In this document: piece by piece, positions 1 through 27,205 of the stretch
Layout of the letters: each line of letters starts with the position of its first letter
Position numbering within the stretch: position 1 is the first letter of the stretch
UHGV virus genome: UHGV-0267347
Reading direction: 5' to 3' (one strand)
DNA: 27,205 bases
Source: a virus
Translations under genes and position numbers: made by a program
The notes under the pieces: generated by a model
The model's input: only the letters and a program-made list of their open reading frames with translations
The model's database searches: none
What the model was told of the DNA's origin: nothing

Positions 1-301
1 AACTCTGCAGATTACTGTCGACATCAGTGCCGCCATGCGATTTAGGGATGATGTGGTCAACGGTCTTCGCCTCACGCACCACACCAGCACGCAGACATAA
101 CTGACACAGGCCTTTGTCACGCTTCAGGACACGCGCGCGGATACTGTCCCACTTCGAACCGTAGCCGCGCTGATGACGGGATTGTCCAGGTTTGTATTGC
201 TTCCAGCCTTCGCTTTTGTGGCTTTCGCAGTAGCCTGAAGGGTCTGTGGTTGTAGAGCGGCAGCTGCGAACACGGCAGGCTTTTGGTGTTCGTGGTGGCA
301 T
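1..301 (-). CDS. HNH endonuclease, N-terminal ~100 codons; 3' end runs off the left edge of the window
   Basis: Own translation of the minus strand from ATG at 301-299 (not in the ORF track because it is truncated by the window edge): MPPRTPKACRVRSCRSTTTDPSGYCESHKSEGWKQYKPGQSRHQRGYGSKWDSIRARVLKRDKGLCQLCLRAGVVREAKTVDHIIPKSHGGTDVDSNLQS. Cys-rich knuckle followed by DH..P...GG....N, typical of HNH nucleases. Purine-rich SD (GAGGGGAG) upstream. Position downstream of the lysis genes fits a terminase-associated HNH. Confidence 0.8.
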   Translation of the reverse strand, partial: MPPRTPKACRVRSCRSTTTDPSGYCESHKSEGWKQYKPGQSRHQRGYGSKWDSIRARVLKRDKGLCQLCLRAGVVREAKTVDHIIPKSHGGTDVDSNLQS

Positions 302-430
302 GATAGGCTCCCCTCGTAAATGAGGTGATTCACAAAATGAAACAAAAAAAGTACTGGTAGTACCAGCATCCTAAATTACAGATTCCATAACATGCTCAAT
401 GCTGCTAATGGCAAGAAAGGATGTTTTTAA

Positions 431-643
431 ATGACAAGCGATAATCTGGACTCCAAGCCCACAATTGAAGATGTTGATTTCAAGCATTTGATCTGCGTCG
501 CAGGAGGAATCATCGAGGATCTAAAAGGCCCATTTATATTCAAGGCTCCAGAAAATATTAGGCGATTACTTAATCATAAGGGAGTGAATGAAATAAGTAA
601 TCTCTCTCAAAAATTTAATGCAGATTCTCCATCTTGCTATTAG
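431..643 (+). CDS. hypothetical small protein (70 aa) in AT-rich moron island
   Basis: ORF track only; AT-rich, opposite strand to the late operon; no motif recognised. Confidence 0.35.
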   Translation: MTSDNLDSKPTIEDVDFKHLICVAGGIIEDLKGPFIFKAPENIRRLLNHKGVNEISNLSQKFNADSPSCY

Positions 644-719
644 AGTTCAGCAGCAGGCACTCAGTGAATGCCTACTGTAACGACTACTCCAATAATAATG
701 GATGCTCTATGGATACATA

Positions 720-1313
720 CTAAAATATGGATGTTAAATAATTGCTAAGTCTTTTTGCATTCTTACAGAATGCCAAAGCATCTTCCTGAGTACATAAGAG
801 CTTTCCTTGGGATATAGGCTTAATAGACTCTCCTGTTTTTTCATAAAGCTTAACAATGTCACTAGAAATTTTGTTTGCAGATTGGACATTTTTCAAGGCA
901 GCGATACCTGAAGCCCGCCCTAAAGATGTCCCGTTGATCTCAATCCCCTTTTTAGATGCAAGCGTTATAGCGGTTAACTCCAATTCGCGCCAAGCTGAAA
1001 GTACAGCAACATTAGGCTGAGTACTAGCAAGACTCTCAAAAATATTGAAATTCTCAATGAGTTGTGTCGGCAGGACAAGATTTGTTCCAGGTAAATTTTT
1101 AATAACCTCTATACTTTTAGATTCTATTTCAAACATTTCTTTTTTAAATTTAATCTCATAGTCACCTAGCTTAACTGTATTAAGACGACCTAAAACCATT
1201 ATTATTTCTTTTTTTAAAGTAAAAAAGACAATCAAACAAGCAAGAACAATAAATAAAACATTGCCTTCTTTAAGAAGCATCTCTATCCAGTAAAAAAAAG
1301 TATAGTCCGTCAT
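720..1313 (-). CDS. hypothetical membrane-anchored protein (197 aa)
   Basis: ORF with N-terminal hydrophobic stretch (NVLFIVLACLIVFFTL) and hydrophilic remainder; strongly AT-rich codon usage; lies directly downstream of the spanins on the same strand. Confidence 0.55.
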   Translation of the reverse strand: MTDYTFFYWIEMLLKEGNVLFIVLACLIVFFTLKKEIIMVLGRLNTVKLGDYEIKFKKEMFEIESKSIEVIKNLPGTNLVLPTQLIENFNIFESLASTQPNVAVLSAWRELELTAITLASKKGIEINGTSLGRASGIAALKNVQSANKISSDIVKLYEKTGESIKPISQGKLLCTQEDALAFCKNAKRLSNYLTSIF

Positions 1314-1507
1314 TTTCAGTTCTCAAATAGAAATAGTTCTCTCAGTATACGTATATTGAACTCTGCTATCACTTAGTTTATACAACGTTATGCTGGCCAC
1401 ACACTCGTAGTTGACGTGCATCTGACTACTCGCTATTTTAGGTATTTGAGGCATCTTCATTAATGCTGAACAGGCACTTCTTGCTGCGGTCTTTCCACTT
1501 TACTGCT

Positions 1508-1765
1508 TCATGGCTCACTCTTCTCTGCTTCAATTTTACGAATATCAGCCTTATCCCTATTACAGGCAGCCAGCACTGACAGCAGGCTCACGTTTAAATC
1601 CAGACTATCTCTGTAAGTCAGCGGATCAGGAATAGCTGGCTGTGGGGTTTCAGCGGTCAGGTTCGCCGGTAGTGGTACCGCCGGAACTGGCACGTAAATT
1701 GTCCGCGTACCGGCGCAGCCGCTCAGTTGCACGAGCAGGAACAAGACGGGAAGCGCAATCATCAT
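1508..1765 (-). CDS. o-spanin (Rz1-like outer-membrane lipoprotein); start inferred at internal Met
   Basis: Signal peptide MMIALPVLFLLVQLSGC with lipobox LSGC, then a Pro-rich mature part (PVPAVPLPANLTAETPQPAIPDP). Starts inside the Rz-like gene in another frame and extends beyond it. Confidence 0.7.
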   Translation of the reverse strand: MMIALPVLFLLVQLSGCAGTRTIYVPVPAVPLPANLTAETPQPAIPDPLTYRDSLDLNVSLLSVLAACNRDKADIRKIEAEKSEP

Positions 1766-2042
1766 TCTCAACAACCACTTTGATATCTTCCTGGGTTCTC
1801 TGTGACTCCAGTGCGATCTGCTGTTTTGCATGCTGGTTAGCCTCCAGAACTGTATTTACGATTTGTATTGATTGCAGGACGTTATTGGTAATGGCAGTTG
1901 CTGATTCAGCATTTCGTACAGCCTCATCAGCACGTTTCTTTTCGTACTGATATTTGCTGTAGTAGTGGTTGGCCGACCAGATGAAAGAACCAATGACAGT
2001 AACGAAGAAACCAGCGATAACCAGCTTATAGCTCAGCTTCAT
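1650..2042 (-). CDS. Rz: i-spanin (Rz-like)
   Basis: N-terminal TM helix (LVIAGFFVTVIGSFIWSANHYY, compare lambda Rz WAVNHY), coiled-coil-like remainder; immediately downstream of the endolysin with a 17-bp overlap. Confidence 0.75.
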   Translation of the reverse strand: MKLSYKLVIAGFFVTVIGSFIWSANHYYSKYQYEKKRADEAVRNAESATAITNNVLQSIQIVNTVLEANQHAKQQIALESQRTQEDIKVVVENDDCASRLVPARATERLRRYADNLRASSGGTTTGEPDR

Positions 2043-2502
2043 TTACCACCCCACCAGCCTCTTTAAACCGGGCAATCAAATCACCGATTTTATGTTCATA
2101 CTGACCGTAACCTGCACCGGGTAACGACGCCCAGATATTGCTGCAACGGTCGATAGCCTGACGAATATCACCGCGATCAATCATCGGTAAAGCGCCACGC
2201 TCTTTAATCTGTTGCAGTGCCACAGCGTCCTGGCTTTTGGGGGAGAAGTTTTTCAGAGCAAGCTGCTTACGGTAGGCATCCCACCAGCGTGAAAGAAGCT
2301 GATAACGTCCGGCGGCTGTTGATTTGAGTTTGGGGTTTAGCGTGATAAGTTTGCGAGGGTGATCAGAGTAATCAGTAAACAGTTCGCCGCCAACAATAAC
2401 ATCATAACCGTGATTACGTGTCGGTTGTCGCCCGTTATCCGTTCCTTCTGACCATGCCACCATATCGAGGAAAGCTTTACGCTGGGAATTTAGTACCTGC
2501 AT
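2026..2502 (-). CDS. R: endolysin, lambda R-type lytic transglycosylase
   Basis: 158 aa, near-identical over its length to lambda R as recalled (NSQRKAFLDMVAWSEGTDNGRQPTRNHGYDVIVGGELFTDYSDHPRK...ALQQIKERGALPMIDRGDIRQAIDRCSNIWASLPGAGYGQ). Confidence 0.95.
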   Translation of the reverse strand: MQVLNSQRKAFLDMVAWSEGTDNGRQPTRNHGYDVIVGGELFTDYSDHPRKLITLNPKLKSTAAGRYQLLSRWWDAYRKQLALKNFSPKSQDAVALQQIKERGALPMIDRGDIRQAIDRCSNIWASLPGAGYGQYEHKIGDLIARFKEAGGVVNEAEL

Positions 2503-2505
2503 AAA

Positions 2506-2832
2506 TTACTCCTTAGAGCCACCAAACTTATTACCGATTACTCTCATTGCAGCCCCACGAATAGCATCAACACCGATCAGCCCCACCCCACCACCAATGG
2601 CAACAGATAGTGATTTAGGCCATCCGACATACTCAAGAGCGGATGCAAAAGTCAGCGTCAGAGCGCCACAGAGTAGAATTTCGAGTGTTTTTCGCTTCCA
2701 GCCGCCACCACCGCCAAAATAGGCAATACGTAAACCAGCCATAACAATCGACATAATCACTGCGCCCAGCGGTGTGTCTCCACGCCACCAGCTCTGGACC
2801 AACTCCAGCCAGGTATTTGGGTTATGAGGCAT
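2506..2832 (-). CDS. holin (lambda S-like class I, three predicted TM helices)
   Basis: 108 aa, three hydrophobic segments, Gly-rich loop (AYFGGGGGW, compare lambda S YLRGRYNGG) and charged C-terminus; sits directly upstream of the endolysin. Confidence 0.8.
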   Translation of the reverse strand: MPHNPNTWLELVQSWWRGDTPLGAVIMSIVMAGLRIAYFGGGGGWKRKTLEILLCGALTLTFASALEYVGWPKSLSVAIGGGVGLIGVDAIRGAAMRVIGNKFGGSKE

Positions 2833-2983
2833 TTGTAGTTATCTCTCACCTCGCCGATACAGGAGGTGCAAATTGAGGGAGTACCACGAACCGCAAACCA
2901 GAAGCGGAAACGTAAAAGAAGCCGAGCCAATGGATAAGTACTAGATAGACCAAGCCCAACGAATACCAAGGCCCAGAAATGAC

Positions 2984-3006
2984 AAAACCCGCTCGACGGC
3001 GGGTTT
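2984..3006 (-). terminator. tR'-like intrinsic terminator hairpin upstream of the holin
   Basis: cccgc-tcgacg-gcggg stem-loop flanked by AAAA on the plus strand and TTT on the other side; on the minus strand this is a hairpin followed by a U-run, about 150 nt before the holin start, as for lambda pR'-tR'-S. Confidence 0.4.
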
Positions 3007-3178
3007 AAGCTGCGTGGCGAAGTAACCACTCTTAACACAGTAATCTAGAAAATGCGGACCGCGTTAGTGATTTTTATCTGTTTTTCCATTATTTTTTTGC
3101 CACACAGCTTAAAACGAAAAATAAAGCAGGCGTTGCCAAACCTCACGGTGACAGTTGGATTAGAATGAGGACATACTT

Positions 3179-4198
3179 TTGGATAAGTTTGATGAGATTC
3201 ATGTAGACATTGAATCTGAGCAGCAAGCCTTCGATTTGCTTGAAAGCTATCTTGATGGTTATGGTTTACCTGACAGTTTAAGTTTCAACGGATGGCCAAA
3301 CCTTACCATCAGATTAACCGGTGAAAAATTCAACAGATCGCTAACACCTTCAGTTATGAAGGGATTTGTTGAAATGCAAGCTCAAATCAACAAATCATAT
3401 GCCCTTGCCAAGTACGGTGTCCCTGACGTCCGCAAACTGACCAAAGAAGAACTTGATGCCCTAGAAATAGAAGTTACGGTAGAACAGGGTTCTTCAATAG
3501 TAGAAATCAATATTGATGGCTTTTTAACCAAACTCACACAGGAACTTGTTGGTAAAATGAACGCAACTGAGATCATGTTTACTGTTCTCGGCGCAGCAGT
3601 CATCTGGGGCGGAGTAACAGTATTTAAACGGTTCTTGGACAACCGCAAAGATATTCGCCTTGCAGAAATTGCTAAGGATGGAGAGAAAGAACATCTCCGG
3701 ACTATGCAGATCATGAGCGAACAAGAAACTAAACGCCTGCGGGTTATTTCAGAAATGATTGCGGAAAAACCACTTCTCGATAACATGGACCGTATGTCGT
3801 ATGACGCTAAAACCCAAATGGTCAAATCCTTTGTGCGTTCAGATAACGCTCAAATTGATGGCGTTACTATTGATTCTGAAATGGCGAAAGAGTTGGTTAC
3901 GAATGCTCGTAGACGTTCATCAGAAATGAGGATTGATGGTATTTACCGAATTGAAGAAGTCAATAATACTGACCCAGAGAGTTTCAAAGTTAAGGTCCGA
4001 CGCGTAGATACCGACCAACGTCTAACCTGCGTAGTTCAGGATGTTTTCCTTGATGAATCCGGAAACAAAGAAGCATTGCAGCGAGCTGAGTGGGAAAGAA
4101 AGCCTGTACATTTGAGCATTAACGCAAAACACGTCGATGGTGACATTAAGTCAGCAGTAATTCTCTATGTTCGAGATGTGGAACAAAAGCCCGAGTAA
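3179..4198 (+). CDS. hypothetical protein (339 aa) with one central TM helix; moron between Q and the lysis cassette
   Basis: Long ORF on the strand opposite to the late operon, TTG start with a GAGGA SD-like sequence 8 nt upstream; central hydrophobic segment IMFTVLGAAVIWGGVTVF; lower GC than flanking phage genes; no motif recognised. Confidence 0.65.
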   Translation: MDKFDEIHVDIESEQQAFDLLESYLDGYGLPDSLSFNGWPNLTIRLTGEKFNRSLTPSVMKGFVEMQAQINKSYALAKYGVPDVRKLTKEELDALEIEVTVEQGSSIVEINIDGFLTKLTQELVGKMNATEIMFTVLGAAVIWGGVTVFKRFLDNRKDIRLAEIAKDGEKEHLRTMQIMSEQETKRLRVISEMIAEKPLLDNMDRMSYDAKTQMVKSFVRSDNAQIDGVTIDSEMAKELVTNARRRSSEMRIDGIYRIEEVNNTDPESFKVKVRRVDTDQRLTCVVQDVFLDESGNKEALQRAEWERKPVHLSINAKHVDGDIKSAVILYVRDVEQKPE

Positions 4199-4212
4199 TC
4201 GGGCTTCAATAA

Positions 4213-4605
4213 TCAATCTTTAACTTCGGGGTCCATCTCTAGACTAATTTCCAACATCGATAGGCAGCCATCAATAAACCCCTCAGCCATCTGTATCTCA
4301 ATGCGTATTAGTTTCTCATCCTTTTTACGAGCCTTGGCGAGCTTTCTTTTAGAGATACCGTATAGATAATGGGCAACAAGAAGCGAATGTTCGTCCGGCC
4401 TTTTTTGCCTTAGACGAGCAAGACAACCTTCAATAATTAATGCATCACTATCTGAACATGCCTGACGTGTTTTGCTTGTATAGGGAAGAAGCCCTTTAAA
4501 CCCAGCAGCTATAGGAGAATAGTCTACTCCTGAACTATCACTCACCGCCCATGCTCCCCAACGCTCCAGAACCATTTGAATATCACGCATCAACTTTCTC
4601 CACAA
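4213..4605 (-). CDS. Q: late-gene antiterminator Q (Phage_antitermQ / QuuD-like); alternative start at 4590
   Basis: MRDIQMVLERWGAWA...IAAGFKGL...CLARL...AEGFIDGCLSML matches the recalled N-terminus and Cys/His pattern of E. coli prophage Q-type antiterminators. Confidence 0.85.
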   Translation of the reverse strand: MWRKLMRDIQMVLERWGAWAVSDSSGVDYSPIAAGFKGLLPYTSKTRQACSDSDALIIEGCLARLRQKRPDEHSLLVAHYLYGISKRKLAKARKKDEKLIRIEIQMAEGFIDGCLSMLEISLEMDPEVKD

Positions 4606-4607
4606 AA

Positions 4608-5603
4608 TCAGGCCAGCACGCCAGTTGCCAGCGCACGATCGATAAAACGAAATATCAGCTCCAGCTGAGAGCCATACTTCTCTTCAAATGCCACGGTATC
4701 CGCATGCAGCTCGTCGTGATGCTTTCTGCACAAAGGCAACACAAAGAGGTCATGCGCTTTTGTACCCATTCCCCCCTGACCGTGGCCTATCAGGTGGTGA
4801 GGATCATCAGCAGGCTTTCCACAACATGCGCACGGCTGTGTCTTAACCCAGCGCGTGTACTTTTCATTAACCCAGCGGCGACGTTTTGGGCGTAACATAA
4901 AAGACTCCGGCGACTCCGGATCCACTTTCAGCGCCAGCACCTTTTTCGCCTTATCCTGGATGATGCTGGTGGCAGGAACCGAAGGCACAAGGTCACTTTC
5001 CCGGGTAACAGACGGCACAACAGGCTTCGGTAATCTCAGTGCCTTACGGGCTGCACTTTCCGGTAAGGCATCCGCCAGATCATTACGAATCAGCCACCAG
5101 CACAGTTCCGGCATTGTCACAACATGACTGTCATCAAAACCGAGATCCCGACGCACAACAGACAACACCCAGCGGGCACAGTTATCCGTTGCCATTGATT
5201 CCAGCCGTTCCGTGAACTGATCGCGCAGCTGGTTATCGCAGTGCCAGCACAGACGGATTGCGCCCGGAGCGTGTCGCATTGTTGTCATGTTCTCGCTGTG
5301 CCAGTCGGAATGAGGCCACTGGCAGCCTTTTTCACGAAGTAACCAGCTTTCAAGACATTCCACGCCACCAGCACGACGGATCACTGCCTCATTGCGGAAC
5401 ACGGCCCGAACGGCAGGATCATCCGCCAGCGGTTGTGATGCCGCCGGAACGGCACCACTGGCGAAAGATGAATAACGTTCCGGCTCAGGCTCCAGCAGGA
5501 CACGCCCCTGCATAAACAGGGGCATCAGCTCTGAACCTGGCCTGAACAATACGATCCCCATACGCGGGGCAATTTCAGGGGTCAGTAGTGCTCTCACGGT
5601 CAC
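4608..5603 (-). CDS. DUF968-family protein (YdfU-like), Cys/His-rich C-terminus
   Basis: 331 aa; C-terminal CACCGKPADDPHHLIGHGQGGMGTKAHD...PLCRKHHDELH zinc-finger-like motif typical of DUF968 proteins of lambdoid nin regions. Confidence 0.8.
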   Translation of the reverse strand: MTVRALLTPEIAPRMGIVLFRPGSELMPLFMQGRVLLEPEPERYSSFASGAVPAASQPLADDPAVRAVFRNEAVIRRAGGVECLESWLLREKGCQWPHSDWHSENMTTMRHAPGAIRLCWHCDNQLRDQFTERLESMATDNCARWVLSVVRRDLGFDDSHVVTMPELCWWLIRNDLADALPESAARKALRLPKPVVPSVTRESDLVPSVPATSIIQDKAKKVLALKVDPESPESFMLRPKRRRWVNEKYTRWVKTQPCACCGKPADDPHHLIGHGQGGMGTKAHDLFVLPLCRKHHDELHADTVAFEEKYGSQLELIFRFIDRALATGVLA

Positions 5604-5604
5604 C

Positions 5605-6414
5605 TCAATGAACGGTATCGAGCAGCTTTAACAGCTCAGGAAATCGGGATTCGAAGAAATGCGGCTGCGTCTCGCGCGGATTTGCGGGACTGGTGATGTT
5701 CTTGCCGAACATGCAGCCTTTCGCCGTCAGCGACCAGAATTTTTTGATGTTGTTAATCGCGGTACGGCTGTATCGTTCGCGCTGCTCGACGATCCCCAGC
5801 TTCACCATCTGGTGATATGCCTGATTAGCCGTCAGGCGGATACCATACTGTTTCAGCAGTGCACTCAGTGACAGTGTCGGGCGACTTGAGCCATCGTGTG
5901 CATCAGCAGGAGCATCAATGGCATAGCGCGGTGCCAGATTCGGTAAGCCAACAGCCTCCTGGAGTTTCTGACAGGCACCAAGCACAGATGAGTTAGACAG
6001 GTTTAACTCCCGACGCATAAAGTCCAGCAGAATCACACCAGCCTGCATCTTGTCAGCAGCCTGTCCGGATAATTTTTCCGGTGCGCTGGTTACCATGTCG
6101 AAAGTACGGATCACCTTCAGATGGAATGACGGGCTGATCCACATTGCATAGGCATACACCAGTTCCTTGCAGACATAAGTTCCCCGTTCATTTCCCCCAT
6201 GAATCACACTCACCGGGTCAACACCCAAATTCTGGGTGTTGGTCAATTCATGAACAAGTTCAACAGTTTGTTGGCTGGAAAGAAACTTTCCTGGCTCCTT
6301 GGTTCTGGCATTTGCACCAGATGCTACTGCTGCGCGATGCAGATCGTTCAGGCTGTAACGCCCATAAGCATCACGACGAACTTCAATACCATCAATGACC
6401 ATCAGATTATTCAT
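5605..6414 (-). CDS. KilA-N domain protein
   Basis: Start chosen at internal ATG 6414 with AAGGAG SD 9 nt upstream; N-terminus MNNLMVIDGIEVRRDAYGRYSLNDLHRAA...GTYVCKELVYAYAMWISPSFHLKVIRTF fits the KilA-N fold signature. Confidence 0.8.
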   Translation of the reverse strand: MNNLMVIDGIEVRRDAYGRYSLNDLHRAAVASGANARTKEPGKFLSSQQTVELVHELTNTQNLGVDPVSVIHGGNERGTYVCKELVYAYAMWISPSFHLKVIRTFDMVTSAPEKLSGQAADKMQAGVILLDFMRRELNLSNSSVLGACQKLQEAVGLPNLAPRYAIDAPADAHDGSSRPTLSLSALLKQYGIRLTANQAYHQMVKLGIVEQRERYSRTAINNIKKFWSLTAKGCMFGKNITSPANPRETQPHFFESRFPELLKLLDTVH

Positions 6415-6433
6415 ACTTCGTTTCTCCTTTTGC

Positions 6434-6823
6434 TCAGGCGGCTGCACCCGCCGTTTTCTCGTACTTACTGATAGTGATCTCGACCTTCCCTTCCGGGATA
6501 ACCGGTCCCCACTCCACCAGCATTCTTTTCACCTGACTGTCGTCTTCCCACACACCCGCGTGGGTCAGGGCGTCAAACAGCGCCTTGTTATAGTTGTCCA
6601 GATCGCGGATCCGGTTATCCGGAGGAAACAACACGATCTCCACTGAAGCAGGTGCCGACGTTGGTTTCGGCAGACGACGTAACTGCTCAACTATTGCTGC
6701 GCACGCCGCGCTCTGGAATTTTCGCCCCGCCGCGCTTATCAGGCTCTTACCAGAAAACGCCCCTTTGTTGGGGTGTCTCCAGTACGTGTTCACGCTGGGC
6801 GGAAAAGGCAGGATCAGCTTCAT
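6434..6823 (-). CDS. rusA: RusA-type Holliday junction resolvase
   Basis: 129 aa; PPSVNTYWRH ... DLDNYNKALFDALTHAGVWEDDSQV matches the RusA signature. Confidence 0.9.
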   Translation of the reverse strand: MKLILPFPPSVNTYWRHPNKGAFSGKSLISAAGRKFQSAACAAIVEQLRRLPKPTSAPASVEIVLFPPDNRIRDLDNYNKALFDALTHAGVWEDDSQVKRMLVEWGPVIPEGKVEITISKYEKTAGAAA

Positions 6824-7146
6824 ACTTTCAGGTCCCTCTCATGTAACCAGTGGGTTGCACGCAGCCTTGCGTTTTCCTCACCGGCAAGCAGTGCGCGGAT
6901 AATCCCAACCGCCTCGCTGTCGTCGTCCTTCACCACGGTATGAAGCGTTATCCCCCGGGCCACGCCACGCTTTATCGTGATGACGCCTTTTTTCTCCAGT
7001 GCGCGAAGATGCTCCACCGCTGCATTCACTGAACGGTATCCCAGCATGGTTGCCACCTCCTGATTAGTTGGCGGGAAGCCACGTTCTTGCTGGTAAGAAA
7101 TCAGCATATCCAGCACCTGCTGCTGGCATTGAGTTAACGTCGTCAT
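6820..7146 (-). CDS. LexA N-terminal DNA-binding-domain protein (no S24 peptidase domain)
   Basis: QQQVLDMLISYQQERGFPPTNQEVATMLGYRSVNAAVEHLRALEKKGVI closely mirrors the LexA winged-HTH (compare LexA [33 protein letters not shown]); the protein ends after about 108 aa, with no Ser-Lys peptidase module. Confidence 0.6.
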   Translation of the reverse strand: MTTLTQCQQQVLDMLISYQQERGFPPTNQEVATMLGYRSVNAAVEHLRALEKKGVITIKRGVARGITLHTVVKDDDSEAVGIIRALLAGEENARLRATHWLHERDLKV

Positions 7147-7796
7147 GCCGCCATCTCCCTGACCAGTTTTTCCGCCTGCTGGCGAACCTGCACCAGAAAC
7201 GCCTCACCACATGCCTCAAGTTCATCGCGCCCGATGTAGCTGATTGCCGGTCCCTTCCAGGTCTTGTCGAAAACAGCAATAGCACCAGCGAAGAAAGCGC
7301 CTGTCGGCACCTGCTTCTCATCCTTCGGGATAAACCAGGCAGGCAGTTCAAAACCAATACGCCCGCGAATAAAAGCAATATGGTCCGCATCTTCCGGCCA
7401 CCACACTTCGCTGGTGGCAGCTTTGATCAGGAAAACATAGCGCCCACCCTTATCACGCATGGCACTGGCATGTTTCATGATGTAACGCATGCCGGTGATG
7501 TATTGCCCCTCATGCTGACTGGCGCGGCTGTATGGGGGATTACCAAAGGCAGCCCCTTTAAGCTCCGCAAGACGTTCTGACCAGTCATGCGCCAGCGCGT
7601 TGTCTTCCGCCGTGTAATACGCAGCACATTTGGCGTTATCACCGTCAGTGAACAGATCCAGAACAAACGGGCCAAACAGGGTGTTAATTCCCCAGAAAAT
7701 GTTGTCCGGCGTGCGCCACTGATCACCCACTTCCTTCAGTTCATGGGCTGGTTTGTTCCGCAGTTCCACCAGCTCCTGGCAATATTTATTACTCAT
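7143..7796 (-). CDS. phage DNA N6-adenine methyltransferase (Dam-like)
   Basis: GNPPY motif (AAFGNPPYSRAS); start placed at ATG 7796, which overlaps the upstream stop in a TAATG arrangement (translational coupling). Confidence 0.85.
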   Translation of the reverse strand: MSNKYCQELVELRNKPAHELKEVGDQWRTPDNIFWGINTLFGPFVLDLFTDGDNAKCAAYYTAEDNALAHDWSERLAELKGAAFGNPPYSRASQHEGQYITGMRYIMKHASAMRDKGGRYVFLIKAATSEVWWPEDADHIAFIRGRIGFELPAWFIPKDEKQVPTGAFFAGAIAVFDKTWKGPAISYIGRDELEACGEAFLVQVRQQAEKLVREMAA

Positions 7797-8290
7797 TAAG
7801 CCCCCACGTAATTCCCTGACAGATACCACTCATCACCCGATACAGCGCGCTTGCTGCTTTTCCGTAAACACTGCTCACGACGCGCCAGAAAATTGTTTCG
7901 TTCTGGCTGGGAGTGGCTTTCACGGAATGCCGCCATCCACACCGTTGCAGCACGACGGTATAAGCCCCTGGACTCCAGTTCTTCAGCCTGGCGGGTCAGG
8001 CACAAAATCTCCCGCGGGTCGTTAGTGCTGACATAGAAATTGCGCACAGGTCTGGTTTCACGAACTGGTTGCGGTTCCGCCTCCTGCGCTCTCTCAGTCA
8101 GGCGCGGGAAATGTCTGCGTGTATCCCCTTCACAACGGTGAGCCACACGCCCACTCTGACGTAACTTGCTTGCTGACTGCAGAACGCGCTGCCGTGAGTA
8201 ACCTGCAAAAGCATCCGCAATGTCTCCGGAAGTACACCCCGGATGGGCTTCAATGTATTTCTGAACTTCATTCAAAAGACTCATGATCAC
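7796..8290 (-). CDS. PerC-family-like transcriptional regulator
   Basis: C-terminal AEELESRGLYRRAATVWMAAF resembles the PerC signature (AE.LE..GLWRRAA..W) as recalled; N-terminal region HTH-like. Confidence 0.5.
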   Translation of the reverse strand: MIMSLLNEVQKYIEAHPGCTSGDIADAFAGYSRQRVLQSASKLRQSGRVAHRCEGDTRRHFPRLTERAQEAEPQPVRETRPVRNFYVSTNDPREILCLTRQAEELESRGLYRRAATVWMAAFRESHSQPERNNFLARREQCLRKSSKRAVSGDEWYLSGNYVGA

Positions 8291-9228
8291 CCCCTGAATC
8301 CTGCCGGGATCTGGCTGTAGTCCACGTTGTCGTAACTGGCTTTGAAGTACGGGTCTTCGCGTTTTTCTGTGTACGTGCTGACGGACGGCGATAAGCGCAG
8401 GGAAAGCTCATCCCATTTTTCCCGCAGCTTCGACGGGCTGAGCACGTTACGGCACCAGAACGGATCGCGGCTGACGCGGCTGTACATCTCGCAGATTTGT
8501 TTGTGAGTACGACCATCCTGCACACACATCAGGCGAATTTCGTTTGCCCAGGCTGTCCAGTTCGGTTCTTTGGGACGAACCACCTCGCCGTCACATTCGG
8601 CGGCTTGCTCGTACAGGGCGATGATTTTTTTCCAGAGCCACTGTGCGCAGGTCAAATCATCCTGCGTTCCCCACTGGCGCTTTTTAGGGCTGAATACAAC
8701 CGCATCAGGATGGCGAGTTAAAAAATCCTGTTCATCCGTCTGCGTGTCCGGTTGCGAAGCGTCCGGACGAGAAGGTTTTTTATCTGACGGATCATGTTTT
8801 GATTTTACTGACGGATCCCCGCCAGATTCTGACGGGTGAAAACCCGCTTTTTTGCCAGATTTCGACGCATCAAATTTTGACGGGTCAGATTTTGATGCGT
8901 CAGATTTTGACGGGTCAGAATCTGACAGTTGAGAAAATGCCGCTGCCTGAAGCTTCGCAACGTTAAGCTGATAAACATTCGACGCATTGCGGTTACCCTG
9001 GCGACGCGCCTTACGCGTTAACCAGCCTTCTGCTTCCAGCCGTGCGATAGCCGTCCTGACGGTACTCATCCCCGCGCCAATCTGACGGGCAATAGTTTCA
9101 ATTGATGGCCAGCACACACCTTCGTCATTACTGAAATCAGCTAGGCGGGCCATAATTGCCACGCTGGATAATTTCATGCCTGATGCAGCGCAACCATCCC
9201 ATACATAGCCGGTTAATTTAGTGCTCAT
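8287..9228 (-). CDS. phage replication initiation protein (N-terminal wHTH, conserved phage C-terminal domain) with embedded iterons
   Basis: N-terminus SVAIMARLADFSNDEGVCWPSIETIARQIGAGMSTVRTAIARLEAEGWL (HTH); low-complexity linker SDPSKSDASKSDPSKFDASKS encoded by DNA repeats; C-terminus with conserved Trp/Cys pattern (CAQWLWKKI...WTAWANEIRLM). Confidence 0.8.
   Translation of the reverse strand: MSTKLTGYVWDGCAASGMKLSSVAIMARLADFSNDEGVCWPSIETIARQIGAGMSTVRTAIARLEAEGWLTRKARRQGNRNASNVYQLNVAKLQAAAFSQLSDSDPSKSDASKSDPSKFDASKSGKKAGFHPSESGGDPSVKSKHDPSDKKPSRPDASQPDTQTDEQDFLTRHPDAVVFSPKKRQWGTQDDLTCAQWLWKKIIALYEQAAECDGEVVRPKEPNWTAWANEIRLMCVQDGRTHKQICEMYSRVSRDPFWCRNVLSPSKLREKWDELSLRLSPSVSTYTEKREDPYFKASYDNVDYSQIPAGFRG
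8777..8935. repeat. iteron array (candidate origin of replication) inside the replication gene
   Basis: At least seven direct repeats of about 15 bp, consensus near GATTTTGACGGGTCA (gattttgacgggtca, gattttgatgcgtca, gattttgacgggtca, gaatctgacagttga, ...), as for ori-lambda inside gene O. Confidence 0.6.
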
Positions 9229-9237
9229 GACCGACCT

Positions 9238-9576
9238 CTATTTCCCTGAATTTACGACGAAACTGTTCGAGCGGGCTGAAGCACTCATGCTCATAGCCTT
9301 CGCGGAGGTAGATAACTCGTTGTGTTTCCGGCTCCCAACGAATGACTCTGACGGGCACTCCGTAGTGATCTTTGAACCAGCGGTTAACTTGTCGCAAAGG
9401 ACTGTCTCCTTCTGCCGGTTGAAATCACCCACAGCCCACTCAGCAAAGCTGTGGGTTACAATTTCCCTGTCACCTGGTACATTAACTGCATAGCAATACT
9501 CCACCTTCGCTTTTCCACCCGGTACAGGAAGCGCAATCAGTTGCGAGCGACGGTAGTGTGTTGTTAAACTGTTCAT
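9238..9576 (-). CDS. hypothetical protein (112 aa)
   Basis: Only long frame on the operon strand between the CII-like gene and the replication gene; low-complexity C-terminus; a competing plus-strand ORF (9221..9493) exists. Confidence 0.4.
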
Positions 9577-10181
9577 GCGTTAGTTTCTCCACAGTCACGA
9601 CACGCCACGGCGCCCGGAGCTGCACACTCGCGGGCGTCATTACTTTCTGAAATGCAAAAGATTTTGTAGACCAGTGCTGCATGCTCCTGCAGCTTCGAAA
9701 TTGAGAGATACAGCTCGTCGTTAATTGCTGTCTTCTCATGCGGTTCCACCACACCGTCTTCGATTGCCGAACGAATCTGTCTGGAATAACTGCCAATCTG
9801 TTCAATGACTTCCAGCAGGCGCTGGTTAATATCGGCGTTGTCCACATCCTCGACGTCAGGAAGAGACACAAAGACGCCATTTGCAGACTGCGCCACAGCG
9901 TCAGCAATGAAGTGAGTTCCACCAGCACGTTGCAAAATCATTGCCCATCCCAGCGGGAAAATCTGATCGCCATCGGCACGAAGGCGGTTAAATAATGCGT
10001 TTTCTGTTACATCCAGCCAGTCAGCTGCTTCAGCGTAACCACCCGGCAACGCTGCGATAGTTTTTCTGACAGCTTTCACGTACCACTCAGGCTGTTTTTC
10101 TACTTTCCAGTGATGCTTACCCACGGTTAGCCTCATCGTTCTGTGGTTTCTGTTAATCGATTTATCCATTAGATTTTTCAT
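9573..10181 (-). CDS. CII/YdaT-like regulatory protein
   Basis: Start chosen at ATG 10181 (MKNLMDKS...), just past the Cro-like stop; position directly after cro and before the replication genes is that of cII/ydaT-type regulators; no catalytic motif. Confidence 0.55.
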
Positions 10182-10362
10182 AAAGCTCAGGTTTAAATGG
10201 CAACCGTCCGCAAGTTCTATATGCAGCTTCTGCTGCACGTCCTTTTGGAATTAACTGGCCCGGACGGTTTCGCCACTGATAAACGGCTTCAGTTGTTATG
10301 CCAAAAAAAGCAGCAACTTTCTCAATACTGCCGAAGTAGCTTTCGATATCGTCAGTTGTCAT
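10162..10362 (-). CDS. cro: Cro-like HTH protein (YdaS-like)
   Basis: 66 aa, HTH with YQW...LIP pattern; divergent from the CI gene across an operator region. Confidence 0.75.
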   Translation of the reverse strand: MTTDDIESYFGSIEKVAAFFGITTEAVYQWRNRPGQLIPKGRAAEAAYRTCGRLPFKPELYEKSNG

Positions 10363-10459
10363 ACGCCCTCCAAACTAAGTTTTATTAGATGCTAATTACA
10401 AATCTATCTTTGGTCAATAAAAACTAAGATTACTTAGCAATTCAAGAAATGGTGCTCCT
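10363..10459. promoter_or_regulatory. OR-like divergent promoter/operator region
   Basis: Two 14-bp palindromes built on CTAAG half-sites: CTAAGTTTTATTAG (10375-10388) and CTAAGATTACTTAG (10424-10437), between divergent cro-like and cI starts. Confidence 0.5.
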
Positions 10460-11086
10460 ATGGAAACGGTTGGTCAGCGTATAAAAGCTCTGAGAAGAGT
10501 TACCGGAACGTCCCAGAAAGAATTGGGTAAATTTTGTGGAGTAAGCGACGTTGCTGTGGGGTACTGGGAGAAAGACATCAATACCCCTGGTGGGGAGGCA
10601 CTTTCGAAATTAGCGAAGTTCTTCAATACGTCAATAGATTACATTCTTTATGGTGCTGAGTTTGAAGGCAAACTCGTCACAAACATGCGCAGAGTTCCTG
10701 TAATATCGTGGGTTCAGGCTGGGCAGTTTACTGAGTGCAGGGCAGCAGAAGTGTTTAGTGAAGTGGACAAGTGGGTAGATACATCATTAAAGATTGGTGA
10801 TAACTCATTTGCATTAGAGGTTAAAGGTGACTCCATGACTAACCCTAATGGCCTCCCAACAATACCAGAAGGCGCAACAGTGATTGTAGATCCAGATGCA
10901 GAACCTCGTCATGGAAAAATAGTCATCGCTCGACTTGATGGAACAAACGAAGCTACAGTAAAAAAATTAGTCATCGATGGCCCTCAAAAGTTTTTAGTGC
11001 CATTAAATCCTCGGTATCCCAACATCCCTATCAATGGTAATTGCCTTATCATTGGTGTAGTCAAAGGAGTTCAATACGAACTCTAA
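10460..11086 (+). CDS. cI: CI-type repressor (XRE HTH + S24 LexA-like peptidase)
   Basis: N-terminal HTH (QKELGKFCGVSDVAVGYWEKD), C-terminal GDSM serine motif (VKGDSMTNP) and downstream Lys (VKKLVIDG), characteristic of autocleaving phage repressors. Confidence 0.9.
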   Translation: METVGQRIKALRRVTGTSQKELGKFCGVSDVAVGYWEKDINTPGGEALSKLAKFFNTSIDYILYGAEFEGKLVTNMRRVPVISWVQAGQFTECRAAEVFSEVDKWVDTSLKIGDNSFALEVKGDSMTNPNGLPTIPEGATVIVDPDAEPRHGKIVIARLDGTNEATVKKLVIDGPQKFLVPLNPRYPNIPINGNCLIIGVVKGVQYEL

Positions 11087-11098
11087 GACCTCTCTTCT

Positions 11099-11166
11099 CT
11101 AACTAAGGCACCGAACTAAGAAAAGTTTGGTGTTTTCTCTTGCCATAATAACTAAGTTAAGTTAGA
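11099..11166. promoter_or_regulatory. OL/pL-like operator region (CTAAG repeats)
   Basis: CTAAG at 11103, 11116 and 11152 plus CTAAGTTAAGTTAG, immediately downstream of the cI stop; mirrors the OR half-sites. Confidence 0.4.
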
Positions 11167-11251
11167 TTTTATATCAAAGATAACGAACAGGCAGGACGCC
11201 CACGAAGTAGCCGCCTGGGGCATATGAAGTCCAGGATGATTCGTTAGCAAC

Positions 11252-11275
11252 AAAAAAGCGCCCTACAGGACGCTT
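11252..11275 (-). terminator. intrinsic terminator (minus-strand sense)
   Basis: aagcgccc-taca-ggacgctt hairpin preceded on the plus strand by AAAAAA, giving stem + UUUUUU for a leftward transcript; would shield cI from the antisense gene at 11512-11946. Confidence 0.45.
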
Positions 11276-11333
11276 AGCTCTTTAACAATCTGGTCCCCAT
11301 CAACAAGTAACTGATAACTTGAGGAGGTGTGAA

Positions 11334-11540
11334 ATGCACAAAACAGAACCCAAAATCGTCGCGCCTGGCTACACAGATGAGGAAATTTATGAGTGGATGA
11401 CAAAGAAGCTGGCAGCTATAAACCAGCTTCGTGAAGTGCTGTCTTATCGACAGGAAACAATAGACTCCTTAAAAAAACTGGATCAGGAAATCACGGTTTT
11501 ATCACAGGATGTTACTTTAGATATTGTGCAGACAAATTAG
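11334..11540 (+). CDS. hypothetical small protein (68 aa), first ORF after the pL-like region
   Basis: ATG at 11334 preceded by GAGGAGGTG SD; coiled-coil-like sequence; overlaps the 3' end of the opposite-strand 144-aa ORF, so it is uncertain. Confidence 0.35.
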   Translation: MHKTEPKIVAPGYTDEEIYEWMTKKLAAINQLREVLSYRQETIDSLKKLDQEITVLSQDVTLDIVQTN

Positions 11541-11946
11541 GATCCCATTCATTTTCGTCAAAATCATCAAAGTGATGAATTTGTGATCTCCAGTCTCGAT
11601 AATCTAAAAATTTCTGGGCGGTTACGCTTATTTTATCAAGTGTGAGTTCATCCTGAATTGAAAGAAGAAGTTCATCAAATTTCATCTCATTAATCTGTTT
11701 TGGCATCCAGTGATGCTTCATCAGAATAAGGTGAACCAGAGCCTTTTTCCCATTCAACTGATTATAGGGAGTGCCGAATTTCTTCCGGTGCTCATGTAAG
11801 ACAAGGTCCAGAAGAGTAAGTAATGTTGCCCTTGATTCAACTTTGCTTATTTCGACTGATGACACTACCCCACTGATTTCAATGCCCCGATACTTTCCAA
11901 CATTTTCACAGTGGGATTTGTACAGCGTGTAGATATTACCGGACAT
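11512..11946 (-). CDS. hypothetical protein (144 aa), antisense to the early-left operon
   Basis: ORF track; AT-rich; intrinsic terminator on the same strand about 240 bp downstream; no motif recognised. Confidence 0.5.
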   Translation of the reverse strand: MSGNIYTLYKSHCENVGKYRGIEISGVVSSVEISKVESRATLLTLLDLVLHEHRKKFGTPYNQLNGKKALVHLILMKHHWMPKQINEMKFDELLLSIQDELTLDKISVTAQKFLDYRDWRSQIHHFDDFDENEWDPNLSAQYLK

Positions 11947-12059
11947 TTCTTTTCCTTTTGCGTTGTTGGGGATAACCAGATTAACCGAATCCTTGTTGTT
12001 GGGGAATAACCAGGTCCACCTCGCCTGATGTGGCTAAAAGCAGGCACATAACAGCTAAG

Positions 12060-12440
12060 TATTTTCAACCAGAGAGAATCCTTAGCGTTGTGGTGAATGC
12101 GGCTCAGCGCACGCGGGTTAAGGTTGAGGCTGACAGTCGACCTTCTGTGGATACCCACCCGCCTGGTGTGCAACCTTCGCCAGGCACCGGGAGGCACCCG
12201 GCACCACAACTTTATGCTGTGTGTAGTCCTGGCGGTACCAGTTTGTACCCTTGCTTCCGGCTGGTACCGTCCTTTTTACAAAACAGAGAAGAGCATCACC
12301 GGACGACGGGCTCATAACCCAATCCATCCGGGCGGCTGCCACCGCAGGTGTTCTTCTCTGTTTTGTGGAGAAACTAACCGCCCCTACGGGGGCATTTATG
12401 GAAATGTAATTGACTCAATAATCGCCGGACGGTGAGGGCT
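12060..12440. other. GC-rich, highly structured non-coding element (candidate structured RNA or regulatory DNA)
   Basis: No convincing ORF (three mutually overlapping Pro/Arg/Gly-rich frames); multiple inverted repeats: gcctgg/ccaggc (12160-12185), cggtaccag/ctggtaccg (12233-12269, 9-bp stem), aaacagagaaga/tcttctctgttt (12280-12362) enclosing further GC stems. Confidence 0.35.
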
Positions 12441-12490
12441 TCCTTTTACCCGAATTCAGCGCGGTGCAGCGCATATACGTGGAGAACAAA

Positions 12491-13027
12491 ATGTCATTTA
12501 TTAAAACTTTTTCCGGGAAGCATTTTTATTATGACAGGATAAATAAAGACGACATCGTTATTAACGATATCGCGGTTTCCCTTTCAAATATCTGTCGCTT
12601 TGCAGGACATCTTTCACACTTCTACAGTGTCGCCCAACATGCGGTGCTTTGCAGCCAGCTGGTGCCGCAGGAATTTGCTTTTGAAGCTTTAATGCATGAT
12701 GCAACAGAAGCATATTGCCAGGACATCCCCGCACCACTGAAACGACTTCTTCCTGACTATAAACGGATGGAAGAAAAAATAGACGCCGTAATCCGTGAGA
12801 AATACGGGTTACCTCCTGTTATGAGCACGCCAGTGAAATATGCCGATCTCATTATGCTGGCAACCGAACGCCGCGATCTCGGGCTTGATGATGGCTCTTT
12901 CTGGCCTGTGCTGGAAGGTATCCCGGCAACAGAGATGTTCAACGTGATTCCACTGGCTCCAGGCCATGCCTACGGGATGTTTATGGAACGCTTTAACGAA
13001 TTATCGGAGTTACGCAAATGCGCATGA
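12491..13027 (+). CDS. HD-domain phosphohydrolase (YfbR-like 5'-deoxynucleotidase family)
   Basis: AQHAVL ... ALMHDATEAYCQDIP matches the H...HD...E..D metal-binding signature of YfbR-type HD hydrolases; ATG 12491 with GGAGAA SD. Confidence 0.75.
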   Translation: MSFIKTFSGKHFYYDRINKDDIVINDIAVSLSNICRFAGHLSHFYSVAQHAVLCSQLVPQEFAFEALMHDATEAYCQDIPAPLKRLLPDYKRMEEKIDAVIREKYGLPPVMSTPVKYADLIMLATERRDLGLDDGSFWPVLEGIPATEMFNVIPLAPGHAYGMFMERFNELSELRKCA

Positions 13028-13380
13028 ATGTTTTCGAAATGGAAGGGTTTCTTCGTGGGAGATGTGTACCGCGAGATCTGAAAGTGAATGAAACGGATGC
13101 TGAATACCTGGTGCGTAAATTCGATGCGCTTGAAGCTAAATGTGCAGCACAGGAAAACAAAGTAATACCAGTGTCAACTGAACTGCCACCAGCAAATGAA
13201 AGTGTTTTGTTATTCGATGCTAACGGAGAAGGCTGGCTAATTGGCTGGCGTTCTCTCTGGTACACCTGGGGACAAAAAGAAACCGGAGAATGGCAGTGGA
13301 CATTTCAGGTCGGGGACCTTGAAAACGTCAATATCACTCACTGGGCAGTAATGCCAAAAGCACCGGAGGCTGGAGCATAA
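13018..13380 (+). CDS. hypothetical phage protein (120 aa, Trp-rich)
   Basis: ORF overlapping the stop of the upstream gene; WLIGWRSLWYTWGQKETGEWQW motif; function unknown. Confidence 0.55.
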   Translation: MRMNVFEMEGFLRGRCVPRDLKVNETDAEYLVRKFDALEAKCAAQENKVIPVSTELPPANESVLLFDANGEGWLIGWRSLWYTWGQKETGEWQWTFQVGDLENVNITHWAVMPKAPEAGA

Positions 13381-13685
13381 TGACCACTTTTACCGACAAA
13401 GAACTGATTAAAGAAATTAAAGAGCGTATCAGCAGCCTTGACGTGCGAGACGATATTGAGCGCCGTGCTTATGAAATCGCACTCCTATCTCTGGAAGTAG
13501 AACCAGATGAACGCGAAGCTTATGAATTATTCATGGAAAAGCGTTTTGGTGACTTAGTAGATCGTCGGAGAGCAAAAAACGGCGATAACGAATACATGGC
13601 ATGGGATATGACTCTCGGTTGGATCGTCTGGCAGCAACGAGCTGGTATCCATTTCTCAACAATGTCACAGCAAGAGGTGAAATAA
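13380..13685 (+). CDS. hypothetical phage protein (101 aa)
   Basis: ATGA overlap with the upstream gene, acidic helical protein; function unknown. Confidence 0.55.
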   Translation: MTTFTDKELIKEIKERISSLDVRDDIERRAYEIALLSLEVEPDEREAYELFMEKRFGDLVDRRRAKNGDNEYMAWDMTLGWIVWQQRAGIHFSTMSQQEVK

Positions 13686-14035
13686 TGGAGCCATACAGCC
13701 TCACACTCGATGAGGCCTGTCATTTTCTCAAGATATCCAGACCGACTGCCATTAACTGGATACGCACAGGGCGTCTTCAGGCAACACGCAAAGATCCCAC
13801 TAAGAATAAATCTCCTTACCTCACAACACGACAAGCCTGCATTGCGGCTCTTCAGTCTCCGCTGCATACTGTCCAGGTGAGCGCGGGTGATGGCATAACA
13901 GAGGAAAGAAAATGTCACTCTTCCGCAGAGGTGAAATATGGTACGCCAGTTTCACATTGCCGAACGGTAAAAGATTTAAACAGTCTCTTGGAACAAAGGA
14001 CAAAAGGCAGGCGACAGAACTCCATGACAAGCTAA
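13685..14035 (+). CDS. xis: excisionase-like HTH DNA-binding protein
   Basis: Internal ATG 13685 ([31 protein letters not shown]): Xis/AlpA-type HTH directly upstream of and overlapping int, as in lambda xis-int. Confidence 0.55.
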
Positions 14036-15075
14036 AGGCTGAAGCATGGCGGGTCAGCAAACTTGGTGAAATACCTGATATAACGTTCGAGGAAGCGTGT
14101 GTCAGGTGGCTTGAAGAGAAAGCACATAAAAAATCACTGGACGATGACAAAAGCCGGATCGGATTCTGGCTTCAACATTTCGCAGGAATGCAACTAAGAG
14201 ACATTACTGAATCAAAAATTTATTCAGCAATGCAGAAAATGACGAACCGGCGTCATGAGGAAAACTGGAAACTCAGGGCAGAAGCATGCAGAAAAAAAGG
14301 GAAACCTGTTCCAGAATACACGCCAAAACCAGCGTCCGTTGCAACGAAGGCTACGCATCTTTCATTTATAAAGGCCCTACTAAGAGCCGCAGAGCGTGAA
14401 TGGAAAATGCTGGATAAGGCACCAATTATTAAAGTGCCTCAACCAAAGAATAAACGGATCCGCTGGCTGGAGCCCCATGAAGCACAAAGGCTGATTGATG
14501 AATGTCCGGAGCCATTAAAGTCTGTTGTTGAATTTGCACTGGCAACAGGCTTAAGACGCTCGAACATCATCAACCTTGAATGGCAACAAATAGATATGCA
14601 GCGCCGGGTGGCATGGATAAACCCGGAAGAGAGTAAATCAAACCGCGCAATTGGCGTTGCGCTGAATGATACTGCATGTCGCGTATTGAAAAAACAAATC
14701 GGGAATCATCACCGTTGGGTATTTGTGTACAAGGAAAGCTGTACCAAACCAGACGGAACGAAAGCGCCAACAGTAAGGAAGATGCGGTATGACGCAAACA
14801 CAGCCTGGAAAGCGGCGCTGAGACGGGCTGGTATTGATGATTTCAGATTTCACGACTTGAGACACACCTGGGCAAGTTGGCTGGTTCAAGCCGGAGTCCC
14901 GTTGTCAGTGTTACAGGAAATGGGAGGCTGGGAGTCTATCGAAATGGTTCGTCGATATGCTCACCTTGCACCTAATCACCTTACCGAACACGCACGGCAA
15001 ATAGACTCGATCCTGAACCCATCGGTCCCAAATTTGTCCCAGTCAAAAAATAAGGAAGGTACTAATGATGTGTAA
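13912..15075 (+). CDS. int: tyrosine integrase
   Basis: 387 aa; C-terminal catalytic signature R...HDLRHTWAS...GGW...VRRYAHL (R-H-x-x-R-Y), transcribed toward the att core. Confidence 0.95.
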
Positions 15076-15089
15076 CTTATTGATTTAAA

Positions 15090-15135
15090 TGGTGCCGATA
15101 ATAGGAGTCGAACCTACGACCTTCGCATTACGAAT
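15090..15135 (-). other. thrW: att core: 3' 46 nt of a tRNA-Thr(CGU) gene (anticodon loop to CCA); partial tRNA, 5' half absent
   Basis: Minus-strand sense AUUCGUAAUGCGAAGGUCGUAGGUUCGACUCCUAUUAUCGGCACCA: anticodon loop UUCGUAA (CGU), T-arm GGUUCGACUCC, acceptor 3' strand + CCA; matches recalled thrW 3' half; the expected complementary 5' acceptor strand is missing upstream. Confidence 0.7.
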
Positions 15136-15439
15136 TATAAGAATCCGCTTCTAATTCAAAGTATTACCCCATCAACACTGCGCTCACACGTCCCACCACA
15201 TCAAAACATGTAAAGCCTTGCAAGCCATTGTGAGGCCTTATGTGTCTCAGTTTTGTCCCACCTTGTATTATGACTTGCATAGCCAATGAAGATAAATGTG
15301 ACGACAAACGGCGCAGCAGTCTTCTTTTCCTTCATACTTTCCCCACCCAGCATGCATACCTTCTACCATAACTGTAGTTAATGTCTGTTATGAGCGAGGA
15401 GCGGACATTGCTAACAGCGTTCTGTGCGAATCAAGCAGG

Positions 15440-16858
15440 TCAGTCAAATAATTTATCGTCTGCCTCATAAGTTTCCTGAAACGTGAGGCTATTTGCATTA
15501 GGAACTGGATCATCTGCGTGTTGAATAATGGTTTGGCTTTTTAAAATGCTTTGCTTGAAAAAGCGTTTGCAAATTATCTCACCGTTAACTGGAAGCCAAT
15601 GCGTGGCCTCTGGAAATAGCGTAGAATTTATAGGGTTTTCCGCGTTTGGGTTATGAAAAATTTCAATTTCTGAAGTCCATGGCTCATAACTATAGGGTTC
15701 CCAAAGACGACGATATTGGTCACTGGCTACATCCATACTGAAGGGGATGCCACGTAAGGCTCCCGCCGAGTCATTAGCGAACTCACCAATCCTTATGTAC
15801 CGGTAGCCTTTGATCAAGGCGCCGGAAGAAACAGGTACTCTGCTCAGCTTGGATAAAGTCGCAGAATTAGAAAAAATAACCGCCGAGAGAGCAATGTTAT
15901 CGTGTGAATTAAACAAACCAGCACGGATTTTGGGGTCGCTTTTGAGGCAGTCGACAGTTTCTGCTACAGCCACAACCTTCCCATCTATTTCTTTTTCTCT
16001 TCCATAAAATCCATAGAGATAGGTAATTAGAGCCTCACGGCTCCACATCATTGAACCGGGAGCGTGAAAGTCCGCGATAGCAATGGCAAACGGCTTTCCT
16101 TCGACATGAGTGAGACTAGTGTAATTCTTGCGCAGTTTATTCCTTAGGGTCCGCGCATAACGTTCAGCCGCAATTCCCGATACCCTGTCTTGTCGGTTTA
16201 AAGGAAACGTCAGAGGTTCAGCCCTGGCATGGTCGTAACGGTCCGATGGATTAACTGTCACAGCTTCAATCCAGGCTTCTCCACCTGACCTGTTTATTAC
16301 GTGAAAATCAGGAGAGGGGTACTCCTGAGTGACTAACAACCCCTGTTCACGGAAACTGGCCAGGAGCATGGCTTCCCAAATACGTGTATGAAAGTTATCA
16401 GTCTGGCACTCTCTTGCCCAGTGAGTATCCGGATTTGGCATTGCAAGATACAATTGATTAAGCATCCATGCGCCAGGTGCTCTACAAGGATGTCCAAGTA
16501 GTTTGAATATGTTACTTGGTTGTCTACCTTCAACATCCCAAAGCGGTGCGCGCCTGCGTGTACCCGGAGGCAAAGGGACGCGACTCGCAGATTCATCGCA
16601 TGCCTCACGTATAATTGTGAAAGCCTCTTCTTCACTATATGAATCTGACTCCCAGCGTAGCACTGCCCATACATCGTCCTCACGACGCCGCATTATAAGA
16701 ATGCCATGCTTTCCGCTGTGACAATTACGTGTCAGTGCACAGACTGTGACATGATCATGACTACCCCAAGCGCTAACTGGAGGATCATCCCCAAATCCCA
16801 GACCTCGGGGAAGCGATAAGGCATATACATCGAATACACAAGACGGAATGGGAGTCAT
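15440..16858 (-). CDS. hypothetical protein (472 aa), unknown function
   Basis: Long ORF, no motif recognised; 5' third more GC-rich than the rest; directly downstream of the 156-aa ORF on the same strand. Confidence 0.65.
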   Translation of the reverse strand: MTPIPSCVFDVYALSLPRGLGFGDDPPVSAWGSHDHVTVCALTRNCHSGKHGILIMRRREDDVWAVLRWESDSYSEEEAFTIIREACDESASRVPLPPGTRRRAPLWDVEGRQPSNIFKLLGHPCRAPGAWMLNQLYLAMPNPDTHWARECQTDNFHTRIWEAMLLASFREQGLLVTQEYPSPDFHVINRSGGEAWIEAVTVNPSDRYDHARAEPLTFPLNRQDRVSGIAAERYARTLRNKLRKNYTSLTHVEGKPFAIAIADFHAPGSMMWSREALITYLYGFYGREKEIDGKVVAVAETVDCLKSDPKIRAGLFNSHDNIALSAVIFSNSATLSKLSRVPVSSGALIKGYRYIRIGEFANDSAGALRGIPFSMDVASDQYRRLWEPYSYEPWTSEIEIFHNPNAENPINSTLFPEATHWLPVNGEIICKRFFKQSILKSQTIIQHADDPVPNANSLTFQETYEADDKLFD

Positions 16859-16962
16859 CGAAAAGTCTCACTTAATGAGCCTAAAGATAGCGGCAAGCAG
16901 ACCATAAAAGACCGGTCCATAAGTAGGTACCTTCTGCATTCGTTAGCGATTTTTTGACTTTG

Positions 16963-17433
16963 CTAGCAGTCAAACCCAACAATTAACTCTTCAGTAATCT
17001 CACTTAAGGAGACTATGCCTTTATATCCAGTTTCAACGTATGGGACCACCCTATCACTCCATGCCTCTTCTGCTTTCCATGCAGTCCAGGGGATCAATTT
17101 ATCGAATTTGCTTTCATGAAGAAATAGTATTGAAATTCTATCATTAGGCACATGTTTTATAAACTGAGTTGGAAAACATTTATAGGCATGTTCTTCCCAA
17201 TGCTTAGTCCCATAACATCTGTAGTCAAAAAAGGAAACACAGTTACGCCGTCTGAAAAAACCATTTGATGAGTTTCCAAATCTTGACATCTGCAATAATT
17301 CCGAGTTTGGGATCAAAGCGCCGGACTGTTTTATGAGAGACATATTATTTTCAGGCGTAACATGGAACACTCTTCCTAAAAGAGCAGGTAATATATCATT
17401 GTGAGATATGATTTTGAGTTGACTGACTTTCAT
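16963..17433 (-). CDS. hypothetical protein (156 aa), unknown function
   Basis: AT-rich ORF, no motif recognised; probable first gene of a two-gene operon with 15440..16858. Confidence 0.55.
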   Translation of the reverse strand: MKVSQLKIISHNDILPALLGRVFHVTPENNMSLIKQSGALIPNSELLQMSRFGNSSNGFFRRRNCVSFFDYRCYGTKHWEEHAYKCFPTQFIKHVPNDRISILFLHESKFDKLIPWTAWKAEEAWSDRVVPYVETGYKGIVSLSEITEELIVGFDC

Positions 17434-17588
17434 ATATCTTGACCATCGAAATATGGATTAGTGCAATACGTTAACATAGCATAATGTCACTAGCGTCTCC
17501 TATTGGCACATAGCAGTCCTAGAGACACTGGCGTAAAGCCATGGAGGATCGGTGGGAGGAGGCGCTAATCCTTTCATACAAAAAATAT

Positions 17589-17686
17589 GTAAAATCAATA
17601 ACGGCTGTAAATCATTCAATACTCGCCCTATCGGAAGTTCACCAGCCAACCGCAGCACGTTCTTGCATACGACGTGGCTGCGGTTT
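17589..17686 (+). repeat. 98-bp direct repeat, copy A (hairpin-containing)
   Basis: gtaaaatcaataacggctgtaaatcattcaatactcgccctatcggaagttcaccagccaaccgcagcacgttcttgcatacgacgtggctgcggttt; about 92% identical to copy B; contains imperfect inverted repeat cagcacgt...acgtg(g)ctg. Confidence 0.8.
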
Positions 17687-17784
17687 CAACTCCCGCCAAT
17701 CATGATTGAGCGATAGTAGAATAGTAATAACAAAAATTGGTAGTTATCAGGCTCAGCAAAACACCAATCGGGTGGTGAGGATAC

Positions 17785-17808
17785 AAAAAAGGCACCCGCA
17801 GGTGCCTT
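17785..17808 (-). terminator. intrinsic terminator (minus-strand sense)
   Basis: aggcacc-cgca-ggtgcct hairpin preceded by AAAAAA on the plus strand (stem + U6 for a leftward transcript). Confidence 0.45.
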
Positions 17809-17869
17809 AAATACTACCCCTTAGCAGCGCACTAAAAATGCCCACGCCTCGTACCCGTAATCATGAGCA

Positions 17870-17974
17870 TCAAGGACTTTTTTTGATTTCCCACGCACCT
17901 TGCGGTAACGGCAGAAAACCCAACGGAACCCTTTGGGCGCCGCTTTTGAAGCAATTGATTTCAAACCCATTCAT
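17870..17974 (-). CDS. candidate small ORF (34 aa) with canonical SD
   Basis: TAAGGAGGTG then 4 nt then ATG; MNGFEINCFKSGAQRVPLGFLPLPQGAWEIKKSP; lies between the ImmA-like gene and a terminator; not in the ORF track (below its size cut-off). Confidence 0.3.
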   Translation of the reverse strand: MNGFEINCFKSGAQRVPLGFLPLPQGAWEIKKSP

Positions 17975-18093
17975 AAAACACCTCCTTACCAAGAGAGATT
18001 TTTCCCTTGAACATCTTCCCTGAAGGTGTTAATTTCAGGCTGTCTATCGAAGCTGTTCACGGTGGTGATGCCTCTTGGATTCATCACCTAAAG

Positions 18094-18129
18094 CCCCTTG
18101 CACTGGTTGGCGCCAAGCAAGGGGTTTTT
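18094..18129 (+). terminator. intrinsic terminator hairpin (strong in plus sense) abutting the ImmA-like stop codon
   Basis: ccccttgc-(15 nt loop)-gcaagggg followed by TTTTT. Confidence 0.5.
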
Positions 18130-18649
18130 ACATTTTGTCTAGCTGATAACGCGCTGCCACTAATGAAACTCCGCATGCCTCAGCAACATCCTCAGCCGTC
18201 ATACCTTTTAAAATACTGGCATGCATAGCTGGCACTAATAACTCACCACTAAAACATTTAGCTTGCCATTCACTACTCTCAAAAGGGCGGATTTTTACCC
18301 CTGGGGCAGAACGAGCAAATGCGATGTTCCTGTGCATAAGAAGATGACCCAGTTCATGCGCGGCAGTCATCCTATCTCGCCCTACCCCATTCAAAGCGCC
18401 TTCGTAAATGTCTTCGCGCAGAATCAATAAATGTTCCTGTGGGTATGTAAGACCATGCGTCTCTCCCATTTCTTTCATACCACCAATGTGGAACTCAAAA
18501 TCCGGGATCAACTGAGGCAATGCGAACTCAATTACCTCCATTACAGGGAATTTAAGCCCAGTAATACCAAATGCGCTCCGCAGAGATCTGACGATAGAAC
18601 GTATTGATTCACGATTCTGCGGAGGTACACGATAATCTTGTCCGCTCAA
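18128..18649 (-). CDS. ImmA/IrrE-family zinc metallopeptidase (COG2856-like)
   Basis: HEXXH motif in AAHELGHLLMH; 173 aa; immediately downstream of an XRE HTH gene. Confidence 0.85.
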   Translation of the reverse strand: MSGQDYRVPPQNRESIRSIVRSLRSAFGITGLKFPVMEVIEFALPQLIPDFEFHIGGMKEMGETHGLTYPQEHLLILREDIYEGALNGVGRDRMTAAHELGHLLMHRNIAFARSAPGVKIRPFESSEWQAKCFSGELLVPAMHASILKGMTAEDVAEACGVSLVAARYQLDKM

Positions 18650-18657
18650 GCCGCCTC

Positions 18658-19017
18658 CTACTGCTGTTTTCGATTCAAAATCTGTCGTAAATTACGGAAG
18701 TCTTCTTCATTTAACTCATCAAAACTACGAGCGAACGCAATTGCGACTTCACGAGCGTGGCCATTCTTACCTGACAAGCTGATCTCTACTGACTGCTGAG
18801 AGTCACGAGCTGCACTGATAAGCTTTTCTTTTTGTTTTTCATCCGCATTAAAATAGCTAATGATGCTATCAAGCACGGGCTTAGTGACCGCCCTTTTACC
18901 AGTTTCGATCGCTGAAAGATAAGACGAGGTCATGCCCATAGCCTCAGCCATGCTTTTAAGCGTAAGCCCCAAGTCTATGCGCATTTTTCTTACTGTCTTA
19001 CCAAACGGCGTTAACAT
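18658..19017 (-). CDS. XRE-family HTH transcriptional regulator
   Basis: N-terminal HTH (KMRIDLGLTLKSMAEAMGMTSSYLSAIETGKR); 119 aa; paired with the metallopeptidase gene. Confidence 0.85.
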   Translation of the reverse strand: MLTPFGKTVRKMRIDLGLTLKSMAEAMGMTSSYLSAIETGKRAVTKPVLDSIISYFNADEKQKEKLISAARDSQQSVEISLSGKNGHAREVAIAFARSFDELNEEDFRNLRQILNRKQQ

Positions 19018-19197
19018 AGTTGCTTCTCCAGTGTGTCAAAGACCTTCAGTACTTCAGGTCTCATTTTAAGTTAACACTCCACAGACATGAAATCAACAAA
19101 ATTCTGTTAATTTTTTTATCTTGCTTAGTTTATGAGTTTACATCTTATGTTGATAGAACTGTTGGTTGGTGAAGAATCATGGGGAAATGAGTCGTAA

Positions 19198-19353
19198 TCT
19201 CTTGATATTTTATGGTATGGAGATGAGCGTCAAAGCTACCATAGCGATGATTTTCCTGTTACCTACACCGCAGATAAGGATTCTGCTAATGCTTTTGTTC
19301 AGGAGACTCTGAAAGATACCTGGGAGTCTGCTGACGAGTGGTTTGTTCATTAA
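19198..19353 (+). pseudogene. 3'-terminal remnant (51 codons, no start codon) of an unidentified gene
   Basis: Open frame bounded by an upstream stop, reading [51 protein letters not shown], protein-like composition, ending 8 bp before repeat copy B. Confidence 0.35.
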
Positions 19354-19360
19354 TTAATAC

Positions 19361-19458
19361 GTAAAATCGATAACGGCTGGAAATCATTCAATACTCGCAC
19401 TATCGAAAGTTCACCAGCCAGCCACAGCACGTTCTTGCATACAACGTGCCTGCGGTTT
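19361..19458 (+). repeat. 98-bp direct repeat, copy B
   Basis: gtaaaatcgataacggctggaaatcattcaatactcgcactatcgaaagttcaccagccagccacagcacgttcttgcatacaacgtgcctgcggttt, followed by a T-run. Confidence 0.8.
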
Positions 19459-19549
19459 TTGAGACCGGTCCGATCATCAAACGAAACATAAAATTAGCTC
19501 ACACTATGAGGAAAAGTATCTTTTTTACTATGTAAATTCAAAGGATTAG

Positions 19550-20419
<870 letters not shown>

Positions 20420-20439
20420 GTCTTTAAGTGATAAGCATA

Positions 20440-20480
20440 AACCGCAGCACGATCTTCTTGCATACGACGTGCTACGGTTT
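20440..20480 (+). repeat. direct repeat, partial copy C (hairpin core only)
   Basis: aaccgcagcacgatcttcttgcatacgacgtgctacggttt shares the 3' hairpin core of copies A and B; lies between the GIY-YIG stop and the pin stop. Confidence 0.7.
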
Positions 20481-21034
20481 CATTTATCTCCGACCGGAAA
20501 CTTCTTATACAGTGTCGATATACCAACATCATAGATGATCGCCACCTTCTGGCGAGGAACGCCTGATGCAATTAATCGTCCGGCCTGCTCCCATTGTTCT
20601 GGTGTAAGTTTGGGGCGACGTCCACCAATTCGTCCCTGTGCGCAAGCTACTTCCAGTCCAGCTTTTGTTCGTTCAACAATCAGTTCACGCTCCATTTCAG
20701 CCAGGGCACCCATCACATGAAAGAAAAAGCGCCCCATTGGGGTACTGGTATCAATTGAATCCGTCAGACTACGAAAGTTGATGCCTCGTTCGCGCAACTC
20801 CTCCACCAGCACGACAAGATGCCGCATACTGCGCCCCAGTCGGTCCAGTTTCCAGACCACCAGCGTATCACCTGCCGATAATGTCCTGAGCAGTTTTTTC
20901 AGTCCCGGCCTTTCGGACTTTGTACCGCTTATCTTGTCTTCAAAAATCAGCTCGCATCCTGCACAGTTCAGCGCATTACGTTGTAGATCTGTGTTCTGGT
21001 CATTTGTTGACACACGTACATAGCCAATAAGCAT
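20480..21034 (-). CDS. pin: DNA invertase, Pin/Gin/Cin-family serine recombinase
   Basis: Start at internal ATG 21034; MLIGYVRVSTNDQNTDLQRNAL...LVVWKLDRLGRSMRHL...GRFFFHVMGALAEMERELI is near-identical to recalled e14 Pin; 184 aa. Confidence 0.95.
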   Translation of the reverse strand: MLIGYVRVSTNDQNTDLQRNALNCAGCELIFEDKISGTKSERPGLKKLLRTLSAGDTLVVWKLDRLGRSMRHLVVLVEELRERGINFRSLTDSIDTSTPMGRFFFHVMGALAEMERELIVERTKAGLEVACAQGRIGGRRPKLTPEQWEQAGRLIASGVPRQKVAIIYDVGISTLYKKFPVGDK

Positions 21035-21088
21035 GGTAGATCTCCCTGACAAAAGCAGGAATGATGCCATTTGCTCGTTATTTCTGCA

Positions 21089-21114
21089 TTTTCATAAACG
21101 TTGGTTTGGGAGAA
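21089..21114. other. 26-bp invertase crossover site (pix/gix-like), site 1
   Basis: Minus-sense TTCTCCCAAACC-AA-CGTTTATGAAAA; inverted repeat of site 2; half-site resembles recalled gix TTATCCAAAACC. Confidence 0.7.
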
Positions 21115-21555
21115 GCGGCAAAACGAAATGTGGGCAACGGGGAAAAACAAATCCCTGATATGTCTTTCTGGACGGTTACTGGTGGCAATGGAAATTTTGT
21201 GATTCGTCAACCTGACGGGCTAATCATTCAGATGGTTACTGTAAGTATAAGCGGTCCAGTGGCGATGAATGGAATGACTGATAATGCTTATGCCATTACA
21301 GGTTCTAATAAGTCTTATATTGCCACAGCCACATTGCCCTTTGTATTTCCTAATAAGGTGCTGGGCGTTATCCCTCTGGTATCAACAACAGCTTATGGTG
21401 GTGTATCCAGTAATATTACAGGTTCATACGCGACTGCGGTTTGTTCTTTTGCCGCTGTCAGGGGGAATAATACGATTGTGTTCAAAGTCGACAAACCACT
21501 GAATGCAGCCTTTCCTTCAGATACCAGCGTCTCAGCGTTAATCATTGGACGGTAA
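21103..21555 (+). CDS. alternative tail-fibre C-terminal variable segment (Sv'), promoterless and start-less in the current orientation
   Basis: Frame is open through crossover site 1 and encodes ...NVGLGEAAKRNVGNGEK...; after inversion it would fuse in frame to the constant N-terminus ending ...[10 protein letters not shown]. Confidence 0.7.
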   Translation, partial: GLGEAAKRNVGNGEKQIPDMSFWTVTGGNGNFVIRQPDGLIIQMVTVSISGPVAMNGMTDNAYAITGSNKSYIATATLPFVFPNKVLGVIPLVSTTAYGGVSSNITGSYATAVCSFAAVRGNNTIVFKVDKPLNAAFPSDTSVSALIIGR

Positions 21556-21557
21556 TA

Positions 21558-22001
21558 ATGAACTCAGTATTCTTTTCACCCGGAAGTAAAAGTTTTTATC
21601 TGCAAGAATTGTTTCCAGAATATGAGGATGCGGGAACGCTTCCTGATGATGTTATTGAAATTACCCGAGAAACATATGAGCAATTTCTTGGGCTGCATCC
21701 AGAAGGGAAAGAAATTGGCGCTGATAGTTCAGGACGGCCAGTATGGATTAATTCCCCACCCCCTTCAAAAGAGGATGAGGTGTTGACGGCTGAAATGAAA
21801 AAAATATCTTTGGTTTCAGAAGTCAATACCTACATCAATACCCATCAGTGGCCTGGCAAAGCTGCTATTGGTCGTCTGAAAGGTGAGGAACTGGCGCAAT
21901 ATAATTTGTGGCTGGATTATCTGGACGCACTGGAACTGGTTGATACCTCCAGGGCTCCAGATATTGAATGGCCTACGCCTCCGGCAGTTCAGGCCAGATG
22001 A
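21558..22001 (+). CDS. tail fibre assembly protein (alternative, Tfa'/U'-like)
   Basis: 147 aa; C-terminal ...[26 protein letters not shown] motif shared with the convergent tfa gene; lies inside the invertible segment. Confidence 0.8.
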   Translation: MNSVFFSPGSKSFYLQELFPEYEDAGTLPDDVIEITRETYEQFLGLHPEGKEIGADSSGRPVWINSPPPSKEDEVLTAEMKKISLVSEVNTYINTHQWPGKAAIGRLKGEELAQYNLWLDYLDALELVDTSRAPDIEWPTPPAVQAR

Positions 22002-22578
22002 CATCCGGCGCGGTGCTGGTATCTGTTACCGTCACCGCGTCAATGTAATCCAGCACGGCGTTAAGTCGGGTTGTTTCTGCCTGCGTCAACTTCCGCCCGG
22101 CCTGTAATTTCAGTTGAATCAGACTAATGGAAGCCATTGCAGCATCAATCAGTGACTGACGCTGTGCTTCTGCCGCTTCGACTGCTGCGCTATGCTGTGC
22201 CTCAGTATCGGTCACCCATTTCTCACCATCCCATTTATCGTATGGCGTTAATGGAGCGATAGTGGTCGTGTTTTCAGGGTAATCACCCGGAGCTGTGATT
22301 TCTTTTGATTCTCCTGTTTCGGTGCTATAGACGATTTCACCGCGATGGTCTGGCACATATTCCCATGAGTTAAAATCTGCAGAACGGCAAATTGCATAAC
22401 CAGCTTTATATGAGCCAGGAGCATCTAAACAGGAACATGCCGGGATACCGACACCCACAGCAAGATATTCAGTTGATGTGGAAATATATTCTCGTGTCTC
22501 ACCATCATAATTGTAAACGGTAATGTCTCCCGCCTTTGTGGTGATGAGTTCGCTATTTAATACAGCTTTATTCATCAT
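21973..22578 (-). CDS. tfa: tail fibre assembly protein (Tfa/U-like)
   Basis: 201 aa; C-terminal ...[30 protein letters not shown] is the conserved Tfa C-terminus; directly downstream of the tail fibre gene. Confidence 0.85.
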
Positions 22579-23360
22579 GCGGCCCTCACAATATAATTAA
22601 AGGCGATGTTACGTGGACGATTTTCATTTGCTGTTGGAACAACATTTGCCGCCGAGAAGTGAACATCTTGTCGGATTTTTCGGTCATTAGCGTATGTCAT
22701 AGATACGTTGATGTTATTCCGGACTGAGGTACCTCCGTAAAAAGCACCACTCACACTTTGAACATCAACAATTGCATTAATTTCGCTGTTTACGCGCAAC
22801 TGACCAAAACCGCCAGTAATGTTTCGAATAGCATCTCCTTGCGCTGAAAGCAGAGTTCGCCCACTATCCACACCACGTTCATCATCCCAGCCACGAATAA
22901 ACTCACCACGTAAATCAGGCAATTTATTTGTCGGATAAGCCTTTGCCAGTTCCGGGTATTCTTCAGCAGAAAAAGCGGCACCGTTGCATTTCAGCCAGCC
23001 TGTTGGCGGAGTGGCTGAAGGCCACGGAACAGGGACACCAACAGGTAATGCAGAGCCTTCTCCCAAACCAAGGTTTTCGAGAGCCGTTTTCACCGTGCCA
23101 TCCGATTTGATATCGCCAAACGGATTCTTGCGGCTTAACAGCAGCGCGCGAAGCGCGGTAAGTAGCTGGTCGTGCCGCCCCTTCTCCAGGCTGGCACCGG
23201 ACGCCTCCACAACGCTGCAAAGCTCCTCCTGCAACATGTCAAAGTAGTCATCATCCAGATCGGTGGCAGGCGTGCCGGTCTGGGGGTTACCACGGGTAAA
23301 ACCGTTCTTACCCGCGCCGAACTTATCCTTCTGCGCGGTTTTCGTGTCTATACGATGCAT
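22575..23360 (-). CDS. tail fibre protein: constant N-terminus (~98 aa) fused to invertible variable C-terminus
   Basis: Crossover site 2 lies in frame inside the gene; arrangement Sc-Sv-tfa / tfa'-Sv' / invertase matches the Mu G, P1 C and e14 P segments. Confidence 0.8.
23058..23083. other. 26-bp invertase crossover site (pix/gix-like), site 2, inside the tail-fibre gene
   Basis: Plus-sense TTCTCCCAAACC-AA-GGTTTTCGAGAG, imperfect palindrome; encodes the conserved LGLGE junction of the tail fibre. Confidence 0.7.
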
Positions 23361-23363
23361 GGA

Positions 23364-23948
23364 TTACTCCGGATATTTAAAAATTACGTAGGTATGCGAC
23401 GGGCAGAGTTTGTTAAGCACACATTCGACAACTGTGTCGCCCCAGATACGCAGTGCGGAATCACAGGGATCGCCACATGTCATCCAGGTGGTGTTGGTGG
23501 CGGCTGGCATGTTGACCTGCCAGTAATACCGCCATTCAGGCGCGTTCACAGCGTCAGTACAGGCCGATGAGCAGGTGAACGTGCTTTTGTCGTATCGCGT
23601 GATGGTGGCATCTGGTCTGCCCAGGGCAGCAAGCTGTGCAAGATAAAAATCCTCGTTGATGCCGCCCGCCAGGTTAACCTTCGCATCCAGCCGTTGCTGA
23701 CGCTGGCGAAGGGTCTGTGTCCCTGCGGGAATACATTCATCCGGCAGACCGCACAGACGCTCCCAGCGGTTTATCAGTTCAGTGGTGGTGCGCGGATCCA
23801 GCTCCCGCATCAGGGCATCCGCACGCTGATGAGCACGAGTTAATGAAGGTGCCGCACCGGCAATCGCCGGATCGCTGGCTGACCACGCCGGACCGGGGGG
23901 CAACAGTGCCGACAACAGACGGATGTAATCATCGTTTGTCACGTCCAT
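23364..23948 (-). CDS. YmfQ-like tail/baseplate protein (DUF2313, Mu gp48-like)
   Basis: 194 aa, same length and gene position as recalled e14 YmfQ, between the J-like gene and the tail fibre. Confidence 0.75.
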
Positions 23949-24997
23949 GAAATCGTCCCCAGAACCGCCAGTTCATTTTTTGCAATGGAGATATTGTCCG
24001 CCGGTGCAAGCAACTGATGGCTGTATTCCCCGTTCGCACCGGAAATCGCCTCACTGATACGCGACACCTTCAGTTCTCCCTGCGGATAACCATCACGCAG
24101 CAGGAACGAACGCAACTCCGCGGTGATGGCGGCTCGTATTTCCGGTGTATCCGGCGTAACGCGGATATGAAAATCCACCGTATGTGCCACCGGCCTGAAC
24201 ACATACAAATCAGAGCCTGCCACCGGAGCCAGTGGCCCGATATGTTGTCTTGCCGCCGTTTCCGTTGATTCTTCCGGAATGGGATTAATCAGGTCGCTGC
24301 TGGCAATCATCACACCGACAGTCCCCGTTCCCATCCAGTGACGGTATGTCCATGCGCGGGTAATGCCGGGCACTTCTTTAGCCCAGACGACATAGTCCCC
24401 GTCAGCCCCGCCCTGCGGCGTCCAGTAATACCGCTCAATGACGCGGGCGCGCCACGTTTCCAGCTCTTCAGTATCAAATCCGCCTGTCAGGGTGTCAGCC
24501 ACACCGGAAGACGGCAGACCATTAACCGGCGTGACCAGGATTAATGCCGTACCGTCGTCAGCGTTACCGACCGCGCCTGCACTTGAGCAGGCGATCGGCA
24601 CGCGCAGGACACCACCGGAGCTGGTTGCATCGGCAGTTGCCGTGTACTGCACCAGGTCATCGCGCTGAATAACACTCCCGGCGGTCACCTTCAGGCCATC
24701 GCTGACACCTTCCCAGCGCATATACCCGCTGGCAGCCGTGGCCCCCTTGCGCGGACACCGTTTCATCGCAGCATGTCGCGCCAGCCAGGACTCATCGCAC
24801 AAGTCAGGCAACATGTTCATTGCCAGATAATCGATGTACCCGTAAACCGTATGCAGCGCCGCCGCATACACCATTGCCCGCACGTCTTCATCCATGCGCC
24901 GGAGCGTGTCGCTGACGTCCAGCCTGGCGAATAAATCGTTACGGAGCATACTGATATTTTCTGCCAGCGTCGGACGCTGAAATTCACTGTCCGCCAT
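23939..24997 (-). CDS. baseplate J-like protein (Mu gp47 / P2 gpJ family)
   Basis: 352 aa; position and size within the baseplate module; call from recalled homology only. Confidence 0.8.
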
Positions 24998-25412
24998 GCG
25001 TTATCGCACTCCACAGATCATCAAAAGAAATCATTACCGGTCCGTCACGACGCCAGAGAGTGATACTGTTACCCAGTTCATTAATCCCGGTGCGGCGGAT
25101 ATCCAGATCAATACGGGACACCACGCCATCATCAATCATCCATTGCAGGCATTCGCGGATATACCCCCTTACCGTCTGCACCAGCTGATTGGTCAGTTTG
25201 CTGCGCTGAAGCAGCCACAGTCGGGAGCCGTAACGGTCATTCTGTACCGCAGGCCAGGTATCCCCCCACCATCCCATCGGGACGTCGGCATTGTCATCAG
25301 GTTCAGCCCGCCGCCAGGTGAACATGGAAATCACCACGGCACGGGTCAGCGGATCCAGCGGTGCGCTGGCGCAGGTGCGTTTACCGTTCACCGTCAGCCA
25401 CAGTTCCATCAT
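24984..25412 (-). CDS. baseplate protein (Mu gp46-like / GPW-gp25 family)
   Basis: 142 aa, between the V-like and J-like genes, as gpW/gp46 in P2- and Mu-type baseplate modules. Confidence 0.65.
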   Translation of the reverse strand: MMELWLTVNGKRTCASAPLDPLTRAVVISMFTWRRAEPDDNADVPMGWWGDTWPAVQNDRYGSRLWLLQRSKLTNQLVQTVRGYIRECLQWMIDDGVVSRIDLDIRRTGINELGNSITLWRRDGPVMISFDDLWSAITHGGQ

Positions 25413-25957
25413 GCCTCCATCGCTTTATCAGGTTTGTCGGTGTTACTGCCCTGACCGTTCTCTCTGTGACGATGCCAGTTATAGGCAAGCCTCATCGCTG
25501 ACATGGTGGTGCCGCTGGAGTCGCACAGGTCTTTCACCTGTCCGGTCACTTCCAGGTCCATTTCAAAACGAGCCTTAGGCGCATTGCGAAACGTGATCGT
25601 TTTCCCTGCACCGTCCACCACGATCCCCGCCCGGGTCAGCGTCACGGACTGCCCCTGATCGTCATAGACAGCCACCTCACCCGTCTGCAGCCCTTTCAGG
25701 CGGTAGCGCCGGTCCGACACCGTAACAACCACCGCATGAGAACGGTCACCATCCGGAAACAACACCACCGCTTCCGCACCGCTGTTTGCCCTTGCGGTAA
25801 AACCGTAGGGTTCAAGATGTTCAACCCCGGCTTTGGGTTCACCGGCAATCAGGGACACATCCACGGTCTGACATTTCGTGGCGGCACTGATGCTTTTCAC
25901 CACCGCCCGCCCAATCAGGCCGAGGAGTTGTCGCTGTATGGTTTCAATCGCCTTCAT
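25409..25957 (-). CDS. baseplate spike/assembly protein V (Mu gp45-like)
   Basis: 182 aa; ATGA overlap with the downstream gene; position in the module; call from recalled homology only. Confidence 0.75.
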   Translation of the reverse strand: MKAIETIQRQLLGLIGRAVVKSISAATKCQTVDVSLIAGEPKAGVEHLEPYGFTARANSGAEAVVLFPDGDRSHAVVVTVSDRRYRLKGLQTGEVAVYDDQGQSVTLTRAGIVVDGAGKTITFRNAPKARFEMDLEVTGQVKDLCDSSGTTMSAMRLAYNWHRHRENGQGSNTDKPDKAMEA

Positions 25958-26859
25958 CAGAACGGGTCCTCCTGTACTCTGGCTTTTTTCTTTTTCCGCG
26001 CGCCGGGAGCTTCGGGTTCAGGCAGATAAGCATCAGGTGGGCCGACACGGATTTCCGTCAGGGTGCCATTCTGGTCCTGAGTAAACGTGACTTCCGAGAC
26101 AAGCAGTTCGGTATTGTCGAAACCACAGACCGGATCGAAGACAATCACCCGCTGGTTGGGCTGCCACAGCGTACCGTTACCCTGTCGCCAGCCCTGCACC
26201 ACATAGGTGGTTTCATCCGTCCGCGCCGCCCGTTGCCGGGCTTCAAAGTCCGCACGGGCAATACAGCCTGCCCCCGTAGCCTGCCCTGGCTGCCTGATAT
26301 ACATCGGACGGTAACGGGCAATAAATGCGTCCTCTGTGCGGGCCCGCAGCGCGGTGGTGGTGGCCTCACCGAAATCATCGTCGTTTCCGGCACGCTGCCC
26401 CGCCACCTGGTAAACTGAAAACCGCTCCCGGATACTCTTCTCCGTATCACAGGAAAGGATATTTTCCCCGAGTACCAGCGCAGTATGTGCCCGCGTTGAG
26501 CCAATACCGCCAATCACCAGCCTGCCGTGCGGGTCGTCGTAAGCCAGTGCCTGCTGCTGACCGAGTATTTTGTTGATTACCTCAATCACCGTTTCACCGT
26601 GATCAGGCTGAACATCAGGAATAACACCCGACGGCGCACCGCTGTTCACCACCTCAATGCCGAAAGGCGCAGCAAGCGCCTGCGCAATCTGCACCAGCGA
26701 GCGTCCGTTAAACTGTGTCGGTTCGGCTGCACAGTCAATCAGGTCAGCCGTCAGACTGCGTCCGGCAATACCGGTACTGACCGAACGGGCATCGTAACGA
26801 ACGGGCGTCGCCTCCACCCAGCCGGTGATCACCAGCTCATCACCAATCAGTACCTCCAC
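25957..26859 (-). CDS. Mu gp44-like tail/baseplate hub protein (P2 gpD family)
   Basis: 300 aa; N-terminal L.(V/I).G.....GW motif shared with the N-terminus of the plus-strand ORF at 27109; weak SD, so the start is uncertain. Confidence 0.65.
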   Translation of the reverse strand: MEVLIGDELVITGWVEATPVRYDARSVSTGIAGRSLTADLIDCAAEPTQFNGRSLVQIAQALAAPFGIEVVNSGAPSGVIPDVQPDHGETVIEVINKILGQQQALAYDDPHGRLVIGGIGSTRAHTALVLGENILSCDTEKSIRERFSVYQVAGQRAGNDDDFGEATTTALRARTEDAFIARYRPMYIRQPGQATGAGCIARADFEARQRAARTDETTYVVQGWRQGNGTLWQPNQRVIVFDPVCGFDNTELLVSEVTFTQDQNGTLTEIRVGPPDAYLPEPEAPGARKKKKARVQEDPF

Positions 26860-26865
26860 TTTTGA

Positions 26866-27111
26866 ACCGTTTTTAATGCGCTGTTTCTGGCGCTGCGCCG
26901 GGTGAAAGCAGATCTGAATGCGGATATCAACACGCGCCTTGAACAGTCTGCACGGATCATTCAGCGCACACCGGATGAGGTTTTACCCGCGCTGGTGCTG
27001 GCGGCGACCTGGTTTGATAACGCGGCGCGTGACGCGGACATTATCCGGCGTAATGCCATTACGCATCCCGGCTTTGTGCCGGTGATCCCTCTGAAGGTGC
27101 CAGTGCAATGA
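26866..27111 (+). pseudogene. 3' fragment (about 81 codons) of a Mu gp43-like (DNA circulation) gene; 5' part missing
   Basis: Frame open from 26866 with no plausible upstream continuation (upstream is antisense of the gp44-like gene); ends in a TGA that overlaps the ATG of the next gene. Confidence 0.45.
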
Positions 27112-27205
27112 ACGACAATGTCACGCTACGGGTAAATGGCCGGGAGTGGAATGGCTGGACATCGGTGCGCATCGGTGCCGGTATTGAACGGCTGGCGCGG
27201 GATTT
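27109..27205 (+). CDS. N-terminus of a second gp44-like baseplate gene; continues beyond the right edge
   Basis: MNDNVTLRVNGREWNGWTSVRIGAGIERLARDF parallels the N-terminus of the minus-strand gp44-like protein. Confidence 0.55.

Follow-up and report, generated by a model that had tools for sequence, protein, structure and literature searches.

Which genes are carried by the AT-rich stretch lying between the spanin genes and an HNH endonuclease gene of this prophage, and what the larger of their products would do, are the questions raised by the locus. The window, i.e. the whole stretch of viral DNA analysed, measures 27,205 nucleotides and belongs to the genome UHGV-0267347. The original prediction described the stretch as a recently acquired cargo island coding for a membrane-anchored 197-aa protein, possibly a surface or exclusion factor, and for a small convergent ORF. 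The features of the locus are collected in Table 1.

Table 1. Features at the spanin-HNH junction, with positions in the window and the evidence used for each.
Feature	Position	Strand	Evidence
HNH endonuclease gene, 5' part, left flank	1..301	-	PF01844, E 1.6e-9
AT-rich cargo island	302..1507	.	HNH start codon to Rz1 stop codon; GC, homology borders
Terminator-like hairpin with U7	342..368	-	terminator scan; -8.4 kcal/mol, z -1.5 (weak)
Conserved gene for an acidic, predicted helical 70-aa protein	431..643	+	allele comparison, dN/dS, AAGGA, phrog_22590
Strong stem-loop between the convergent genes	651..677	.	folding energy versus shuffles
Gene for the 197-aa protein, a predicted membrane-tethered pseudo-HEPN	720..1313	-	ORF, conserved homologues
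Predicted HEPN-fold (DUF4145-like) four-helix domain, codons 83-197	723..1067	-	characteristic domain of the family, found here
HEPN Rx4H catalytic motif in degenerate form, codons 161-170 (GESIKPISQG)	804..833	-	family alignment
Predicted transmembrane helix, codons 19-33	1215..1259	-	VLFIVLACLIVFFTL; Kyte-Doolittle hydropathy
AT-rich leader from Rz1 to the 197-aa gene	1314..1507	-	candidate promoters, near-palindrome
Rz1/LysC o-spanin ORF, right flank	1508..1831	-	PF23793, E 1.5e-16; PGAP name lysC

The island stands out by its base composition. Its GC content of 0.363 (36.3%) is the minimum among all 1206-bp windows of the 27-kb window (median 0.466, or 46.6%; maximum 0.597) and contrasts with values of 0.49-0.56 in the flanks. 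Such a deviant composition is one mark of a moron, defined in the sense of Hendrix and Juhala as an extra transcription unit between conserved phage genes. A scan in 200-bp steps descends from 0.56-0.58 at positions 1-300 to 0.25-0.43 at about 300-1500 and returns to 0.50-0.55 over the spanins. The third codon positions of the 197-aa coding sequence display a GC (GC3) of 0.29, versus 0.45-0.48 in the holin, endolysin and Rz genes and 0.56 in the HNH gene. The sharp drop announced in the original prediction between the o-spanin stop and the HNH start is therefore borne out, and the calculation over about 300-1500 versus the flanks separates the island in both GC and GC3. The 197-aa ORF on the late strand, the small convergent ORF and the spanin and HNH flanks are likewise present as described.

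On the right, the Rz1/LysC ORF is embedded in and overlaps the Rz gene (1650-2042). The holin of this lysis cassette belongs to PF05106 and the endolysin, which has no Pfam match here, is named GH24/GH104 glycoside hydrolase by PGAP in related genomes. On the left, the HNH gene is followed in related genomes by that of a P27-family small terminase (annotation of L001). BLAST comparison with three related E. coli prophages places the left homology border exactly at position 301, the HNH start, and the right border at 1499-1570, the 3' end of Rz1. No direct or inverted repeats indicative of transposition or site-specific insertion were found flanking the island, and an Rfam scan of positions 1-3300 gave no match.

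The occupancy of this junction varies widely among relatives. It is empty in L008, where 26 bp separate HNH from Rz1, and in some others; elsewhere at least five unrelated AT-rich cargos were encountered, those of L009, L010, L109 and H41/H42 lying between the same flanking genes. At least nine distinct flank-to-flank spans were counted among the sampled relatives. The island itself was found in 20 of 5426 complete E. coli genomes, combined with differing spanin alleles, and its presence or absence among close relatives between the same flanking genes is another mark of a moron. We conclude that the island is an exchangeable, moron-type cargo and that the slot occupied by it is hypervariable among the SfII-like lambdoid prophages of E. 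coli; the cargo nature that had been proposed is confirmed. The parallel drawn with lambda also holds, the bor gene being located 31 bp after Rz on the opposite strand. Recent acquisition was only partly right: the GC of the 197-aa gene is 0.34-0.36 in every host context seen, so that low GC is a property of this gene family and not a clock.

The conservation of the small convergent ORF identifies it as a real gene. An allele located in a different island of the same slot (L109:2446-2655) is 59% identical, with the frame and the start and stop positions kept. The differences between the two alleles are distributed 17/16/35 over the three codon positions, and the corresponding dN/dS is 0.159 in frame versus about 1.5 in the shifted frames. 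An AAGGA motif is present 9 nt upstream of the ATG, the protein corresponds to phrog_22590, and its AF2 model, computed without alignment, has a pLDDT of 67. A conserved gene missed by standard annotation (PGAP) in all 25 of the 25 RefSeq genomes carrying it is thereby added. It was also considered as a conserved partner of the 197-aa gene, a role that was rejected as the ORF is absent from L002-L007. The allele comparison points to a separately conserved, independent cargo module common to this and a different island, a status that was not known when the first reading was made.

The stem-loop between the two genes lies downstream of both, at 8 nt from the stop codon of the 70-aa gene and at 42 nt from that of the 197-aa gene, and has no U-tract. 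The minus-strand RNA folds with -24.1 kcal/mol (z -4.2, a value reached by 0 of 200 shuffles) and the plus-strand RNA with -14.8 (z -2.2). The equivalent hairpin of L109 has -21.5 (z -3.3), a hairpin after the small gene being kept in both island types.

Comparison of the 197-aa ORF with its homologues establishes it as a real gene under selection. Its dN/dS is 0.155, dS being saturated in most other pairs; 51 positions are invariant across seven sequences, at identities down to 47%, and intact full-length ORFs occur in several genera-level contexts. The clade is so far limited to enterobacterial lambdoid prophages. No member was present among the GTDB species representatives, IMG/VR contains near-identical E. 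coli copies of the island protein only, and a tblastn search of 50,697 phage records gave no match. Scans against Pfam (even at E<=0.1) and NCBIfam were negative, neither the 197-aa nor the 70-aa protein was matched in PADLOC-DB v2 at E<=1, and a PDB sequence search returned nothing. PHROGs provided one unnamed family, with a match starting at M39. A literature search based on protein accessions and PHROG identifiers retrieved no papers.

The affiliation of the protein becomes apparent at the profile level. A search with a profile of the clade retrieved 265 representatives at E<=1e-3, mostly of about 185-195 aa and of the same architecture; the matches to P0013 (1.4e-17) and P0014 (5e-13) were aligned across the transmembrane helix, stalk and head. 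The Pfam DUF4145 model (PF13643) was matched by 35 of 61 relatives at E<=0.01, and almost all other matches were to families of the HEPN clan. With 24.4 bits, P0013 passes the cut-off of 23.1, the query being below the gathering threshold. The C-terminal HEPN four-helix domain, one of the features that characterise the WP-transmembrane + DUF4145 family, was found in the 197-aa protein. The AF2 model, built on an alignment of only 7 sequences, has a pLDDT of 78, and a BFVD fold search gave no significant match. This HEPN family was described in section 15 of PMC3710099, where stimulus-dependent RNA cleavage at the membrane is a computational prediction only.

Both signatures of the family have been lost in the clade. 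Catalytic HEPN RNases carry an Rx4-6H motif where the last core helix begins. Among 142 family members, the corresponding RNxxxH columns are occupied by R in 125, by N in 113 and by H in 111; the query has I164, K165 and Q169, the clade has I/V, K and variable residues, and the 197-aa protein contains no histidine. In the columns of the WP signature, W is found in 132 and P in 131 of 142 cases; it is replaced in the query by I22 V23 and is absent from all seven clade relatives as well. The fold is thus shown, as are the kinship with this family and the disappearance of its two motifs; the protein is a HEPN/DUF4145 derivative without catalytic residues, an identity that the first reading had not recognised. 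As the RNxxxH motif is lost and no histidine remains, it most likely works without cutting RNA. In RAZR, a DUF4145 HEPN, mutation of either the R or the H abolishes defence (PMC13017515).

A single transmembrane helix is predicted near the N-terminus, with a mean Kyte-Doolittle hydropathy of 3.25, in agreement with the N-terminal hydrophobic helix previously noted. The helix is kept in the five full-length homologues and none of the searches matched a lysis-accessory protein; the homologues could have spoken against the original prediction on both points. In the query and its relatives, one K/R precedes the helix and four follow it, a distribution that suggests an N-terminus outside and a globular domain in the cytoplasm.

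The signals that could direct expression were also surveyed. The AT-rich leader, more polymorphic than any other part of the island when 13 copies are compared, contains a near-palindrome at 1342-1359 and candidate sigma-70 promoters at 1372-1344 and 1326-1299, with 9/12 and 10/12 consensus matches, in a number not above that of shuffles. The upstream regions of the homologues align poorly and have only a short 'AGTTCAATA' block in common. The terminator scan was negative for the interval from Rz1 to the 197-aa gene. The weak hairpin listed in Table 1 is located in the 129 bp that separate the divergent HNH and 70-aa genes, a short way upstream of HNH; sites resembling promoters or terminators are no commoner than in shuffled sequence. 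As no terminator separates the lysis genes from the 197-aa gene, the late transcript would cross it en route to HNH and terminase, and the product would be made at least late in lytic growth. We thus infer late lytic expression, and the protein may also be made in the lysogen from its own candidate promoter.

The reading that we favour, tentatively, is that of a swappable cargo serving in conflict between phages, mainly through a HEPN-derived protein that is tethered to the inner membrane and would be a binder without catalytic activity. The protein would be bitopic in the inner membrane, with a short outside N-terminus, a helix at residues 19-33, a cytoplasmic helical stalk at 34-72 and a HEPN-fold head at 83-197. 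It descends from the WP-transmembrane + DUF4145 HEPN family, whose members are predicted to be membrane-tethered RNases, the small enterobacterial-prophage clade having lost the WP signature and the RNxxxH motif. What is left would be a membrane-tethered, probably dimeric binding module at the inner membrane face, by which superinfecting phages would be excluded or defence modulated in the lysogen. A role in conflict is suggested by guilt by association. Canonical members reside beside darA/ddrA/ddrB in the phage-plasmid D6 and in a mobile tRNA-Thr island, together with an integrase and HigA, and the relative P0022 is located 68 bp after the BREX genes pglZ/brxL, adjoining an AAA_15 ATPase and a Fic protein. 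No conserved partner genes were found around the 78 GTDB loci of canonical members recovered with a hand-made degenerate DNA pattern, and the gene is therefore regarded as a solo gene. Solo-HEPN defence proteins of prophages are exemplified by HepS and Tha (PMC13043305, PMC11087260). The 197-aa protein cannot act like the known HEPN defence proteins because the residues that they need are missing, and the 'exclusion factor' of the original prediction is a reasonable guess.

In three of the four independent contexts the gene is found on the late strand directly after the spanins, a position that also fits a late or lysis-related role. Homologues are located behind two other lysis-cassette types with different endolysins and spanins (L002, L003), and a further one (L005) in a non-lysis, DinI-like region, a spread that speaks for mobility of the gene itself. 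The product could be a lysis accessory, i.e. a membrane protein tuning the timing of lysis or the disruption of the envelope, for instance by binding the cytoplasmic face of the holin. The inner-membrane anchor and the continuity with Rz1, uninterrupted by any terminator-like site, agree with such a function. We nevertheless consider it unlikely: most related prophages lyse without the gene, their slot being empty or filled with another cargo, the L005 homologue is outside any lysis region, the base composition departs from that of the lysis cassette wherever the gene was seen, Pfam and PHROGs reveal no similarity to known antiholins or lysis regulators, and the ancestry lies in a defence-type superfamily.

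A dead copy of a membrane-tethered HEPN immune RNase could also be employed as a decoy against canonical DUF4145 defences or as a non-nucleolytic exclusion device. A defence enzyme would then have been exapted to an inhibitor or binder through the loss of WP and RNxxxH and the gain of three cysteines, a course of events that appears quite unlikely. The decoy would be a dead HEPN made late that heterodimerises with a canonical DUF4145 RNase of the host or of a mobile element and protects late mRNAs; it would poison the enzyme because HEPN active sites are composite across the dimer (PMC13017515, PMC13043305). The architecture and clear homology shared with the canonical members, the signature residues alone being lost, and the late expression expected from the position behind the lysis genes, on the same strand and with no intervening terminator, are consistent with this proposal. 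Possible targets occur in both E. coli and Salmonella, where they are carried by D6-like phage-plasmids and by islands of the chromosome. On canonical relatives PADLOC produced no more than weak HEPN-motif matches, with a weak match to PD-T7-4 for one of them. An identity of about 20-30% to the canonical members is however low for specific heterodimerisation, and the target would be rare, D6-type genes being found in 20 of 5426 E. coli genomes. The island and a D6-type gene did not occur together in any genome of these two sets of 20. The WP signature, likely an interaction or signalling element, has been lost as well, and the literature searched offers no precedent. The heterodimerising decoy is for these reasons also held to be quite unlikely.

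Three cysteines, C26, C174 and C183, are invariant throughout the clade and nearly absent outside it, with C183 recurring in two distant family members; they could point to an extracytoplasmic location. A surface or exclusion factor of the Bor/Cor/Llp type, with a signal peptide, a lipidated C26 and a periplasmic dead HEPN stabilised by a C174-C183 disulfide, can be imagined on this basis. The three cysteines were gained in the same clade that lost the cytoplasmic RNase motif; C26, which is clade-specific and lies in the same helix as the former WP, is preceded by A at -1 and by L/I/G at -2; C174 and C183 replace two core hydrophobic positions, possibly in contact; and lambda holds the lipoprotein gene bor in the equivalent slot. 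A PS51257-type lipobox pattern nevertheless fails in six of six clade members, and no Pfam Bor domain was matched in the 197-aa protein. Only 7-8 hydrophobic residues precede the cysteine and the run continues for 6-7 residues beyond it; the n-region has a net charge of at most zero and K/R-rich sequence follows the helix, the reverse of a signal peptide. By homology, the segment moreover corresponds to a transmembrane helix in a family that must have its catalytic domain in the cytoplasm. The pattern and the charge make the lipoprotein improbable, and the 'surface factor' of the original prediction is unlikely since the charge distribution and the family homology place the globular domain in the cytoplasm.

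A nuclease or toxin still active through other residues, such as the conserved charged R109/E110/E112, R133 and K165, and causing abortive infection in the manner of HepS, Tha or RAZR, would agree with the HEPN fold, and a differently placed residue may compensate in some HEPN families (Anantharaman et al., PMC3710099); it is very improbable given that all three motif positions have changed across the clade, that the query has no histidine and that either single substitution suffices to abolish defence by RAZR (PMC13017515). A decaying remnant without current function, to which the loss of both signatures, a 1-nt deletion in the T8 tract of codons 5-8 in 1 of 13 copies and the N-terminal truncation of homologue P0007 might testify, is just as hard to credit and is largely refuted by the selection signal given above (dN/dS, invariant positions, intact ORFs) and by the invariant residues newly gained.

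The preferred reading, a non-cleaving binder at the inner membrane, bears on a family for which a prediction of 2013 linked RNA cleavage to a signal at the membrane. The 197-aa clade would represent its natural dead-enzyme version under purifying selection and, for that reason, a clean handle on binding, sensing or antagonism apart from catalysis. Should the protein be an ordinary exclusion factor, it would be a modest addition to the catalogue of prophage cargo. The spanin-HNH junction of SfII-like prophages is itself a hot spot in which small AT-rich cargos of many kinds alternate, several coding for membrane proteins, and this richness makes it a practical hunting ground in E. coli when new genes for exclusion or defence are sought. 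One cargo of the slot (L010_184) was tried as a HEPN relative and rejected (hhalign probability 0.3%).

The nearest known system is the WP-TM + DUF4145 family, membrane-associated HEPN group 1 of Anantharaman, Makarova, Burroughs, Koonin and Aravind (2013, PMC3710099), members of which were seen in Escherichia phage D6 (orf24, YP_009914701) and as an E. coli chromosomal 'DUF4145 domain-containing protein' (WP_225394361). The 197-aa protein and this family share a length of about 185-200 aa, a short N-terminus, one transmembrane helix, a K/R-rich stalk with an 'RLxSxKxG..E..F' block and a four-helix head with an 'AWRExE' helix; both are solo genes on mobile elements including temperate coliphages, and the homology is significant at the profile level. 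The query clade differs by the absence of the 'strictly conserved' WP (I22 V23) and of RNxxxH (I164 K165 ... Q169), by a score below the Pfam DUF4145 threshold, by the lack of His and by three invariant Cys gained. RAZR, i.e. PD-T7-4, is also a single-gene system of the E. coli accessory genome with a DUF4145-type HEPN domain. It is a soluble abortive-infection RNase with an N-terminal zinc ribbon that needs R146 and H154 (PMC13017515), whereas the 197-aa protein is predicted to be membrane-anchored and lacks the zinc ribbon and both catalytic residues. HepS of the Gifsy-1 prophage and Tha of S. aureus prophages are solo HEPN abortive-infection proteins as well but, unlike the 197-aa protein, are soluble RNases that keep the canonical Rx4-6H and are triggered by tail proteins (PMC13043305, PMC11087260).

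Non-catalytic HEPN folds are known from sacsin (3o10) and from MtlR/YggD (3brj, 6kcr, 3c8g), in chaperone or sugar-regulation contexts. They have no sequence relationship to the 197-aa protein and no membrane anchor, and the resemblance would indicate only that a dead HEPN fold can be a binder. Small phage inner-membrane proteins such as HK97 gp15, P22 SieA and T4 Imm confer superinfection exclusion as non-essential cargo directed against other phages; to our knowledge they resemble the 197-aa protein in neither sequence nor fold, none of them has a HEPN fold and the analogy is functional only. Lambda bor and the other morons of the Rz-to-packaging slot share with the present island the position directly after the spanins and the nature of AT-rich extras absent from close relatives. 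Bor itself is an outer-membrane lipoprotein encoded on the opposite strand, whereas the 197-aa protein is unrelated to it in sequence, is a product of the late strand and would face the cytoplasm.

The start of the window falls within an SfII-like lambdoid prophage of E. coli. The late operon of this prophage occupies the minus strand in the order Q, holin, endolysin, Rz, Rz1/LysC, island and HNH. Genes for a P27-family small terminase, large terminase, portal, protease and capsid follow downstream of HNH in the nearest complete genome, which is 99.7% identical over the island. The RefSeq annotation of the TUM12357 prophage contains lysC (Rz1) and no CDS for the i-spanin Rz (L001:7401-7793, equivalent to window 1650-2042). 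The 130-aa ORF is intact in this strain, its DUF2570 match (E 2.5e-5) lying slightly below the Pfam cut-off, and the missing CDS is an annotation gap.

Features of the late operon, the island and the comparison loci (L, comparison locus; P, individual homologous protein; locations without a prefix are window positions)
Feature	Location	Strand	Description
antiterminator Q	4213-4605	-	PF06530
ORF in Q-holin slot	3179-4198	+	339 aa, phrog_6191 (unknown function), GC 0.42; central hydrophobic segment at about residues 129-150
tR'-like hairpin in Q-holin slot	3006-2985	-	
holin	2506-2832	-	PF05106
endolysin	2026-2502	-	GH24/GH104 by PGAP naming in relatives
i-spanin Rz	1650-2042	-	130-aa ORF, weak DUF2570 match
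o-spanin Rz1/LysC	1508-1831	-	PF23793
197-aa gene	720-1313	-	
hairpin after 70-aa gene	651-677	-	strong; -24.1 kcal/mol and z -4.2 for minus-strand RNA
70-aa gene	431-643	+	convergent to 197-aa gene
HNH endonuclease gene	start at 301	-	PF01844
alternative slot cargo, E. coli KE58	L010:650-1204	-	184-aa protein, N-terminal transmembrane helix, GC 0.33
alternative slot cargo	L009	opposite strand	two genes, GC 0.38
alternative slot cargo	H41/H42		GrlR-family regulator
alternative slot cargo, second island type	L109		small gene and Cys-rich 113-aa protein
69-aa ORF of second island type	L109:2446-2655		59% identical to 70-aa protein
113-aa partner of the small gene	L109:2828-3169	+	Cys- and His-rich, no Pfam match
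P0004	L002		after Phage_lysozyme endolysin and Phage_lysis Rz, before Nu1 small terminase
P0005	L003		after holin, GH19 endolysin and DUF2570 Rz
P0003	L005		region like DinI-containing parts of Klebsiella phages; 148-aa transmembrane protein next
P0022	L101:7001-7567		eroded HEPN motif
canonical form, orf24 of phage-plasmid D6	L108:3501-4058		directly after darA-ddrA-ddrB anti-restriction genes
canonical form, chromosomal	L126:4988-5572		tRNA-Thr-linked island with integrase and HigA

The GC content per 200-bp window, 0.56-0.58 at first, falls to 0.25-0.43 over about 300-1500 and rises again over the spanins. The value for 302-1507 (0.363) is the minimum among all 1206-bp windows of the 27-kb stretch (median 0.466), and the GC3 of the 197-aa coding sequence (0.29) is below that of HNH (0.56) and of the lysis genes (0.45-0.48). 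The AT-rich drop between spanins and HNH announced in the original prediction is thus borne out, with sharp borders: BLAST similarity to three related prophages stops at 301 towards HNH and at 1499-1570 towards the spanins. In strain YZ22MPE54 the gap between HNH and Rz1 measures just 26 bp. As no flanking direct or inverted repeats were found, the island looks like a mosaic module swapped by recombination in the conserved flanks and not like a transposable unit. A second cargo slot lies at 2833-4212, between Q and holin; it is filled by a DUF6731 protein and a hypothetical protein in the otherwise near-identical prophage of TUM12357. The next lowest GC values after these two slots (about 0.41) are observed at around 10150-11000 and 18400-19150.

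A 2.1-kb query covering both flanks was compared to 5426 complete E. coli genomes; 1134 were matched and only 20 carry the island. The flank-to-flank span of those sampled relatives that have both flanks varies from 933 bp (empty) to 2069 bp, with at least nine different values, and a different spanin allele adjoins the island in two loci (L096 and L097). Small membrane-anchored helical proteins seem to be a recurrent cargo of the Rz1-HNH slot. In lambda, bor is located 31 bp past Rz on the opposite strand, which makes the comparison with bor originally proposed an apt one. As a genome feature, the island is typical moron-type cargo in a slot of an already known kind. Between the KE58 184-aa protein and the 148-aa protein next to P0003 (L005:2683-3129, plus strand) there is homology (26% identity, E 5.5e-8); a HEPN kinship of the former was rejected by hhalign.

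The 70-aa ORF, searched alone, yielded only near-identical E. coli matches, and no counterpart was found near the diverged 197-aa homologues. In a sensitive DNA search, a stretch of 69% identity came up in five E. coli genomes; it occupies the same slot but belongs to a different island. The start context and the 'PSCY-stop' end of this second allele are identical to those of the 70-aa ORF, all length differences are in-frame, the dN/dS of the pair is 0.159 in frame as against about 1.5 for either shifted frame, and differences are distributed 17/16/35 over the codon positions. Judging from these sequence properties, the 70-aa ORF does code for a protein and constitutes a module of its own. 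It forms the HNH-proximal element of both island types, directed away from HNH and followed by a conserved hairpin (-21.5 kcal/mol in the second type) beyond which the gene differs. Searches of IMG/VR and of the JGI metagenome collection yielded only these two alleles. The gene is not annotated by PGAP in any of 25 genomes, its product has no Pfam or NCBIfam match, and a single-sequence structure model of this product reaches a pLDDT of 67.

The 197-aa protein is represented by only seven clusters in a collection of 5.8 billion proteins, namely one for the E. coli protein (88 member sequences) and six for diverged homologues of 47-69% identity. Five of these six are full-length and keep the N-terminal hydrophobic segment together with residues upstream of Met12 (F7, W9, E11), which supports the 197-aa start over the competing Met12 (PGAP, two genomes) and Met39 (phrog_30030). 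The gene is real, conserved and under selection: 51 positions are invariant across the seven sequences, dN/dS is 0.155 against the L005 homologue (dS is saturated in most other pairs, with dN of 0.35-0.48), and 13 near-identical E. coli copies differ by five synonymous and four conservative or non-synonymous changes. The T8 homopolymer of the minus strand at 1292-1299 (codons 5-8) carries a 1-nt deletion in one of the 13 copies, where PGAP starts the gene at Met12 with the membrane helix still included; the tract could allow slippage-prone on/off or N-terminal variation. The contexts of the homologues, in each of which the gene is AT-rich (GC 0.34-0.36 versus 0.49-0.53 in the neighbours), indicate that the 197-aa gene is itself a mobile cargo of enterobacterial lambdoid prophages, for which the post-spanin site is preferred and not obligate.

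Residues 19-33 (VLFIVLACLIVFFTL) constitute the sole strongly hydrophobic segment of the protein (mean hydropathy 3.25), so that the N-terminal helix of the original prediction is upheld in a conserved late-strand gene. A single K/R residue in the 17 positions before the helix and four in the 18 after it, a bias shared by the homologues, predict an N-out/C-in topology. The AlphaFold2 model (mean pLDDT 78; 76-92 over residues 81-197; seven-sequence alignment) displays a continuous helix at 17-72, comprising membrane helix and stalk, and a helical bundle at 83-196. A clade-profile search of 1.84 billion cluster representatives retrieved 265 proteins at E<=1e-3. Most of them have 180-200 aa and an alignment that extends from membrane helix to C-terminus; their helix carries 'AWP' and their head 'LRxLRNxAAH'. 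Pfam DUF4145 is matched by 35 of 61 relatives, and nearly all remaining matches are to HEPN-clan families. These relatives correspond to the first of three groups of membrane-associated HEPN proteins (Anantharaman et al. 2013, PMC3710099); no experimental work on this WP-TM/DUF4145 group was found in the literature searched. GTDB species representatives were scanned with a manually built DNA pattern encoding 'PRAAIxEAWxx[VIL]E', which gave 79 loci over many phyla, 78 of which encode a family member. As no conserved neighbouring gene was found around them, the canonical gene counts as a solo gene. Its E. coli copies reside on phage-plasmid D6, on nine D6-like plasmids and, inside a tRNA-Thr island with an integrase and HigA, in 11 chromosomes; it occurs in 20 of the 5426 genomes, none of them also an island carrier.

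In a 142-sequence family alignment, the query displays I22 and V23 in place of W (132 sequences) and P (131), and I164, K165 and Q169 in place of R (125), N (113) and H (111). By neighbour joining, the query groups with its six homologues and the next relative, P0011, in a single clade that has neither signature. The losses look derived, since the other hallmarks, W108 (136/142) and E112 (134/142), are retained, as is an 'RASGIA' loop common to a subgroup that includes canonical-motif proteins. Motifs are partly eroded in intermediate relatives, such as 'LRKLAIND' in P0022. The 197-aa protein contains no histidine at all, and in RAZR (PD-T7-4), the one characterised DUF4145 HEPN protein, alanine in place of the Arg or His abolishes defence (PMC13017515); activity as a HEPN RNase consequently appears very unlikely. 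Alongside these losses, the clade acquired three cysteines that are invariant within it: C26 lies in the helix, whereas C174 and C183 stand in columns where canonical members have I/L/V. Of the three, only C183 occurs outside the clade, in two distant members.

The cargo status, the selection, the fold, the family relationship and the signature losses are taken as shown; by inference, the 197-aa product would be bitopic in the inner membrane, with a HEPN-derived head on the cytoplasmic side that may bind something instead of cutting it. A role in phage-phage conflict, either superinfecting-phage exclusion or defence modulation, is tentatively favoured through guilt by association. Members of the HEPN superfamily serve overwhelmingly in conflict systems (PMC3710099), and the solo prophage HEPN proteins HepS and Tha (PMC13043305, PMC11087260) as well as RAZR (PMC13017515) are defence proteins. 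The eroded-motif relative P0022 is in a defence-island context: it follows BREX brxL/pglZ at a distance of 68 bp on the same strand, and genes for an AAA_15/AAA_21 ATPase and for a Fic protein are also located upstream. Canonical members ride temperate phages and integrative islands, and the slot houses many alternative small cargos. Since a terminator scan found no terminator-like site between Rz1 and the 197-aa gene and the late transcript must reach HNH and the terminase, the gene would be transcribed late. The two candidate promoter-like sites from which it might also be expressed in the lysogen (1372-1344 and 1326-1299) do not exceed chance in such AT-rich DNA, and the upstream regions of the homologues have only one short block in common. 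An 18-bp near-palindrome at 1342-1359 (TCAATATACGTATACTGA on the minus strand) overlaps the candidate -10 hexamer in front of the 197-aa gene, and its part AGTTCAATA is shared with the upstream regions of two homologues; it might serve as an operator or have arisen by chance in AT-rich DNA.

A dominant-negative decoy directed against canonical membrane HEPN RNases is an attractive alternative, as HEPN sites are composite across the dimer and the gene is on the late strand; however, identity to canonical members is 20-30%, WP is lost in the query, and canonical genes are rare in E. coli, none of the 20 genomes that have them (of 5426) being an island carrier. A lysis accessory protein would fit the position after the spanins but not the slot being empty or otherwise filled in relatives, the context of the L005 homologue or the foreign composition. 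A lipoprotein or periplasmic protein would account for the cysteines and parallel bor, but a lipobox pattern fails in all six members, the charge bias is opposite to that of a signal peptide and the hydrophobic run extends beyond C26. Residual nuclease activity in a protein without the catalytic motif and simple decay of a gene under selection are both unlikely. The points of interest are a dead-enzyme state kept under selection, a parent family described by computational prediction, the map of a cargo hot spot and a small gene missed by annotation.

In architecture and homology, the 197-aa protein falls within the WP-TM/DUF4145 lineage, but it lacks two of the defining features of that family as well as the one that defines catalytic HEPN enzymes. 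On these grounds it is a divergent, probably non-catalytic variant of that lineage and not a full member, and it does not act in the manner of any characterised HEPN defence protein.

Follow-up and report, generated by a model that had tools for sequence, protein, structure and literature searches.

An uncharacterised accessory gene beside antiterminator Q of a lambdoid prophage, a candidate phage-exclusion gene of a new family

In the window, i.e., the whole 27,205-nucleotide stretch of virus genome UHGV-0267347 that was analysed, the minus-strand genes of antiterminator Q and the holin are separated by a plus-strand open reading frame (ORF) (Table 1). The placement and length of this ORF, its TTG start and the identity of both neighbours had been proposed from the DNA letters without database searches (below, the original prediction), and agree with the intact reading frame and the Pfam matches obtained here. 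RefSeq relatives of Q begin at an ATG corresponding to position 4593. The stop codons of the convergent ORF and Q are 14 bp apart, and the hairpin located between the two genes is followed by UUUUGUU on the Q strand, i.e., it is terminator-like in this direction, with no U-run on the ORF strand. The GC content of the ORF is 41.9%, as compared to 51.1% for the holin gene and 55.7% for the DUF968 gene. A lower GC content had been noted originally; this description is valid with respect to the lysis side, but not with respect to Q, because the GC content of Q itself is only 43.5%.

Table 1. Features of the region between the holin gene and antiterminator Q (positions in the window)
Feature	Position	Strand	Remarks
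Lambda-family holin	2506-2832	-	PF05106, E 5.7e-25; first late gene downstream of the late-promoter module
Late-promoter/leader/tR' module	~2978-3076	-	Conserved with phages 1720a-02, cdtI and SfIV
tR'-like intrinsic terminator	2985-3006	-	Hairpin, then T-run
Invariant palindrome	3054-3062		GCGGACCGC; core of the late-promoter module
Exchangeable cargo cassette, limits	3076-4231		Ends of homology to cdtI, SfIV and 1720a-02
ORF upstream region	3077-3178	+	Travels with the ORF, conserved across genera; presumed own promoter
Shine-Dalgarno sequence	3167-3171	+	GAGGA, 7 nt 5' of the TTG start
ORF	3179-4198	+	339 aa, stop included in positions; TTG start; product identical to RefSeq WP_000357056.1 "hypothetical protein"; phrog_6191 member
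N-terminal alpha/beta domain, aa 1-126	3179-3556	+	Acidic, pI 4.5
Hydrophobic helix-kink-helix, aa 131-149	3569-3625	+	Conserved LGxAxIWGG; candidate membrane anchor; K/R-rich stretch after
C-terminal OB-fold domain, aa 249-333	3923-4177	+	Conserved RIDGxY and AEW motifs; acidic, pI 5.2
GC-rich stable hairpin, 8 bp	4187-4206		Between the convergent genes (ORF and Q), overlapping the stop codon of the ORF
Antiterminator Q	4213-4605	-	PF06530, E 1.4e-52; distant relative of Q21

The annotation of the product as merely "hypothetical", the non-ATG start codon and a promoter search that identified none upstream of the gene would be consistent with a spurious or decaying reading frame that is not expressed. 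This explanation is extremely improbable and is effectively refuted by the conservation data. Homologues are full-length down to ~26% identity, and the length of the protein is constant (~330-345 aa) over more than 1,500 family clusters. Comparison with the Enterobacter and Klebsiella copies gave a pN of 0.06-0.08 at a saturated pS of ~0.8, i.e., a pN/pS ratio of ~0.1, with strong constraint over the full length of the protein, which indicates strong purifying selection on the family. Five Enterobacterales genera share the TTG start and the Shine-Dalgarno sequence (GAGG is kept in the Enterobacter, Klebsiella and Pantoea copies), and a weak start codon, TTG or GTG, is kept among homologues. 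Weak start codons are common for dose-sensitive proteins. The gene is found in 86 of 5,426 complete E. coli genomes, and almost all of these copies are intact, with an identity of at least 99.3%; disruption in close relatives, which had been named as evidence against a functional gene, was seen in one copy, broken by IS1. Because of the full-length homologues, the low pN, the conserved start and Shine-Dalgarno sequence and the intact E. coli copies, the reading frame is not a product of chance, and the confident structure prediction discussed below also argues against a spurious ORF. The gene is real, strongly conserved and uncharacterised.

According to the original prediction, the late promoter is located within positions 3007-3178 and Q is separated from its target by more than 1 kb. 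Both proposals are supported by the conserved late-promoter module; because of its position, the distance from Q to the target is ~1.15 kb. The invariant palindrome at the core of the module is a candidate Q-binding element. A number of possible -35/-10 elements of the late promoter (TAGATT at 3047-3042, AAAAAT at 3075-3070 and the extended TGnTAAGAG) were dropped because Klebsiella, Pantoea and 1720a-02 do not share any of them in both sequence and register, and an Rfam search of positions 2700-4300 returned no family. The gene had also been described as antisense to late transcription. However, it is found upstream of the late promoter, and late transcripts therefore never cross it; the gene is antisense solely to read-through from the Q (early-right) operon. 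The conserved ~100 nt upstream of the ORF hold no convincing sigma-70 promoter, but only weak matches, including the candidate TTGCCA-17-AATAAA at 3097-3125. A conserved TAGAAT/TATAAT directly 5' of the Shine-Dalgarno sequence was rejected as the likely -10 element of the ORF because the Shine-Dalgarno sequence would be lost from the mRNA.

The ORF was originally viewed as an insert, and comparison with relatives that lack it agrees with this view. In phage 1720a-02 the site is empty, i.e., Q abuts the pR' module (~46 bp as compared to 1.18 kb here), while in SfIV and cdtI the slot is filled by unrelated plus-strand genes. These slot genes (356 aa in SfIV, DUF6731 in cdtI) were considered as divergent members of the family and rejected (hhalign probability <1%). 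In Klebsiella, an extra gene adjoins the family member, and an identical copy is kept in a prophage remnant that harbors no Q. The linkage between Q and the ORF is kept in E. coli, Enterobacter, Klebsiella, Pantoea, Entomohabitans, Rahnella and Serratia. With this linkage across seven genera and the low GC content shared with Q, the two genes travel in this lineage as a Q-cargo-pR' module rather than the ORF being a recent, isolated insertion. Judged from these sequence comparisons, the gene is an intact single-gene accessory cassette (also named moron) that is mobile between prophage slots and whose flanking genes can be direct neighbours in related phages.

The site had also been equated with the slot that harbors the Shiga toxin genes, which does not hold at higher resolution. 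The late cargo of Stx phages (stx, DNA methyltransferase) and the studied gene are both found within the broad Q-to-S interval. However, stx and the methyltransferase gene follow pR'-tR' and belong to the late transcript, being co-oriented with the late operon and Q-dependent, whereas the studied gene is located upstream of the promoter/terminator module on the opposite strand. Relatives (e.g., L002) fill the separate stx-type sub-slot too, and one distant homologue (L122) does occupy the Stx-type late-operon position. Relatives of the studied prophage carry a methyltransferase gene in the Q-to-S interval. The cassette resembles morons of the HK97/HK022 type (lambda bor and lom, HK97 gp15) in that it is a single extra gene between genes that adjoin each other in relatives, with a 3' hairpin and varied positions including tail operons; here, the gene's own promoter is presumed and the composition is atypical in that the GC content differs from that of the lysis side, not from that of Q. 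The protein is much larger than is typical of exclusion morons such as gp15.

Outside the slot beside Q, the family is found at a second preferred position. In Salmonella, Morganella, Acinetobacter, Pseudomonas spp. and Treponema, homologues are located directly downstream of an HTH+S24 repressor gene on the same strand. Orf11 of E. coli phage phi458, which matches the family with an hhalign probability of 98%, resides directly behind a cI-type repressor on the same strand, and the homologue of Moraxella phage Mcat17 is probably also found behind a repressor, the upstream ORF being a putative one. While the gene in the window adjoins Q, the repressor-downstream placement was observed for homologues in at least seven other taxa, and a place behind a cI-type repressor implies expression in the lysogen. 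Among 80 IMG/VR loci, 48 are convergent with Q and 17 are behind a repressor; those of the rest that were inspected are in late or tail operons. The P. aeruginosa homologue is located between tail genes I and J, and further homologues lie inside tail, head or late operons. Some of these are co-oriented with the late or tail operon and would thus also be made during lytic growth.

The identical protein was found on at least 1,000 contigs, and the family comprises 1,523 full-length representatives at 50% identity (591 with E<=1e-30) in Enterobacterales, Pseudomonas, Acinetobacter, Halomonas and Treponema. Searches of Pfam, NCBIfam, PADLOC and PDB sequences with the protein and a 50-member profile gave nothing significant; sub-threshold matches in the sequence-library searches were FNIII-A_GpJ (18.6 bits), DUF7947 (17 bits) and HEXIM1 (E 0.06). 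The DUF7947 match (13-17 bits, below the gathering threshold of 27) is confined to the OB domain of Acinetobacter-clade members. In PADLOC-DB 2.0 there was no match at E<=1 for the protein, nor at E<=0.1 for four distant homologues, and profiles of the N- and C-terminal domains retrieved fragments of the family itself and no new architectures. Literature searches of main text by accession number and by PHROG, DUF and UniProt identifiers retrieved no paper. Homology to a structural or lysis protein, which would have counted against the original prediction, was not seen in Pfam or PHROG scans of the protein, and homologues are found far from lysis genes. Judged from these scans, the protein does not belong to the holins, antiholins or lysis-accessory proteins, and the family has no constant linkage to a lysis cassette.

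The AlphaFold model is confident and compact, i.e., one body (pLDDT 85.8, pTM 0.81), and displays a predicted three-part architecture composed of an acidic alpha/beta domain, the hydrophobic helix-kink-helix, and a helical linker that joins the latter to an acidic C-terminal OB fold (pI 5.2-5.6). The N-terminal domain holds the family signature LTGEKFxxSLTPSVMKGFVExQ...Y. The conserved positions of the family reveal neither a catalytic residue pattern nor an NTPase motif. The model, which the original prediction had listed as a check, matches solved structures through the C-terminal OB fold only, and a whole-protein match in the PDB is absent (Foldseek best E 5e-3). The OB-fold matches display 6-16% sequence identity and cover a quarter of the protein; the majority are ssDNA-binding proteins (PriB, SSB, RPA, RecO), and others are the periplasmic metal-binding SilF/CusF and toxin B subunits. 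The studied protein differs from such OB-fold proteins (SilF/CusF, AB5-toxin B subunits, PriB/SSB) in its acidic surface and quarter-length match, and an acidic OB domain also sets it apart from typical ssDNA binders. Three whole-length matches in BFVD (E ~1e-5) were discarded; their TM-scores are 0.22-0.27 and the matched proteins are themselves uncharacterised.

A central transmembrane helix had been noted originally. Over 19 residues, the mean Kyte-Doolittle hydropathy of the segment comprising residues 131-149, EIMFTVLGAAVIWGGVTVF, is 1.77. This value equals that of the holin helix (1.77) and approaches that of the anchor of the Rz spanin (1.87), both encoded in the window, whose soluble proteins reach 0.1-1.1. 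The position of this segment is conserved family-wide, as are the 4-6 K/R residues that follow (5 in the studied protein). In the Pseudomonas and Acinetobacter clades the hydrophobic stretch is just 14-15 residues, in distant clades it is short and G/A/S/T-rich, and the summed Hessa energy of the segment is positive. The protein has neither a signal peptide nor a lipobox, and it would be unusual for an N-terminal domain of 126 residues to be translocated with no signal peptide. Because the AlphaFold model is one compact body, location of the N- and C-terminal domains on opposite sides of the membrane fits poorly. The original description agrees with the hydropathy and fits less well with the kinked helix and the compact model; the protein is probably membrane-associated.

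From the above discussion, the best reading overall, for which we see the arguments as evenly balanced, is that the gene is expressed in lysogens and encodes a phage-exclusion or defence protein which is probably associated with the membrane and represents a new family. That it is an accessory gene made in lysogens is likely, an anti-phage function is about as probable as not, and a membrane-acting mechanism is rather less likely than not. Expression in the lysogen and a role in exclusion are favoured because relatives elsewhere usually reside directly behind the prophage repressor, and because of a published classifier flag. In the DefensePredictor study (Science 2026), WP_000357056.1 is listed in Table S10 as a "Predicted novel defense gene" with a mean log-odds of 6.55 at a cut-off of 4 (PMC13092281). 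The exact accession is found among the "uncharacterized" predicted clusters above the cut-off; it is neither among the 94 units that were cloned nor among the validated DS systems, i.e., the flag is computational only (PMC13092281). Furthermore, the flag is not fully independent of the context argument because GC content and neighbouring genes are inputs of the classifier.

In the proposed model, the gene would be transcribed in the lysogen from its own promoter, divergently from the constitutive late promoter. The protein would be located at the inner membrane or within it, its OB-fold end facing the cytoplasm, and would act as a non-enzymatic sensor or effector that excludes other phages or aborts their infection. 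Both main genomic positions would keep expression on in lysogeny and switch it off upon induction of the gene's own prophage. At the position behind cI, pRM shuts off on induction, and at the position beside Q, read-through from the induced early-right operon would run antisense across the gene.

A role in the lysogen need not involve other phages. The protein could be a lysogenic-conversion factor, i.e., an envelope or stress protein which, in the manner of lambda bor and lom, increases the fitness or virulence of the host. The moron behaviour and the positions linked to lysogeny would be expected of such a factor as well, and the membrane-like helix, the copy kept in a decayed prophage and the resemblance to the SilF/CusF and toxin B-subunit folds are consistent with it. 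We consider this alternative unlikely, since hosts of such different lifestyles (enterics, Acinetobacter, Halomonas, Treponema) argue for a phage-centred rather than a niche-specific function; in addition, a signal peptide or lipobox is missing, and the slot next to the repressor is known above all for exclusion genes. Defence or regulation could also be exerted by a soluble cytoplasmic protein, with no step at the membrane. The helix would then be hidden inside the fold or at an interface between subunits of an oligomer, and direct binding of a phage protein or of nucleic acid by the OB fold would block replication or allow infection to be sensed. This possibility, which we view as distinctly unlikely, is in line with the compact and confident model, the short stretch in distant clades and the predominance of ssDNA-binding proteins among the OB-fold matches. 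Against it stand the acidity of the OB domain, a hydropathy equal to that of true membrane helices and the positive-inside charge pattern after the helix.

The cassette could also serve the phage's own regulation, either by transcription antisense into Q (like lambda paQ) or by interaction with the lysis machinery, to tune late timing; the protein itself would then be secondary. Because the ORF strand holds no U-run and the gap between the stop codons is short, read-through into Q antisense is plausible, and the tight linkage to Q from E. coli to Serratia is also consistent with such a role. Nevertheless, this explanation is improbable: the protein sequence is strongly constrained over its whole length, homologues reside far from Q and lysis genes, behind cI or in tail or head operons, and related phages whose slot is empty or holds other cargo are viable.

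For the favoured exclusion role, the closest precedents in terms of position are lambda rexAB and Gifsy GiPD474 and remAIN, i.e., proven exclusion or defence genes in the repressor-adjacent slot (for the Gifsy genes, see PMC12724215). Most of the distant homologues share this place, behind a cI-type repressor on the same strand, and the studied gene is likewise prophage-borne and variable between related phages. In contrast to rexAB-type genes, it is located outside the immunity region in this window, and homology to RexA or RexB is absent (hhalign probability 0.13% and 0.09%, respectively). GiPD474, a ParA-like ATPase, was rejected as a relative; it is unrelated, and the studied protein has no NTPase or enzymatic motif. 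In terms of the protein, P22 SieA, T4 Imm and lactococcal Sie2009 are alike in being encoded by phages or prophages, in having a hydrophobic anchor (a candidate one in the studied protein) but no enzymatic domain and in their presumed membrane action. However, these proteins are small (~80-170 aa), whereas two sizeable soluble domains flank the helix here, and PHROGs and Pfam scans gave no similarity to any of the three.

A more far-reaching interpretation, which is possible but doubtful, is that this gene is the first representative of a widespread anti-phage system that is structurally new and consists of a single protein. The protein would then be a membrane-tethered sensor in which the acidic OB fold and the novel N-terminal domain recognise an infection cue, upon which it blocks DNA entry or collapses the membrane; self-immunity would be due not to an antidote protein but to the place of the gene in the genome, either behind cI or in convergent orientation with Q. 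If the family is defensive, it would be a broadly spread single-gene system of more than 1,500 sequence clusters without homology to catalogued ones, and PF06530-type lambdoid prophages would have, in the gap between Q and the late promoter, a hotspot for cargo that is separate from the classical stx slot. A simple rule is suggested by the two preferred positions, i.e., that an exclusion gene is on in lysogeny and off in the lytic cycle of its own phage. The identical protein is present in ~1.6% of complete E. coli genomes, where it could affect the host range of phages used in therapy.

The segment between antiterminator Q and the holin carries a constrained, mobile, single-gene prophage cassette, the product of which combines a hydrophobic helix at its center with an OB fold at its C-terminus and belongs to a new protein family. 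Judged from its sequence, the window stems from an E. coli lambdoid prophage; a 2.3-kb stretch is 98−99% identical to chromosomal prophages in many strains. The original prediction of an ORF with a TTG start, flanked by Q and the holin, agrees with the mechanical ORF list and the profile matches of both neighbors (see the table). The encoded protein has the same sequence as the RefSeq entry WP_000357056.1 (a "hypothetical protein") and, over its whole length, matches phrog_6191, which is of unknown function (E 1.6e-152). A word-indexed search yielded 101 clusters at 90% identity, nearly all of 327−348 aa and with identities to the query down to 26%, while an exhaustive profile search returned 1,523 full-length representatives at 50% identity with E<=1e-3, 591 of these with E<=1e-30. 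Relative to the Enterobacter and Klebsiella copies (86−90% amino-acid identity), non-synonymous divergence is 0.06−0.08 while synonymous divergence is saturated at ~0.8, a sign of strong purifying selection. A TTG start is shared by the E. coli, Enterobacter, Klebsiella, Pantoea and Salmonella copies; GTG is used in Pseudomonas and ATG in the Morganella and Acinetobacter homologues.

The cassette is found in 86 of 5,426 complete E. coli genomes, always as a single chromosomal copy and at >=99.3% identity. As to possible disruption in close relatives, nearly all of these copies are intact; one is split by IS1. At least 1,000 contigs of several Enterobacteriaceae encode exactly this protein. The lower GC content that had been pointed out is evident against the holin (51.1%) and the DUF968 gene (55.7%), but not against Q (43.5%, compared to 41.9% for the ORF), i.e., the low-GC block takes in Q too. 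This Q resembles Q21 distantly (PDB 6JNX/6P18, E 2e-4). Its mechanical ORF has a TTG start and 130 residues (window 4594-4605 encoding an extra N-terminal stretch), while RefSeq relatives start at an ATG 12 nt downstream, yielding 126 aa (MRDIQ...); of the two forms, the latter is the more probable Q.

Features of the cassette, its surroundings and its product, and of the DNA beyond the integrase
Feature	Position	Strand	Remarks
ORF	3179-4198	+	339 aa, TTG start (mechanical ORF list)
GAGGA	7 nt upstream of ORF TTG start		
Antiterminator Q	4213-4605	-	PF06530, E 1.4e-52
Lambda-family holin	2506-2832	-	E 5.7e-25
Conserved module	~2978-3076	-	homology to related phages
Intrinsic terminator	2985-3006 + T-run	-	in module
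Invariant stretch TGTTAAGAGTGGTTACTTCGCCAC	within module	-	
Invariant palindrome GCGGACCGC	3054-3062		preceded by A-tract
GC-rich stable hairpin	4187-4206		overlaps ORF stop codon; common to convergent ORF and Q
N-domain, alpha/beta	aa 1-126		AlphaFold2 model
Two helices	aa 129-144, 146-163		first hydrophobic, GG kink; AlphaFold2 model
Helical hairpin	aa 167-218		AlphaFold2 model
Beta-rich C-terminal domain			AlphaFold2 model
471-aa ORF	15440-16858	-	no Pfam match
IrrE/Peptidase_M78 protein	18128-18649	-	
GIY-YIG protein	19595-20419	+	
P2-type baseplate J gene	23939-24997	-	

In phage 1720a-02 the equivalent of window 2984-3084 adjoins the end of Q, with a slight overlap; in the window these two parts are separated by 1.18 kb. 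In phages cdtI (a DUF6731 protein and a 147-aa ORF) and SfIV (a 356-aa ORF, a 108-aa ORF and IS1), other plus-strand genes lie between these flanks, which correspond to the window up to 3075 and from 4232 onward. From the phage without an insert and the two with unrelated genes, the interval separating Q from the late-promoter module is an exchangeable cargo slot, filled here by a single gene (3076-4231), as expected for the insertion originally proposed. The cdtI and SfIV slot genes were rejected as members of the ORF family (profile-comparison probability <1%). Additional unrelated cargo is found in the Q-proximal slot of relative locus L089 (two small multi-helix membrane ORFs, 4222-5091, minus strand) and of a Klebsiella locus (a 269-aa ORF, 6105-6914, plus strand), so the slot can hold several cargos at once.

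By position and conservation, the module is the pR'/qut/tR' unit, in agreement with the late promoter and qut site anticipated at 3007-3178; the -35 and -10 hexamers of the late promoter could not be fixed within ~2978-3076. The ORF thus lies upstream of, and divergent from, pR' rather than antisense to late transcription as first described; it would be crossed only by early-right read-through past Q. Neither does the ORF occupy the classic Stx moron site. In ECONIH1-type relatives, window 2860-2983 is replaced by 1.58 kb with a methyltransferase gene and a small ORF downstream of the terminator, and this downstream site is the true stx-type, Q-dependent slot. Apart from these two positional corrections the original prediction was largely right, and the finding is real. 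Many close relatives (e.g., L002, 3456-5038; L043; L023) carry a DNA methyltransferase gene and a 63−67-aa ORF downstream of tR', co-oriented with the late genes. Stx phage 1720a-02 has this arrangement as well, ahead of its stx2 genes; the window is without this insert at 2860-2983.

The hairpin between the ORF and Q has a U-run on the Q strand only; it is thus terminator-like for that strand alone, and ORF transcription may continue antisense into Q. An 18-nt inverted repeat (16/18 positions; 3004-3021 and 3096-3113), symmetric about the palindrome, flanks the late-promoter core. Shorter versions at the same offsets are seen in Klebsiella and Rahnella, while SfIV, with its other cargo, is without the outer arm. 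Either a site for a regulator of the divergent promoters or a scar left by recombination could account for the repeat.

The most informative line of evidence is the genomic position of the homologues. In the first position, which is that of the window, the homologue converges on a PF06530 Q (Q-convergent). Enterobacter, Klebsiella (with the 269-aa gene), Pantoea, Entomohabitans, Rahnella and Serratia all show this arrangement, and the adjacent holins belong to at least four different families. In the second position the homologue is located directly downstream of an HTH+S24 (cI-type) repressor gene, on the same strand and at a gap of 25−150 bp: in Salmonella (63% identity), Morganella, Acinetobacter, two Pseudomonas species and Treponema, and in E. 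coli phage phi458, whose Orf11 is remotely homologous over the full length (hhalign probability 98%, 315 columns). The Moraxella phage Mcat17 homologue is probably also repressor-adjacent, its upstream ORF being a putative repressor. Other homologues reside, co-oriented, in late or structural operons. The P. aeruginosa copy separates tail genes I and J, those of Halomonas/Vreelandella lie amid Mu-like head genes and close to the tape-measure gene, and in a 46%-identity clade the homologue is likewise located close to the tape-measure gene; one is found between a methyltransferase and a holin gene. Among the best 80 IMG/VR loci, a sample skewed to close relatives, 48 are Q-convergent and 17 repressor-adjacent, and the inspected unclassified loci lie in late or tail regions. 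A family that moves among slots in this way, most often into the rex position, has the features of a typical accessory gene of prophages, which would be expressed in lysogeny.

An identical protein copy is found in a rearranged, Q-less prophage remnant of E. coli ACN002 (NZ_CP007491.1, 579268-580287), with a tail-fibre gene downstream in place of Q, a layout seen in at least three genomes. In the Acinetobacter clade (L014, 5560-5862 and 7246-8193; L015; L016; L039) a conserved 100-aa ORF without a Pfam match always precedes the homologue, a GGDEF protein often follows it and an HSDR_N-domain protein once precedes it; these genes may include a partner specific to the clade, or may form a small island of defence functions downstream of the repressor.

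The AlphaFold2 model (50-sequence alignment; pLDDT 85.8, pTM 0.81) is compact. The score of the hydrophobic segment equals those of the membrane helices in the prophage's own holin and spanin and is well above all soluble controls, and its position, followed by a K/R-rich flank, is kept family-wide. Membrane association is therefore likely, as in the original description of a single-pass protein with a central TM helix. However, the compact model, the kinked helix, the shorter apolar run in distant clades and a 126-residue N-domain without a signal peptide argue against a simple N-out/C-in single-pass topology. Both the OB domain (pI 5.2) and the N-domain (pI 4.5) are acidic, which argues against a classical ssDNA-binding role. 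A catalytic set was not recognizable among the conserved positions (G48, T56, P57, Q67, Y74, G104, S105, R251, D253, G254, Y256, E304, W305 and others), and domain-by-domain searches revealed no fusions of either domain to other modules.

Collectively, we infer that the ORF would be driven by its own promoter in lysogens, and that its product would associate with the membrane, have its OB end on the cytoplasmic side and, by non-enzymatic means, exclude phages or abort infection. One idea would unify the two dominant positions, i.e., that the product is on in the lysogen and curtailed in the prophage's own lytic cycle: behind cI, pRM transcription would end once the repressor is cleaved, and beside Q, induced early-right transcription would run antisense through the ORF. 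Expression in the lysogen would equally suit a conversion factor unrelated to phage, which we consider unlikely. Less likely still is a soluble cytoplasmic variant of the defence role, with which the compact model would be compatible but the holin-like hydropathy less so. It is conceivable that ORF transcripts enter Q, in the manner of the lambda paQ RNA, either as a rival function or as a side effect; there is only a slim chance that the cassette is purely regulatory, given selection on the protein sequence, and that the ORF is a non-gene is scarcely credible.

The repressor-adjacent slot is known to house defence genes, such as GiPD474 and remAIN (PMC12724215). Gifsy GiPD474 shares this position with the ORF homologues, but is a ParA-like ATPase unrelated to the ORF protein (PMC12724215), which also shows no relationship to lambda RexA or RexB. 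No PADLOC 2.0 model was matched by the ORF protein or four distant relatives. In the literature, a direct trace is left only by the DefensePredictor study (DeWeirdt, Mahoney and Laub, Science 2026; PMC13092281), in which WP_000357056.1 is listed as a predicted novel defence gene, has a mean log-odds of 6.55 (range 4.5−9.7, cut-off 4), displays no HHblits or Foldseek match to known defence proteins and is absent from the table of tested units; 45% of the cloned predictions gave phage protection (PMC13092281). Because GC content and neighboring genes are among the inputs of that model, it partly repeats the same contextual signal. The ORF is thus not an isolated oddity but a member of a very large prophage family flagged only computationally; it lends itself well to experiments, without being a surprising type of gene.

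Elsewhere in the window, a 197-aa ORF (720-1313, minus strand; GC 33.8%, N-terminal hydrophobic helix, phrog_30030 of unknown function) sits between Rz/Rz1 and the packaging genes; because relatives L001 and L002 have different genes there, the site looks like a second variable cargo slot. In the rex position of the window, just after cI (10460-11086, plus strand), a 143-aa ORF without a Pfam match (11512-11946) lies on the opposite strand. Beyond the integrase (13912-15075), the content of 15440-27205 is other mobile DNA, which suggests a second prophage or tailocin.

What the first reader, a model, noticed from the sequence alone, without database searches (positions are those of the whole stretch)
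11246..11946. Opposite-strand 144-aa gene with its own terminator at the rex-equivalent position next to cI
Seen in sequence: immediately past the cI stop and OL-like repeats there is a 144-aa minus-strand ORF (11512-11946) antisense to the early-left operon, followed about 240 bp downstream by a hairpin + U6 terminator (11252-11275) that would stop its transcript before cI. Established knowledge: the cI-adjacent slot of lambdoid phages carries lysogen-expressed exclusion systems (rexAB, sieB). Inference: candidate lysogeny-expressed exclusion or abortive-infection gene. The overlapping 68-aa plus-strand ORF (11334-11540, strong SD) could be a partner or an artefact.
Basis: partly seen in the sequence, partly recalled or inferred. 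Interest (0 to 1): 0.45.

Follow-up and report, generated by a model that had tools for sequence, protein, structure and literature searches.

The report
Lysogen-expressed prophage gene pair beside cI
The antisense 144-aa gene next to the phage repressor is real, belongs to a conserved family of unknown function and orphan fold, and is nearly always paired tail-to-tail with a small YdfC-like gene; a Salmonella homologue is transcribed in lysogens, so the pair is a good but untested candidate for a prophage exclusion or self-immunity system.

Summary
The window is an SfV/SfIV/CPS-53-like lambdoid prophage. The 144-aa minus-strand ORF (11512-11946), its terminator (11256-11275 plus a U run) and the 68-aa plus-strand ORF (11334-11540) all exist.

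The 144-aa protein is an "ECs1072 family" member (NCBIfam NF033230, PHROG 5286). It has no Pfam, PADLOC or PDB relative. Its confident all-helical model has no significant structural neighbour.

The 68-aa ORF is a genuine gene, a YdfC homologue and the first gene of the PL operon. In 13 of 15 distinct loci (down to about 25% identity) the large gene sits antisense inside a lytic operon (PL, PR or late), convergent with a YdfC-like gene and usually overlapping its 3' end.

The ST64B homologue (STMMW_20121) is transcribed from its own promoter in lysogens, about 30-fold above flanking lytic genes. Its partner is expressed too.

The cassette (11246-12015) is a low-GC mosaic insert. The large ORF is under purifying selection (dN/dS 0.21), and its allele differs between near-identical flanks.

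Lysogenic expression is therefore supported by homology. An exclusion function is plausible but untested. "Rex-equivalent" is positionally inexact, because the pair lies beyond OL/PL.

The parts
10460..11086 (+). cI-type repressor (HTH_3 + Peptidase_S24), 208 aa. It sets the orientation of the immunity region.
   Evidence: Pfam PF00717 9e-28 and PF01381 1e-10. RefSeq annotates it as a LexA family protein.
11140..11168 (+). Putative PL promoter (TTGCCA-17-TAGATT), overlapped by an OL operator-like 18-mer at 11150-11167.
   Evidence: Promoter scan. The operator repeat family is shared with the cI-cro intergenic region at 10372 and 10421. A canonical PL sits at the homologous place in L031.
11182..11245 (+). 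Conserved PL leader. It forms the left flank of the mosaic cassette.
   Evidence: 98% identical in SfV and SfIV although their immunity regions and cargo differ. Also present in L016 upstream of its YdfC-like gene.
11246..12015 (.). Mosaic cassette (moron): terminator, 68-aa gene, 144-aa gene and its upstream repeats.
   Evidence: In SfV the whole stretch is replaced by 523 bp carrying orf33 and a terminator. SfIV has the same cassette at 98.5%. GC is 40.4% against 48.5% for the window and 54.8% for the right flank.
11246..11275 (-). Intrinsic terminator of the 144-aa transcript: stem 11275..11256 followed by a U run. The transcript is therefore antisense to the whole 68-aa gene and its SD.
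   Evidence: Terminator scan. The G.U pairing is specific to the minus strand and is conserved in L031.
11334..11540 (+). 68-aa YdfC-family gene, the first gene of the PL operon (SD GAGGAGG at 11321-11327). The predicted product is a short N-terminal strand segment followed by one long helix (residues 15-67). It is acidic (pI 4.8).
   Evidence: phrog_1744 over its full length, 6e-35. 39% identity to RefSeq-annotated YdfC, pairwise E 1e-17. AF2 pLDDT 89.9 from a single sequence. pI. Substitutions against L031 are 5 synonymous to 1 nonsynonymous.
11512..11946 (-). 144-aa ECs1072-family gene, antisense to the PL operon. The product is a soluble all-alpha protein of 7 helices. Invariant residues are H72 and W134; nearly invariant are R54, L64, G66, A69 and W80.
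   Evidence: NF033230 at 157.8 bits against a cut-off of 70. phrog_5286 1.5e-90. 65 clusters at 50% identity, nearly all full-length ones about 143-157 aa. Alignment A2. AF2 pLDDT 91.5, pTM 0.85. dN/dS 0.21.
11512..11540 (.). 29-bp convergent 3' overlap of the two coding regions.
   Evidence: Overlaps of 35-206 bp are seen in 10 other distinct family members: nine (some rest on long ORF calls) and 71 bp in ST64B. The L031 overlap of 64 bp comes from a frameshifted small ORF.
11947..12033 (-). Upstream region of the 144-aa gene. It holds the SD AAGGA, two direct repeats CTGGTTAT(T)CCCCAACAAC (11962-11982 and 11997-12015) and the palindrome CCACATCAGGCGAGGTGG (12016-12033). The promoter is presumed to lie here.
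   Evidence: Repeats. The element is related to a conserved upstream element of other family members: CCACCTCAGGCGGTGG, then TGnTATCTT, then CACACAACCAAGAAAGG. No consensus sigma-70 site was found on this strand.

Best explanation
The locus is a two-gene prophage accessory cassette.

The 144-aa ECs1072-family protein is made in the lysogen from its own promoter, on the strand opposite to the repressed PL operon. Its transcript runs antisense across the whole 68-aa gene and stops at its own terminator just before PL. The 68-aa YdfC-like protein is the first product of PL. Its synthesis therefore rises when the resident prophage is induced or when a phage of this type infects. At the same time, convergent transcription and sense/antisense pairing depress the 144-aa gene.

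I propose that the 144-aa protein is the effector of a lysogen-protecting function, most likely exclusion or abortive infection of superinfecting phages. I propose that the YdfC-like protein is its cognate partner, an antidote or regulator that lets the resident phage escape its own effector.

Shown here:
- gene reality, family membership and the mosaic cassette;
- the conserved pairing and the antisense-in-a-lytic-operon rule;
- lysogenic transcription of a homologous pair.

Inferred:
- transcription of this particular copy in lysogens;
- any physical or functional interaction of the two proteins;
- the exclusion activity itself.
For: 1. Both genes are real and selected.
2. Pairing: in 13 of 15 distinct loci carrying a family member (window, L006, L008, L009, L010, L014, L015-17, L018, L020-22, L023, L025, L026, L031) a YdfC-like ORF lies convergent and adjacent. 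In 12 of the 13 the coding regions overlap at their 3' ends as called; some long overlaps depend on ORF calls.
3. The pair travels together into three different lytic operons:
   - PL next to cI;
   - PR after cro (L025);
   - the late operon between Q and the holin or before the terminase (L006, L014, L020-23, ST64B).
   In every case the small gene is sense and the large gene antisense to the operon (same calls).
4. Experimental transcription of the homologous ST64B pair. STMMW_20121 has its own transcription start site and is expressed in almost all of 17 conditions. Median TPM is 113, against 3.7 for the holin, 3.7 for the upstream late gene and 226 for cI. The partner has a median of 93 TPM, peaks under inducing nitric oxide shock (258), and correlates with the holin (rho 0.59, p 0.012) whereas the large gene does not (PMC7067206). 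Identity of the genes was checked by coordinates and by HMM (9e-45 and 2.8e-15).
5. Moron features: exact mosaic boundaries, low GC and its own directional terminator.
6. Allele replacement confined to the large ORF, between flanks that are 96-100% identical (dS 0.79 inside). This pattern is typical of specificity or arms-race genes.
7. Neighbourhood: a SieB gene lies beside a family member in L015, and a Tad2-like gene in L014. Other antisense cargo occupies the same slot in relatives.
Against: - No consensus promoter was found for this copy. Its upstream element deviates from the TGnTATCTT of relatives.
- In ST64B both genes are expressed in lysogens at similar levels. A strict lysogeny-versus-lytic toggle is therefore not shown.
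- YdfC occurs without the large gene in Qin-like phages (L012, L013). The large gene occurs without YdfC in L007. The pairing is thus not obligatory.
- A divergent large allele (72% aa) coexists with an almost unchanged small gene. That small gene is moreover frameshifted in its last third in L031. This argues against tight co-adaptation.
- A co-fold of the two proteins could not be run.
Confidence: 0.4

Rival explanations
1. Lysogen-protecting neutraliser. The YdfC-like early protein is harmful to the host, like many small PL-operon proteins. The 144-aa protein, made constitutively in the lysogen, sequesters or counteracts leaky YdfC, helped by its antisense 3' UTR. The pair would then behave like a toxin-antitoxin or anti-leak device rather than an anti-phage effector. 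Exclusion of phages that depend on YdfC would be a by-product.
For: - YdfC is the more widespread family, and the large gene almost never occurs without it.
- The large transcript covers the whole small gene and its SD in antisense.
- Both genes are expressed in ST64B lysogens at similar levels.
- Neighbours of ydfC in the Qin dicBF operon (DicB, DicF) are toxic (PMC5069750).
Against: - No toxicity is reported for YdfC. It is described only as a protein of unknown function, and merely lists the gene within a larger recovered region.
- Qin-like phages keep ydfC without the large gene.
- L007 has the large gene alone.
- The gene order is convergent rather than an autoregulated operon, and no known toxin or antitoxin domain is present.
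Confidence: 0.2
2. Phage-intrinsic regulatory insulator. The main function is convergent transcription itself. A constitutive antisense unit planted just inside a lytic operon blocks leaky PL, PR or late transcription in the lysogen and tunes induction. The protein would be a regulator of the switch, as has been proposed for lambda RexA (own knowledge).
For: - The large gene is always antisense within a lytic operon, whichever operon that is.
- In ST64B there is a terminator for each convergent unit placed beyond or inside the partner gene, and a promoter-like site upstream of sb50.
- The non-coding upstream element is conserved across proteins that are only 25-35% identical.
Against: - The protein is strongly conserved, with a confident fold and dN/dS of 0.08 in its core. 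This is not expected if only transcription mattered.
- Many close syntenic phages lack the cassette entirely and carry unrelated cargo. It is therefore dispensable for the phage life cycle, as accessory genes are.
- No DNA-binding domain is detectable.
Confidence: 0.22
3. The 144-aa gene acts alone as an ordinary moron of unknown host-modulating function. The YdfC-like gene is merely a frequent neighbour, because both favour promoter-proximal positions in lytic operons.
For: - The linkage is not obligatory (L007; Qin-like phages).
- The small gene is frameshifted in L031, and recurrent 80-aa variants exist.
- The large allele can change while the small gene stays the same.
Against: - A YdfC-like ORF was found in 13 of 15 distinct loci and across three unrelated operon contexts, always in the same convergent arrangement and nearly always with a 3' overlap.
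- In part of the family a 10-bp palindrome encodes W-D-P on both strands, which suggests an old overlap.
Confidence: 0.13

Closest known systems
STMMW_20121 / STMMW_20131 (sb50) of Salmonella prophage ST64B
   Same: It is a homologous pair: family HMM 9e-45 for the 144-aa protein and 2.8e-15 for the YdfC-like partner. It has the same convergent 3'-overlapping layout (71 bp), and the large gene is antisense to lytic genes. Owen et al. 2020 flagged STMMW_20121 as a candidate accessory or regulatory gene because it is transcribed from its own promoter in lysogens.
   Different: It is only about 32% identical. It sits in the late operon between Q and the holin rather than next to cI. Its partner is longer (119 aa as annotated) and has a promoter-like site of its own. 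No function has been established there either.
YdfC of the Qin prophage dicBF operon (E. coli K-12)
   Same: The 68-aa protein is 39% identical over 66 residues (pairwise E 1e-17). Like YdfC, it is a promoter-proximal gene of the repressor-controlled early-left operon.
   Different: In Qin-like phages ydfC is preceded by another gene (ydfA and ydfB in K-12, per PMC5069750) and followed by dicF and dicB, and no ECs1072-family gene is present. The function of YdfC is unknown.
Lambda rexAB and P22/lambda sieB (lysogen-expressed exclusion genes near the immunity region)
   Same: All are accessory genes close to cI, expressed while the lytic operons are repressed. For P22 SieB, the phage also makes its own escape factor (Esc), which resembles the antidote logic proposed here (own knowledge).
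   Different: There is no sequence or fold similarity. RexAB are co-transcribed with cI on the same strand, upstream of OL/PL. RexB and SieB are membrane proteins, whereas this protein is soluble (GRAVY -0.47). A true SieB gene lies beside a family member in L015, so the two are distinct.
BstA of Salmonella prophage BTP1
   Same: Per, bstA was picked out in the same transcriptomic study as a prophage gene transcribed during lysogeny. From own knowledge, not checked here: it lies next to the repressor and was later shown to be an abortive-infection protein with a built-in self-immunity element.
   Different: There is no homology. From own knowledge, BstA is a single larger DNA-binding protein and its anti-BstA element is a DNA site, not a protein partner. 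No activity has been shown for the present pair.

Membership tests
ECs1072 family phage-associated protein (NCBIfam NF033230) / PHROG 5286 | Whole-protein HMM score above the curated cut-off (70 bits), with a full-length match. | tested here: met
   157.8 bits, E 1.7e-46, residues 4-144 on profile positions 2-142 of 142. phrog_5286 1.5e-90, positions 1-144 of 144.
YdfC family (68-aa partner) | Sequence homology to E. coli YdfC over the full length. No curated Pfam or NCBIfam model matched. | tested here: met
   BLASTP gives 39% identity over 66 of 68 residues, E 1e-17, against a gene that RefSeq names 'protein YdfC'. phrog_1744 6e-35 over its full length. No Pfam or NCBIfam family matched either protein.
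Moron / prophage accessory locus (Hendrix-type) | An autonomous insert between genes that are adjacent in related phages, with sharp mosaic boundaries and deviant base composition. | tested here: met
   Boundaries at 11245/11246 and 12015/12016 against SfV. Other cargo occupies the slot in SfV, SfII, PhiR29 and mEp460. GC is 40.4% against 48.5%.
Moron / prophage accessory locus (Hendrix-type) | Its own terminator and its own promoter, with expression from the repressed prophage. | tested here: inconclusive
   The terminator is present and directional. No consensus promoter was found for this copy. Transcription from an own promoter in lysogens is shown only for the ST64B homologue.
Lambda RexA/RexB exclusion system | Homology to RexA or RexB; co-transcription with cI from PRM on the same strand, between cI and OL/PL; a RexB membrane channel. 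| tested here: not met
   No Pfam or PADLOC hit. The gene is on the opposite strand and lies beyond OL/PL. The protein is soluble and all-helical, with GRAVY -0.47.
SieB superinfection exclusion protein | Match to Pfam SieB (PF14163). | tested here: not met
   No Pfam hit for the 144-aa protein. A separate SieB (PF14163) gene lies next to a family member in L015.
Type II toxin-antitoxin module | Two co-directional, co-transcribed genes, with a recognisable toxin or antitoxin domain. | tested here: not met
   The genes are convergent. No toxin or antitoxin domain was found in Pfam, NCBIfam or PADLOC. No HEPN Rx4-6H motif is seen in alignment A2.
Known anti-phage defence systems (PADLOC-DB v2) | HMM match to any component model. 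| tested here: not met
   Zero families matched either protein at E <= 1. Later catalogues could not be searched.
HD / HDOD superfamily (weak structural lead) | An HD-fold core with the H...HD...D metal-binding motif, and a significant structural match. | tested here: not met

The most novel reading that the evidence does not exclude
The ECs1072-family protein and its YdfC-like partner form a previously unrecognised two-component prophage immunity system. The effector has an orphan fold and is produced during lysogeny. A small single-helix antidote is encoded in sense within a lytic operon. The convergent, overlapping transcription units form the switch that turns the effector off and the antidote on when the resident phage itself develops. 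This would also give the first function to YdfC, a y-gene found in more than half of complete E. coli genomes.
Probability: 0.3. Interest if true: 0.75.

Novelty: new variant of a known kind. Interest (0 to 1): 0.55.

Why it matters
The large gene is in 422 of 5426 complete E. coli genomes. The family extends to Salmonella (including the widespread ST64B prophage), Serratia and Klebsiella phages. ydfC is in 3076 of 5426 E. coli genomes. Neither protein has a known function or a structural relative.

Three findings turn two "hypothetical proteins" into a sharply defined, cheaply testable candidate system:
- the two genes form a conserved convergent pair;
- the large gene is always placed antisense inside a lytic operon;
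- one homologous pair is already documented as lysogen-expressed.

If the pair excludes phages or controls induction, it adds a new kind of prophage-encoded immunity or regulatory module. It would also explain a recurrent lysogeny-specific transcript seen in Salmonella transcriptomes.

Tried and rejected
Searches that gave nothing:
- Pfam, NCBIfam and PADLOC on both proteins returned only the two "hypothetical" family names.
- PDB sequence and profile searches found nothing.
- A Pfam scan of 50 family members gave only scattered single hits.
- The afdb50 library was unavailable.
- Literature searches for ECs1072, WP_000016389, the PHROG and NCBIfam ids and STMMW_20121 returned only a Sakai microarray table (the namesake is a divergent member, so this is weak) and the Owen et al. 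paper. A search for recent prophage-defence papers showed nothing on this family.
- PADLOC and Pfam scans of alternative cargo in the same slot in relatives found no known defence gene.

Jobs that could not run or were too narrow:
- The search for related loci with the broad alignments failed, and with the narrow alignment gave only 3 loci. Contexts were therefore gathered one protein at a time.

Leads considered and rejected:
- HEPN: no Rx4-6H motif.
- The 20-nt inverted repeat flanking the cassette (11287-11306 / 11963-11982, 75% complementary) was considered as a shared operator for both genes. It is within chance expectation (my own estimate) and has no counterpart in the other loci.
- A sigma-70 promoter for the 144-aa gene was not found by scan. 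The extended -10 (TGnTATCTT) seen in relatives is degenerate in this copy.
Full report
**Context.**
The window is a lambdoid prophage of the SfV/SfIV/CPS-53 type. An almost identical copy in E. coli PCN061 lies between the replication genes and an integrase next to tRNA-Thr/proA. The gene order is:
- cro (10162-10362, minus strand);
- cI (10460-11086, plus strand; HTH_3 + Peptidase_S24);
- the region in question;
- yfdR-like, yfdT-like, xis and int genes on the plus strand.

Three copies of an operator-like 17-18-mer (AAACTAAG..TTAG) occur. Two lie between cI and cro. One lies at 11150-11167, inside a plus-strand promoter-like site TTGCCA-17-TAGATT at 11140-11168. A relative with a different immunity (L031) has a canonical TTGACA-17-ATAATG at the same place, preceded by the cI terminator. 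PL therefore fires rightward in window coordinates, and everything beyond 11170 on the plus strand is the early-left operon.

**Observation.**
- The 144-aa ORF is at 11512-11946 on the minus strand.
- The 68-aa ORF is at 11334-11540 on the plus strand, with a GAGGAGG Shine-Dalgarno sequence.
- The two overlap by 29 bp at their 3' ends.
- A minus-strand hairpin with a U run lies at 11275-11246, 237 bp past the 144-aa stop.

The hairpin has a G.U pair that exists only in the minus-strand RNA. In the E. albertii relative the substitutions again preserve pairing only on that strand. It is therefore a directional terminator for the 144-aa transcript. That transcript consequently covers the entire 68-aa gene and its ribosome-binding site in antisense.

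**What the two genes are.**
The 144-aa protein is a member of NCBIfam NF033230, "ECs1072 family phage-associated protein" (157.8 bits, cut-off 70), and of PHROG 5286. It has no Pfam, PADLOC or PDB relative, by sequence or by profile.

An exhaustive HMMER scan found 65 clusters at 50% identity. Nearly all full-length ones are single-domain proteins of about 143-157 aa. In the alignment H72 and W134 are invariant, and R54, L64, G66, A69 and W80 are nearly so.

AlphaFold gives a confident all-alpha model of seven helices (pLDDT 91.5, pTM 0.85). The model has no significant neighbour:
- Foldseek against BFVD;
- Foldseek against PDB.

The 68-aa ORF matches PHROG 1744 over its full length (6e-35). 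It is 39% identical (pairwise E 1e-17) to the gene that RefSeq annotates as ydfC. ydfC is the third gene of the DicA-repressed dicBF operon of the Qin prophage, and its function is unknown (PMC5069750). It is predicted to be a short N-terminal strand segment followed by one long helix, and it is acidic.

**The pair is a conserved module.**
I recovered genomic context for 15 distinct family members, down to about 25% identity. In 13 of them a YdfC-like ORF was detected with an HMM built from the first partners plus YdfC. New, independent hits had E-values of 3e-13 to 1e-3. Each hit lay convergent to the large gene and adjacent to it. In 12 of the 13 the coding regions overlap at their 3' ends as called, by 29 to about 200 bp; the longest overlaps depend on how the partner ORF is called.

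The exceptions are L007, which has no partner, and L019, where the contig ends 365 bp after the gene.

The pair is found in three different kinds of lytic operon:
- the PL operon next to cI (window, L008, L009, L010, L015-18, L031);
- the PR operon after cro (L025);
- the late operon, between the Q antiterminator and the holin or in front of the terminase (L006, L014, L020-23, ST64B).

In every case the small gene is sense and the large gene antisense to the surrounding operon. This rules out a coincidence of position and argues for a functional unit.

The linkage is asymmetric. ydfC occurs without the large gene in Qin-like phages and is in 3076 of 5426 complete E. coli genomes. The large gene is in 422 of 5426.

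**Expression.**
The ST64B prophage carries the module between sb50 and the holin. Its 144-aa ORF is unannotated in the phage record. By length, spacing and overlap it is exactly STMMW_20121 of S. Typhimurium D23580, and sb50 is STMMW_20131.

Owen et al. [quoted passage not shown] They proposed an accessory or regulatory role. Median TPM values from their Table S5 are:

| Gene | Median TPM |
|---|---|
| STMMW_20121 (large gene) | 113 |
| STMMW_20131 (partner) | 93 |
| Holin | 3.7 |
| Upstream late gene | 3.7 |
| cI | 226 |

The two profiles differ. In late stationary phase the values are 4.9 against 101, so the partner signal is not antisense spill-over. The partner, but not the large gene, correlates with holin expression (rho 0.59) and peaks under the inducing nitric oxide shock.

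In ST64B each unit has a terminator-like site placed inside or beyond the other gene, and sb50 has a good promoter-like site of its own.

For the copy in the window no consensus promoter was found. Its upstream region carries a variant of an element conserved in relatives: the palindrome CCACCTCAGGCGGTGG, then TGnTATCTT, then a CACACAACCAAGAAAGG leader. In the window part of it is duplicated.

**Evolution.**
Against SfV the homology breaks at exactly 11245/11246 and 12015/12016. SfV has 523 bp of unrelated cargo there, while SfIV has the same cassette. Other relatives carry yet other cargo in the slot, some of it also antisense. None of that cargo matches a known defence gene.

The cassette is GC-poor, at 40.4% against 48.5% for the window.

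Against E. albertii (L031) the flanks, the small gene, the terminator and the promoter region are 96-100% identical, but the large ORF is only 78% identical (72% aa). The divergence starts at its ATG and ends at its stop. Within the ORF dS is 0.79 and dN/dS is 0.21, falling to 0.08 in the conserved core. This is a functional protein whose alleles are exchanged as a unit. That pattern is common for specificity determinants.

**Interpretation.**
The best-supported reading is a lysogen-expressed accessory effector with a cognate small partner. They are wired so that convergent transcription from a lytic promoter raises the partner and depresses the effector. I favour a superinfection-exclusion or abortive-infection role with self-immunity (confidence about 0.4). 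The grounds are:
- the moron anatomy;
- the antisense-in-a-lytic-operon rule;
- the allele replacement;
- the neighbourhood, with a SieB gene beside a member in L015 and a Tad2-like gene in L014.

No biochemical clue supports a specific activity. Two rivals are nearly as good:
- the large protein neutralises a harmful YdfC-like early protein;
- the unit is chiefly a transcriptional insulator or regulator of the switch.

The pair lies beyond OL/PL, inside the PL operon, on the opposite strand, and the family is not restricted to the cI neighbourhood.

**Novelty.**
Both families are catalogued only as hypothetical, and the ST64B member was flagged from transcriptomics. I found no description of any of the following in the searched literature:
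- the conserved convergent pairing with YdfC;
- the antisense placement rule across three operon types;
- the orphan fold.

I therefore rate it a new variant of a known kind (a prophage moron or accessory locus), of moderate interest, and directly testable.

Noticed in passing
window 12057-12279 (+): Full-length match (model positions 1-206 of 206) to Rfam RF02076, the STnc100 prophage sRNA, at 43.1 bits. This is just under the gathering score of 47, with E 1.2e-7 in a 1.45-kb search, and it was missed in the gathering-threshold scan. It lies in the GC-rich conserved right flank, divergent from the 144-aa gene. A 2026 preprint relates STnc100 to the PasD sRNAs of Stx phages. RefSeq annotates a frameshifted hypothetical CDS here.
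   Followed up: partly
window 12380-12391, compared with SfIV L002 5210-6503: The window lacks about 1.3 kb that SfIV has between the right flank and the yfdR-like gene (the 3' part of SfIV_34 and all of SfIV_33). The ORFs at 12030-12435 are therefore probably remnants. They have no Pfam hit.
   Followed up: partly
window ~11473-11479 (A7 run in the 68-aa gene); L031: The homopolymer is A8 in the E. albertii copy. This frameshifts the last 20 codons and gives an 80-aa product. 80-aa variants recur in the protein database (P0109, P0114). The cause could be sequencing error, decay or slippage-prone variation.
   Followed up: partly
L006, L023, L026 (ST64B): 3' overlap of the two genes: A palindrome of the type TGGGATCCCA appears to be read as W-D-P on both strands. 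The large protein's conserved C-terminal (E/D)WDP and the partner's FPWDP/LWDP tail would then be encoded by the same bases. In the window the small ORF stops just before this site. The palindrome was read directly only in the window DNA; for the other loci it is inferred from the two protein sequences.
   Followed up: no
window 11287-11306 and 11963-11982: A 20-nt inverted repeat (75% complementary) brackets the two genes. Each gene is thus preceded on its own strand by AATCTGGT..CCCCA..CAAC. By my own estimate this is within chance expectation, and it is not seen in other loci.
   Followed up: partly
upstream of family members in L006, L009, L010, L016, L018 (about 80 nt before the ATG): The non-coding upstream region (palindrome CCACCTCAGGCGGTGG, TGnTATCTT, then CTTGG..CACACAACCAAG and AAAGG) is better conserved than the proteins it precedes (25-35% identity). 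It may be a promoter plus operator, or a structured 5' leader.
   Followed up: partly
L015 4327-4821; L014 2739-3497; L008 2-169: Genes beside family members include a SieB (PF14163) gene between the large gene and cI, a Tad2-like (anti-Thoeris family) gene, and a phage-borne CsrA homologue.
   Followed up: no
window 11182-11245 (+): A 64-bp PL leader is conserved across phages with different immunity regions and different downstream cargo (SfV, SfIV, L016, L031). It could be a nut- or put-like or other early-transcript element. No Rfam hit was found.
   Followed up: no

Follow-up and report, generated by a model that had tools for sequence, protein, structure and literature searches.

Regulatory RNAs of temperate phages

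The small RNA DicF lacks its own promoter and is generated from an operon transcript by RNase III, which yields a 190-nt form, by RNase E, which yields a 53-nt form, and by transcription termination (PMC10448788). Its 3' region pairs with the ribosome binding site of ftsZ (PMC5069750). Members of the STnc100/PasD family have been shown to be expressed and Hfq-dependent, and were confirmed by Northern blotting in copies other than the one described here (PMC5331693, PMC8550237). The put RNA of the lambdoid phage HK022 is a structured RNA in the early-left leader region. In the tI/sib system of phage lambda, sib is located downstream of int and destabilises the int mRNA, a process called retroregulation.

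Here, we describe a segment of a phage genome that shares features with all of these systems. The window, the whole stretch of DNA that was analysed, comprises 27,205 nucleotides. Positions 12044-12394 of its plus strand are a non-coding RNA cassette of folded modules in series and not the remnant of a gene. The cassette consists of two RNA folds, each conserved separately and backed by covariation, with an intrinsic terminator between them.

Genomic setting and non-coding nature of the cassette

The host element is a lambdoid prophage of the SfII/SfV/ST64B type, and the cassette lies inside its repressor-controlled early-left (PL) operon. PL and its operator-like sites are found just past cI:

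11140-11168 (+): early-left promoter PL, TTGCCA-17-TAGATT, from a promoter scan
11116-11129 and 11152-11165 (+): operator-like sites CTAAGAAAAGTTTG and CTAAGTTAAGTTAG, respectively, with a motif common to the cro/cI intergenic sites

The motif, CTAAG-N4-CTTAG, also occurs in the cro/cI intergenic region at 10375-10388 and 10424-10437, and PL overlaps the site CTAAGTTAAGTTAG. PL is followed by a small ORF, an antisense passage through a gene of the ECs1072 family, the cassette and the genes from yfdR through xis and int. The HD-hydrolase gene that the initial annotation had placed directly downstream of the segment is yfdR, which encodes a 5'-deoxynucleotidase and starts with the ATG at 12491. 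PL is likely the source of the transcripts that cross the cassette; the promoter scan revealed no promoter-like site adjoining it. Classical STnc100 members are preceded by TTGAC(A/C)-type -35 hexamers, which are absent upstream of the copy in the window, a copy that does have a terminator. Given the -35/-10-like hexamers upstream of classical STnc100 genes, the cassette may contain a weak internal promoter.

The segment had been described as GC-rich, highly structured and devoid of a credible ORF, and all three statements hold. The GC content is 0.54-0.55 across 12000-12449 versus 0.36-0.42 across 11400-11999 on the AT-rich left flank. The plus strand of 12040-12400 folds with -161.7 kcal/mol compared to -120.6±5.2 kcal/mol for dinucleotide shuffles (z -7.9), and the minus strand reaches a z of -3.6. 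The sequence features listed earlier are all present, with small corrections to their coordinates. Four overlapping ORFs are found in the segment, and either strand has long open frames. Moreover, some records annotate a CDS or pseudogene here: the annotation of SfII_35 covers the 112-aa ORF (12097-12435), and PGAP lists a "frameshifted hypothetical protein". However, none of the four ORFs matches a Pfam family and the 112-aa ORF has no match in PHROGs. In comparison to the 77%-identical copy of phage ST64B, substitutions are evenly distributed over the codon positions (17/93, 20/94 and 18/94), an excess at the third position is absent, and the indels measure 1, 1 and 20 nt. Furthermore, ST64B, SfV and several other records carry no annotation here. 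A coding function thus has next to no probability in our assessment.

Module A resembles the STnc100/PasD core

The 5' part of the cassette contains the following elements:

12044-12092 (+): 5' hairpin of ~20 bp with bulges, seen as an inverted repeat and in the minimum-free-energy fold
12087-12210 (+): core of module A, an STnc100/PasD-type fold identified by Rfam match, closing-stem covariation and a pseudoknot test
12087-12095/12202-12210 (+): closing stem of module A, seen by covariation and followed by the GGUGAAU junction
~12098-12114 (+): hairpin H1
12120-12126/12171-12177 (+): pseudoknot of AAGGUUG with CAACCUU, identified by a permutation test
12161-12168/12178-12185 (+): stem H3
12187-12201 (+): hairpin H4, CCGGG-AGGCA-CCCGG

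The inverted repeat GCCTGG/CCAGGC noted earlier is real and belongs to the 8-bp stem H3. A perfect 9-bp distant pair, GTTGTGGTG at 12087-12095 and CACCACAAC at 12202-12210, had been overlooked; its 5' strand is overlapped by the 3' arm of the 5' hairpin. An alternative helix in the middle of module A pairs 12113-12118 with 12157-12162.

An Rfam scan, which had been proposed as a check, revealed a match to STnc100 (RF02076) at 12057-12279 that covers the full model (1-206) with 43.1 bits and an E-value of 6.7e-8, and thereby stays below the gathering score of 47 bits; no sequence anywhere in the window attains the gathering score of an Rfam family. By its sequence and predicted fold, module A is a sub-threshold relative of STnc100 and PasD. 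The elements that define the family core, namely the closing stem, GGUGAAU, the CCGGG-AGGCA-CCCGG hairpin and the 3' closing strand, are all found. With STnc100, PasD1 and PasD2, the window copy shares the closing stem, the junction, H1, H3 and CACCGGGAGGCACCCGG followed by CACC. The pseudoknot between a loop and an upstream strand is also common to them, with the same architecture in PasD1, as are a linker ahead of an intrinsic terminator, a length of ~200 nt and the location on prophages of Enterobacterales. The window copy differs from its relatives in its score (43.1 versus 47 bits), in an H1 of the GCGG-CUCAGCGCA type instead of CCCCC-UGUGCGG-AGGGG, in the lack of promoter-like hexamers of its own and in its location in an early-left operon rather than near Q, stx or lysis genes. 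In addition, module B adjoins it on the 3' side, as is the case for only three of 100 loci with the STnc100 motif. PasB was considered as a further relative and rejected; it is a distinct 83-nt RNA whose probe sequence is unmatched in the element.

Evidence for the fold comes from 37 family representatives. Variable positions of the closing stem are paired in 35/37, 35/37, 30/37 and 24/37 of them, with several pair types at each position, whereas shifted registers pair in 0-20 of the 37 at the same positions. On average, the two pseudoknot strands pair with -10.56 kcal/mol if both are taken from one sequence, compared to -6.3 kcal/mol if they come from different sequences; the observed value was not reached in any of 2000 permutations. 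The pseudoknot is newly derived: the structure line of Rfam STnc100 does not draw one, and a 2026 preprint on the Pas RNAs mentions neither a pseudoknot nor DicF. Hairpin H4 is invariant in the sets used and hence carries no covariation information. The module A core recurs in Qin between dicF and dicB (34.4 bits) and in phage P1 upstream of tciA (33.4 bits).

The DicF-like tail and the terminator

Module A is followed by a tail of two elements:

12211-12230 (+): single-stranded linker UUUAUGCUGUGUGUAGUCCU, which aligns with the 5' part of DicF
12231-12279 (+): intrinsic terminator with the stem 12231-12243/12259-12271 (-20.5 kcal/mol) and a U-tract at 12273-12277

The terminator accounts for the 9-bp stem CGGTACCAG/CTGGTACCG reported previously, which was located at 12233-12241/12261-12269, and its sequence resembles the terminator hairpin of DicF. 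Local alignment of the tail (12211-12279) with DicF, which extends over nearly all of DicF, scores 43 compared to 18.9±3.8 for shuffled sequences, none of which scored as high (0/2000); without the U-tract, the score is 32 versus 16.8±3.3. The covariance model is more reserved: the Rfam DicF family (RF00039) matches 12218-12272 with just 15.7 bits, below its threshold of 48 bits, while authentic DicF scores 76.7 bits. The linker resembles the UGUGAG seed region of PasD (PMC8550237 supplement) and is a putative seed region and possible entry site for RNase E. The loop segment ACUCCG of DicF, whose CUCCG we read as complementary to the Shine-Dalgarno sequence of ftsZ, is replaced by ACCCUUG in the window, and the function of DicF is therefore probably not conserved in the tail. 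Predicted duplexes with the ftsZ leader were uninformative, since authentic DicF itself paired no better than shuffled sequences.

The resemblance to Qin extends beyond the tail. Both elements are located in an early-left operon under a cI-like repressor and encode a structured 5' domain and a terminator, which give an RNA of ~190 nt in Qin and would give one of this length in the window. In Qin, a long hairpin just upstream contains the RNase III cut site (PMC10448788), and the 5' end of the 190-nt form was computed to lie in the 3' arm of this hairpin (from the Qin fold and PMC10448788). The hairpin at 12044-12092 occupies the same relative place. A core of the STnc100 type is also shared, which in Qin is located between dicF and dicB. 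In ~40 distinct contexts, this terminator and module B are preceded by the Qin-type domain of the DicF long form. The two loci differ in the 5' domain, which is of the STnc100 type and not the Qin type in the window, in the loop without CUCCG and in the order of the modules, which is A-terminator-B in the window and hairpin-A'-DicF-A in Qin.

The initial annotation had found no N-like antiterminator in this phage, in agreement with those PL genes that we scanned with Pfam or PHROGs, and had named a put-like mechanism as one possibility. According to this idea, the cassette is a cis-acting antiterminator RNA in which module A and/or B binds RNA polymerase in place of an N protein and enables read-through of the terminator at 12231-12279 and later terminators. 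The strong terminator between PL and yfdR-int fits this proposal. The same applies to module A, whose compact, pseudoknotted fold has invariant unpaired nucleotides and adjoins terminators here and in Qin. As with HK022, a structured RNA lies in the early-left leader region of a lambdoid phage in which no N protein was found. However, a blastn-short comparison with the whole HK022 genome gave just chance matches of 11-16 nt, and model R1 of module B found none. The window contains one copy of each module motif without a partner on the PR side and has a different architecture from put. Moreover, the majority of the family members are free-standing sRNA genes preceded by promoter-like hexamers, and a terminator is present in 26 of the 37 representatives. 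Because they terminate at these terminators and accumulate as ~160-240-nt RNAs (PMC5331693, PMC8550237), termination at the terminator next to module A is not abolished by this module; module B is only reached after the terminator. We thus regard a put-like antiterminator as improbable.

Module B is a conserved three-way junction

The 3' part of the cassette comprises the following elements:

12273-12371 (+): module B, a conserved three-way junction identified with model R1, covariation and RNAalifold
12273-12297/12347-12371 (+): helix P1 of 25 bp, which begins inside the U-tract of the terminator
12299-12305/12325-12331 (+): helix P2
12308-12320 (+): apical hairpin GGG-CUCAUAA-CCC, similar to the anticodon arm of tRNA(CAU)
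12332-12335/12342-12345 (+): helix P3
12380-12393 (+): hairpin C, GCCCC-UACG-GGGGC, seen in the fold directly after the conserved GUGGAGAAACUAACC tail

The long inverted repeat described before is located at 12278-12302/12342-12366 and becomes P1 when G-U pairs are allowed. In the alignment of module B, 93.4% of the cells are paired compared to 40-58% with partner columns slid, and 16 pairs are altered on both sides, while shuffles gave 6.8±1.3 (0/500 as high). RNAalifold, run unguided and independently, arrived at the same fold. The apical hairpin is invariant in the sets used and contributes no covariation information; this invariance, like that of H4, arises partly from the loci having been gathered by exact-motif searches for these sequences. 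Model R1 scores 111.8 bits on the plus strand and 33.7 bits on the minus strand. This difference, the covariation and the many G-U pairs that are valid only on the plus strand identify the latter as the RNA strand. Thus, the suggestion that the segment encodes a structured RNA is supported.

A U-tract lies directly upstream of module B in 87 of 92 distinct contexts. No family of Rfam 15 matches module B, and the literature searched on tRNA-like or anticodon-mimicking elements in lambdoid early operons and on neighbours of ECs1072 contained nothing relevant. This conserved fold thus had no counterpart in Rfam 15 or in the literature searched. At the position of hairpin C, homologs retain a hairpin with other stems (CGACC/GGUCG and GGCGG/CCGCC), and the homology of the cassette ends at ~12391.

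The apical hairpin has the features of a tRNA anticodon arm, namely a stem, a 7-nt loop, U33 and a 3-nt anticodon, and we take it to be identical to the anticodon stem-loop of E. coli tRNA-fMet. The loop varies (CUCAUUA in ST64B and locus L101, UUCAUAU and GUCAUAU in P1, ACUCAUAA in locus L139), and all variants observed retain UCAU, also those from copies that were found without the search motif. The 7-nt loop CUCAUAA on G-C pairs is shared with phage tRNA(CAU) genes (tRNA-Ile2 and tRNA-Met, in arrays downstream of Q). In phages of Klebsiella and Raoultella, the core of module B occupies slots of such tRNA arrays with the usual spacing of 5-7 nt; these copies, termed type 3, have an acceptor-like stem (GGCC...), and most end in NCCA, that is (G/A)CCA. 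In contrast to the phage tRNA genes, module B lacks both a D arm and a T loop (the loop of the second hairpin measures 6 nt), and the outer helix of the window copy is a 25-bp helix instead of an acceptor stem with NCCA. ARAGORN detected no tRNA or tmRNA in the window and, with relaxed settings, made only unreliable mitochondrial-mode calls on module B copies; the Rfam tRNA model does not match the element. In a motif scan of genome contigs, the hits outside Enterobacterales were chance matches in unrelated sequence and two truncated tRNA-fMet-like fragments, one ending in CAACCA, and ARAGORN called no tRNA in any hit.

These similarities raise the question of whether module B acts mainly as a tRNA mimic in cis or in trans, with processing being secondary. 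Its U-CAU loop on three G-C pairs would then bind or decoy a factor that reads anticodon loops of tRNA(CAU), candidates being MetRS, TilS, the ribosomal P site with IF3 or an anticodon nuclease such as VapC. The constancy of UCAU and the type-3 copies in tRNA slots speak for such a role, and the differing downstream genes argue against a leader specific to one gene. On the other hand, the tRNA search programs make no call, the window copy lacks a D arm and a CCA end, and the resemblance could reflect plain descent from a phage tRNA gene. We consider this reading possible but rather unlikely. A more far-reaching version, which we regard as doubtful, is that module B represents a new class of phage-encoded tRNA(CAU) mimics that are freed as discrete RNAs and serve as decoy or ligand for a host factor. 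The core of ~65-70 nt would consist of an acceptor-like stem, an extended U-CAU anticodon arm and one short hairpin, without a D arm. Klebsiella-type copies would be released from late tRNA arrays by tRNA-processing enzymes, and E. coli/Salmonella-type copies by RNase III, with the 25-bp helix swallowing the U-tract of the terminator. The free core would target a factor that reads the anticodon loops of initiator, Met or Ile2 tRNAs, for example an anticodon nuclease of the VapC type or another defence system that targets tRNAs. The pseudoknotted domain of STnc100, PasD and the DicF precursor would be a shared recognition module for proteins or RNases rather than a passive scaffold. If this holds true, module B would be an RNA-based device for counter-defence or translation hijacking.

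Homologs and neighbouring fragments

The 601-nt query 11900-12500 matches, as a whole or in part, 3015 of 5426 complete E. coli genomes; most of these matches have an identity of 95-99%, and homologs are found in Shigella and in Stx-converting phages. Downstream genes vary with the context and include yfdR, yfdP-like genes, tciA and lysis genes. In CPS-53 of E. coli K-12, yfdP through yfdT are present, the element is deleted, and model R1 finds nothing. The label "YfdP" on the match in Salmonella phage As1 probably denotes the actual gene next to it, as is the case in ST64B and mEp460.

Two regions next to the cassette contain fragments related to it:

11957-12012 (+): two imperfect direct repeats, TTGTTGGGGATAACCAG and TTGTTGGGGAATAACCAG (repeat families D2-D4)
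12421-12455 (+): degenerate partial copy of the P2 arm of module B, AUCGCCGGACGGUGAGGGCUUCCUUUUACCCGAAU (repeat families D8 and I3 and inspection)

The tandem duplication in the first region is present, with 17-mer copies at 11963-11979 and, with a 1-nt insertion, at 11995-12012. It is not part of the conserved RNA module, since homology to SfII/SKA5 begins only at ~12016; the 17-mers are located in the leader of the minus-strand gene of the ECs1072 family. The alternative that the segment is a dense protein-binding DNA region is not supported. Nothing comparable to the 17-mers is present in the OR region, and they were rejected as cI operators, the operator-like motif being found elsewhere, at 11116-11165; in sequence, they resemble 5' arms of module A that have been truncated. 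The copy at 12421-12455 is probably a decayed module.

Given these fragments of decayed modules, the region is also a mosaic of recombination and decay. Its mosaic boundaries at ~12016, 12230 and 12391 and the module order, which is shuffled between phages, would also be expected if the entire segment were non-functional debris of decayed sRNA and tRNA gene fragments at a lambdoid recombination junction. However, compensatory changes keep P1, P2, P3, the closing stem of module A and the pseudoknot across genera, and the wide distribution and high identity of the element in E. coli also stand against debris. Furthermore, ST64B retains a terminator at this position with an entirely unrelated stem sequence. 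Debris is thus a very improbable explanation.

A model for processing of the cassette

The options "sRNA" and "processing element" of the initial annotation both fit the anatomy of the cassette and the homologous dicBF system of Qin. With a little better than even confidence, we propose that the cassette is an RNA cassette of the PL operon which is cut and terminated into an sRNA and an excised module B RNA. The individual processing steps are all deduced from the dicBF operon of Qin and from helix geometry. RNase III would cut the PL transcript within the 5' hairpin at 12044-12092. Some transcripts would stop at the terminator (U-tract 12273-12277), which would result in an Hfq-type sRNA of ~190 nt, and RNase E may trim this sRNA to ~65 nt via the linker at 12211-12230. 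Transcripts that read through the terminator would form helix P1, whose 25 bp would make it a size-appropriate substrate for RNase III, an enzyme that accommodates a duplex of ~22 bp (PMC6212723). Cleavage of P1 is predicted to trim the 3' end of the sRNA, to free the core of module B as a discrete, tRNA-sized RNA of ~70 nt and to separate the yfdR-int mRNA. Together, terminator and processing would limit early-left expression and thereby throttle yfdR through int. In this respect, the cassette resembles tI/sib of phage lambda: in both systems, the terminator hairpin or U-tract joins a longer duplex of RNase III size only in read-through transcripts. The cassette is, however, located upstream of the operon body, while sib lies downstream of int, and RNase III cleavage of the cassette is a prediction.

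Biological implications

DicF with its 190-nt precursor, STnc100 and PasD have hitherto been treated separately but appear to form one modular system. A pseudoknotted domain and recurring partner modules are common to them, and they are found in operons, early as well as late, of temperate enterobacterial phages. Module B, with its strong covariation, looks tRNA-derived; some copies are located in tRNA arrays and others are fused to terminators. For annotation, the calls of SfII_35 and of a "frameshifted hypothetical protein" by PGAP should be corrected, as the segment encodes an RNA and no gene. The element is widespread and could influence the supply of small RNAs to host regulation upon prophage induction as well as the throttling of integrase and excisionase expression.

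Genomic context

The window belongs to the SfII/SfIV/SfV/ST64B type of lambdoid prophages. Many E. coli chromosomes are 100% identical to the 601 bases around the GC-rich segment upstream of yfdR (12044-12394, plus strand; hereafter the cassette), and 3015 of 5426 complete E. coli genomes match all or part of this query. Further matches are the Shigella phages SfII, SfIV and SfV, Stx2-converting phages, coliphages such as mEp460 and, at 77% identity, Salmonella ST64B.

Genes and sites around the cassette (local order from the repressor onwards, read on the plus strand)
4216-4605, minus: Q-like protein
10460-11086: LexA/cI-like repressor
11140-11168: promoter-like site TTGCCA-17-TAGATT, overlapping CTAAGTTAAGTTAG
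11334-11540: 68-aa ORF
11512-11946, minus: ECs1072-family gene
between the ECs1072-family gene and yfdR: non-coding segment
12491-13027, plus: yfdR, HD-type 5'-deoxynucleotidase
after yfdR: two small genes, then xis and int

A second operator-like site, CTAAGAAAAGTTTG, is located a short distance upstream of the promoter-like site, and both CTAAGTTAAGTTAG and CTAAGAAAAGTTTG match the cro/cI intergenic palindromes CTAAGATTACTTAG and CTAAGTTTTATTAG. These sites are the expected early-left promoter and operator (PL/OL), and the label 'early-left operon' used in the initial annotation is therefore correct. The ECs1072-family gene is an antisense insertion in the PL operon. Two minus-strand terminator-like hairpins (11405-11430 and 11256-11275) are located downstream of it, within the PL leader/small-ORF region, which gives the gene the appearance of a self-contained convergent unit.

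Folding and coding potential of the cassette

The structural features listed in the initial annotation are all present in the sequence. The plus strand of 12040-12400 folds 7.9 SD better than dinucleotide shuffles, compared to only 3.6 SD for the minus strand. The view that the segment contains no credible ORF also held: none of the overlapping ORFs matches Pfam, the 112-aa ORF (12097-12435) has no match in PHROG, substitutions relative to ST64B are evenly distributed across codon positions, and the indels comprise 1, 1 and 20 nt. The region is unannotated in the ST64B and SfV records. In the SfII record, a 112-aa hypothetical protein (SfII_35) is called here, and PGAP assigns a 'frameshifted' pseudogene (PCN061_RS29560); both calls lie over the RNA modules described below and are probably mis-annotations. 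To the extent that sequence analysis allows, a protein-coding role can be excluded.

Module A, an STnc100-type fold with a pseudoknot

At the Rfam gathering score, nothing was found in the whole window. A permissive scan matched STnc100 (RF02076) full-length at 12057-12279 with 43.1 bits (E 6.7e-8; gathering score 47). STnc100 is a multi-copy prophage sRNA with 11 copies in EDL933, one of which was confirmed by Northern blot (PMC5331693), and it has been tied to the Hfq-dependent PasD sRNAs of EPEC (PMC8550237; 2026 preprint 10.64898/2026.05.13.724894). The cassette includes this fold (module A, 12087-12210), a DicF-like tail (A tail, 12211-12279) and a three-way junction (module B, 12273-12371).

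Structural elements of the cassette (plus strand)
12087-12095/12202-12210: closing stem of module A, GUUGUGGUG/CACCACAAC
12120-12126 with 12171-12177: pseudoknot of module A, AAGGUUG with CAACCUU
12231-12243/12259-12271, then UUUUU: intrinsic terminator closing the A tail, -20.5 kcal/mol
12273-12297/12347-12371: helix P1 of module B, 25 bp, its first five bases being the terminator U-tract
12299-12305/12325-12331: helix P2
12308-12320: apical hairpin GGG-CUCAUAA-CCC
12332-12335/12342-12345: helix P3

Using a core motif, 166 instances of module A were gathered and reduced to 37 divergent representatives, 26 of which possess a terminator. The four variable positions of the closing stem are paired in 35, 35, 30 and 24 of the 37, each with several pair types, versus 0 to 20 of 37 in shifted registers. 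A pseudoknot is formed between the segment directly 3' of the first hairpin and the loop of the third. Its strands read CCAGUCA/UGACUGG and CUGGUG/CACCGG in other members and AACAGUUAA/UUAACUG in the E. coli K-12 prophage Qin. Cognate duplexes have a mean of -10.56 kcal/mol versus -6.3 for non-cognate ones, and none of 2000 permutations was as good. This helix is absent from the consensus structure line of Rfam STnc100 and unmentioned in the 2026 preprint; neither it nor module B was found in Rfam 15 or the searchable literature.

In the classical sub-type, the first hairpin (H1) is CCCCC-UGUGCGG-AGGGG and is preceded by -35/-10-like hexamers. The window copy belongs to a GCGG-type subgroup whose members are embedded in operons and lack a promoter-like site. 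Cores of this subgroup also occur in Qin, between dicF and dicB (34.4 bits), and in phage P1, where the core precedes tciA in the ban operon (33.4 bits). In Qin, the dicF-dicB intergenic region (2933-3142 of locus L315) carries the sub-threshold STnc100-type core directly upstream of dicB.

The DicF-like tail

The A tail aligns with nearly all of the 53-nt DicF with a score of 43, versus 18.9±3.8 for shuffled sequences (0/2000 as high). The Rfam DicF model yields only 15.7 bits, so the tail is a relative of DicF rather than a member of the family. In about 40 distinct viral contexts (L011 and other IMG/VR contigs), the STnc100-type core is replaced by a 5' domain homologous to the 190-nt DicF precursor of Qin, which precedes the same terminator and module B. 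The 5' domains upstream of this terminator and module B appear to be interchangeable cassettes.

According to the account of DicF in PMC10448788, which cites Faubladier 1990, Qin DicF lacks its own promoter; a 190-nt form is produced by RNase III and the 53-nt form by RNase E, the 3' end being that of the terminator. If the 190 nt are measured from the DicF 3' end, the 5' end made by RNase III lies within the 3' arm of a hairpin of about 24 bp. At an equivalent relative position the window has a hairpin spanning 12044-12092, whose 3' arm likewise overlaps the closing-stem strand. The Qin hairpin (L315, 2673-2758), upstream of the DicF precursor, contains GGUUCAUAGAU and is a weak match (13.9 bits) to R1, the module B model.

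Module B, a three-way junction

The long inverted repeat seen in the initial annotation is the outer helix of a three-way junction, for which Rfam has no matching family. Viral and bacterial contigs were scanned for motifs to gather homologues, and model R1 was built from 12 of them. The R1 alignment comprises 32 hits from E. coli, Citrobacter, Enterobacter, Kosakonia, Leclercia, Mixta, Erwinia, Buttiauxella, Phytobacter, Pantoea and further genera. In this alignment, 93.4% of cells are paired versus 40-58% with partner columns slid, and 16 pairs changed on both sides (10 in P1, 3 each in P2 and P3) versus 6.8±1.3 in shuffles (0/500 as high). Unguided RNAalifold returned the same fold. The many U-G pairs and the R1 score of 111.8 bits on the plus strand versus 33.7 on the minus strand show that module B is a plus-strand RNA. 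The apical hairpin is invariant in the aligned set, in part because copies were ascertained through the search motif; U-CAU is also kept in motif-independent copies, namely CUCAUUA (ST64B, L101), UUCAUAU and GUCAUAU (phage P1) and ACUCAUAA (L139). Module B is followed by a conserved tail, UGUGGAGAAACUAACC (12363-12378 and homologues), and a GC hairpin; in L139, a similar UGUGGAGUAAUC and hairpin follow module A instead.

A U-tract lies directly upstream of module B in 87 of 92 distinct E. coli- and Salmonella-type contexts, and module B is present at only 3 of 100 loci picked by the STnc100 motif. In phage P1 and L139, module B precedes module A. In the phage P1 genome (L004, NC_005856, 2149-2623), a B-like hairpin followed by an A-like core occurs twice on the strand of the ban operon. 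Both pairs lie between the gene for tRNA-Thr and tciA, antisense to the plp and upl CDS; the P1 record marks a 'dicF-like region' right after the ban promoter. A third type, from Klebsiella and Raoultella phages, has a 6-bp outer stem (GGCCUG/CAGGCC), in most copies followed by (G/A)CCA, and follows the final tRNA of an array downstream of Q at a distance of 5-7 nt, the spacing that also separates the true tRNAs. These unannotated, tRNA-like copies (L003, L010, L015, L017, L042, L085, L090, L096, L235 and L299) are about 67 nt long, lack a D-arm, have a CAU 'anticodon' and fill a slot in tRNA arrays (Asn, Phe, Thr, Arg-UCU). ARAGORN never called any module B copy, third type included, a tRNA. 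Both types occur on one viral contig, L101, as a long-helix (early-operon) form (6042-6145) and a short tRNA-array form (14615-14681).

Probable decayed module fragments

The tandem 17-mers noted earlier are present (11963-12012); they are not, however, part of a conserved module, as homology to SfII/SKA5 starts at about 12016. No copy was found in the operator region. Their resemblance to the 5' start of module A, GCGTTGTGGTGAAT (12082-12098; repeat families D3 and D4), suggests truncated module arms within the leader of the ECs1072-family gene on the minus strand. Partial, degenerate copies of module B are found at 12421-12455 (ATCGCCGGACGGTGAGGGCTTCCTTTTACCCGAAT, like the P2 arm) and 12043-12052 (GGCACATAAC, like the loop segment GGCTCATAAC), and their sequences suggest decayed tandem modules. 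The reading of the whole cassette as debris is contradicted by the covariation, even though shuffling is ongoing, as the fragments at 11957-12012 and 12421-12455 show.

Proposed processing of the operon transcript

No N-like protein was found among the early-left genes scanned with Pfam or PHROG, and the initial annotation had considered an RNA-based mechanism like that of put, the HK022 antiterminator RNA. This is not supported: similarity to HK022 was not found, the window holds only one copy, and in relatives transcription ends at their own terminators. The cassette comprises two covariation-supported RNA folds with an intrinsic terminator between them, all within an operon under repressor control, and the folds share homology with DicF and with Hfq-dependent sRNAs known to be expressed.

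By analogy with Qin, we infer that the operon transcript would be processed to an sRNA of about 190 nt by a cut in the hairpin at 12044-12092 and termination at 12277; a cut in the AU-rich linker may yield a form of about 65 nt. In read-through transcripts, helix P1 would form. RNase III substrates measure about 22 bp (PMC6212723), which the 25-bp P1 matches, and cleavage of P1 would trim the sRNA, free the tRNA-sized core of module B and separate the yfdR-int mRNA. In Klebsiella-type copies, the same core would be excised by tRNA-processing enzymes. The downstream genes vary by context (yfdR, yfdP-like, tciA, lysis genes), which speaks against a leader dedicated to one gene. As a whole, the segment is a genuine and conserved RNA cassette. 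One part of it belongs, as a divergent member, to known families of prophage sRNAs, and the terminator of the cassette would also restrict early-left expression.

Follow-up and report, generated by a model that had tools for sequence, protein, structure and literature searches.

Integrase region and attP core

The DNA analysed here (the window) is a stretch of 27,205 nucleotides from the virus genome UHGV-0267347. Its left side carries lambdoid early and regulatory genes, including an S24-peptidase/HTH repressor gene at 10460-11086, and genes for O/P-type replication, Q and lysis are annotated in relatives of this side. The excisionase gene xis is found at 13685-14035 on the plus strand (Pfam HTH_17, E 2.9e-08). 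These coordinates, which correspond to the 116-aa product annotated in relatives, were carried over from positions 2786-3136 of a related locus (L002) via the alignment offset; the longest open reading frame begins at 13601. An excisionase is also annotated under the matching region in SfIV, SfV, SfI, SfII and P22. The int gene (13912-15075, plus strand) encodes a tyrosine integrase of 387 aa (Pfam Phage_integrase, E 3.2e-48) and has a nucleotide identity of 98.6-99.6% to the Sf phages and of about 79% to P22.

Downstream of int lies a fragment of a tRNA gene. The minus strand of 15090-15135 reads ATTCGTAATGCGAAGGTCGTAGGTTCGACTCCTATTATCGGCACCA, which is the exact 3' 46 nt of the tRNA-Thr(CGU) gene thrW. 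It spans the final base of the 5' anticodon-stem strand, the anticodon loop (CGT), the variable region, the T arm, the 3' strand of the acceptor stem and CCA, with the CCA end toward int and the anticodon end toward the right-hand DNA. A preliminary description of this DNA had assigned the same position and length to the fragment, and the exact match bears this out. It had also stated that int runs into the fragment, in agreement with the distance of 14 nt between the int stop codon and the start of the 46-nt sequence.

Several observations indicate that the fragment is not a functional tRNA gene. ARAGORN reported 0 tRNA genes over the whole window, as the preliminary description had expected; a complete cloverleaf with 5' acceptor strand, D arm and anticodon stem was not found. 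With the Rfam tRNA model, which has a gathering score of 29, the fragment reached 14.9 bits, and the T-arm/acceptor 3' part alone aligned convincingly. In a junction alignment the bases that follow (15136-15165) were unrelated to the 5' half of thrW, and no 5' half is present there. A match of 16.2 bits (E 1.7) to the Rfam family 'Plastid-ycf2', whose gathering score is 65.7, was discarded as noise. The 46-nt sequence is unique in the window when up to 3 mismatches are allowed and was matched by 0 of 100 shuffles. With this single match, a second att copy is absent from the window, again as anticipated.

PMC3636060 gives a 46-base attP core common to SfI, SfII, SfV, SfX and P22, and the sequence at 15090-15135 matches it letter for letter. 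In the genome paper on phage L, the same 'false tRNA gene' is placed directly after int and is said to rebuild thrW on integration. Together with the ARAGORN and Rfam results, the identity to the published core upholds the earlier view that the fragment is a copy of an att core. If the fragment were a decayed tRNA pseudogene, or resembled thrW by chance, and played no part in recombination, the missing 5' half would be explained, which is the only feature in favour of this reading. The reading would not explain the 46/46 identity and the lack of shuffle matches, nor that the break sits exactly where the attL and attR junctions of many lysogens break and that the flanking arms are kept across diverged phages. 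We consider the probability of such an origin to be negligible.

Arms of the attachment site

The sequences on both sides of the core have candidate features of integrase-binding arms. A motif scan detected two GTCCCA motifs 11 nt apart at 15025 and 15036 (feature 15025-15041, plus strand), within the 3' end of int, which are candidate arm-type Int sites on the P' arm. On the P arm (15136-15260, plus strand), which free Sf phages share at about 99% identity, GTCCCA occurs at 15190 and 15255. A degenerate version, GTCTCA, at 15244 precedes the second of these by 11 nt and so repeats the spacing seen in the P' arm. The motif occurs 10 times in the window on both strands together, and four plus-strand copies are clustered within 236 bp around the core (Poisson P about 2e-6, or about 3e-4 when corrected for window scanning). 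All four are invariant in the attP regions of P22 and Cronobacter phage ENT47670, whose arms have otherwise diverged. The P arm is kept in both of these phages, and similarity collapses directly after 15260, just past the outermost GTCCCA.

The IHF consensus WATCAANNNNTTR (AATCAATAAGTTA) is matched on the minus strand at 15073-15085, on the P' side and 4 nt from the core; the window contains 4 such matches versus 1.4 expected. This match falls in 18 nt that resemble the thrW trailer (15072-15089) and that are also found in the chromosomal flanks of attR junctions. Judging from the motifs and arms, attP would measure about 236 bp (15025-15260). This is comparable to P22, for which an attP of about 260 bp, IHF sites and a 116-aa Xis are tabulated (PMC4111918).

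Within the P arm a conserved, terminator-like hairpin is located downstream of int (15206-15245, plus strand; RNA fold -18.9 kcal/mol, z -3.38). A terminator scan gave a terminator-like match at the same place, which the records of SfII and phage L label 'Terminator'. The hairpin could be a terminator or a sib-type element that is coupled to int in the attP arrangement only. We infer such a role from the fold energy and the annotations of relatives, and 2 of the 9 inner pairs would be broken in P22. Beyond the P arm, 15261-15410 (plus strand) is a spacer common to the family members that lack gtr genes, after which the cargo starts. Homology to L003, L007, L011, L015, L018, L021 and L026 of the related loci ends at about 15395-15410, and homology to the gtr phages at 15257-15260. 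The order at the site is thus xis, int, P' arm, core, P arm and accessory genes. The same order, with attP directly after int, xis ahead of int and accessory genes beyond attP, is stated in PMC3636060.

Accessory genes

The first accessory gene (15440-16858, minus strand) encodes a protein of 472 aa that is a putative defence protein of the PD-T7-1 type (PADLOC PD-T7-1, E 2.8e-69). The alignment pairs residues 113-446 with positions 120-447 of the 452-position profile and leaves the N-terminal 112 residues unmatched. Other matches are to PD-T7-5 (E 2.6e-35) and phrog_8571, and the exact 472-aa protein is recorded in 1420 blocks of the searched collection. Its steady neighbour at 16963-17433 (minus strand) codes for a 156-aa orphan for which no match was found in Pfam, PADLOC, PHROGs or NCBIfam. 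The orphan adjoins the 472-aa gene in loci L001, L005 and L032-L039, and the pair thus also occurs in a different prophage (L039). Since the 156-aa protein travels with the PD-T7-1 homologue even into that prophage, the gene neighbourhood suggests that the two could form an undescribed two-gene version of the system.

Further to the right, an ImmA/IrrE metallopeptidase of the M78 family that resembles capP is encoded at 18128-18649 (minus strand; Pfam Peptidase_M78, E 1.4e-09; PADLOC capP, E 6e-11), next to an XRE-type HTH regulator that resembles capH (18658-19017, minus strand; Pfam HTH_31/HTH_3; PADLOC capH, E 3.6e-10). The profile matches of this pair are moderate, and the neighbouring modules occur without it in other loci. 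The two genes are candidates for a CapH/CapP-type pair, in which an HTH repressor and an M78 protease regulate a defence operon beside them. The last accessory gene is a homologue of PD-T4-3, a GIY-YIG nuclease also called CMoRE (19595-20419, plus strand; PADLOC PD-T4-3, E 2e-140; Pfam LEM-3_GIY-YIG). The match is full-length (profile positions 1-255 of 256) and begins at residue 18, so the likely start is at 19646, giving 257 aa. PD-T4-3 (CMoRE) has been described as a type IV nuclease that targets DNA with 5hmC or glucosyl-5hmC (5ghmC; PMC12923530), and by full-length similarity the copy in the window is predicted to have CMoRE-type activity. A promoter scan of the cargo region stayed below shuffle expectation and was uninformative.

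Tail module and relation of the two flanks

Following the accessory genes, the minus strand encodes a Pin/Gin-type serine invertase (20480-21070; Pfam Resolvase, E 6.9e-50, and HTH_7). Next to it lies an invertible tail-fibre segment of 1.9 kb (21096-23076), bordered by 20-nt inverted repeats at 21096-21115 and 23057-23076 that are 95% complementary. The segment encodes alternative C-terminal parts of the fibre as well as chaperones for its assembly (Pfam Caudo_TAP twice, Gp53-like_C and Collar). At 23364-26859 (minus strand) there are homologues of the Mu-type baseplate genes gp48, gp47/J, gp46, gp45 and gp44/P, recognized by Pfam. The baseplate reading frames are all open and 96-97% identical to those of Sf-phage contigs, and this late module looks intact rather than remnant as far as it lies within the window.

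Positions 3-25000 of the window are collinear, as one place, with SfIV (positions 15371-39648 of its record), SfII and SfV, with an identity of about 96-97% over the alignable half. Because of this collinearity, the lambdoid early genes on one side and the Mu-like genes for baseplate and tail fibre on the other are the two halves of one known phage type. A lambdoid genome with a Mu-type tail is the body plan of SfV, SfI and e14 according to PMC3636060, which explains why the right-hand DNA had earlier been described as an e14/Mu-like remnant. The tail genes are indeed of the Mu type, as in e14, but the remnant state does not stand, the late genes being open and complete-looking.

Comparison with free phages and lysogens

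[quoted passage not shown] The sites attP, attL and attR can be told apart by comparison with the sites of related phages and lysogens and by the flank on each side of the core. In this way 30 junctions were classified by BLAST and flank inspection.

Free phage genomes match 13900-15260 in a single piece (SfIV 99.6, SfV 99.0, SfI 98.7 and SfII 98.6% identity). The match passes through int and the core and continues for another 125 bp, and attP is annotated at this site in the SfI record. In many E. coli chromosomes the match covers 13900-15135 only, with identities of up to 100%, and its end falls on a 'tRNA-Thr' annotation; strain CFSAN061762 has xis, int, intact thrW, proA and proB in this order. 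Other E. coli chromosomes match only rightwards from 15072 or 15084, and in PSJ-23 the order is paoABCD, a fragment of a LysR gene, the core and then the cargo of the window. The junction alignment accordingly has the window equal to the int-thrW junction up to 15135 and to the core-cargo junction on the pao side from 15090 rightwards. Beyond 15135 the chromosome carries the 5' half of the tRNA (GCGCTGCTCTACCAACTGAGCTATATCGGC on this strand) and the window a sequence that starts with TATAAGAATCC; the absence of the 5' acceptor strand noted in the preliminary description is thereby confirmed.

Lysogens have these two halves at opposite ends of the prophage. In single lysogens, int and the core adjoin intact thrW and proA (L002), and the core with the cargo of the window is found at the pao/yagP side, some 43 kb off (L005). 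The isolate NRZ106056 has one prophage of about 44 kb between pao/yagP and thrW, with the same int and the same cargo at opposite ends. From pao/yagP the order is core, cargo, late genes, lysis genes, Q, repressor, xis, int and thrW; the cargo is 99.5-99.8% identical to that of the window and carries an inserted IS3 element. One IMG/VR contig (L026) similarly begins with the core and the P arm and finishes with int and the core. In lysogens the P arm is located at the far (attR) end, and it is present at the thrW site in about two thirds of the complete E. coli genomes (3,523 of them). PMC3636060 likewise describes the attP region of these phages as split between both prophage ends in the lysogen.

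A 70-nt pattern (15076-15145) that was taken as specific for attP was dropped after 22 IMG/VR and 2 GTDB genome matches needed reclassifying. The pattern is not specific because many chromosomal flanks downstream of thrW carry the 18 nt of the phage (15072-15089). On reclassification only L006, L010, L011, L012, L013 and L024 proved to be of the true attP type, and L028 (S. flexneri) and L029 (E. coli) were of the attR type.

In the window the core has an Sf-type int on its left and an Sf/P22-type P arm on its right, and neither flank is chromosomal. An attP (P-O-P') is defined by having phage arms to either side of its core, so the site is an attP. It is not the int-side junction between prophage and chromosome, since the CCA end faces int and the 5' half of the tRNA, which would be there in such a junction, is absent. 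The preliminary description placed the end of a lambdoid prophage at the core, which would make it an attL or attR. It regarded the DNA to the right as a separate island in a tandem array at the tRNA gene. Mixed tandem arrays of unrelated elements are indeed real at thrW: beside the core fragment that adjoins this same cargo in SfV-like prophages we found an island with a P4-like integrase, AlpA and primase, an island with a truncated int and a SPATE autotransporter, and a CP4-6-like island. However, the foreign element in such arrays lies on the CCA side of the core, where the window has its own Sf-type int. A prophage boundary at the core is also contradicted by the phage arms on both flanks and by the free Sf genomes, which match straight through to 15260; this P arm is about 99% identical in those phages and kept in P22. 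The right-hand late genes are open and collinear with SfIV, SfII and SfV, and the single prophage of NRZ106056 is bracketed by the same cargo and the same int. A boundary with an unrelated island is therefore highly improbable.

Free phage or tandem lysogen

In view of the above, the site is probably the attP (P-O-P') of an SfV-like temperate phage that integrates at thrW, in the unintegrated arrangement of a virion or a circularized genome. This uninterrupted arrangement is present in every free Sf phage genome and in six IMG/VR contigs. It also occurs in phage-sized circular records that are filed as plasmids, with sizes of 38.9, 41.5, 41.7 and 44.8 kb (the last being pCE-O153H30-A).

The same junction could be internal to a tandem polylysogen at thrW, in which two copies or close relatives of SfV-like phages are arranged head to tail. 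In that case the right-hand cargo and tail genes would come from the copy nearer to thrW, the left-hand int and early genes would come from the distal one, and the junction would be physically identical to attP. Such an arrangement exists in E. coli ET201, a tandem double lysogen of a single SfV-like phage in which the internal junction regenerates attP. The order in this strain is a CP4-6-like island, core, DUF262 cargo, tail to early genes, int and core, after which the second copy follows with DUF262 cargo, tail to early genes, int, thrW and proA. The sequence of the ET201 junction is the same as that of the window. Yet, among the top matches listed for 5,426 complete E. coli genomes, no chromosome other than ET201 had the contiguous arrangement. 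It is present, by contrast, in every free genome of the Sf phages and in several circular records of phage size, and nothing in the window is duplicated or degraded. Because chromosomal cases are so rare, we favour a free or circular phage genome and consider a tandem lysogen unlikely. Even in a tandem lysogen both flanks are of the same phage type and the site is a regenerated attP.

The window covers 27 kb of a genome of about 40 kb, and neither of its ends tells a free or circular form from an internal tandem junction. The contiguous combination of Sf-type int, attP and PD-T7-1 cargo was not found in IMG/VR, metagenome contigs or complete E. coli genomes, and a gapped pattern of the Sf-type int end, the core and the PD-T7-1-side spacer gave 0 matches in IMG/VR and metagenome contigs. 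Coverage of at least 80% of 13900-17500 was not found in any complete E. coli genome, phage record or plasmid record.

Proposed integration mechanism

The arrangement of core and arms suggests a mode of integration that would follow the lambda and P22 systems. By analogy with these phages, the N-terminal domain of Int would bind the arm motifs and the catalytic domain the core. Int and bending proteins could form an intasome on the approximately 236 bp of 15025-15260, after which the core would recombine with the identical sequence in chromosomal thrW. From general knowledge of tyrosine integrases that target tRNA genes, the crossover may take place near the anticodon-loop end of the identity block. 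We infer the binding of Int to GTCCCA, the binding of IHF and the position of the crossover from sequence features. More speculatively, the hairpin at 15206-15245 might act like sib, being linked to int before integration only.

The outcome of recombination can be read from natural products, as the junctions that Int-dependent recombination with thrW would yield are seen in the lysogens CFSAN061762, NRZ106056 and ET201. After integration int adjoins thrW and the 46 nt supplied by the phage complete the tRNA, which preserves thrW. The 46 nt that originally belonged to the chromosome are displaced by about 40 kb and adjoin the cargo genes and the pao/yagP flank.

Accessory slot beside the P arm

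A survey of the position beside the P arm in about 30 related junctions revealed that its contents vary between loci. Elsewhere it is occupied by gtrA-gtrB-gtrX with or without an acyltransferase, by Avs2, by a DUF262 type IV restriction enzyme (mREase), by an EcoRII-type R-M system, by PDC-S15 (FRG domain) with a RiboL-PSP HEPN protein, by a ParA-like four-gene module, by a trypsin-like protease or by an AraC-like gene. The slot is thus a variable locus for defence and superinfection exclusion, which takes up genes of use to the lysogen: O-antigen conversion in the Shigella phages and anti-phage defence here. The preliminary description had proposed a hotspot for defence cargo. The defence genes are present, but the slot lies inside one phage, next to attP, and not in an array of islands.

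It is well established that prophages carry hotspots for defence genes (preprint 10.1101/2022.05.12.491691). In a narrow literature search, no paper was found that describes this slot as one of them. We tentatively propose, as a possibility short of even probability, that the region from the end of the P arm (15260 to about 15410) to the Pin/tail-fibre module is an uncatalogued site for swapping defence genes, with the 156-aa protein as part of a two-gene candidate.

Relation to known systems

The attP of SfV, SfI, SfII, SfIV and SfX has the same 46-nt core and the same thrW target, and int, xis and the arms are 98.6-99.6% identical up to 15260. These phages share the order of accessory genes, attP, int and xis and the combination of lambdoid early genes with a Mu-type tail. 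They differ in carrying gtrA-gtrB-gtrX in the slot, where the window has defence genes and the extra spacer 15261-15410. P22, as well as phage L, ST64T and BTP1, also has the same core and target, with about 79% nucleotide identity over xis, int and attP, and in P22 the four GTCCCA motifs and the hairpin block of the P arm are kept. However, P22 is a podovirus with another late region, its arms have diverged outside the motifs, and its slot contains gtrABC. The site itself is thus the already known SfV/P22-type attP, and its finding advances nothing that was open.

The likeness to lambda attP is one of outline: as in lambda, a heterobivalent tyrosine integrase would act on an attP of about 240 bp that has arm-type sites to either side of the core and an IHF site close to it. 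The hairpin would correspond to the structured element of lambda sib retroregulation, which lies past attP and is joined to int only until the phage integrates. Lambda has another core and target, and its attB is intergenic, whereas the target here is the 3' part of a tRNA gene. E. coli K-12 e14 is a defective remnant integrated in icd. It shares with the window the Pin invertase, the invertible tail-fibre segment and the SfV-related Mu-type baseplate genes, according to PMC3636060, but the late genes of the window are open and joined to a thrW-type int and attP. The slot is comparable to the hotspots for defence genes in P2-like prophages and in P4-like satellites (Vassallo et al., 10.1101/2022.05.12.491691, and references therein), where unrelated defence systems also interchange at a fixed position of the backbone. 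Those belong to another phage family, and here the position is between the P arm of attP and the Pin/tail-fibre module.

For annotation, the lesson is that a tRNA fragment beside an integrase gene is by itself no mark of a prophage end. Whether a site is attP, attL or attR is decided by the side of the missing tRNA half and by comparing the junctions of free phages and lysogens. The window is a further example of temperate phages that bring defence systems to E. coli via thrW. The accessory slot and the 156-aa companion of the PD-T7-1 homologue are modest leads, and if the slot is indeed an uncatalogued swap site, it could be mined for new defence systems.

Genes of the cargo slot and the tail-fibre module

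The PD-T7-1 homologue (472 aa) is directly preceded by an ORF of 156 aa (window 16963-17433, minus strand) in nearly every context, including the window itself, the lysogen NRZ106056 (L005) and the comparison loci L001 and L032-L039. In L039 the pair lies elsewhere on the chromosome, inside a Rac-like prophage. Searches of Pfam, PADLOC, PHROGs and NCBIfam returned zero matches for the 156-aa ORF, and the constant pairing suggests that it forms a two-gene unit with the PD-T7-1 homologue. The capH/capP-like pair, which encodes an HTH protein and an M78 protease (window 18128-19017, minus strand), is flanked by two single-gene defence modules, both of which are also found elsewhere without it. 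The counterpart in NRZ106056 of the intergenic region at window 19018-19594 carries an annotated DinI-like pseudogene fragment.

At window 20480-23076, inverted repeats of 20 nt each (21096-21115 and 23057-23076) delimit a 1.9-kb segment next to a Pin-type invertase. The segment encodes alternative C-terminal ends of the tail fibre, together with two assembly chaperones, in opposite orientations; this makes it a host-range switch of the same type as the Mu G and e14 P segments.

Attachment site and occupancy of thrW

The 18 nt beyond the CCA end of the tRNA (window 15072-15089), which represent the thrW trailer and contain an IHF consensus, recur in the phage P′ arm, in native flanks on the chromosome and in the arms that belong to other thrW islands, either exactly or with 1-3 changes (flanks in the comparison loci L007-L029). 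Because this trailer is common to attP and attB, their identity block is 64 bp rather than 46 bp in some hosts. Just past the core and 3′ of int, a stable and conserved hairpin (window 15206-15245, plus strand; z -3.4) is linked to int in the attP arrangement only, a configuration that recalls sib retroregulation in lambda.

In E. coli ET201 (NZ_CP100994.1, 3,564,000-3,644,300; L031/L030) the thrW site holds a tandem double lysogen of one SfV-like myophage, and a CP4-6-like island comes after it; numerous frameshifted genes in both prophage copies make the sequence quality of this assembly doubtful. Mixed tandem arrays at thrW were seen among the contexts of the 472-aa gene (L032, L033, L036, L037 and L040). 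The partners adjoining the SfV-like prophage end are of three types: a P4-like integrase/AlpA/primase element, a truncated integrase with MarR and a SPATE autotransporter, or a CP4-6-like CbtA/CbeA island.

The 44.8-kb circular 'plasmid' record pCE-O153H30-A (NZ_CP172337.1; L004) is in fact an SfV-like phage genome whose cargo slot contains Avs2. A deletion of about 132 bp affects its attP (at L004 9141-9312; counterpart window 15114-15245), so that 20-22 nt are missing from the anticodon side of the core, together with most of the P arm. A phage without the ability to insert into thrW might be maintained, or be recoverable, solely as an episome.

Follow-up and report, generated by a model that had tools for sequence, protein, structure and literature searches.

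The sequence analysed here, called the window, is a stretch of 27,205 nucleotides recorded as virus genome UHGV-0267347; its DNA comes from E. coli, where it belongs to the prophage hotspot at thrW / pao-yagP. Its minus strand carries a cassette of ∼2.1 kb, from about 15392 to 17515, with two genes. The upstream ORF encodes a protein of 156 aa (16963–17433; RefSeq WP_000868823.1, ‘hypothetical protein’) and the downstream ORF a nuclease of the PD-T7-1 family of 472 aa (15440–16858; RefSeq WP_000934335.1). They are separated by a spacer of 104 nt (16859–16962), and the original prediction of two co-directional ORFs lying about 100 bp apart is exact in its coordinates. The 5′ boundary is a leader of ∼80 nt (17434–17515) that travels with the cassette and probably holds its promoter; homology to the copy found in a Qin context starts at about 17515. 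The 3′ boundary is a short tail (15392–15439), set by the end of the match in H9 and H10 and 89.6% identical to a non-coding P2 segment. No terminator-like site was found in the spacer (RNA fold z-score −0.23) and no terminator fold in the tail. Because the spacer lacks a terminator, one transcript from a promoter in the leader is plausible. A search for mobilising repeats flanking the cassette returned only short two-copy matches, judged to be due to chance.

Both ORFs are real genes and not chance ORFs. The 156-aa protein has 38 homologue clusters of ∼155 aa at 35–99% identity, its family reaches 665 representative clusters at 50% identity in an exhaustive profile search, and the 472-aa protein has more than 820 homologue clusters, the majority of them 465–480 aa long and aligned over 96–100% of the query. 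The pair had been described as AT-rich, which is true of the small gene (37.6% GC) and not of the large one, whose 46.8% resembles the integrase (46.6%) and lies near the window mean of 48.5%. The two genes of one cassette thus differ by 9 points in GC content.

The prophage setting is clear on both sides of the cassette. Positions 1–13900 are 96–97% identical to the early region of SfII/SfIV-like phages, a group that integrates at thrW, and 22874–26882 matches their baseplate and tail genes at the same level of identity. An SfIV-like integrase gene (13912–15075; Pfam Phage_integrase, E = 3e-48) abuts a segment of 46 nt (15090–15135), situated between the integrase and the cargo slot, that matches exactly what we take to be the 3′ end of the tRNA-Thr gene thrW. 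No complete tRNA was detected in the window by ARAGORN, and the tRNA-derived att core proposed at this position is real. Since the integrase abuts the thrW fragment, the cassette is assigned to a second, tandem prophage remnant, in whose att-proximal accessory slot it sits. Also present in this slot are a PD-T4-3 GIY-YIG defence gene (19595–20419; PADLOC, E = 2e-140) and a capH/capP-like pair consisting of an HTH protein and an M78 peptidase (18128–19017). With the large gene belonging to a defence family and such genes as neighbours, the view of the locus as horizontally acquired, defence-related cargo at a prophage end holds well. The cassette itself was not found in 50,697 deposited phage genomes, apart from its P2-like tail of 48 nt.

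The capH/capP-like pair lies just upstream of the cassette and on the same strand, as in operons regulated by CapH/CapP. However, a strong intrinsic terminator (17789–17808, minus strand; 8-bp stem with 5 GC pairs, then TTTTTGT) closes the upstream unit and sets it apart from the cassette, and each module occurs without the other (the cassette without the pair in H5–H10, the pair without the cassette in H11–H19). Control of the cassette by this pair is ruled out by the terminator and by the independent module boundaries. Regulator pairs of this kind typically share a module with the genes they control and are divergent from them. The regulators here are divergent from PD-T4-3, which is their more likely target.

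That no motif could be assigned to the two proteins does not hold for the larger one. It matches the PADLOC profiles PD-T7-1 (PDLC04073; E = 2.8e-69, 232 bits, residues 113–446 on HMM positions 120–447 of 452) and PD-T7-5 (PDLC04110; E = 2.6e-35, residues 129–417) as well as phrog_8571 of PHROGs; nothing was found in Pfam or NCBIfam. PD-T7-1 has already been described as a system of one gene (Table S2). Its CDS, of ∼450 aa and labelled ‘Nuclease’, was recovered from ECOR46; when cloned without other genes under its native promoter, it protects against T7 and, to a greater degree, against T-even phages (Vassallo 2022, Nat Microbiol, PMC9519451). A native ‘PD-T7-1’ allele has been retested in NILS69 (PMC12409345). 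Protection of E. coli from T7-like and T-even phages has been demonstrated for the ECOR46 and NILS69 alleles only, and for the lineage of the window it is predicted from family membership.

The large gene encodes a PD-T7-1 family protein of full length. It shares with PD-T7-1 a single polypeptide of ∼450–470 aa, whose relatives align over their whole length, a predicted PD-(D/E)xK core between N- and C-terminal domains, and residence in E. coli prophages and defence islands. It differs in forming a divergent subfamily, with a score of 232 bits and an alignment that begins only at HMM position 120, and in the small gene that is conserved upstream of it in this lineage. Close relatives align to the PD-T7-1 profile over positions 4–446 (L050) and 28–449 (P0157); given that relatives align from position 4 and the window protein only from 120, the N-terminal domain is common to the family. 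PD-T7-5, also a single-gene ‘nuclease’ system, resembles the window protein in the nuclease core and over some of the C-terminal region, but it is shorter (∼390 aa; model of 346 positions), lacks the N-terminal domain and gives a weaker match than PD-T7-1.

The RefSeq model WP_000934335.1 comprises only the last 341 codons of this gene (15440–16465). This is a start-site error that removes a conserved domain of 131 aa, because homologues are full-length, the N-terminus is conserved and its domain is confidently modelled. More than 100 homologues of 465–480 aa cover 96–100% of the query; they come from Pantoea, Yersinia, Burkholderia, Cupriavidus, Xanthomonas, Stenotrophomonas and Pseudomonas. 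Numerous positions are invariant within the first 131 residues, which are modelled with an AF2 pLDDT of 88–97. The opposite view, in which the 341-aa form would be correct and the 472-aa ORF an artefact or a fusion, is ruled out by the same observations. The ORF had been suspected of possible degradation; it is intact in the window and not a pseudogene, though relatives are often disrupted by IS elements or frameshifted. The analysis thus corrects a systematic RefSeq error, and the large gene otherwise adds little, as its defence family is already catalogued.

The AF2 model of the nuclease (pLDDT 89.9) contains three confident domains, all encoded on the minus strand. The N-terminal α+β domain (residues ∼1–90; 16589–16858) has a cystatin-like fold and is absent from the RefSeq gene model. 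It is followed by a predicted PD-(D/E)xK-like nuclease core (∼116–283; 16010–16513) and by a β-rich C-terminal domain (∼284–447; 15518–16009), delimited by secondary structure and pLDDT and lying within the PD-T7-1 profile, which is matched up to position 447 of 452. In the core, E162 (16373–16375), D184 (16307–16309) and E198 (16265–16267) are invariant and are candidate metal-site residues. The canonical lysine is missing from the strand with the E-A-V-T motif, and the invariant K241 may supply it. Profile searches of both protein families against PDB sequences gave chance matches only, and no nuclease relative with a solved structure emerged from sequence comparison. A local match of VSFFDYRxYGTK to PDB 9qbp (SPARDA DUF4365-APAZ), with E ∼1 over 21 residues, was likewise judged to be due to chance.

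The small protein has no significant match in Pfam, NCBIfam, PHROGs or PADLOC. Its predicted structure, an AlphaFold model based on 28 homologues (pLDDT 93.8, pTM 0.89), has an ADP-ribosyltransferase (ART) fold. Fold searches with this model return DarT (7yk3, 7.8; 7omu, 7.3; 8baq, 6.9; 7omv, 6.5), CC0527 / DUF952 (PDB 2jqn, 7.0), heat-labile enterotoxin A and pertussis toxin S1 (6.8 each), the Rhs toxin TreX (6.5) and Tpt1 (6.4). In a viral structure library, a DarT and a Tpt1-like protein from phages come up as weak matches. In an alignment of 47 sequences, reaching down to 26% identity with a mean column identity of 17%, exactly three columns are invariant, namely H24 (17362–17364), D70 (17224–17226) and E134 (17032–17034), all on the minus strand; G20, F23, N43, C65, V66, S67, P131 and G136 are near-invariant. 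In the model, H24 lies in strand 22–27, S67–D70 belongs to strand 65–70 and E134 opens strand 134–138; in ARTs, these are the strands that bear the three characteristic motifs.

The matches below threshold to DarT and DUF7002 in Pfam and PADLOC all fall on the F-H-x-T strand. The best match to Pfam DarT (PF14487) has an E-value of 0.085–0.11, with 12.7 bits against a cut-off of 22.5 bits, and covers HMM positions 1–24 only. With the PADLOC DarT profile, one of the 47 members reaches E = 0.0074, also below threshold. From model and alignment, the protein is read as a putatively active H-type ART, related to DarT but not a member of that family, since its score is too low for the DarT profile and no DarG accompanies it. 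DarT, the ssDNA ADP-ribosyltransferase of DarTG, is closest to this mini-ART in predicted fold but differs from it in size (∼210 aa as against 156 aa), in its DarG macrodomain/NADAR neighbour and in that D70, invariant here, is not a named DarT feature. In contrast to Tpt1/KptA, the catalytic R-H-R-R tetrad is not conserved in the mini-ART, and the RNA-repair gene context that would suit Tpt1/KptA or DUF952 (CC0527) is absent.

Within the ART superfamily, the mini-ART represents a new variant that carries no annotation. The family is spread across Proteobacteria and beyond, and among the best 150 of its 665 representatives nearly all are stand-alone proteins of about 150–200 aa. A search of the literature on both RefSeq accessions and on small stand-alone DarT-like ARTs found no description of it among the papers covered. 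What is new at the locus is this gene on its own, the nuclease family having been described already. With its compact DarT-like fold, its invariant H/D/E site and its presence in defence islands and prophage cargo slots, the mini-ART alone is a worthwhile lead. If it is active, the known genes of defence or counter-defence would gain an ART that works as a single gene, and this would raise the questions of how a DarT-like enzyme is tolerated without an antitoxin and of what it modifies.

Whether the two genes are inherited together, as expected from the undescribed two-gene system originally proposed, was addressed by a survey based on the ART, in which the six-frame ORFs of about 60 ART loci from genomes, viral contigs and metagenomes were searched with HMMs for the nuclease. 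The nuclease is found beside the ART only at ART identities of at least 87%, in the E. coli cassette and in the Pantoea-type loci L034–L036 and L054, and this paired lineage is shallow (at least 87% aa identity for the ART and at least 92% for the nuclease). At ART identities of 77% and below, in about 45 more distant loci, the nuclease is missing and there is no recurrent neighbour. Unpaired ART loci come from E. coli (beside a different integrase), a Morganella-type copy, E. ruysiae, Citrobacter, Thiodiazotropha, Pseudoalteromonas, Pseudomonas, Planctomycetota and numerous contigs from metagenomes. In the other direction, no ART was found next to nuclease homologues at 79%, 75%, 71% and 38–40% identity. 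The homologue at 79% is located on a Pantoea ananatis conjugative element and that at 71% in a Yersinia defence island. Co-inheritance is thus confined to one shallow lineage, and the lack of co-occurrence elsewhere, named originally as grounds for refuting the proposal, is largely what is seen.

Within this lineage, the cassette is 99.9–100% identical between thrW prophages and a Qin-like prophage, where it is inserted between hokD and a DUF977 gene with its ends near 15392 and 17515. The E. coli copy shares with the Pantoea-type copy 92.4% (nt) and 87.3% (aa) identity in the ART and 93.0% and 92.4% in the nuclease; homology begins ∼80 nt upstream of the ART ATG, and the spacer is 85.7% identical with its length unchanged. 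The codon changes between the two copies, 58 synonymous and 32 non-synonymous in the nuclease as against 11 and 20 in the ART, show purifying selection on the nuclease and a faster evolution of the ART protein. The cassette is present in 10 of 5,426 complete E. coli genomes. All of these have an intact ART, and in five the nuclease is interrupted, by IS3 after nt ∼70 (four genomes) or by IS911 at nt 805 (one genome). The nuclease is also frameshifted in the Pantoea loci L034 and L035. The reverse loss is seen in L082, where an IS has removed the ART except for its last 22 codons and the 472-aa nuclease is intact. Either gene of the cassette can therefore be lost without the other.

This pattern bears on a genuine two-component system, in which the ART would act as a sensor or brake of the nuclease in the manner of an antitoxin, or would mark phage DNA for it. 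Several features are in keeping with such a design: the shared direction without a terminator in between, the order and spacing kept from E. coli to Pantoea-type copies, the movement of the whole cassette into different settings (thrW prophages, Qin-like, Pantoea), and the presence of both genes in all ten complete E. coli genomes that have either. The far more frequent loss of the nuclease (5 of 10) recalls the loss of a toxin with retention of its antitoxin, and relatives of the ART often directly adjoin other nucleases (SNase, DUF6602, Shedu, OLD). Yet members of either family overwhelmingly occur apart from the other, canonical PD-T7-1 is active as a lone gene, the nuclease of L082 has stayed intact beside a remnant of 22 ART codons, and the 9-point gap in GC content separates the two genes. 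A dedicated antitoxin role also fits poorly with a catalytic-looking triad that is invariant across a family mostly not located beside this nuclease. Unlike type II toxin–antitoxin pairs, the two families co-occur in one shallow clade only and each gene is found inactivated with the other intact. As for PD-T7-1, there is no obligatory partner, as seen from nuclease homologues without an ART and from L082. The large gene belonging to a described single-gene family and the pairing being so limited, the two-gene ‘system’ proposed for the locus is not supported, and a two-component mechanism is unlikely.

The company kept by the mini-ART elsewhere is made up mostly of conflict genes. Its loci lie near a type II RM system, at a P2-type hotspot downstream of gpD and near integrases at prophage ends, and its neighbours include PIN/Phd, DUF2971, Shedu SduA_C, an OLD-type ATPase-TOPRIM, DUF4062, a DndB-like protein, a MoxR ATPase, SNase, DUF6602, DUF5677 and an eCIS-core (DUF4157) toxin. 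This neighbourhood supports a role in defence or inter-element conflict. In an all-against-all BLAST of the neighbours of ∼60 loci, nothing recurred beyond near-identical loci, and hence no conserved partner was found. A Pfam scan of 20 adjacent genes revealed no Macro, NADAR or ARH domain, and no DarG-type antidote lies next to the mini-ART in the window or in ∼45 other loci; the mini-ART is thus tolerated without a linked antidote.

The two genes are probably best explained as separable cargo, joined recently and spread as a cassette, with a defence nuclease of PD-T7-1 type and an orphan DarT-like mini-ART that has a role of its own. The cassette is cargo of an SfII/SfIV-like prophage that has integrated at thrW, lying in its att-proximal accessory slot, and the two genes, probably transcribed together from the promoter in the leader, would have been joined once and then spread as a unit among Enterobacterales. 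The nuclease would rely on its PD-(D/E)xK-type core, gated by the N- and C-terminal domains, to cut nucleic acid during infection. The mini-ART, through its H24/D70/E134 site, would transfer ADP-ribose from NAD+ to a target; the analogy with DarT makes nucleic acid the most likely one. It would be a second, independent conflict gene, for which phage defence or superinfection exclusion seems more likely than counter-defence, and neither gene would need the other.

A further reading, which has no better prospects than the two-component mechanism, sees the widespread mini-ART family as a portable, stand-alone effector without antidote that teams up with varied nucleases or toxins in phage–bacterium conflict and, at this locus, would cooperate with the PD-T7-1-type nuclease. 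Its partners would then be the PD-T7-1, SNase, DUF6602, Shedu and OLD nucleases and also toxins. The mini-ART might, for example, gate cleavage by adding ADP-ribose to the incoming DNA or to the nuclease.

A somewhat weaker case can be made for the mini-ART as a counter-defence or host-modifying gene of the prophage, comparable to T4 Alt/ModA/ModB or to the ART-type anti-CRISPR AcrIF11, that merely lies beside a defence gene. Such a gene would be small and phage-borne, and would reside beside integrases in prophage accessory slots, as is the case here; it would need no antidote gene if its target were not essential to the lysogen; and the excess of non-synonymous over synonymous changes (20 versus 11) fits an arms-race protein. 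Decidedly less probable is an ART-like fold that does not belong to a macromolecule-modifying toxin, whether an Arr-like enzyme, an NADase, an RNA 2′-phosphotransferase-like enzyme or a non-catalytic binding or immunity protein. This option is consistent with tolerance of the mini-ART without any antidote, with the rank of Tpt1 and DUF952/CC0527 among the top fold matches and with the minimal size of the Arr family, which is similar to that of the mini-ART. In L076/L080 and L010/L081, moreover, the mini-ART comes directly after toxin genes (eCIS-core/DUF4157, PIN), in the position of an immunity gene. Lastly, the rarity of the cassette in complete E. coli genomes, the IS elements in the nuclease of half its carriers and the frameshifted copy in Pantoea could be taken as signs of decaying, functionless cargo hitch-hiking in a prophage graveyard at thrW, which is most improbable in view of two ORFs intact in the window, a nuclease with mostly synonymous changes, and two widespread families with conserved length and invariant residues.

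The cassette of about 2.1 kb (approximately 15392-17515, minus strand), which holds the genes of the small ADP-ribosyltransferase-fold protein (mini-ART, 156 aa; 16963-17433, minus strand) and of the PD-T7-1-like nuclease, is rare in E. coli, being carried by 10 of 5,426 complete genomes. Its two genes do not share the same fate, as judged from the E. coli complete genomes and from homologous loci L003, L034, L035 and L082. The nuclease gene is interrupted by an insertion sequence in five of the ten cassette-bearing genomes, four times by IS3 and once by IS911, and is frameshifted in Pantoea copies L034 and L035, while the mini-ART gene is intact in all ten; the opposite pattern occurs in one metagenomic copy (L082), where it is the mini-ART gene that is cut by an insertion sequence. 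Loss of the nuclease may reflect a fitness cost of this protein. In the four genomes concerned, the IS3 insertions (codon ~24) escape annotation as disruptions because the RefSeq/PGAP start is too late: WP_000934335.1 is annotated as 341 aa (15440-16465) versus 15440-16858 (minus strand; 472 aa) for the full gene, a start misplaced by 131 codons that leaves out a conserved N-terminal domain.

In other genomes, the mini-ART gene lies 0-170 nt from varied nuclease or toxin genes, encoding DUF6602, SNase, Shedu SduA_C, OLD-type ATPase-TOPRIM and eCIS-core/DUF4157 proteins (loci L062/L063, 305-1582; L023, 4491-4955; L015, 5664-6845; L019/L024, 5622-7619; and L076/L080), an association that may be modular. 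An 18-nt near-repeat (16/18 identical) has one copy within the 3′ end of the mini-ART gene (16998-17015) and the other directly 5′ of the nuclease start codon (16866-16883); it could be a trace left where the two genes became joined, or a product of chance. The last 48 nt of the cassette on its 3′ side (15392-15439) share 89.6% identity with non-coding DNA of phage P2 (OU784750.1, 16989-17035), a likeness hinting that a P2-like phage once housed the cassette or its end. The motif R-x-VSFFDYR-x-YGTK of the mini-ART (aa 60-80; window ~17194-17256) aligns with residues 229-249 of a SPARDA DUF4365-APAZ protein (PDB 9qbp), a resemblance taken as chance (E~1).

SfII/SfIV-like prophage DNA lies on both sides of the cargo region, as an integrase-bearing early region (1-15135) and a segment of baseplate/tail genes (22874-26882). 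These two segments indicate tandem or nested prophages at thrW, a tRNA-Thr gene; Shigella phages carry serotype-conversion genes where the window has defence genes. Among the latter, the GIY-YIG gene PD-T4-3 (19595-20419, plus strand; PADLOC E 2e-140) is divergent from a capH/capP-like pair (18128-19017, minus strand) encoding an HTH protein (119 aa) and an ImmA/IrrE M78 peptidase (173 aa). This arrangement matches the classic CapH/CapP layout and suggests damage-inducible control of PD-T4-3. Downstream of the peptidase gene, a basic 49-aa ORF without family match (17821-17970, minus strand; RefSeq WP_023277296.1, hypothetical) ends at a strong intrinsic terminator (17789-17808, minus strand).

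Follow-up and report, generated by a model that had tools for sequence, protein, structure and literature searches.

Results

Gene content of the locus

The window, that is, the whole stretch of 27,205 nucleotides of viral DNA that was analysed, carries between positions 20480 and 23360 a gene for a DNA invertase, a tail-fibre gene, a second fibre C-terminus that is presently not joined to any constant part, and two genes for tail-fibre assembly proteins. The constant N-terminal part of the fibre gene (23070..23360, minus strand), which ends with the residues ENLGLGE, is 97% identical to residues 1–105 of StfP from Escherichia coli K-12 and is located directly downstream of a homologue of Mu gp48/YmfQ (ORF 23364–23948, Phage_Mu_Gp48). 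In the current fusion it is continued by a variable C-terminus (22575..23069, minus strand) that is 60% identical to K-12 StfE. At the junction ENLGLGE is followed by GSALPVGV, and the complete fibre comprises 261 amino acids with a Pfam Collar domain at residues 108–155 (1e-15). The assembly gene of this currently joined cassette is of the tfaE type (21973..22578, minus strand, 201 aa; Caudo_TAP, 1.3e-32) and its product is 93% identical to K-12 TfaE. The alternative fibre C-terminal cassette lies on the plus strand at 21103..21555. Its frame is in register with the adjoining crossover site, reads GLGE followed by AAKRNVGNGEK and runs for 150 codons to the stop at 21555; in Pfam it reaches 24.6 bits against Gp53-like_C, just below the cut-off of 24.9. 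The chaperone gene belonging to this alternative cassette (21558..22001, plus strand, 147 aa; Caudo_TAP, 5.5e-28) specifies a protein 55% identical to K-12 TfaP. The two tfa genes are convergent and overlap by 29 nt at their 3′ ends. In NCBIfam, neither Pin nor the fibre nor the chaperones had a model specific to them. A constant fibre N-terminus combined with two convergent C-terminal cassettes, each equipped with a Caudo_TAP gene, is the architecture of the Gin/Cin/Pin systems, and the interpretation in these terms that had been offered in an earlier note on this DNA is supported.

The invertase and a candidate enhancer

The pin gene (20480..21034, minus strand, stop codon included) encodes a small serine DNA invertase of 184 amino acids, in which a Resolvase domain (residues 3–135, 5.7e-50) precedes an HTH_7 domain (residues 138–180, 4.1e-13). 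Both the size and the order of the domains, N-terminal catalytic and C-terminal HTH, fit small serine recombinases of about 180–195 amino acids. The assignment to the Pin type, already made in the earlier note, is borne out by 95.7% identity to K-12 PinE and by the alignment of residues 1–181 with the structures 3UJ3 and 4M6F of Mu Gin (E about 1e-93), which places Ser9 opposite Gin position 9, a serine in 4M6F and an alanine in the 3UJ3 mutant. Alongside Ser9, the catalytic residues Y5, R7, R42, D64, R65 and R68 are retained, and the protein also carries K46, K47, R50, H106, M114, Q150, R153 and L154, with M114 representing the wild-type state in the Gin alignment. In Hin, contacts to Fis and to the enhancer are made by the invertase-specific residues K47, R48 and K51 as well as Q151, R154 and L155 (PMC3798978). 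Their counterparts in Pin are K46, K47 and R50 as well as Q150, R153 and L154. The ATG of pin is separated from the pin-proximal crossover site by 54 nt, a distance that is the same in 36 relatives; a longer pin ORF starting at 21070 is an ORF-finder artefact. When the region 20300–23500 was scanned for promoters and terminators, matches were no more numerous than in shuffled sequence and none was found in the pin upstream region; a sigma-70-like promoter was predicted neither for pin nor for the pin-proximal ORF.

Homology and weak Fis-like 15-mers point to a candidate recombinational enhancer at 20950..21013 (minus strand, nucleotides 22–85 of pin). The first 120 nucleotides of pin show three differences from K-12 pinE and align without gaps with gin and cin. 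Two G-N13-C 15-mers centred at pin nucleotides 29 and 78, which we consider weak candidate Fis sites, flank the sequence ATCTA...TAATG; we counted a spacing of 49 bp for them, compared with the 48 bp between the Fis sites of the enhancer. The stretch ATCTA...TAATG corresponds to the A/T-rich segment between the Fis sites of Hin, which features ATTTA and TAATG (PMC3798978). A scan of pin with the Fis consensus retrieved weak 15-mers only, and third-codon-position conservation among pin, gin and cin was no higher at the 5′ end than elsewhere. A pair located 48 bp apart in gin and cin (centres 53 and 101) was discarded because the terminal C is absent from pin and K-12 pinE. By homology, a Fis enhancer within pin is plausible, and the activity of this Pin may depend on Fis and such an enhancer.

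Crossover sites and the invertible segment

The pin-proximal crossover site, TTCTCCCAAACC-AA-CGTTTATGAAAA, occupies 21089..21114 on the minus strand with its core dinucleotide at 21101–21102, while the fibre-gene site, TTCTCCCAAACC-AA-GGTTTTCGAGAG, occupies 23058..23083 on the plus strand with its core at 23070–23071. Read on the minus strand, the latter encodes ALENLGLGE. Coordinates and sequences of these inverted 26-bp sites, the 14 contiguous bases that they have in common and the in-frame position of one of them at LGLGE within the fibre gene are all as previously noted; overall, the two sites agree at 21 of 26 positions. A repeat finder returned arms of 20 nt with 95% identity (21096–21115 and 23057–23076). 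Each site is organised as 12-2-12, the two are inverted relative to each other, both have AA cores, and the half-sites match their own dyad partners at 8–9 of 12 positions. Comparison with the gix/pix consensus, which had been proposed as a check, revealed the pattern of gix and cix, namely TTnTCnnAAACC, a 2-bp core and GGTTT, with the gix and cix sequences read directly from Mu and P1 DNA.

Within the 27.2-kb window, the exact 14-mer occurs at just these two sites, and our own arithmetic gives a chance expectation of about 0.02 exact 14-nt inverted pairs for the 3.3-kb region. More decisive than this estimate for the sites being real is that both 26-mers are, letter for letter, the two sites of the P segment of the K-12 element e14 (NC_000913.3): the pin-proximal site is identical to the one adjoining pinE and the fibre-gene site to the one in stfP. 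In IMG/VR, the fibre-gene site has at least 120 exact matches, and the pin-proximal site is the commonest partner site in the corresponding loci (38 loci).

The invertible segment (21102..23070) measures 1,969 bp from core to core and 1,941 bp between the repeat arms, which refines the previous estimate of roughly 2 kb; homologous segments in relatives are about 1.5–1.94 kb long. A multi-site shufflon like Min/p15B was rejected: a scan that accepted half-sites with up to three mismatches plus AAACC-NN-GGTTT recovered only the two sites and chance-level matches at 8496 and 11506. When the segment 21103–23069 was inverted in silico, an uninterrupted in-frame fibre of 247 amino acids resulted in which LGLGE is followed by AAKRNVGNGEK, exactly the fusion that had been predicted.

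Both orientations occur in relatives

While the window itself represents a single orientation, its relatives provide both. Over 9,065 nt, E. coli strains Cn5 and IrN are identical save for an exact reverse complement of 1,905 nt that is bounded by the sites, with identical flanks of 3,716 and 3,444 nt, and IrN has a coding sequence of 247 amino acids in which the constant part continues into the AAKRNVGNGEK-type motif. Among complete E. coli genomes, at a coverage threshold of at least 80%, 34 had the orientation of the window and 18 the orientation obtained by flipping it in silico. IMG/VR contigs with the same cassette pair were found in the window state in 27 cases and in the flipped state in 12, and reciprocal states were also seen there for other cassette pairs. 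In IMG/VR, the collar cassette is the commonest partner of the constant part (54 of 120 among the matches listed), and about 35 contigs have the constant part fused to an AAKRNVGNGEK-type N-terminal motif. Ends of IMG/VR contigs located no more than 30 nt from the site were on the variable side in 11 cases vs a single case on the constant side. Both orientations therefore occur naturally in relatives, with breakpoints within the sites. For K-12, experiments have been reported in which PinE inverted the P segment (PMC12529663; PMC4272514). The Pin switch is probably active in the molecule studied here as well. What had been named as evidence to the contrary was a single orientation together with a mutated active-site serine; the serine is intact and both orientations are present in close relatives. 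All checkable details of the original observation are confirmed.

Comparison with known inversion systems

The cryptic prophage e14 of K-12 (pinE, stfE, tfaE, tfaP, stfP/ycfK) resembles the locus not only in its two identical 26-bp sites and in the close similarity of Pin, the constant fibre part over 105 residues and TfaE, but also in the order ymfQ–fibre–tfa–tfa–silent cassette–pin and in the 29-nt overlap of the tfa genes. Differences concern the distance between the repeats (1,941 nt here, 1,797 nt in K-12) and the orientation, as the state of the window, with Sc joined to a collar/StfE-type tip, is the one termed ‘inverted’ by K-12 workers. They also concern the tips: the collar tip and the Tfa protein of the second tip share only the 60% and 55% identity with StfE and TfaP given above, and BLASTP detected no significant similarity between the second tip and the K-12 StfP tip (E = 0.3). 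The variation is allelic and concerns the cassettes, not the switch. Furthermore, the baseplate genes of the window are intact through gp45, and the cargo beside pin consists of PD-T4-3, a CapH/CapP-like pair and PD-T7-1, whereas e14 carries mcrA. Neither mcrA nor icd is present in the window; e14 resides at icd, whereas prophages related to the window are found at thrW (tRNA-Thr)/proA.

With the Gin/G segment system of Mu, the locus shares an invertase that aligns from end to end, the Sc/Sv + U, Sv′ + U′ layout following gp47/gp48 homologues, the position of the invertase gene, which lies beyond the segment and points away from it, and 12-2-12 sites. The G segment is longer (about 3 kb), Mu S has 504 residues compared with 261 and 247 for the fibres considered here, and the core of gix is TC/GA instead of AA/TT, with half-sites matching at 8–10 of 12 positions. 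The invertase Cin of P1 is 82.8% identical to Pin, and cix, TTCTCTTAAACC-AA-GGTTTAGGATTG, has the AA core and 10 of 12 left half-site positions in common with the sites of the window, but in the P1 record it is found at the 3′ end of cin and not upstream of the invertase gene. The P1 C segment spans about 4.2 kb and the virion is a different one. P2-like phages with invertible fibre cassettes (for example, Escherichia phage pro483 and ‘P2’ of O157:H43 T22) contain the same collar tip and tfaE cassette with 87–92% DNA identity, and this homology ends 3–5 nt beyond the crossover core. They likewise have two convergent tfa genes and an adjoining DNA invertase gene, but the constant part is a P2 H-type fibre, and the backbone around the module is that of P2, with gene H on one side and the sheath gene on the other. 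Hin of the Salmonella H segment belongs to the same subfamily of Fis/enhancer-dependent invertases, with conserved basic residues in helix B and a conserved Q/R/L patch; it flips a promoter for flagellin phase variation and not a coding cassette.

The general picture that emerges is, with a probability that we put at roughly 0.93, that of a temperate phage with lambdoid early genes and a Mu-like baseplate that carries an e14-type Pin/P-segment switch. The system is an ordinary one, familiar since the 1980s and described by Plasterk and van de Putte (1985) and by Kirigo et al. (2025). Thousands of E. coli genomes contain near-identical loci annotated with pinE and tfaE, and 277 blocks of an assembly collection contain the exact 261-residue fibre. 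Compared with K-12 e14, the differences are allelic, namely a longer segment and other fibre-tip alleles.

The pin-proximal ORF

The alternative cassette at 21103–21555 had been described as start-less in the earlier note. It does head an open frame and is followed by its own tfa gene, but a conserved in-frame ATG lies upstream of it: ATGs at 21061 and 21064 give rise to an ORF (21061–21555) of 164 or 163 amino acids, which in relatives is annotated by RefSeq as a hypothetical protein. The in-frame leader (21061..21102, plus strand; MMPFARYFCIFINV...) owes part of its sequence to the outer half of the crossover site, and its counterpart in K-12 is the N-terminus of stfE, MPFACYFFIFINVGLGE. Of 46 related loci, 41 have an ATG leader in frame, and in 23 of these the peptide is identical. 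The existence and conservation of this ORF lend themselves to the reading that the switch also, or even mainly, serves the lysogen, in that the ORF, translated from the conserved ATG and made up of the 18-residue leader and whichever tip faces pin, would provide a free receptor-binding domain that masks surface receptors and blocks the adsorption of other phages; the window would then be in an StfE2-like state with the leader joined to the gp53-like domain. Plasmid-produced K-12 StfE2, consisting of the stfE leader and a gp53-like C-terminus, has been reported to block adsorption of T2 (PMC12529663), and the element adjoins the defence genes PD-T4-3 and PD-T7-1. We nevertheless consider this reading unlikely. 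The published support consists of overexpression and docking, the Shine-Dalgarno-like sequence AGGA is poorly spaced at 0–3 nt before the ATGs, and no promoter was predicted for the ORF. The leader need not be conserved for its coding capacity, as much of it is dictated by the crossover site and the remainder falls within the short stretch upstream of pin. The gp53-like tip is not detectably similar to that of K-12, so a receptor-masking activity is not transferable. Unlikely, too, is the more specific proposal that the conserved leader of 17–18 residues (MMPFARYFCIFINVGLGE, half of it site-encoded) and the ‘off’ tip are translated in lysogens and act as a phase-variable receptor-masking, superinfection-exclusion device. 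If it were true, the window in its present state would produce the gp53-like domain in free form, corresponding in architecture to K-12 StfE2, and would do so beside a defence island (PD-T4-3, the CapH/CapP-like pair and PD-T7-1). Given how highly diverse the tips of the relatives are, the phages excluded would differ from one allele pair to the next.

Integrity of the prophage

The prophage may be defective, as a gp44-like baseplate gene is split at 26876–26881 by a private rearrangement that none of 1,092 E. coli genomes shares. Host-range switching would then be moot in this copy, and the switch could be a locked relic, in which the sites and pin look intact while inversion has been lost or has become immaterial. 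Truncated pin genes of 42 or 126 aa do occur in some relatives with the identical 261-residue fibre. In the window, however, no catalytic residue of the full-length Pin is missing and both sites are identical to those that invert in K-12, and e14, itself defective, inverts all the same. The rearrangement, which takes the form of a terminal inversion of 330 nt, is moreover situated at the extreme right of the window and may have arisen as a chimera during assembly or amplification. We regard a locked relic as improbable. An origin of the rearrangement by Pin action was rejected, since the junction is a 6-nt ATGCGC microhomology devoid of a pix-like site.

That the inverted repeat arose by chance, or reflects the shared LGLGE coding of paralogous fibre genes with no recombination taking place, can safely be dismissed: the GLGE peptide is encoded by both arms and protein homology could account for some similarity, but this similarity ends at the site and the flanking coding sequences on the variable side are unrelated, the sites exhibit the gix/cix dyad structure with an AAACC-NN-GGTTT core, an intact invertase gene is only 54 nt away, and the reading is refuted by this gix/cix pattern, by the Cn5/IrN inversion and by the IMG/VR orientations, with natural inversions breaking exactly within the sites.

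Discussion

The anatomy of the locus, the intact catalytic apparatus and the in-frame fusion are established. For an e14-type Pin/P-segment switch, the following course of events would be expected. Pin dimers would bind the two inverted 26-bp sites, and host Fis, bound to the putative enhancer in the 5′ end of pin, would assist formation of the synaptic tetramer. Ser9 would then cut both sites at the central AA/TT dinucleotide, and one pair of subunits would rotate by 180 degrees before religation, such that the 1,969-bp segment is inverted. Because one site is located within the fibre gene, inversion would not affect the first 101 codons (up to and including LGLGE) but would swap the receptor-binding C-terminus along with the assembly chaperone dedicated to it. 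The present state corresponds to Sc with the collar-domain tip and the TfaE-type chaperone (261 aa), the flipped state to Sc with the gp53-like tip and the 147-residue Tfa protein (247 aa). A lysogen population would then be expected to release particles of two fibre specificities; that the two tips recognise different receptors is assumed here by analogy with Mu and P1.

The locus is a clean and fully intact example of such a switch, in which sites identical to those studied experimentally in K-12 are combined with different tip alleles. It also holds lessons for annotation and assembly: the ‘silent’ cassette is called a hypothetical protein, the name given to the fused fibre depends on the orientation, and the crossover site is a place where contigs are prone to end. 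Should the phage-adsorption block recently claimed for the pin-proximal chimeric ORF prove general, the diversity of tip alleles encountered here would deserve testing.

Both orientations of the fibre segment occur among relatives

To judge from its relatives, the element appears to invert: both orientations occur in them, with breakpoints inside these sites. Its earlier reading as a switch of the Gin/Cin/Pin type proved correct. When E. coli complete genomes were compared with a 3.1-kb query at a coverage of 80% or more, 34 of them matched the region in the window orientation and 18 matched the region flipped in silico. The chromosomes of E. coli Cn5 and IrN (4,818,820 and 4,818,806 bp) contain 9,065-nt loci with identical flanks of 3,716 nt and 3,444 nt, while the middle 1,905 nt are exact reverse complements of each other and have the same two sites as bounds. 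The exact fibre-gene site is present in at least 120 IMG/VR contigs. In 54 of these the constant part of the fibre carries the tip type now joined to it in the window, and in about 35 the alternative type. Where both cassettes of the same pair are visible, the window state is found 27 times versus 12 times for the flipped state, and reciprocal states occur for other cassette pairs as well. IMG/VR contigs (loci L009-L128) that end no more than 30 nt from the fibre-gene site do so on the variable side in 11 cases (e.g., L020, L023, L038, L031, and L068) and on the constant side in one, likely the signature of assemblies broken by mixed orientations. The phage record ON470584.1 (vB_EcoM-689R6) starts at pin and has mcrA adjoining a truncated fibre gene, a gene layout that suggests a misjoin at the segment. 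In E. coli K-12, clonal cultures hold the P segment of prophage e14 in both orientations (PMC4272514), and PinE, PinQ, and PinR invert it at these repeats (PMC12529663).

Genes and cassettes of the switch

The pin gene (20480-21034, minus strand) encodes a protein of 184 aa with Resolvase and HTH_7 domains. The fibre gene (22575-23360, minus strand, 261 aa, Collar domain) is preceded by homologues of Mu gp48/YmfQ, gp47, gp46, gp45, and gp44. Two convergent genes for tail-fibre chaperones (Caudo_TAP) lie within the segment, one of 201 aa (21973-22578, minus strand) and one of 147 aa (21558-22001, plus strand), the latter being the tfa that had been assigned to the alternative cassette. The open frame of this 'silent' cassette (21103-21555) has its first base exactly at the site and scores 24.6 bits for Gp53-like_C, just below the cut-off of 24.9 bits. 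In-silico inversion of 21103-23069 bears out the proposed in-frame exchange of the tip, as it yields an uninterrupted fibre of 247 aa in which ...ENLGLGE is followed by AAKRNVGNGEK.... The earlier note had called the alternative segment start-less, and its open frame does head at the site; however, the ORF listing contains in-frame ATGs at 21061 and 21064, from which an ORF of 164 or 163 aa spans the cassette. This is the one qualification to a description that is otherwise correct throughout.

The pin-proximal chimeric ORF could give the switch an additional role in receptor masking. In K-12, the chimeric ORF StfE2, which consists of the stfE leader and a gp53-like tip, is reported to block T2 adsorption (Kirigo et al., PMC12529663). 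An equivalent ORF exists in the window. Its leader peptide MMPFARYFCIFINVGLGE (21061-21114, ahead of the 'silent' cassette) corresponds to the N-terminus of K-12 stfE, and 41 of 46 related loci have an in-frame ATG leader. On the other hand, most of the leader sequence is fixed by the pin upstream region and the crossover site, the outer half of which encodes its second half, the ribosome-binding spacing is poor, and promoter prediction gave none. We consider such a role improbable.

The invertase and a candidate enhancer

Pin is 95.7% identical to K-12 PinE, and its residues 1-181 align with Mu Gin structures. It retains Y5, R7, R42, D64, R65, and R68, and position 114 is the wild-type Met. 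The earlier note had named a single orientation combined with a mutated pin serine as what would speak against the switch; Ser9 is intact, and relatives occur in both orientations. Six Hin residues, K47, R48, K51, Q151, R154, and L155, are uniquely conserved in Fis/enhancer-dependent invertases (McLean et al., PMC3798978), and their Pin equivalents K46, K47, R50, Q150, R153, and L154 are all kept. At the 5' end of pin, the stretch ATCTA...TAATG between two G-N13-C 15-mers corresponds, albeit in uncertain register, to the A/T-rich DNA that separates the Fis sites of Hin, and marks a candidate Fis enhancer. Over the first 120 nt of the gene, pin and K-12 pinE have three differences, and no excess synonymous conservation was detected at the enhancer candidate.

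Truncated pin genes in some relatives with an identical fibre would fit a locked relic, in which the switch of the window copy no longer inverts, but with intact Pin and intact sites such a state is unlikely. Only pin fragments, of 42 aa (locus L131, 12327-12455) and 126 aa (locus L132, 12501-12881), are found in some genomes encoding the identical 261-aa fibre; their switches are presumably locked unless another invertase acts in trans.

Crossover sites and proposed mechanism

Direct reading of the sequence gave TTCTCCCAAACC-AA-GGTTTTCGAGAG for the site in the fibre gene (23058-23083) and, as reverse complement, TTCTCCCAAACC-AA-CGTTTATGAAAA for the pin-proximal site (21089-21114). This confirms a 26-bp inverted pair with a common 14-bp half-site plus core, the two sites sharing 14 contiguous bases and 21 of 26 positions overall. 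The best inverted repeat that a repeat finder returned for the region has 20-nt arms of 95% identity (21096-21115 and 23057-23076) at a spacing of 1,941 nt. A search of the whole window revealed no further exact copies of the shared 14-mer, and three-mismatch matches stayed at chance level. Each site contains an imperfect internal dyad, as expected for an invertase site, with half-sites agreeing at 8-9 of 12 positions. Comparison with K-12 MG1655 showed that the e14 P segment is flanked by exactly the same two 26-bp sites. The crossover sites gix, TTATCCAAAACC-TC-GGTTTACAGGAA as read from Mu DNA, and cix, TTCTCTTAAACC-AA-GGTTTAGGATTG as read from P1 DNA, have the same 12-2-12 pattern as the window sites. 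A chance repeat is excluded by this pattern, the exact inversion between Cn5 and IrN, and the reciprocal states in IMG/VR.

The standard mechanism of the Gin/Cin/Pin family is the best explanation for this switch. Pin dimers would bind the two sites and bring them into synapsis, possibly aided by Fis on the candidate enhancer in the pin 5' end; staggered cuts at the AA/TT core via Ser9 would be followed by a 180 degree rotation of subunits and religation, such that the receptor-binding C-terminus of the fibre is swapped along with its chaperone.

Layout of the window

Read from left to right, the window has a lysis cassette, early genes of lambdoid type with a CI-like repressor, a tyrosine integrase (13912-15075), cargo, and pin; the fibre switch and Mu-like baseplate genes complete it. 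The cargo is a defence-gene island (15440-20419) at the position of mcrA in K-12 e14, with a PD-T7-1 homologue (15440-16858, E = 2.8e-69), a 156-aa protein without family match (16963-17433), a CapH/CapP-like pair of HTH protein and M78 peptidase (18658-19017 and 18128-18649), and a full-length PD-T4-3 GIY-YIG protein (19595-20419, E = 2e-140). Relatives have GmrSD, an AAA_15/SMC-like ATPase, or a type II R-M system in the same place. In related prophages in E. coli chromosomes, the integrase adjoins tRNA-Thr/proA and cargo and pin lie at the opposite end, whereas in the window cargo comes directly after the integrase, and pin after the cargo. Relative to the integrated form, the window is thus a circular permutation, pointing to DNA that was excised or packaged, or to a tandem junction; an attP-like junction should lie at about 15076-15440. 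No tRNA gene was found in the window.

The last 330 nt (26876-27205) run in the opposite direction to their counterparts in six related IMG/VR contigs and in every one of the 1,092 E. coli complete genomes that have this DNA. The junction, a 6-nt ATGCGC microhomology without a pix-like site, splits the Mu gp44-like baseplate hub gene into its C-terminal 300 aa (25957-26859, minus strand) and its N-terminus, MNDNVTLRVNGREW... (from 27110, plus strand). If it were a simple inversion, it would cover only about 381 nt, the second junction falling about 57 nt past the window end. The rearrangement may be a private mutation or a chimera from assembly or amplification.

Relation to K-12 e14 and other phages

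Against K-12 proteins, identity is 97% over the first 105 residues of the fibre (with StfP, or YcfK), 93% for the 201-aa chaperone (with TfaE), 60% for the collar tip (with StfE), and 55% for the 147-aa chaperone (with TfaP); protein comparison revealed no significant similarity of the second tip to that of StfP. With a StfE-type tip on the constant part, the window has the orientation that K-12 workers call 'inverted'. Segment length, tip alleles, integration site, and cargo set the locus apart from e14, all of them allelic or contextual differences. The observation holds and had been read correctly, and the system was already known.

P2-like phages, e.g., pro483 (L129) and P2 T22 (L130), have invertible modules with the same collar tip and tfaE plus an invertase. 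The collar and tfaE cassette shares 87-92% DNA identity with these modules, and the homology stops 3-5 nt beyond the crossover core, in keeping with the way fibre cassettes are known to be exchanged as modules. In IMG/VR loci, at least eight distinct tips, as told by their first residues (e.g., GSALP, GAPAI, AAKR, LSLAGTAS, GANWVMLP, GAKLNAAT, AAKMPAAT, and ARFSGRLL), share one constant part and one joining site. By analogy with Mu and P1, the two tips of the switch in the window would differ in receptor specificity.

Follow-up and report, generated by a model that had tools for sequence, protein, structure and literature searches.

An inverted joint at a 6-bp repeat between gp43 and gp44 in an SfV-type prophage sequence: contig-end chimera or template switch in the cell

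The Shigella and Escherichia phages SfV, SfI, SfII and SfIV carry a baseplate block, orf15 to orf20, whose products are homologues of Mu N, P and gp45 to gp48. The block is collinear in every phage record, and orf15 (Mu N-like) is coupled to orf16 (the Mu P-like hub) by an ATGA overlap. In SfV, gp43 corresponds to orf15, and RefSeq genomes give it the name 'DNA circularization protein'; gp44 corresponds to orf16, whose annotation reads 'similar to phage Mu tail protein P'. We describe here a 27,205-nt stretch of DNA from the virus genome UHGV-0267347, referred to throughout as the window, which matches this block with ~97% nucleotide identity over positions 23057–26881. The Pfam families, the gene order and the overlaps are the same, except that 387 bp across the orf15/orf16 boundary appear to be reversed in the window, and neither gene is whole.

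Joints of this inverted kind are well described as products of DNA handling. In multiple displacement amplification (MDA), inverted chimeras within the same molecule are the main artefact: more than 85% of chimeras are inverted, and the joints lie at 2–21 nt of complementarity (Lasken & Stockwell 2007, PMC1855051). Libraries prepared by sonication and end repair likewise give chimeric reads at natural inverted repeats (PMC10908179).

Layout of the window and its baseplate genes

The features of the window are listed in Table 1. It begins 50 nt inside an HNH gene that is common to ~1000 genomes and adjoins the terminase genes, and it ends inside gp44. The 48-bp core containing part of thrW (context 13912–16858) joins the integrase end of an SfV/e14-type phage to the cargo end of the same type, which in other genomes abuts the chromosome on the yagP side. 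This core is an attP-like joint, arising either from tandem prophages at thrW or from an excised circular form of the phage. The cargo island contains a 472-aa protein that matches PD-T7-1 (E = 3e-69), a GIY-YIG protein that matches PD-T4-3 (E = 2e-140), an HTH and M78-peptidase pair resembling the CapH/CapP regulators, and a conserved 156-aa protein with no family match. Related loci swap parts of this region for EcoRII restriction-modification, reverse transcriptase with SLATT, AbiTii or Vpar_1526-type genes. The ORF between the holin and Q genes appears to occupy a second variable cargo slot, which in related prophages holds an ATP-dependent nuclease with a cytosine methyltransferase, or a DUF6731 protein.

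Table 1. Positions of features in the window (nt; L001 and L002 are intact prophages used for comparison)
Feature	Position	Strand	Remarks
HNH, lysis, Q, early region and integrase part of SfV/e14-type phage	1–15135		
339-aa ORF between holin and Q genes	3179–4198	plus	no PADLOC match
Integrase gene	13912–15075		
48-bp core including 3' 46 nt of tRNA-Thr thrW	15088–15135		cargo end of SfV-type prophage follows directly
Opposite end of same-type phage: defence cargo, pin, fibres, baseplate	rest of window after 15135		
Defence-gene cargo island at prophage end	15440–20419		
Pin invertase crossover sites	21091–21115 and 23057–23081		core ...AAACC..GGTTTGGGAGAAG, given also as AAACSTTGGTTTGGGAGAAG
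gp44 3' part, 925 nt (codons 53–359 + stop), 5'-truncated	25957–26881	minus	collinear with intact 1080-nt gene: L001 99.9%, L002 100%
Junction	26876–26881	.	ATGCGC, 6 bp, common to both parental sequences; from base-by-base comparison with both parental stretches
gp43 3' end, last 236 nt (78 codons + stop)	26876–27111	plus	100% identical to L002 8690–8925
gp44 5' part, first 98 nt (codons 1–32)	27108–27205	plus	100% identical to L002 8922–9019; runs off window end

The baseplate genes lie on the minus strand at the right end, in the order gp48/YmfQ, J/gp47, gp46, gp45, followed by a piece of gp44. All genes from pin to gp44 codon 53 are full length (J 352 aa, gp46 142 aa, gp45 182 aa), and the remainder of the window is clean, with no frameshifts and 100% identity to relatives. 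The window was compared with three independent assemblies, each of which has an intact prophage (L002, L007 and L009). Positions 23057–26881 correspond to L002 12901→9077 (3825 nt, 0 mismatches), and positions 26876–27205 to L002 8690→9019 (330 nt, 0 mismatches). Both arms are also identical to the prophages L007 and L009, over the same lengths, and L005, from a fourth assembly, shows no difference across the 1482 nt and 330 nt that flank the joint. Because both arms match one prophage perfectly, they come from a single parent and not from two diverged modules. At the joint, the sole difference between the window and an L002-type prophage appears to be that segment 8690–9076 (387 bp) is reversed.

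The first-pass annotation of this DNA had regarded the element on the left as an e14/Mu-like remnant. This description has no support, given that its genes are full length and that 3.8 kb of it is identical to intact prophages. The e14-type remnants of E. coli K-12 share with the window ymfQ/gp48, the stfP-type fibre, the tfa genes, pin with its invertible fibre segment, and a lambdoid early region of the yfdN–yfdT / ymfL type. In such remnants (for example L010), however, J is cut and fused to a terminase fragment and gp44 to gp46 are lacking, whereas J, gp46 and gp45 are complete in the window. The pattern that marks these remnants, with J truncated and gp44–gp46, head and tail genes deleted, is not seen among the genes that lie inside the window.

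The left gp44 piece is ~97% identical to SfV orf16. Its 300-codon ORF (25957–26859, minus strand) has Mu P/gp44 domains, and had been annotated as a gp44-like gene starting at 26859. The alignment to the intact 359-codon gene extends past this point, however, and ends at 26881. At 26859 the GTG encodes Val60 of intact gp44, and is thus internal; reading from a stop in the flipped DNA, it is the first start-like codon in frame. The piece is without the first 52 codons (155 nt), and its translated sequence corresponds to intact gp44 from residue 53 on. Intact gp44 relatives are 359 aa long and have all domains. A Pfam search of the left ORF found domain 2 (Gp44-like_2nd, 90.9 bits) and domain 4 (GpP_4th, 67.1 bits) to be complete, while GpP-like_1st matched only at positions 52–85 of 85 (23.7 bits, under the 27-bit cut-off). 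The four-domain architecture of the Mu P/gp44 hub (PF21683 + PF22255 + PF21929) with a complete first domain is therefore not present in this ORF. Its assignment to gp44 is by 100% nucleotide identity to the L002 gene and by position, with gp45 immediately downstream.

The second gp44 piece is on the plus strand. As the first-pass annotation had correctly recorded, it begins at an ATGA (27108–27111) in which the gp43 stop overlaps a gp44-type N-terminus, MNDNVTLRVNGREWNGW.... This piece supplies the gp44 stretch that is absent from the left arm, minus 57 nt (L002 9020–9076) just beyond the window end. The N-termini of the two pieces had been described as paralogous, on the basis of the pattern L.V.G....GW, but the best local alignment between them scores 19, compared with 18.9 ± 3.9 for shuffled sequences (p = 0.47). 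Comparison with L002 instead shows that the two pieces (codons 53–359 and codons 1–32) are non-overlapping and complementary parts of one gene, not paralogues. The window holds two fragments of one gp44 family member, and no complete gene.

Between the joint and the ATGA overlap lies a piece of gp43. The plus-strand open frame begins after a TGA at 26863–26865 and ends at 27111. It had been described as the last ~81 codons of a gp43-like protein; the frame and the gp43 C-terminus are correct but the count is not, as 78 codons are native and the first three or four codons of the 26866–27111 frame are antisense gp44 sequence. The matching stretch L002 8690–8925 is the 3' end of a gene for a 457-aa PF07157 protein. 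The fragment represents residues ~380–457 of this protein, without the first ~380 codons, the start codon and the promoter. A Pfam search of the 81-codon frame gave no match; the PF07157 domain (DNA_circ_N) is N-terminal in the intact 457-aa protein, and is not present in the fragment. The frame is a gene fragment, identified by its 100% DNA identity to the intact gp43 gene. In L001 the gp43-type gene is 1374 nt long and lies upstream of the 1080-nt gp44. Throughout the intact homologues, the 26866–27111 frame forms the C-terminus of a gp43 protein of 442–458 aa and is not a complete small gene, which agrees with the earlier reading of this frame.

A 69-aa ORF within the fragment (26902–27111) is called as a gene of its own in 19 public contigs. 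In those examined, gp43 is broken by N runs, a 17-bp tandem duplication, a 114-bp duplication, a napA fusion or an error-rich assembly. A rearrangement hotspot at L002 ~8650–8700 was considered and rejected. A look-up of the 69-aa ORF can return a contig only if its gp43 is interrupted immediately upstream of GTG 8716, and the clustering of lesions near the breakpoint is therefore a selection bias. Two of the lesions are described here. One Logan contig (L022) has a 17-bp tandem duplication, TGCGCTGTTTCTGGCGC, between direct TGCGC repeats at ~9976–10010 (equivalent to window ~26877–26895), which frameshifts gp43 into ORFs of 379 aa and 69 aa; this is either a separate natural inactivating allele of gp43 or an assembly error. 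The other (L025, position 2681, a Logan SRR497945 contig of 4388 bp) has napF, napD and a truncated napA (627 aa) joined straight onto the gp43 3' end; the fusion point is 38 nt upstream of the equivalent of the window breakpoint, and an intact gp44 then follows. It represents either a large deletion or another chimeric contig.

Position, geometry and occurrence of the joint

The right end of the window has a head-to-head arrangement, in which the minus-strand gp44 piece meets the plus-strand gp43/gp44 piece. This arrangement, with its ATGA-overlapping frames, was pointed out in the first-pass annotation and is physically present. It is not due to chance: each arm is 100% identical to the same prophages, on opposite strands. 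When aligned with L001, which is an intact prophage in a complete E. coli genome, window 25900–26881 is collinear with the gp45 3' end and the gp44 gene, and window 26876–27205 matches the opposite strand of the same prophage, beginning 387 bp further on. The two parental alignments share the six bases ATGCGC. A breakpoint had been proposed at about 26860–26866; its existence is borne out, but its position is 10–20 nt further to the right, as given in Table 1.

The parent prophage carries the 6-mer of the joint as an inverted repeat, with ATGCGC at L002 8690–8695 and GCGCAT at 9077–9082, 387 bp apart. Microhomology of 6 bp or more is rare at random inverted junctions of this region (p = 0.002), and because a 6-bp overlap is so unlikely for a random join, the joint is taken to have been primed by annealing. 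The partner of the left arm is the opposite strand of the same molecule, and the switch coincides with a pre-existing short inverted repeat that is longer than expected by chance. The site is not otherwise special, because the gp43/gp44 region holds 643 pairs of 6-bp inverted repeats that are comparable to the repeat at the joint. The joint lies 324 nt from the end of the window, and a further 57 nt would be needed to reach the predicted second breakpoint.

The joint was then looked for elsewhere. Among 5426 complete E. coli genomes there was no place covering 80% or more of window 25900–27205; 1095 of these genomes had a match, and all of them align only up to 26881. The same is true for all 41 phage records with a match. 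A 32-mer across the junction had no match in IMG/VR, the GTDB species representatives or the JGI metagenomes, and nor did a 32-mer for the predicted reciprocal junction. The corresponding 32-mer for the native junction occurred in at least 120 IMG/VR viral contigs, which shows that the search was able to detect such sequences. Of the related loci with a gp43–gp44 pair, 136/146 cross both breakpoints collinearly, and the inverted piece was found in none of the 146. Exact-protein look-ups of the truncated gp44 in the contig index, using three possible starts (300, 291 and 286 aa), gave no match. When gp45, the 472-aa cargo protein, the HTH protein and the 69-aa ORF were used as queries, every contig returned had gp43/gp44 either intact or damaged in another way. 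Within the collections searched, the junction is private to this sequence. The zero divergence of the arms from their intact relatives implies that the event is either very recent or not biological.

These results bear directly on the suggestion in the first-pass annotation, that two related (paralogous) tail modules lay face to face, that the joint was made by deletion or by recombination between them, and that the left one is a remnant. The arms are indeed head-to-head. Some 1100 of the 5426 genomes carry the module, those with a match show up to 7 matching places, and the attP-like joint makes a second related prophage nearby conceivable. However, tandem prophages would sit in direct and not inverted orientation, and the attP-like joint gives nothing in favour of two inverted tail modules. 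The arms end only 387 bp apart in one prophage, to which both are 100% identical; they are complementary parts of one gp43–gp44 stretch of that single prophage. Homologous recombination cannot have joined them because they share no homologous positions (gp44 codons 53–359 against codons 1–32). Similarity between the N-termini is at chance level, and the left module is not degraded. We consider an origin from two modules to be very improbable. On the sequence comparison, the window contains one SfV-type, Mu-like baseplate module and not two, and the proposal of two paralogous modules should be given up.

It was also considered whether the serine invertase of the prophage itself had carried out a programmed inversion, using secondary crossover sites. 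A Pin-family invertase gene is located 6 kb away (20480–21070), and the enzyme demonstrably flips the tail-fibre segment 21096–23076, which is inverted in L002 relative to the window. The canonical Pin sites flank this ~2-kb invertible segment of tail-fibre and assembly genes, which is in opposite orientation in the otherwise identical L002. Segments inverted by Pin, Gin or Hin have crossover sites of ~26 bp at both ends, and occur in both orientations among relatives with their genes intact; neither feature is found for the 387-bp segment. The best match to the crossover sites at the gp43/gp44 breakpoints is 14/26, against a mean of 14.3 and a maximum of 18 for shuffled sequences, and Pin-mediated inversion was rejected on this basis. 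In addition, such a flip would destroy two essential genes (gp43 truncated, gp44 split), and the flipped orientation is seen in 0/5426 genomes and 0/146 related loci. The probability that Pin produced the joint is negligible.

Origin of the joint

The minus-strand genes follow the intact prophage exactly down to gp44 nt 156, where the strand switches at ATGCGC/GCGCAT. The match restarts 387 bp beyond this point and runs back toward it, first through the end of gp43 and then through the beginning of gp44. Such a pattern is the mark of a 3' end ...ATGCGC that primed synthesis after pairing with GCGCAT, 387 bp away on the complementary strand of that molecule. The window spans a single junction, which would belong either to a 387-bp inversion or to a fold-back.

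We favour, with a modest degree of confidence, the view that the switch took place outside the cell, and that the joint is a chimera made in vitro or during assembly, at what is presumably the end of a contig. An inversion or inverted duplication that truly arose by template switching is the less favoured alternative. Amplification or library end-repair may have given rise to a chimeric molecule or read, or the assembly to a tip, that extended a contig end broken in repeated phage sequence. The position of the joint, so close to the end of the sequence, and the stop before the predicted second breakpoint both fit this origin. Both ends of the window lie inside phage genes that are repeated across prophages, and have the look of repeat-broken contig ends. 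The absence of divergence between the arms and their intact relatives, and the private nature of the junction, also point to an artefact. Low-frequency chimeric reads are normally removed by assemblers, which counts against it. The remainder of the window is of high quality, so that this is not a generally poor assembly, and a chimera offers no evident reason for the stop exactly 57 nt before the second breakpoint. The first-pass annotation had correctly listed misassembly as something to be excluded, and it is now the explanation that we prefer.

The flipped 387-bp segment (8690–9076) nearly coincides with a SNP-free block, L002 8689–9064, which is common to many prophage variants and is bounded by common polymorphisms at L002 8688 and 9065. 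This coincidence may hint at a collapsed short repeat that was misplaced during assembly. A k-mer model of the assembly (k = 31, with SNPs at 9050 and 9107) was tried as an account of where the arms end, and was dropped because its fit was inconsistent across the known variants.

The joint may instead be real in the cell: a very recent template switch would then have turned around, or duplicated in mirror image, the gp43/gp44 boundary of an SfV-like prophage that is perfect in all other respects. In our judgement this is less probable than an artefact. One form of this is a genuine 387-bp inversion at the 6-bp inverted repeat, by two template switches or by a break and rejoining, which would interrupt gp43 at ~codon 380, divide gp44 in two and inactivate an SfV-like prophage that is in other respects intact. 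The geometry is exact for such an event: the right arm is the reverse of L002 8690–9076, and the joint is on a pre-existing inverted repeat. The microhomology is non-random, and other lesions that inactivate gp43 are found nearby in relatives, such as the 17-bp tandem duplication described above. The predictions for the sequence beyond 27205 are specific, namely 57 further gp44 bases (to nt 155), GCGCAT, and then CGCTGGTTGTACGGG... (antisense gp43, nt 1139 downward), giving a reciprocal joint ...ACGCTTCAGCCGCGCATCGCTGGTTGTACGGG.... However, an inversion creates no repeat, hence there is no reason for the sequence to stop inside it, and an arbitrary cut of a 27-kb window ends inside a 387-bp segment only ~1% of the time. 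Neither the junction nor its reciprocal is present in any other genome or contig searched, and no mutations have accumulated since the event. An inversion in vivo therefore seems unlikely to us.

The other form is a fold-back, or inverted duplication, in which there is a single strand switch and replication continues, so that the right arm mirrors the left. It would run through gp44, gp45 and beyond, forming a large palindrome with a 387-bp spacer. Its junction signature is the same as for the inversion, and an assembler would be halted by a mirror repeat in the neighbourhood of the spacer, in keeping with a joint so near to where the sequence ends. Against this, the last base falls 57 nt short of the point where mirroring would begin, and not at or past it, and the structure is absent from the 146 related loci. 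Long palindromes with short spacers are also unstable in E. coli (SbcCD). Events of the ODIRA type do start in the way that a fold-back requires (PMC10766183). On balance we regard a fold-back as improbable, more so than an inversion.

The preferred reading, of an artefact at the contig end, has consequences for annotation. The source organism would then carry intact gp43 and gp44, the last ~330 bases should not be annotated as a truncated gp43 and a second gp44, and the 300-codon "gp44" ORF from GTG 26859 should not be called a gene. If on the other hand the joint is real, gp43 and gp44 are broken, and a widespread SfV-type prophage is unable to build its baseplate. It would be a private, strain-specific and pseudogenising inversion, with a mechanism of a known kind: the first inactivating hit of prophage domestication, caught in the act, beside a defence cargo island that the host would retain. 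Either way there is no new type of genetic system, and the finding is an ordinary one.

Comparison with known inverted chimeras and template switches

The joint resembles the inverted chimeras of MDA (Lasken & Stockwell 2007, PMC1855051) and the chimeric reads at inverted repeats (PMC10908179) in that the partner sequence is found within a few hundred bp, on the other strand of that molecule. In both the in-vitro chimeras and the window, the joint lies at a short complementarity (2–21 nt reported, 6 bp here) and the arms are otherwise free of errors. The window junction differs in sitting in the consensus, as chimeras made in vitro are generally rare and assemblers filter them out.

Junctions formed by template switching in vivo have the same features, namely an inverted joint exactly at a pre-existing short inverted repeat and a spacing of a few hundred bp. 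For these the cited evidence comes from yeast, and the second junction or hairpin-capped product that defines them falls outside the window; selection for amplification, likewise, is not apparent within it.
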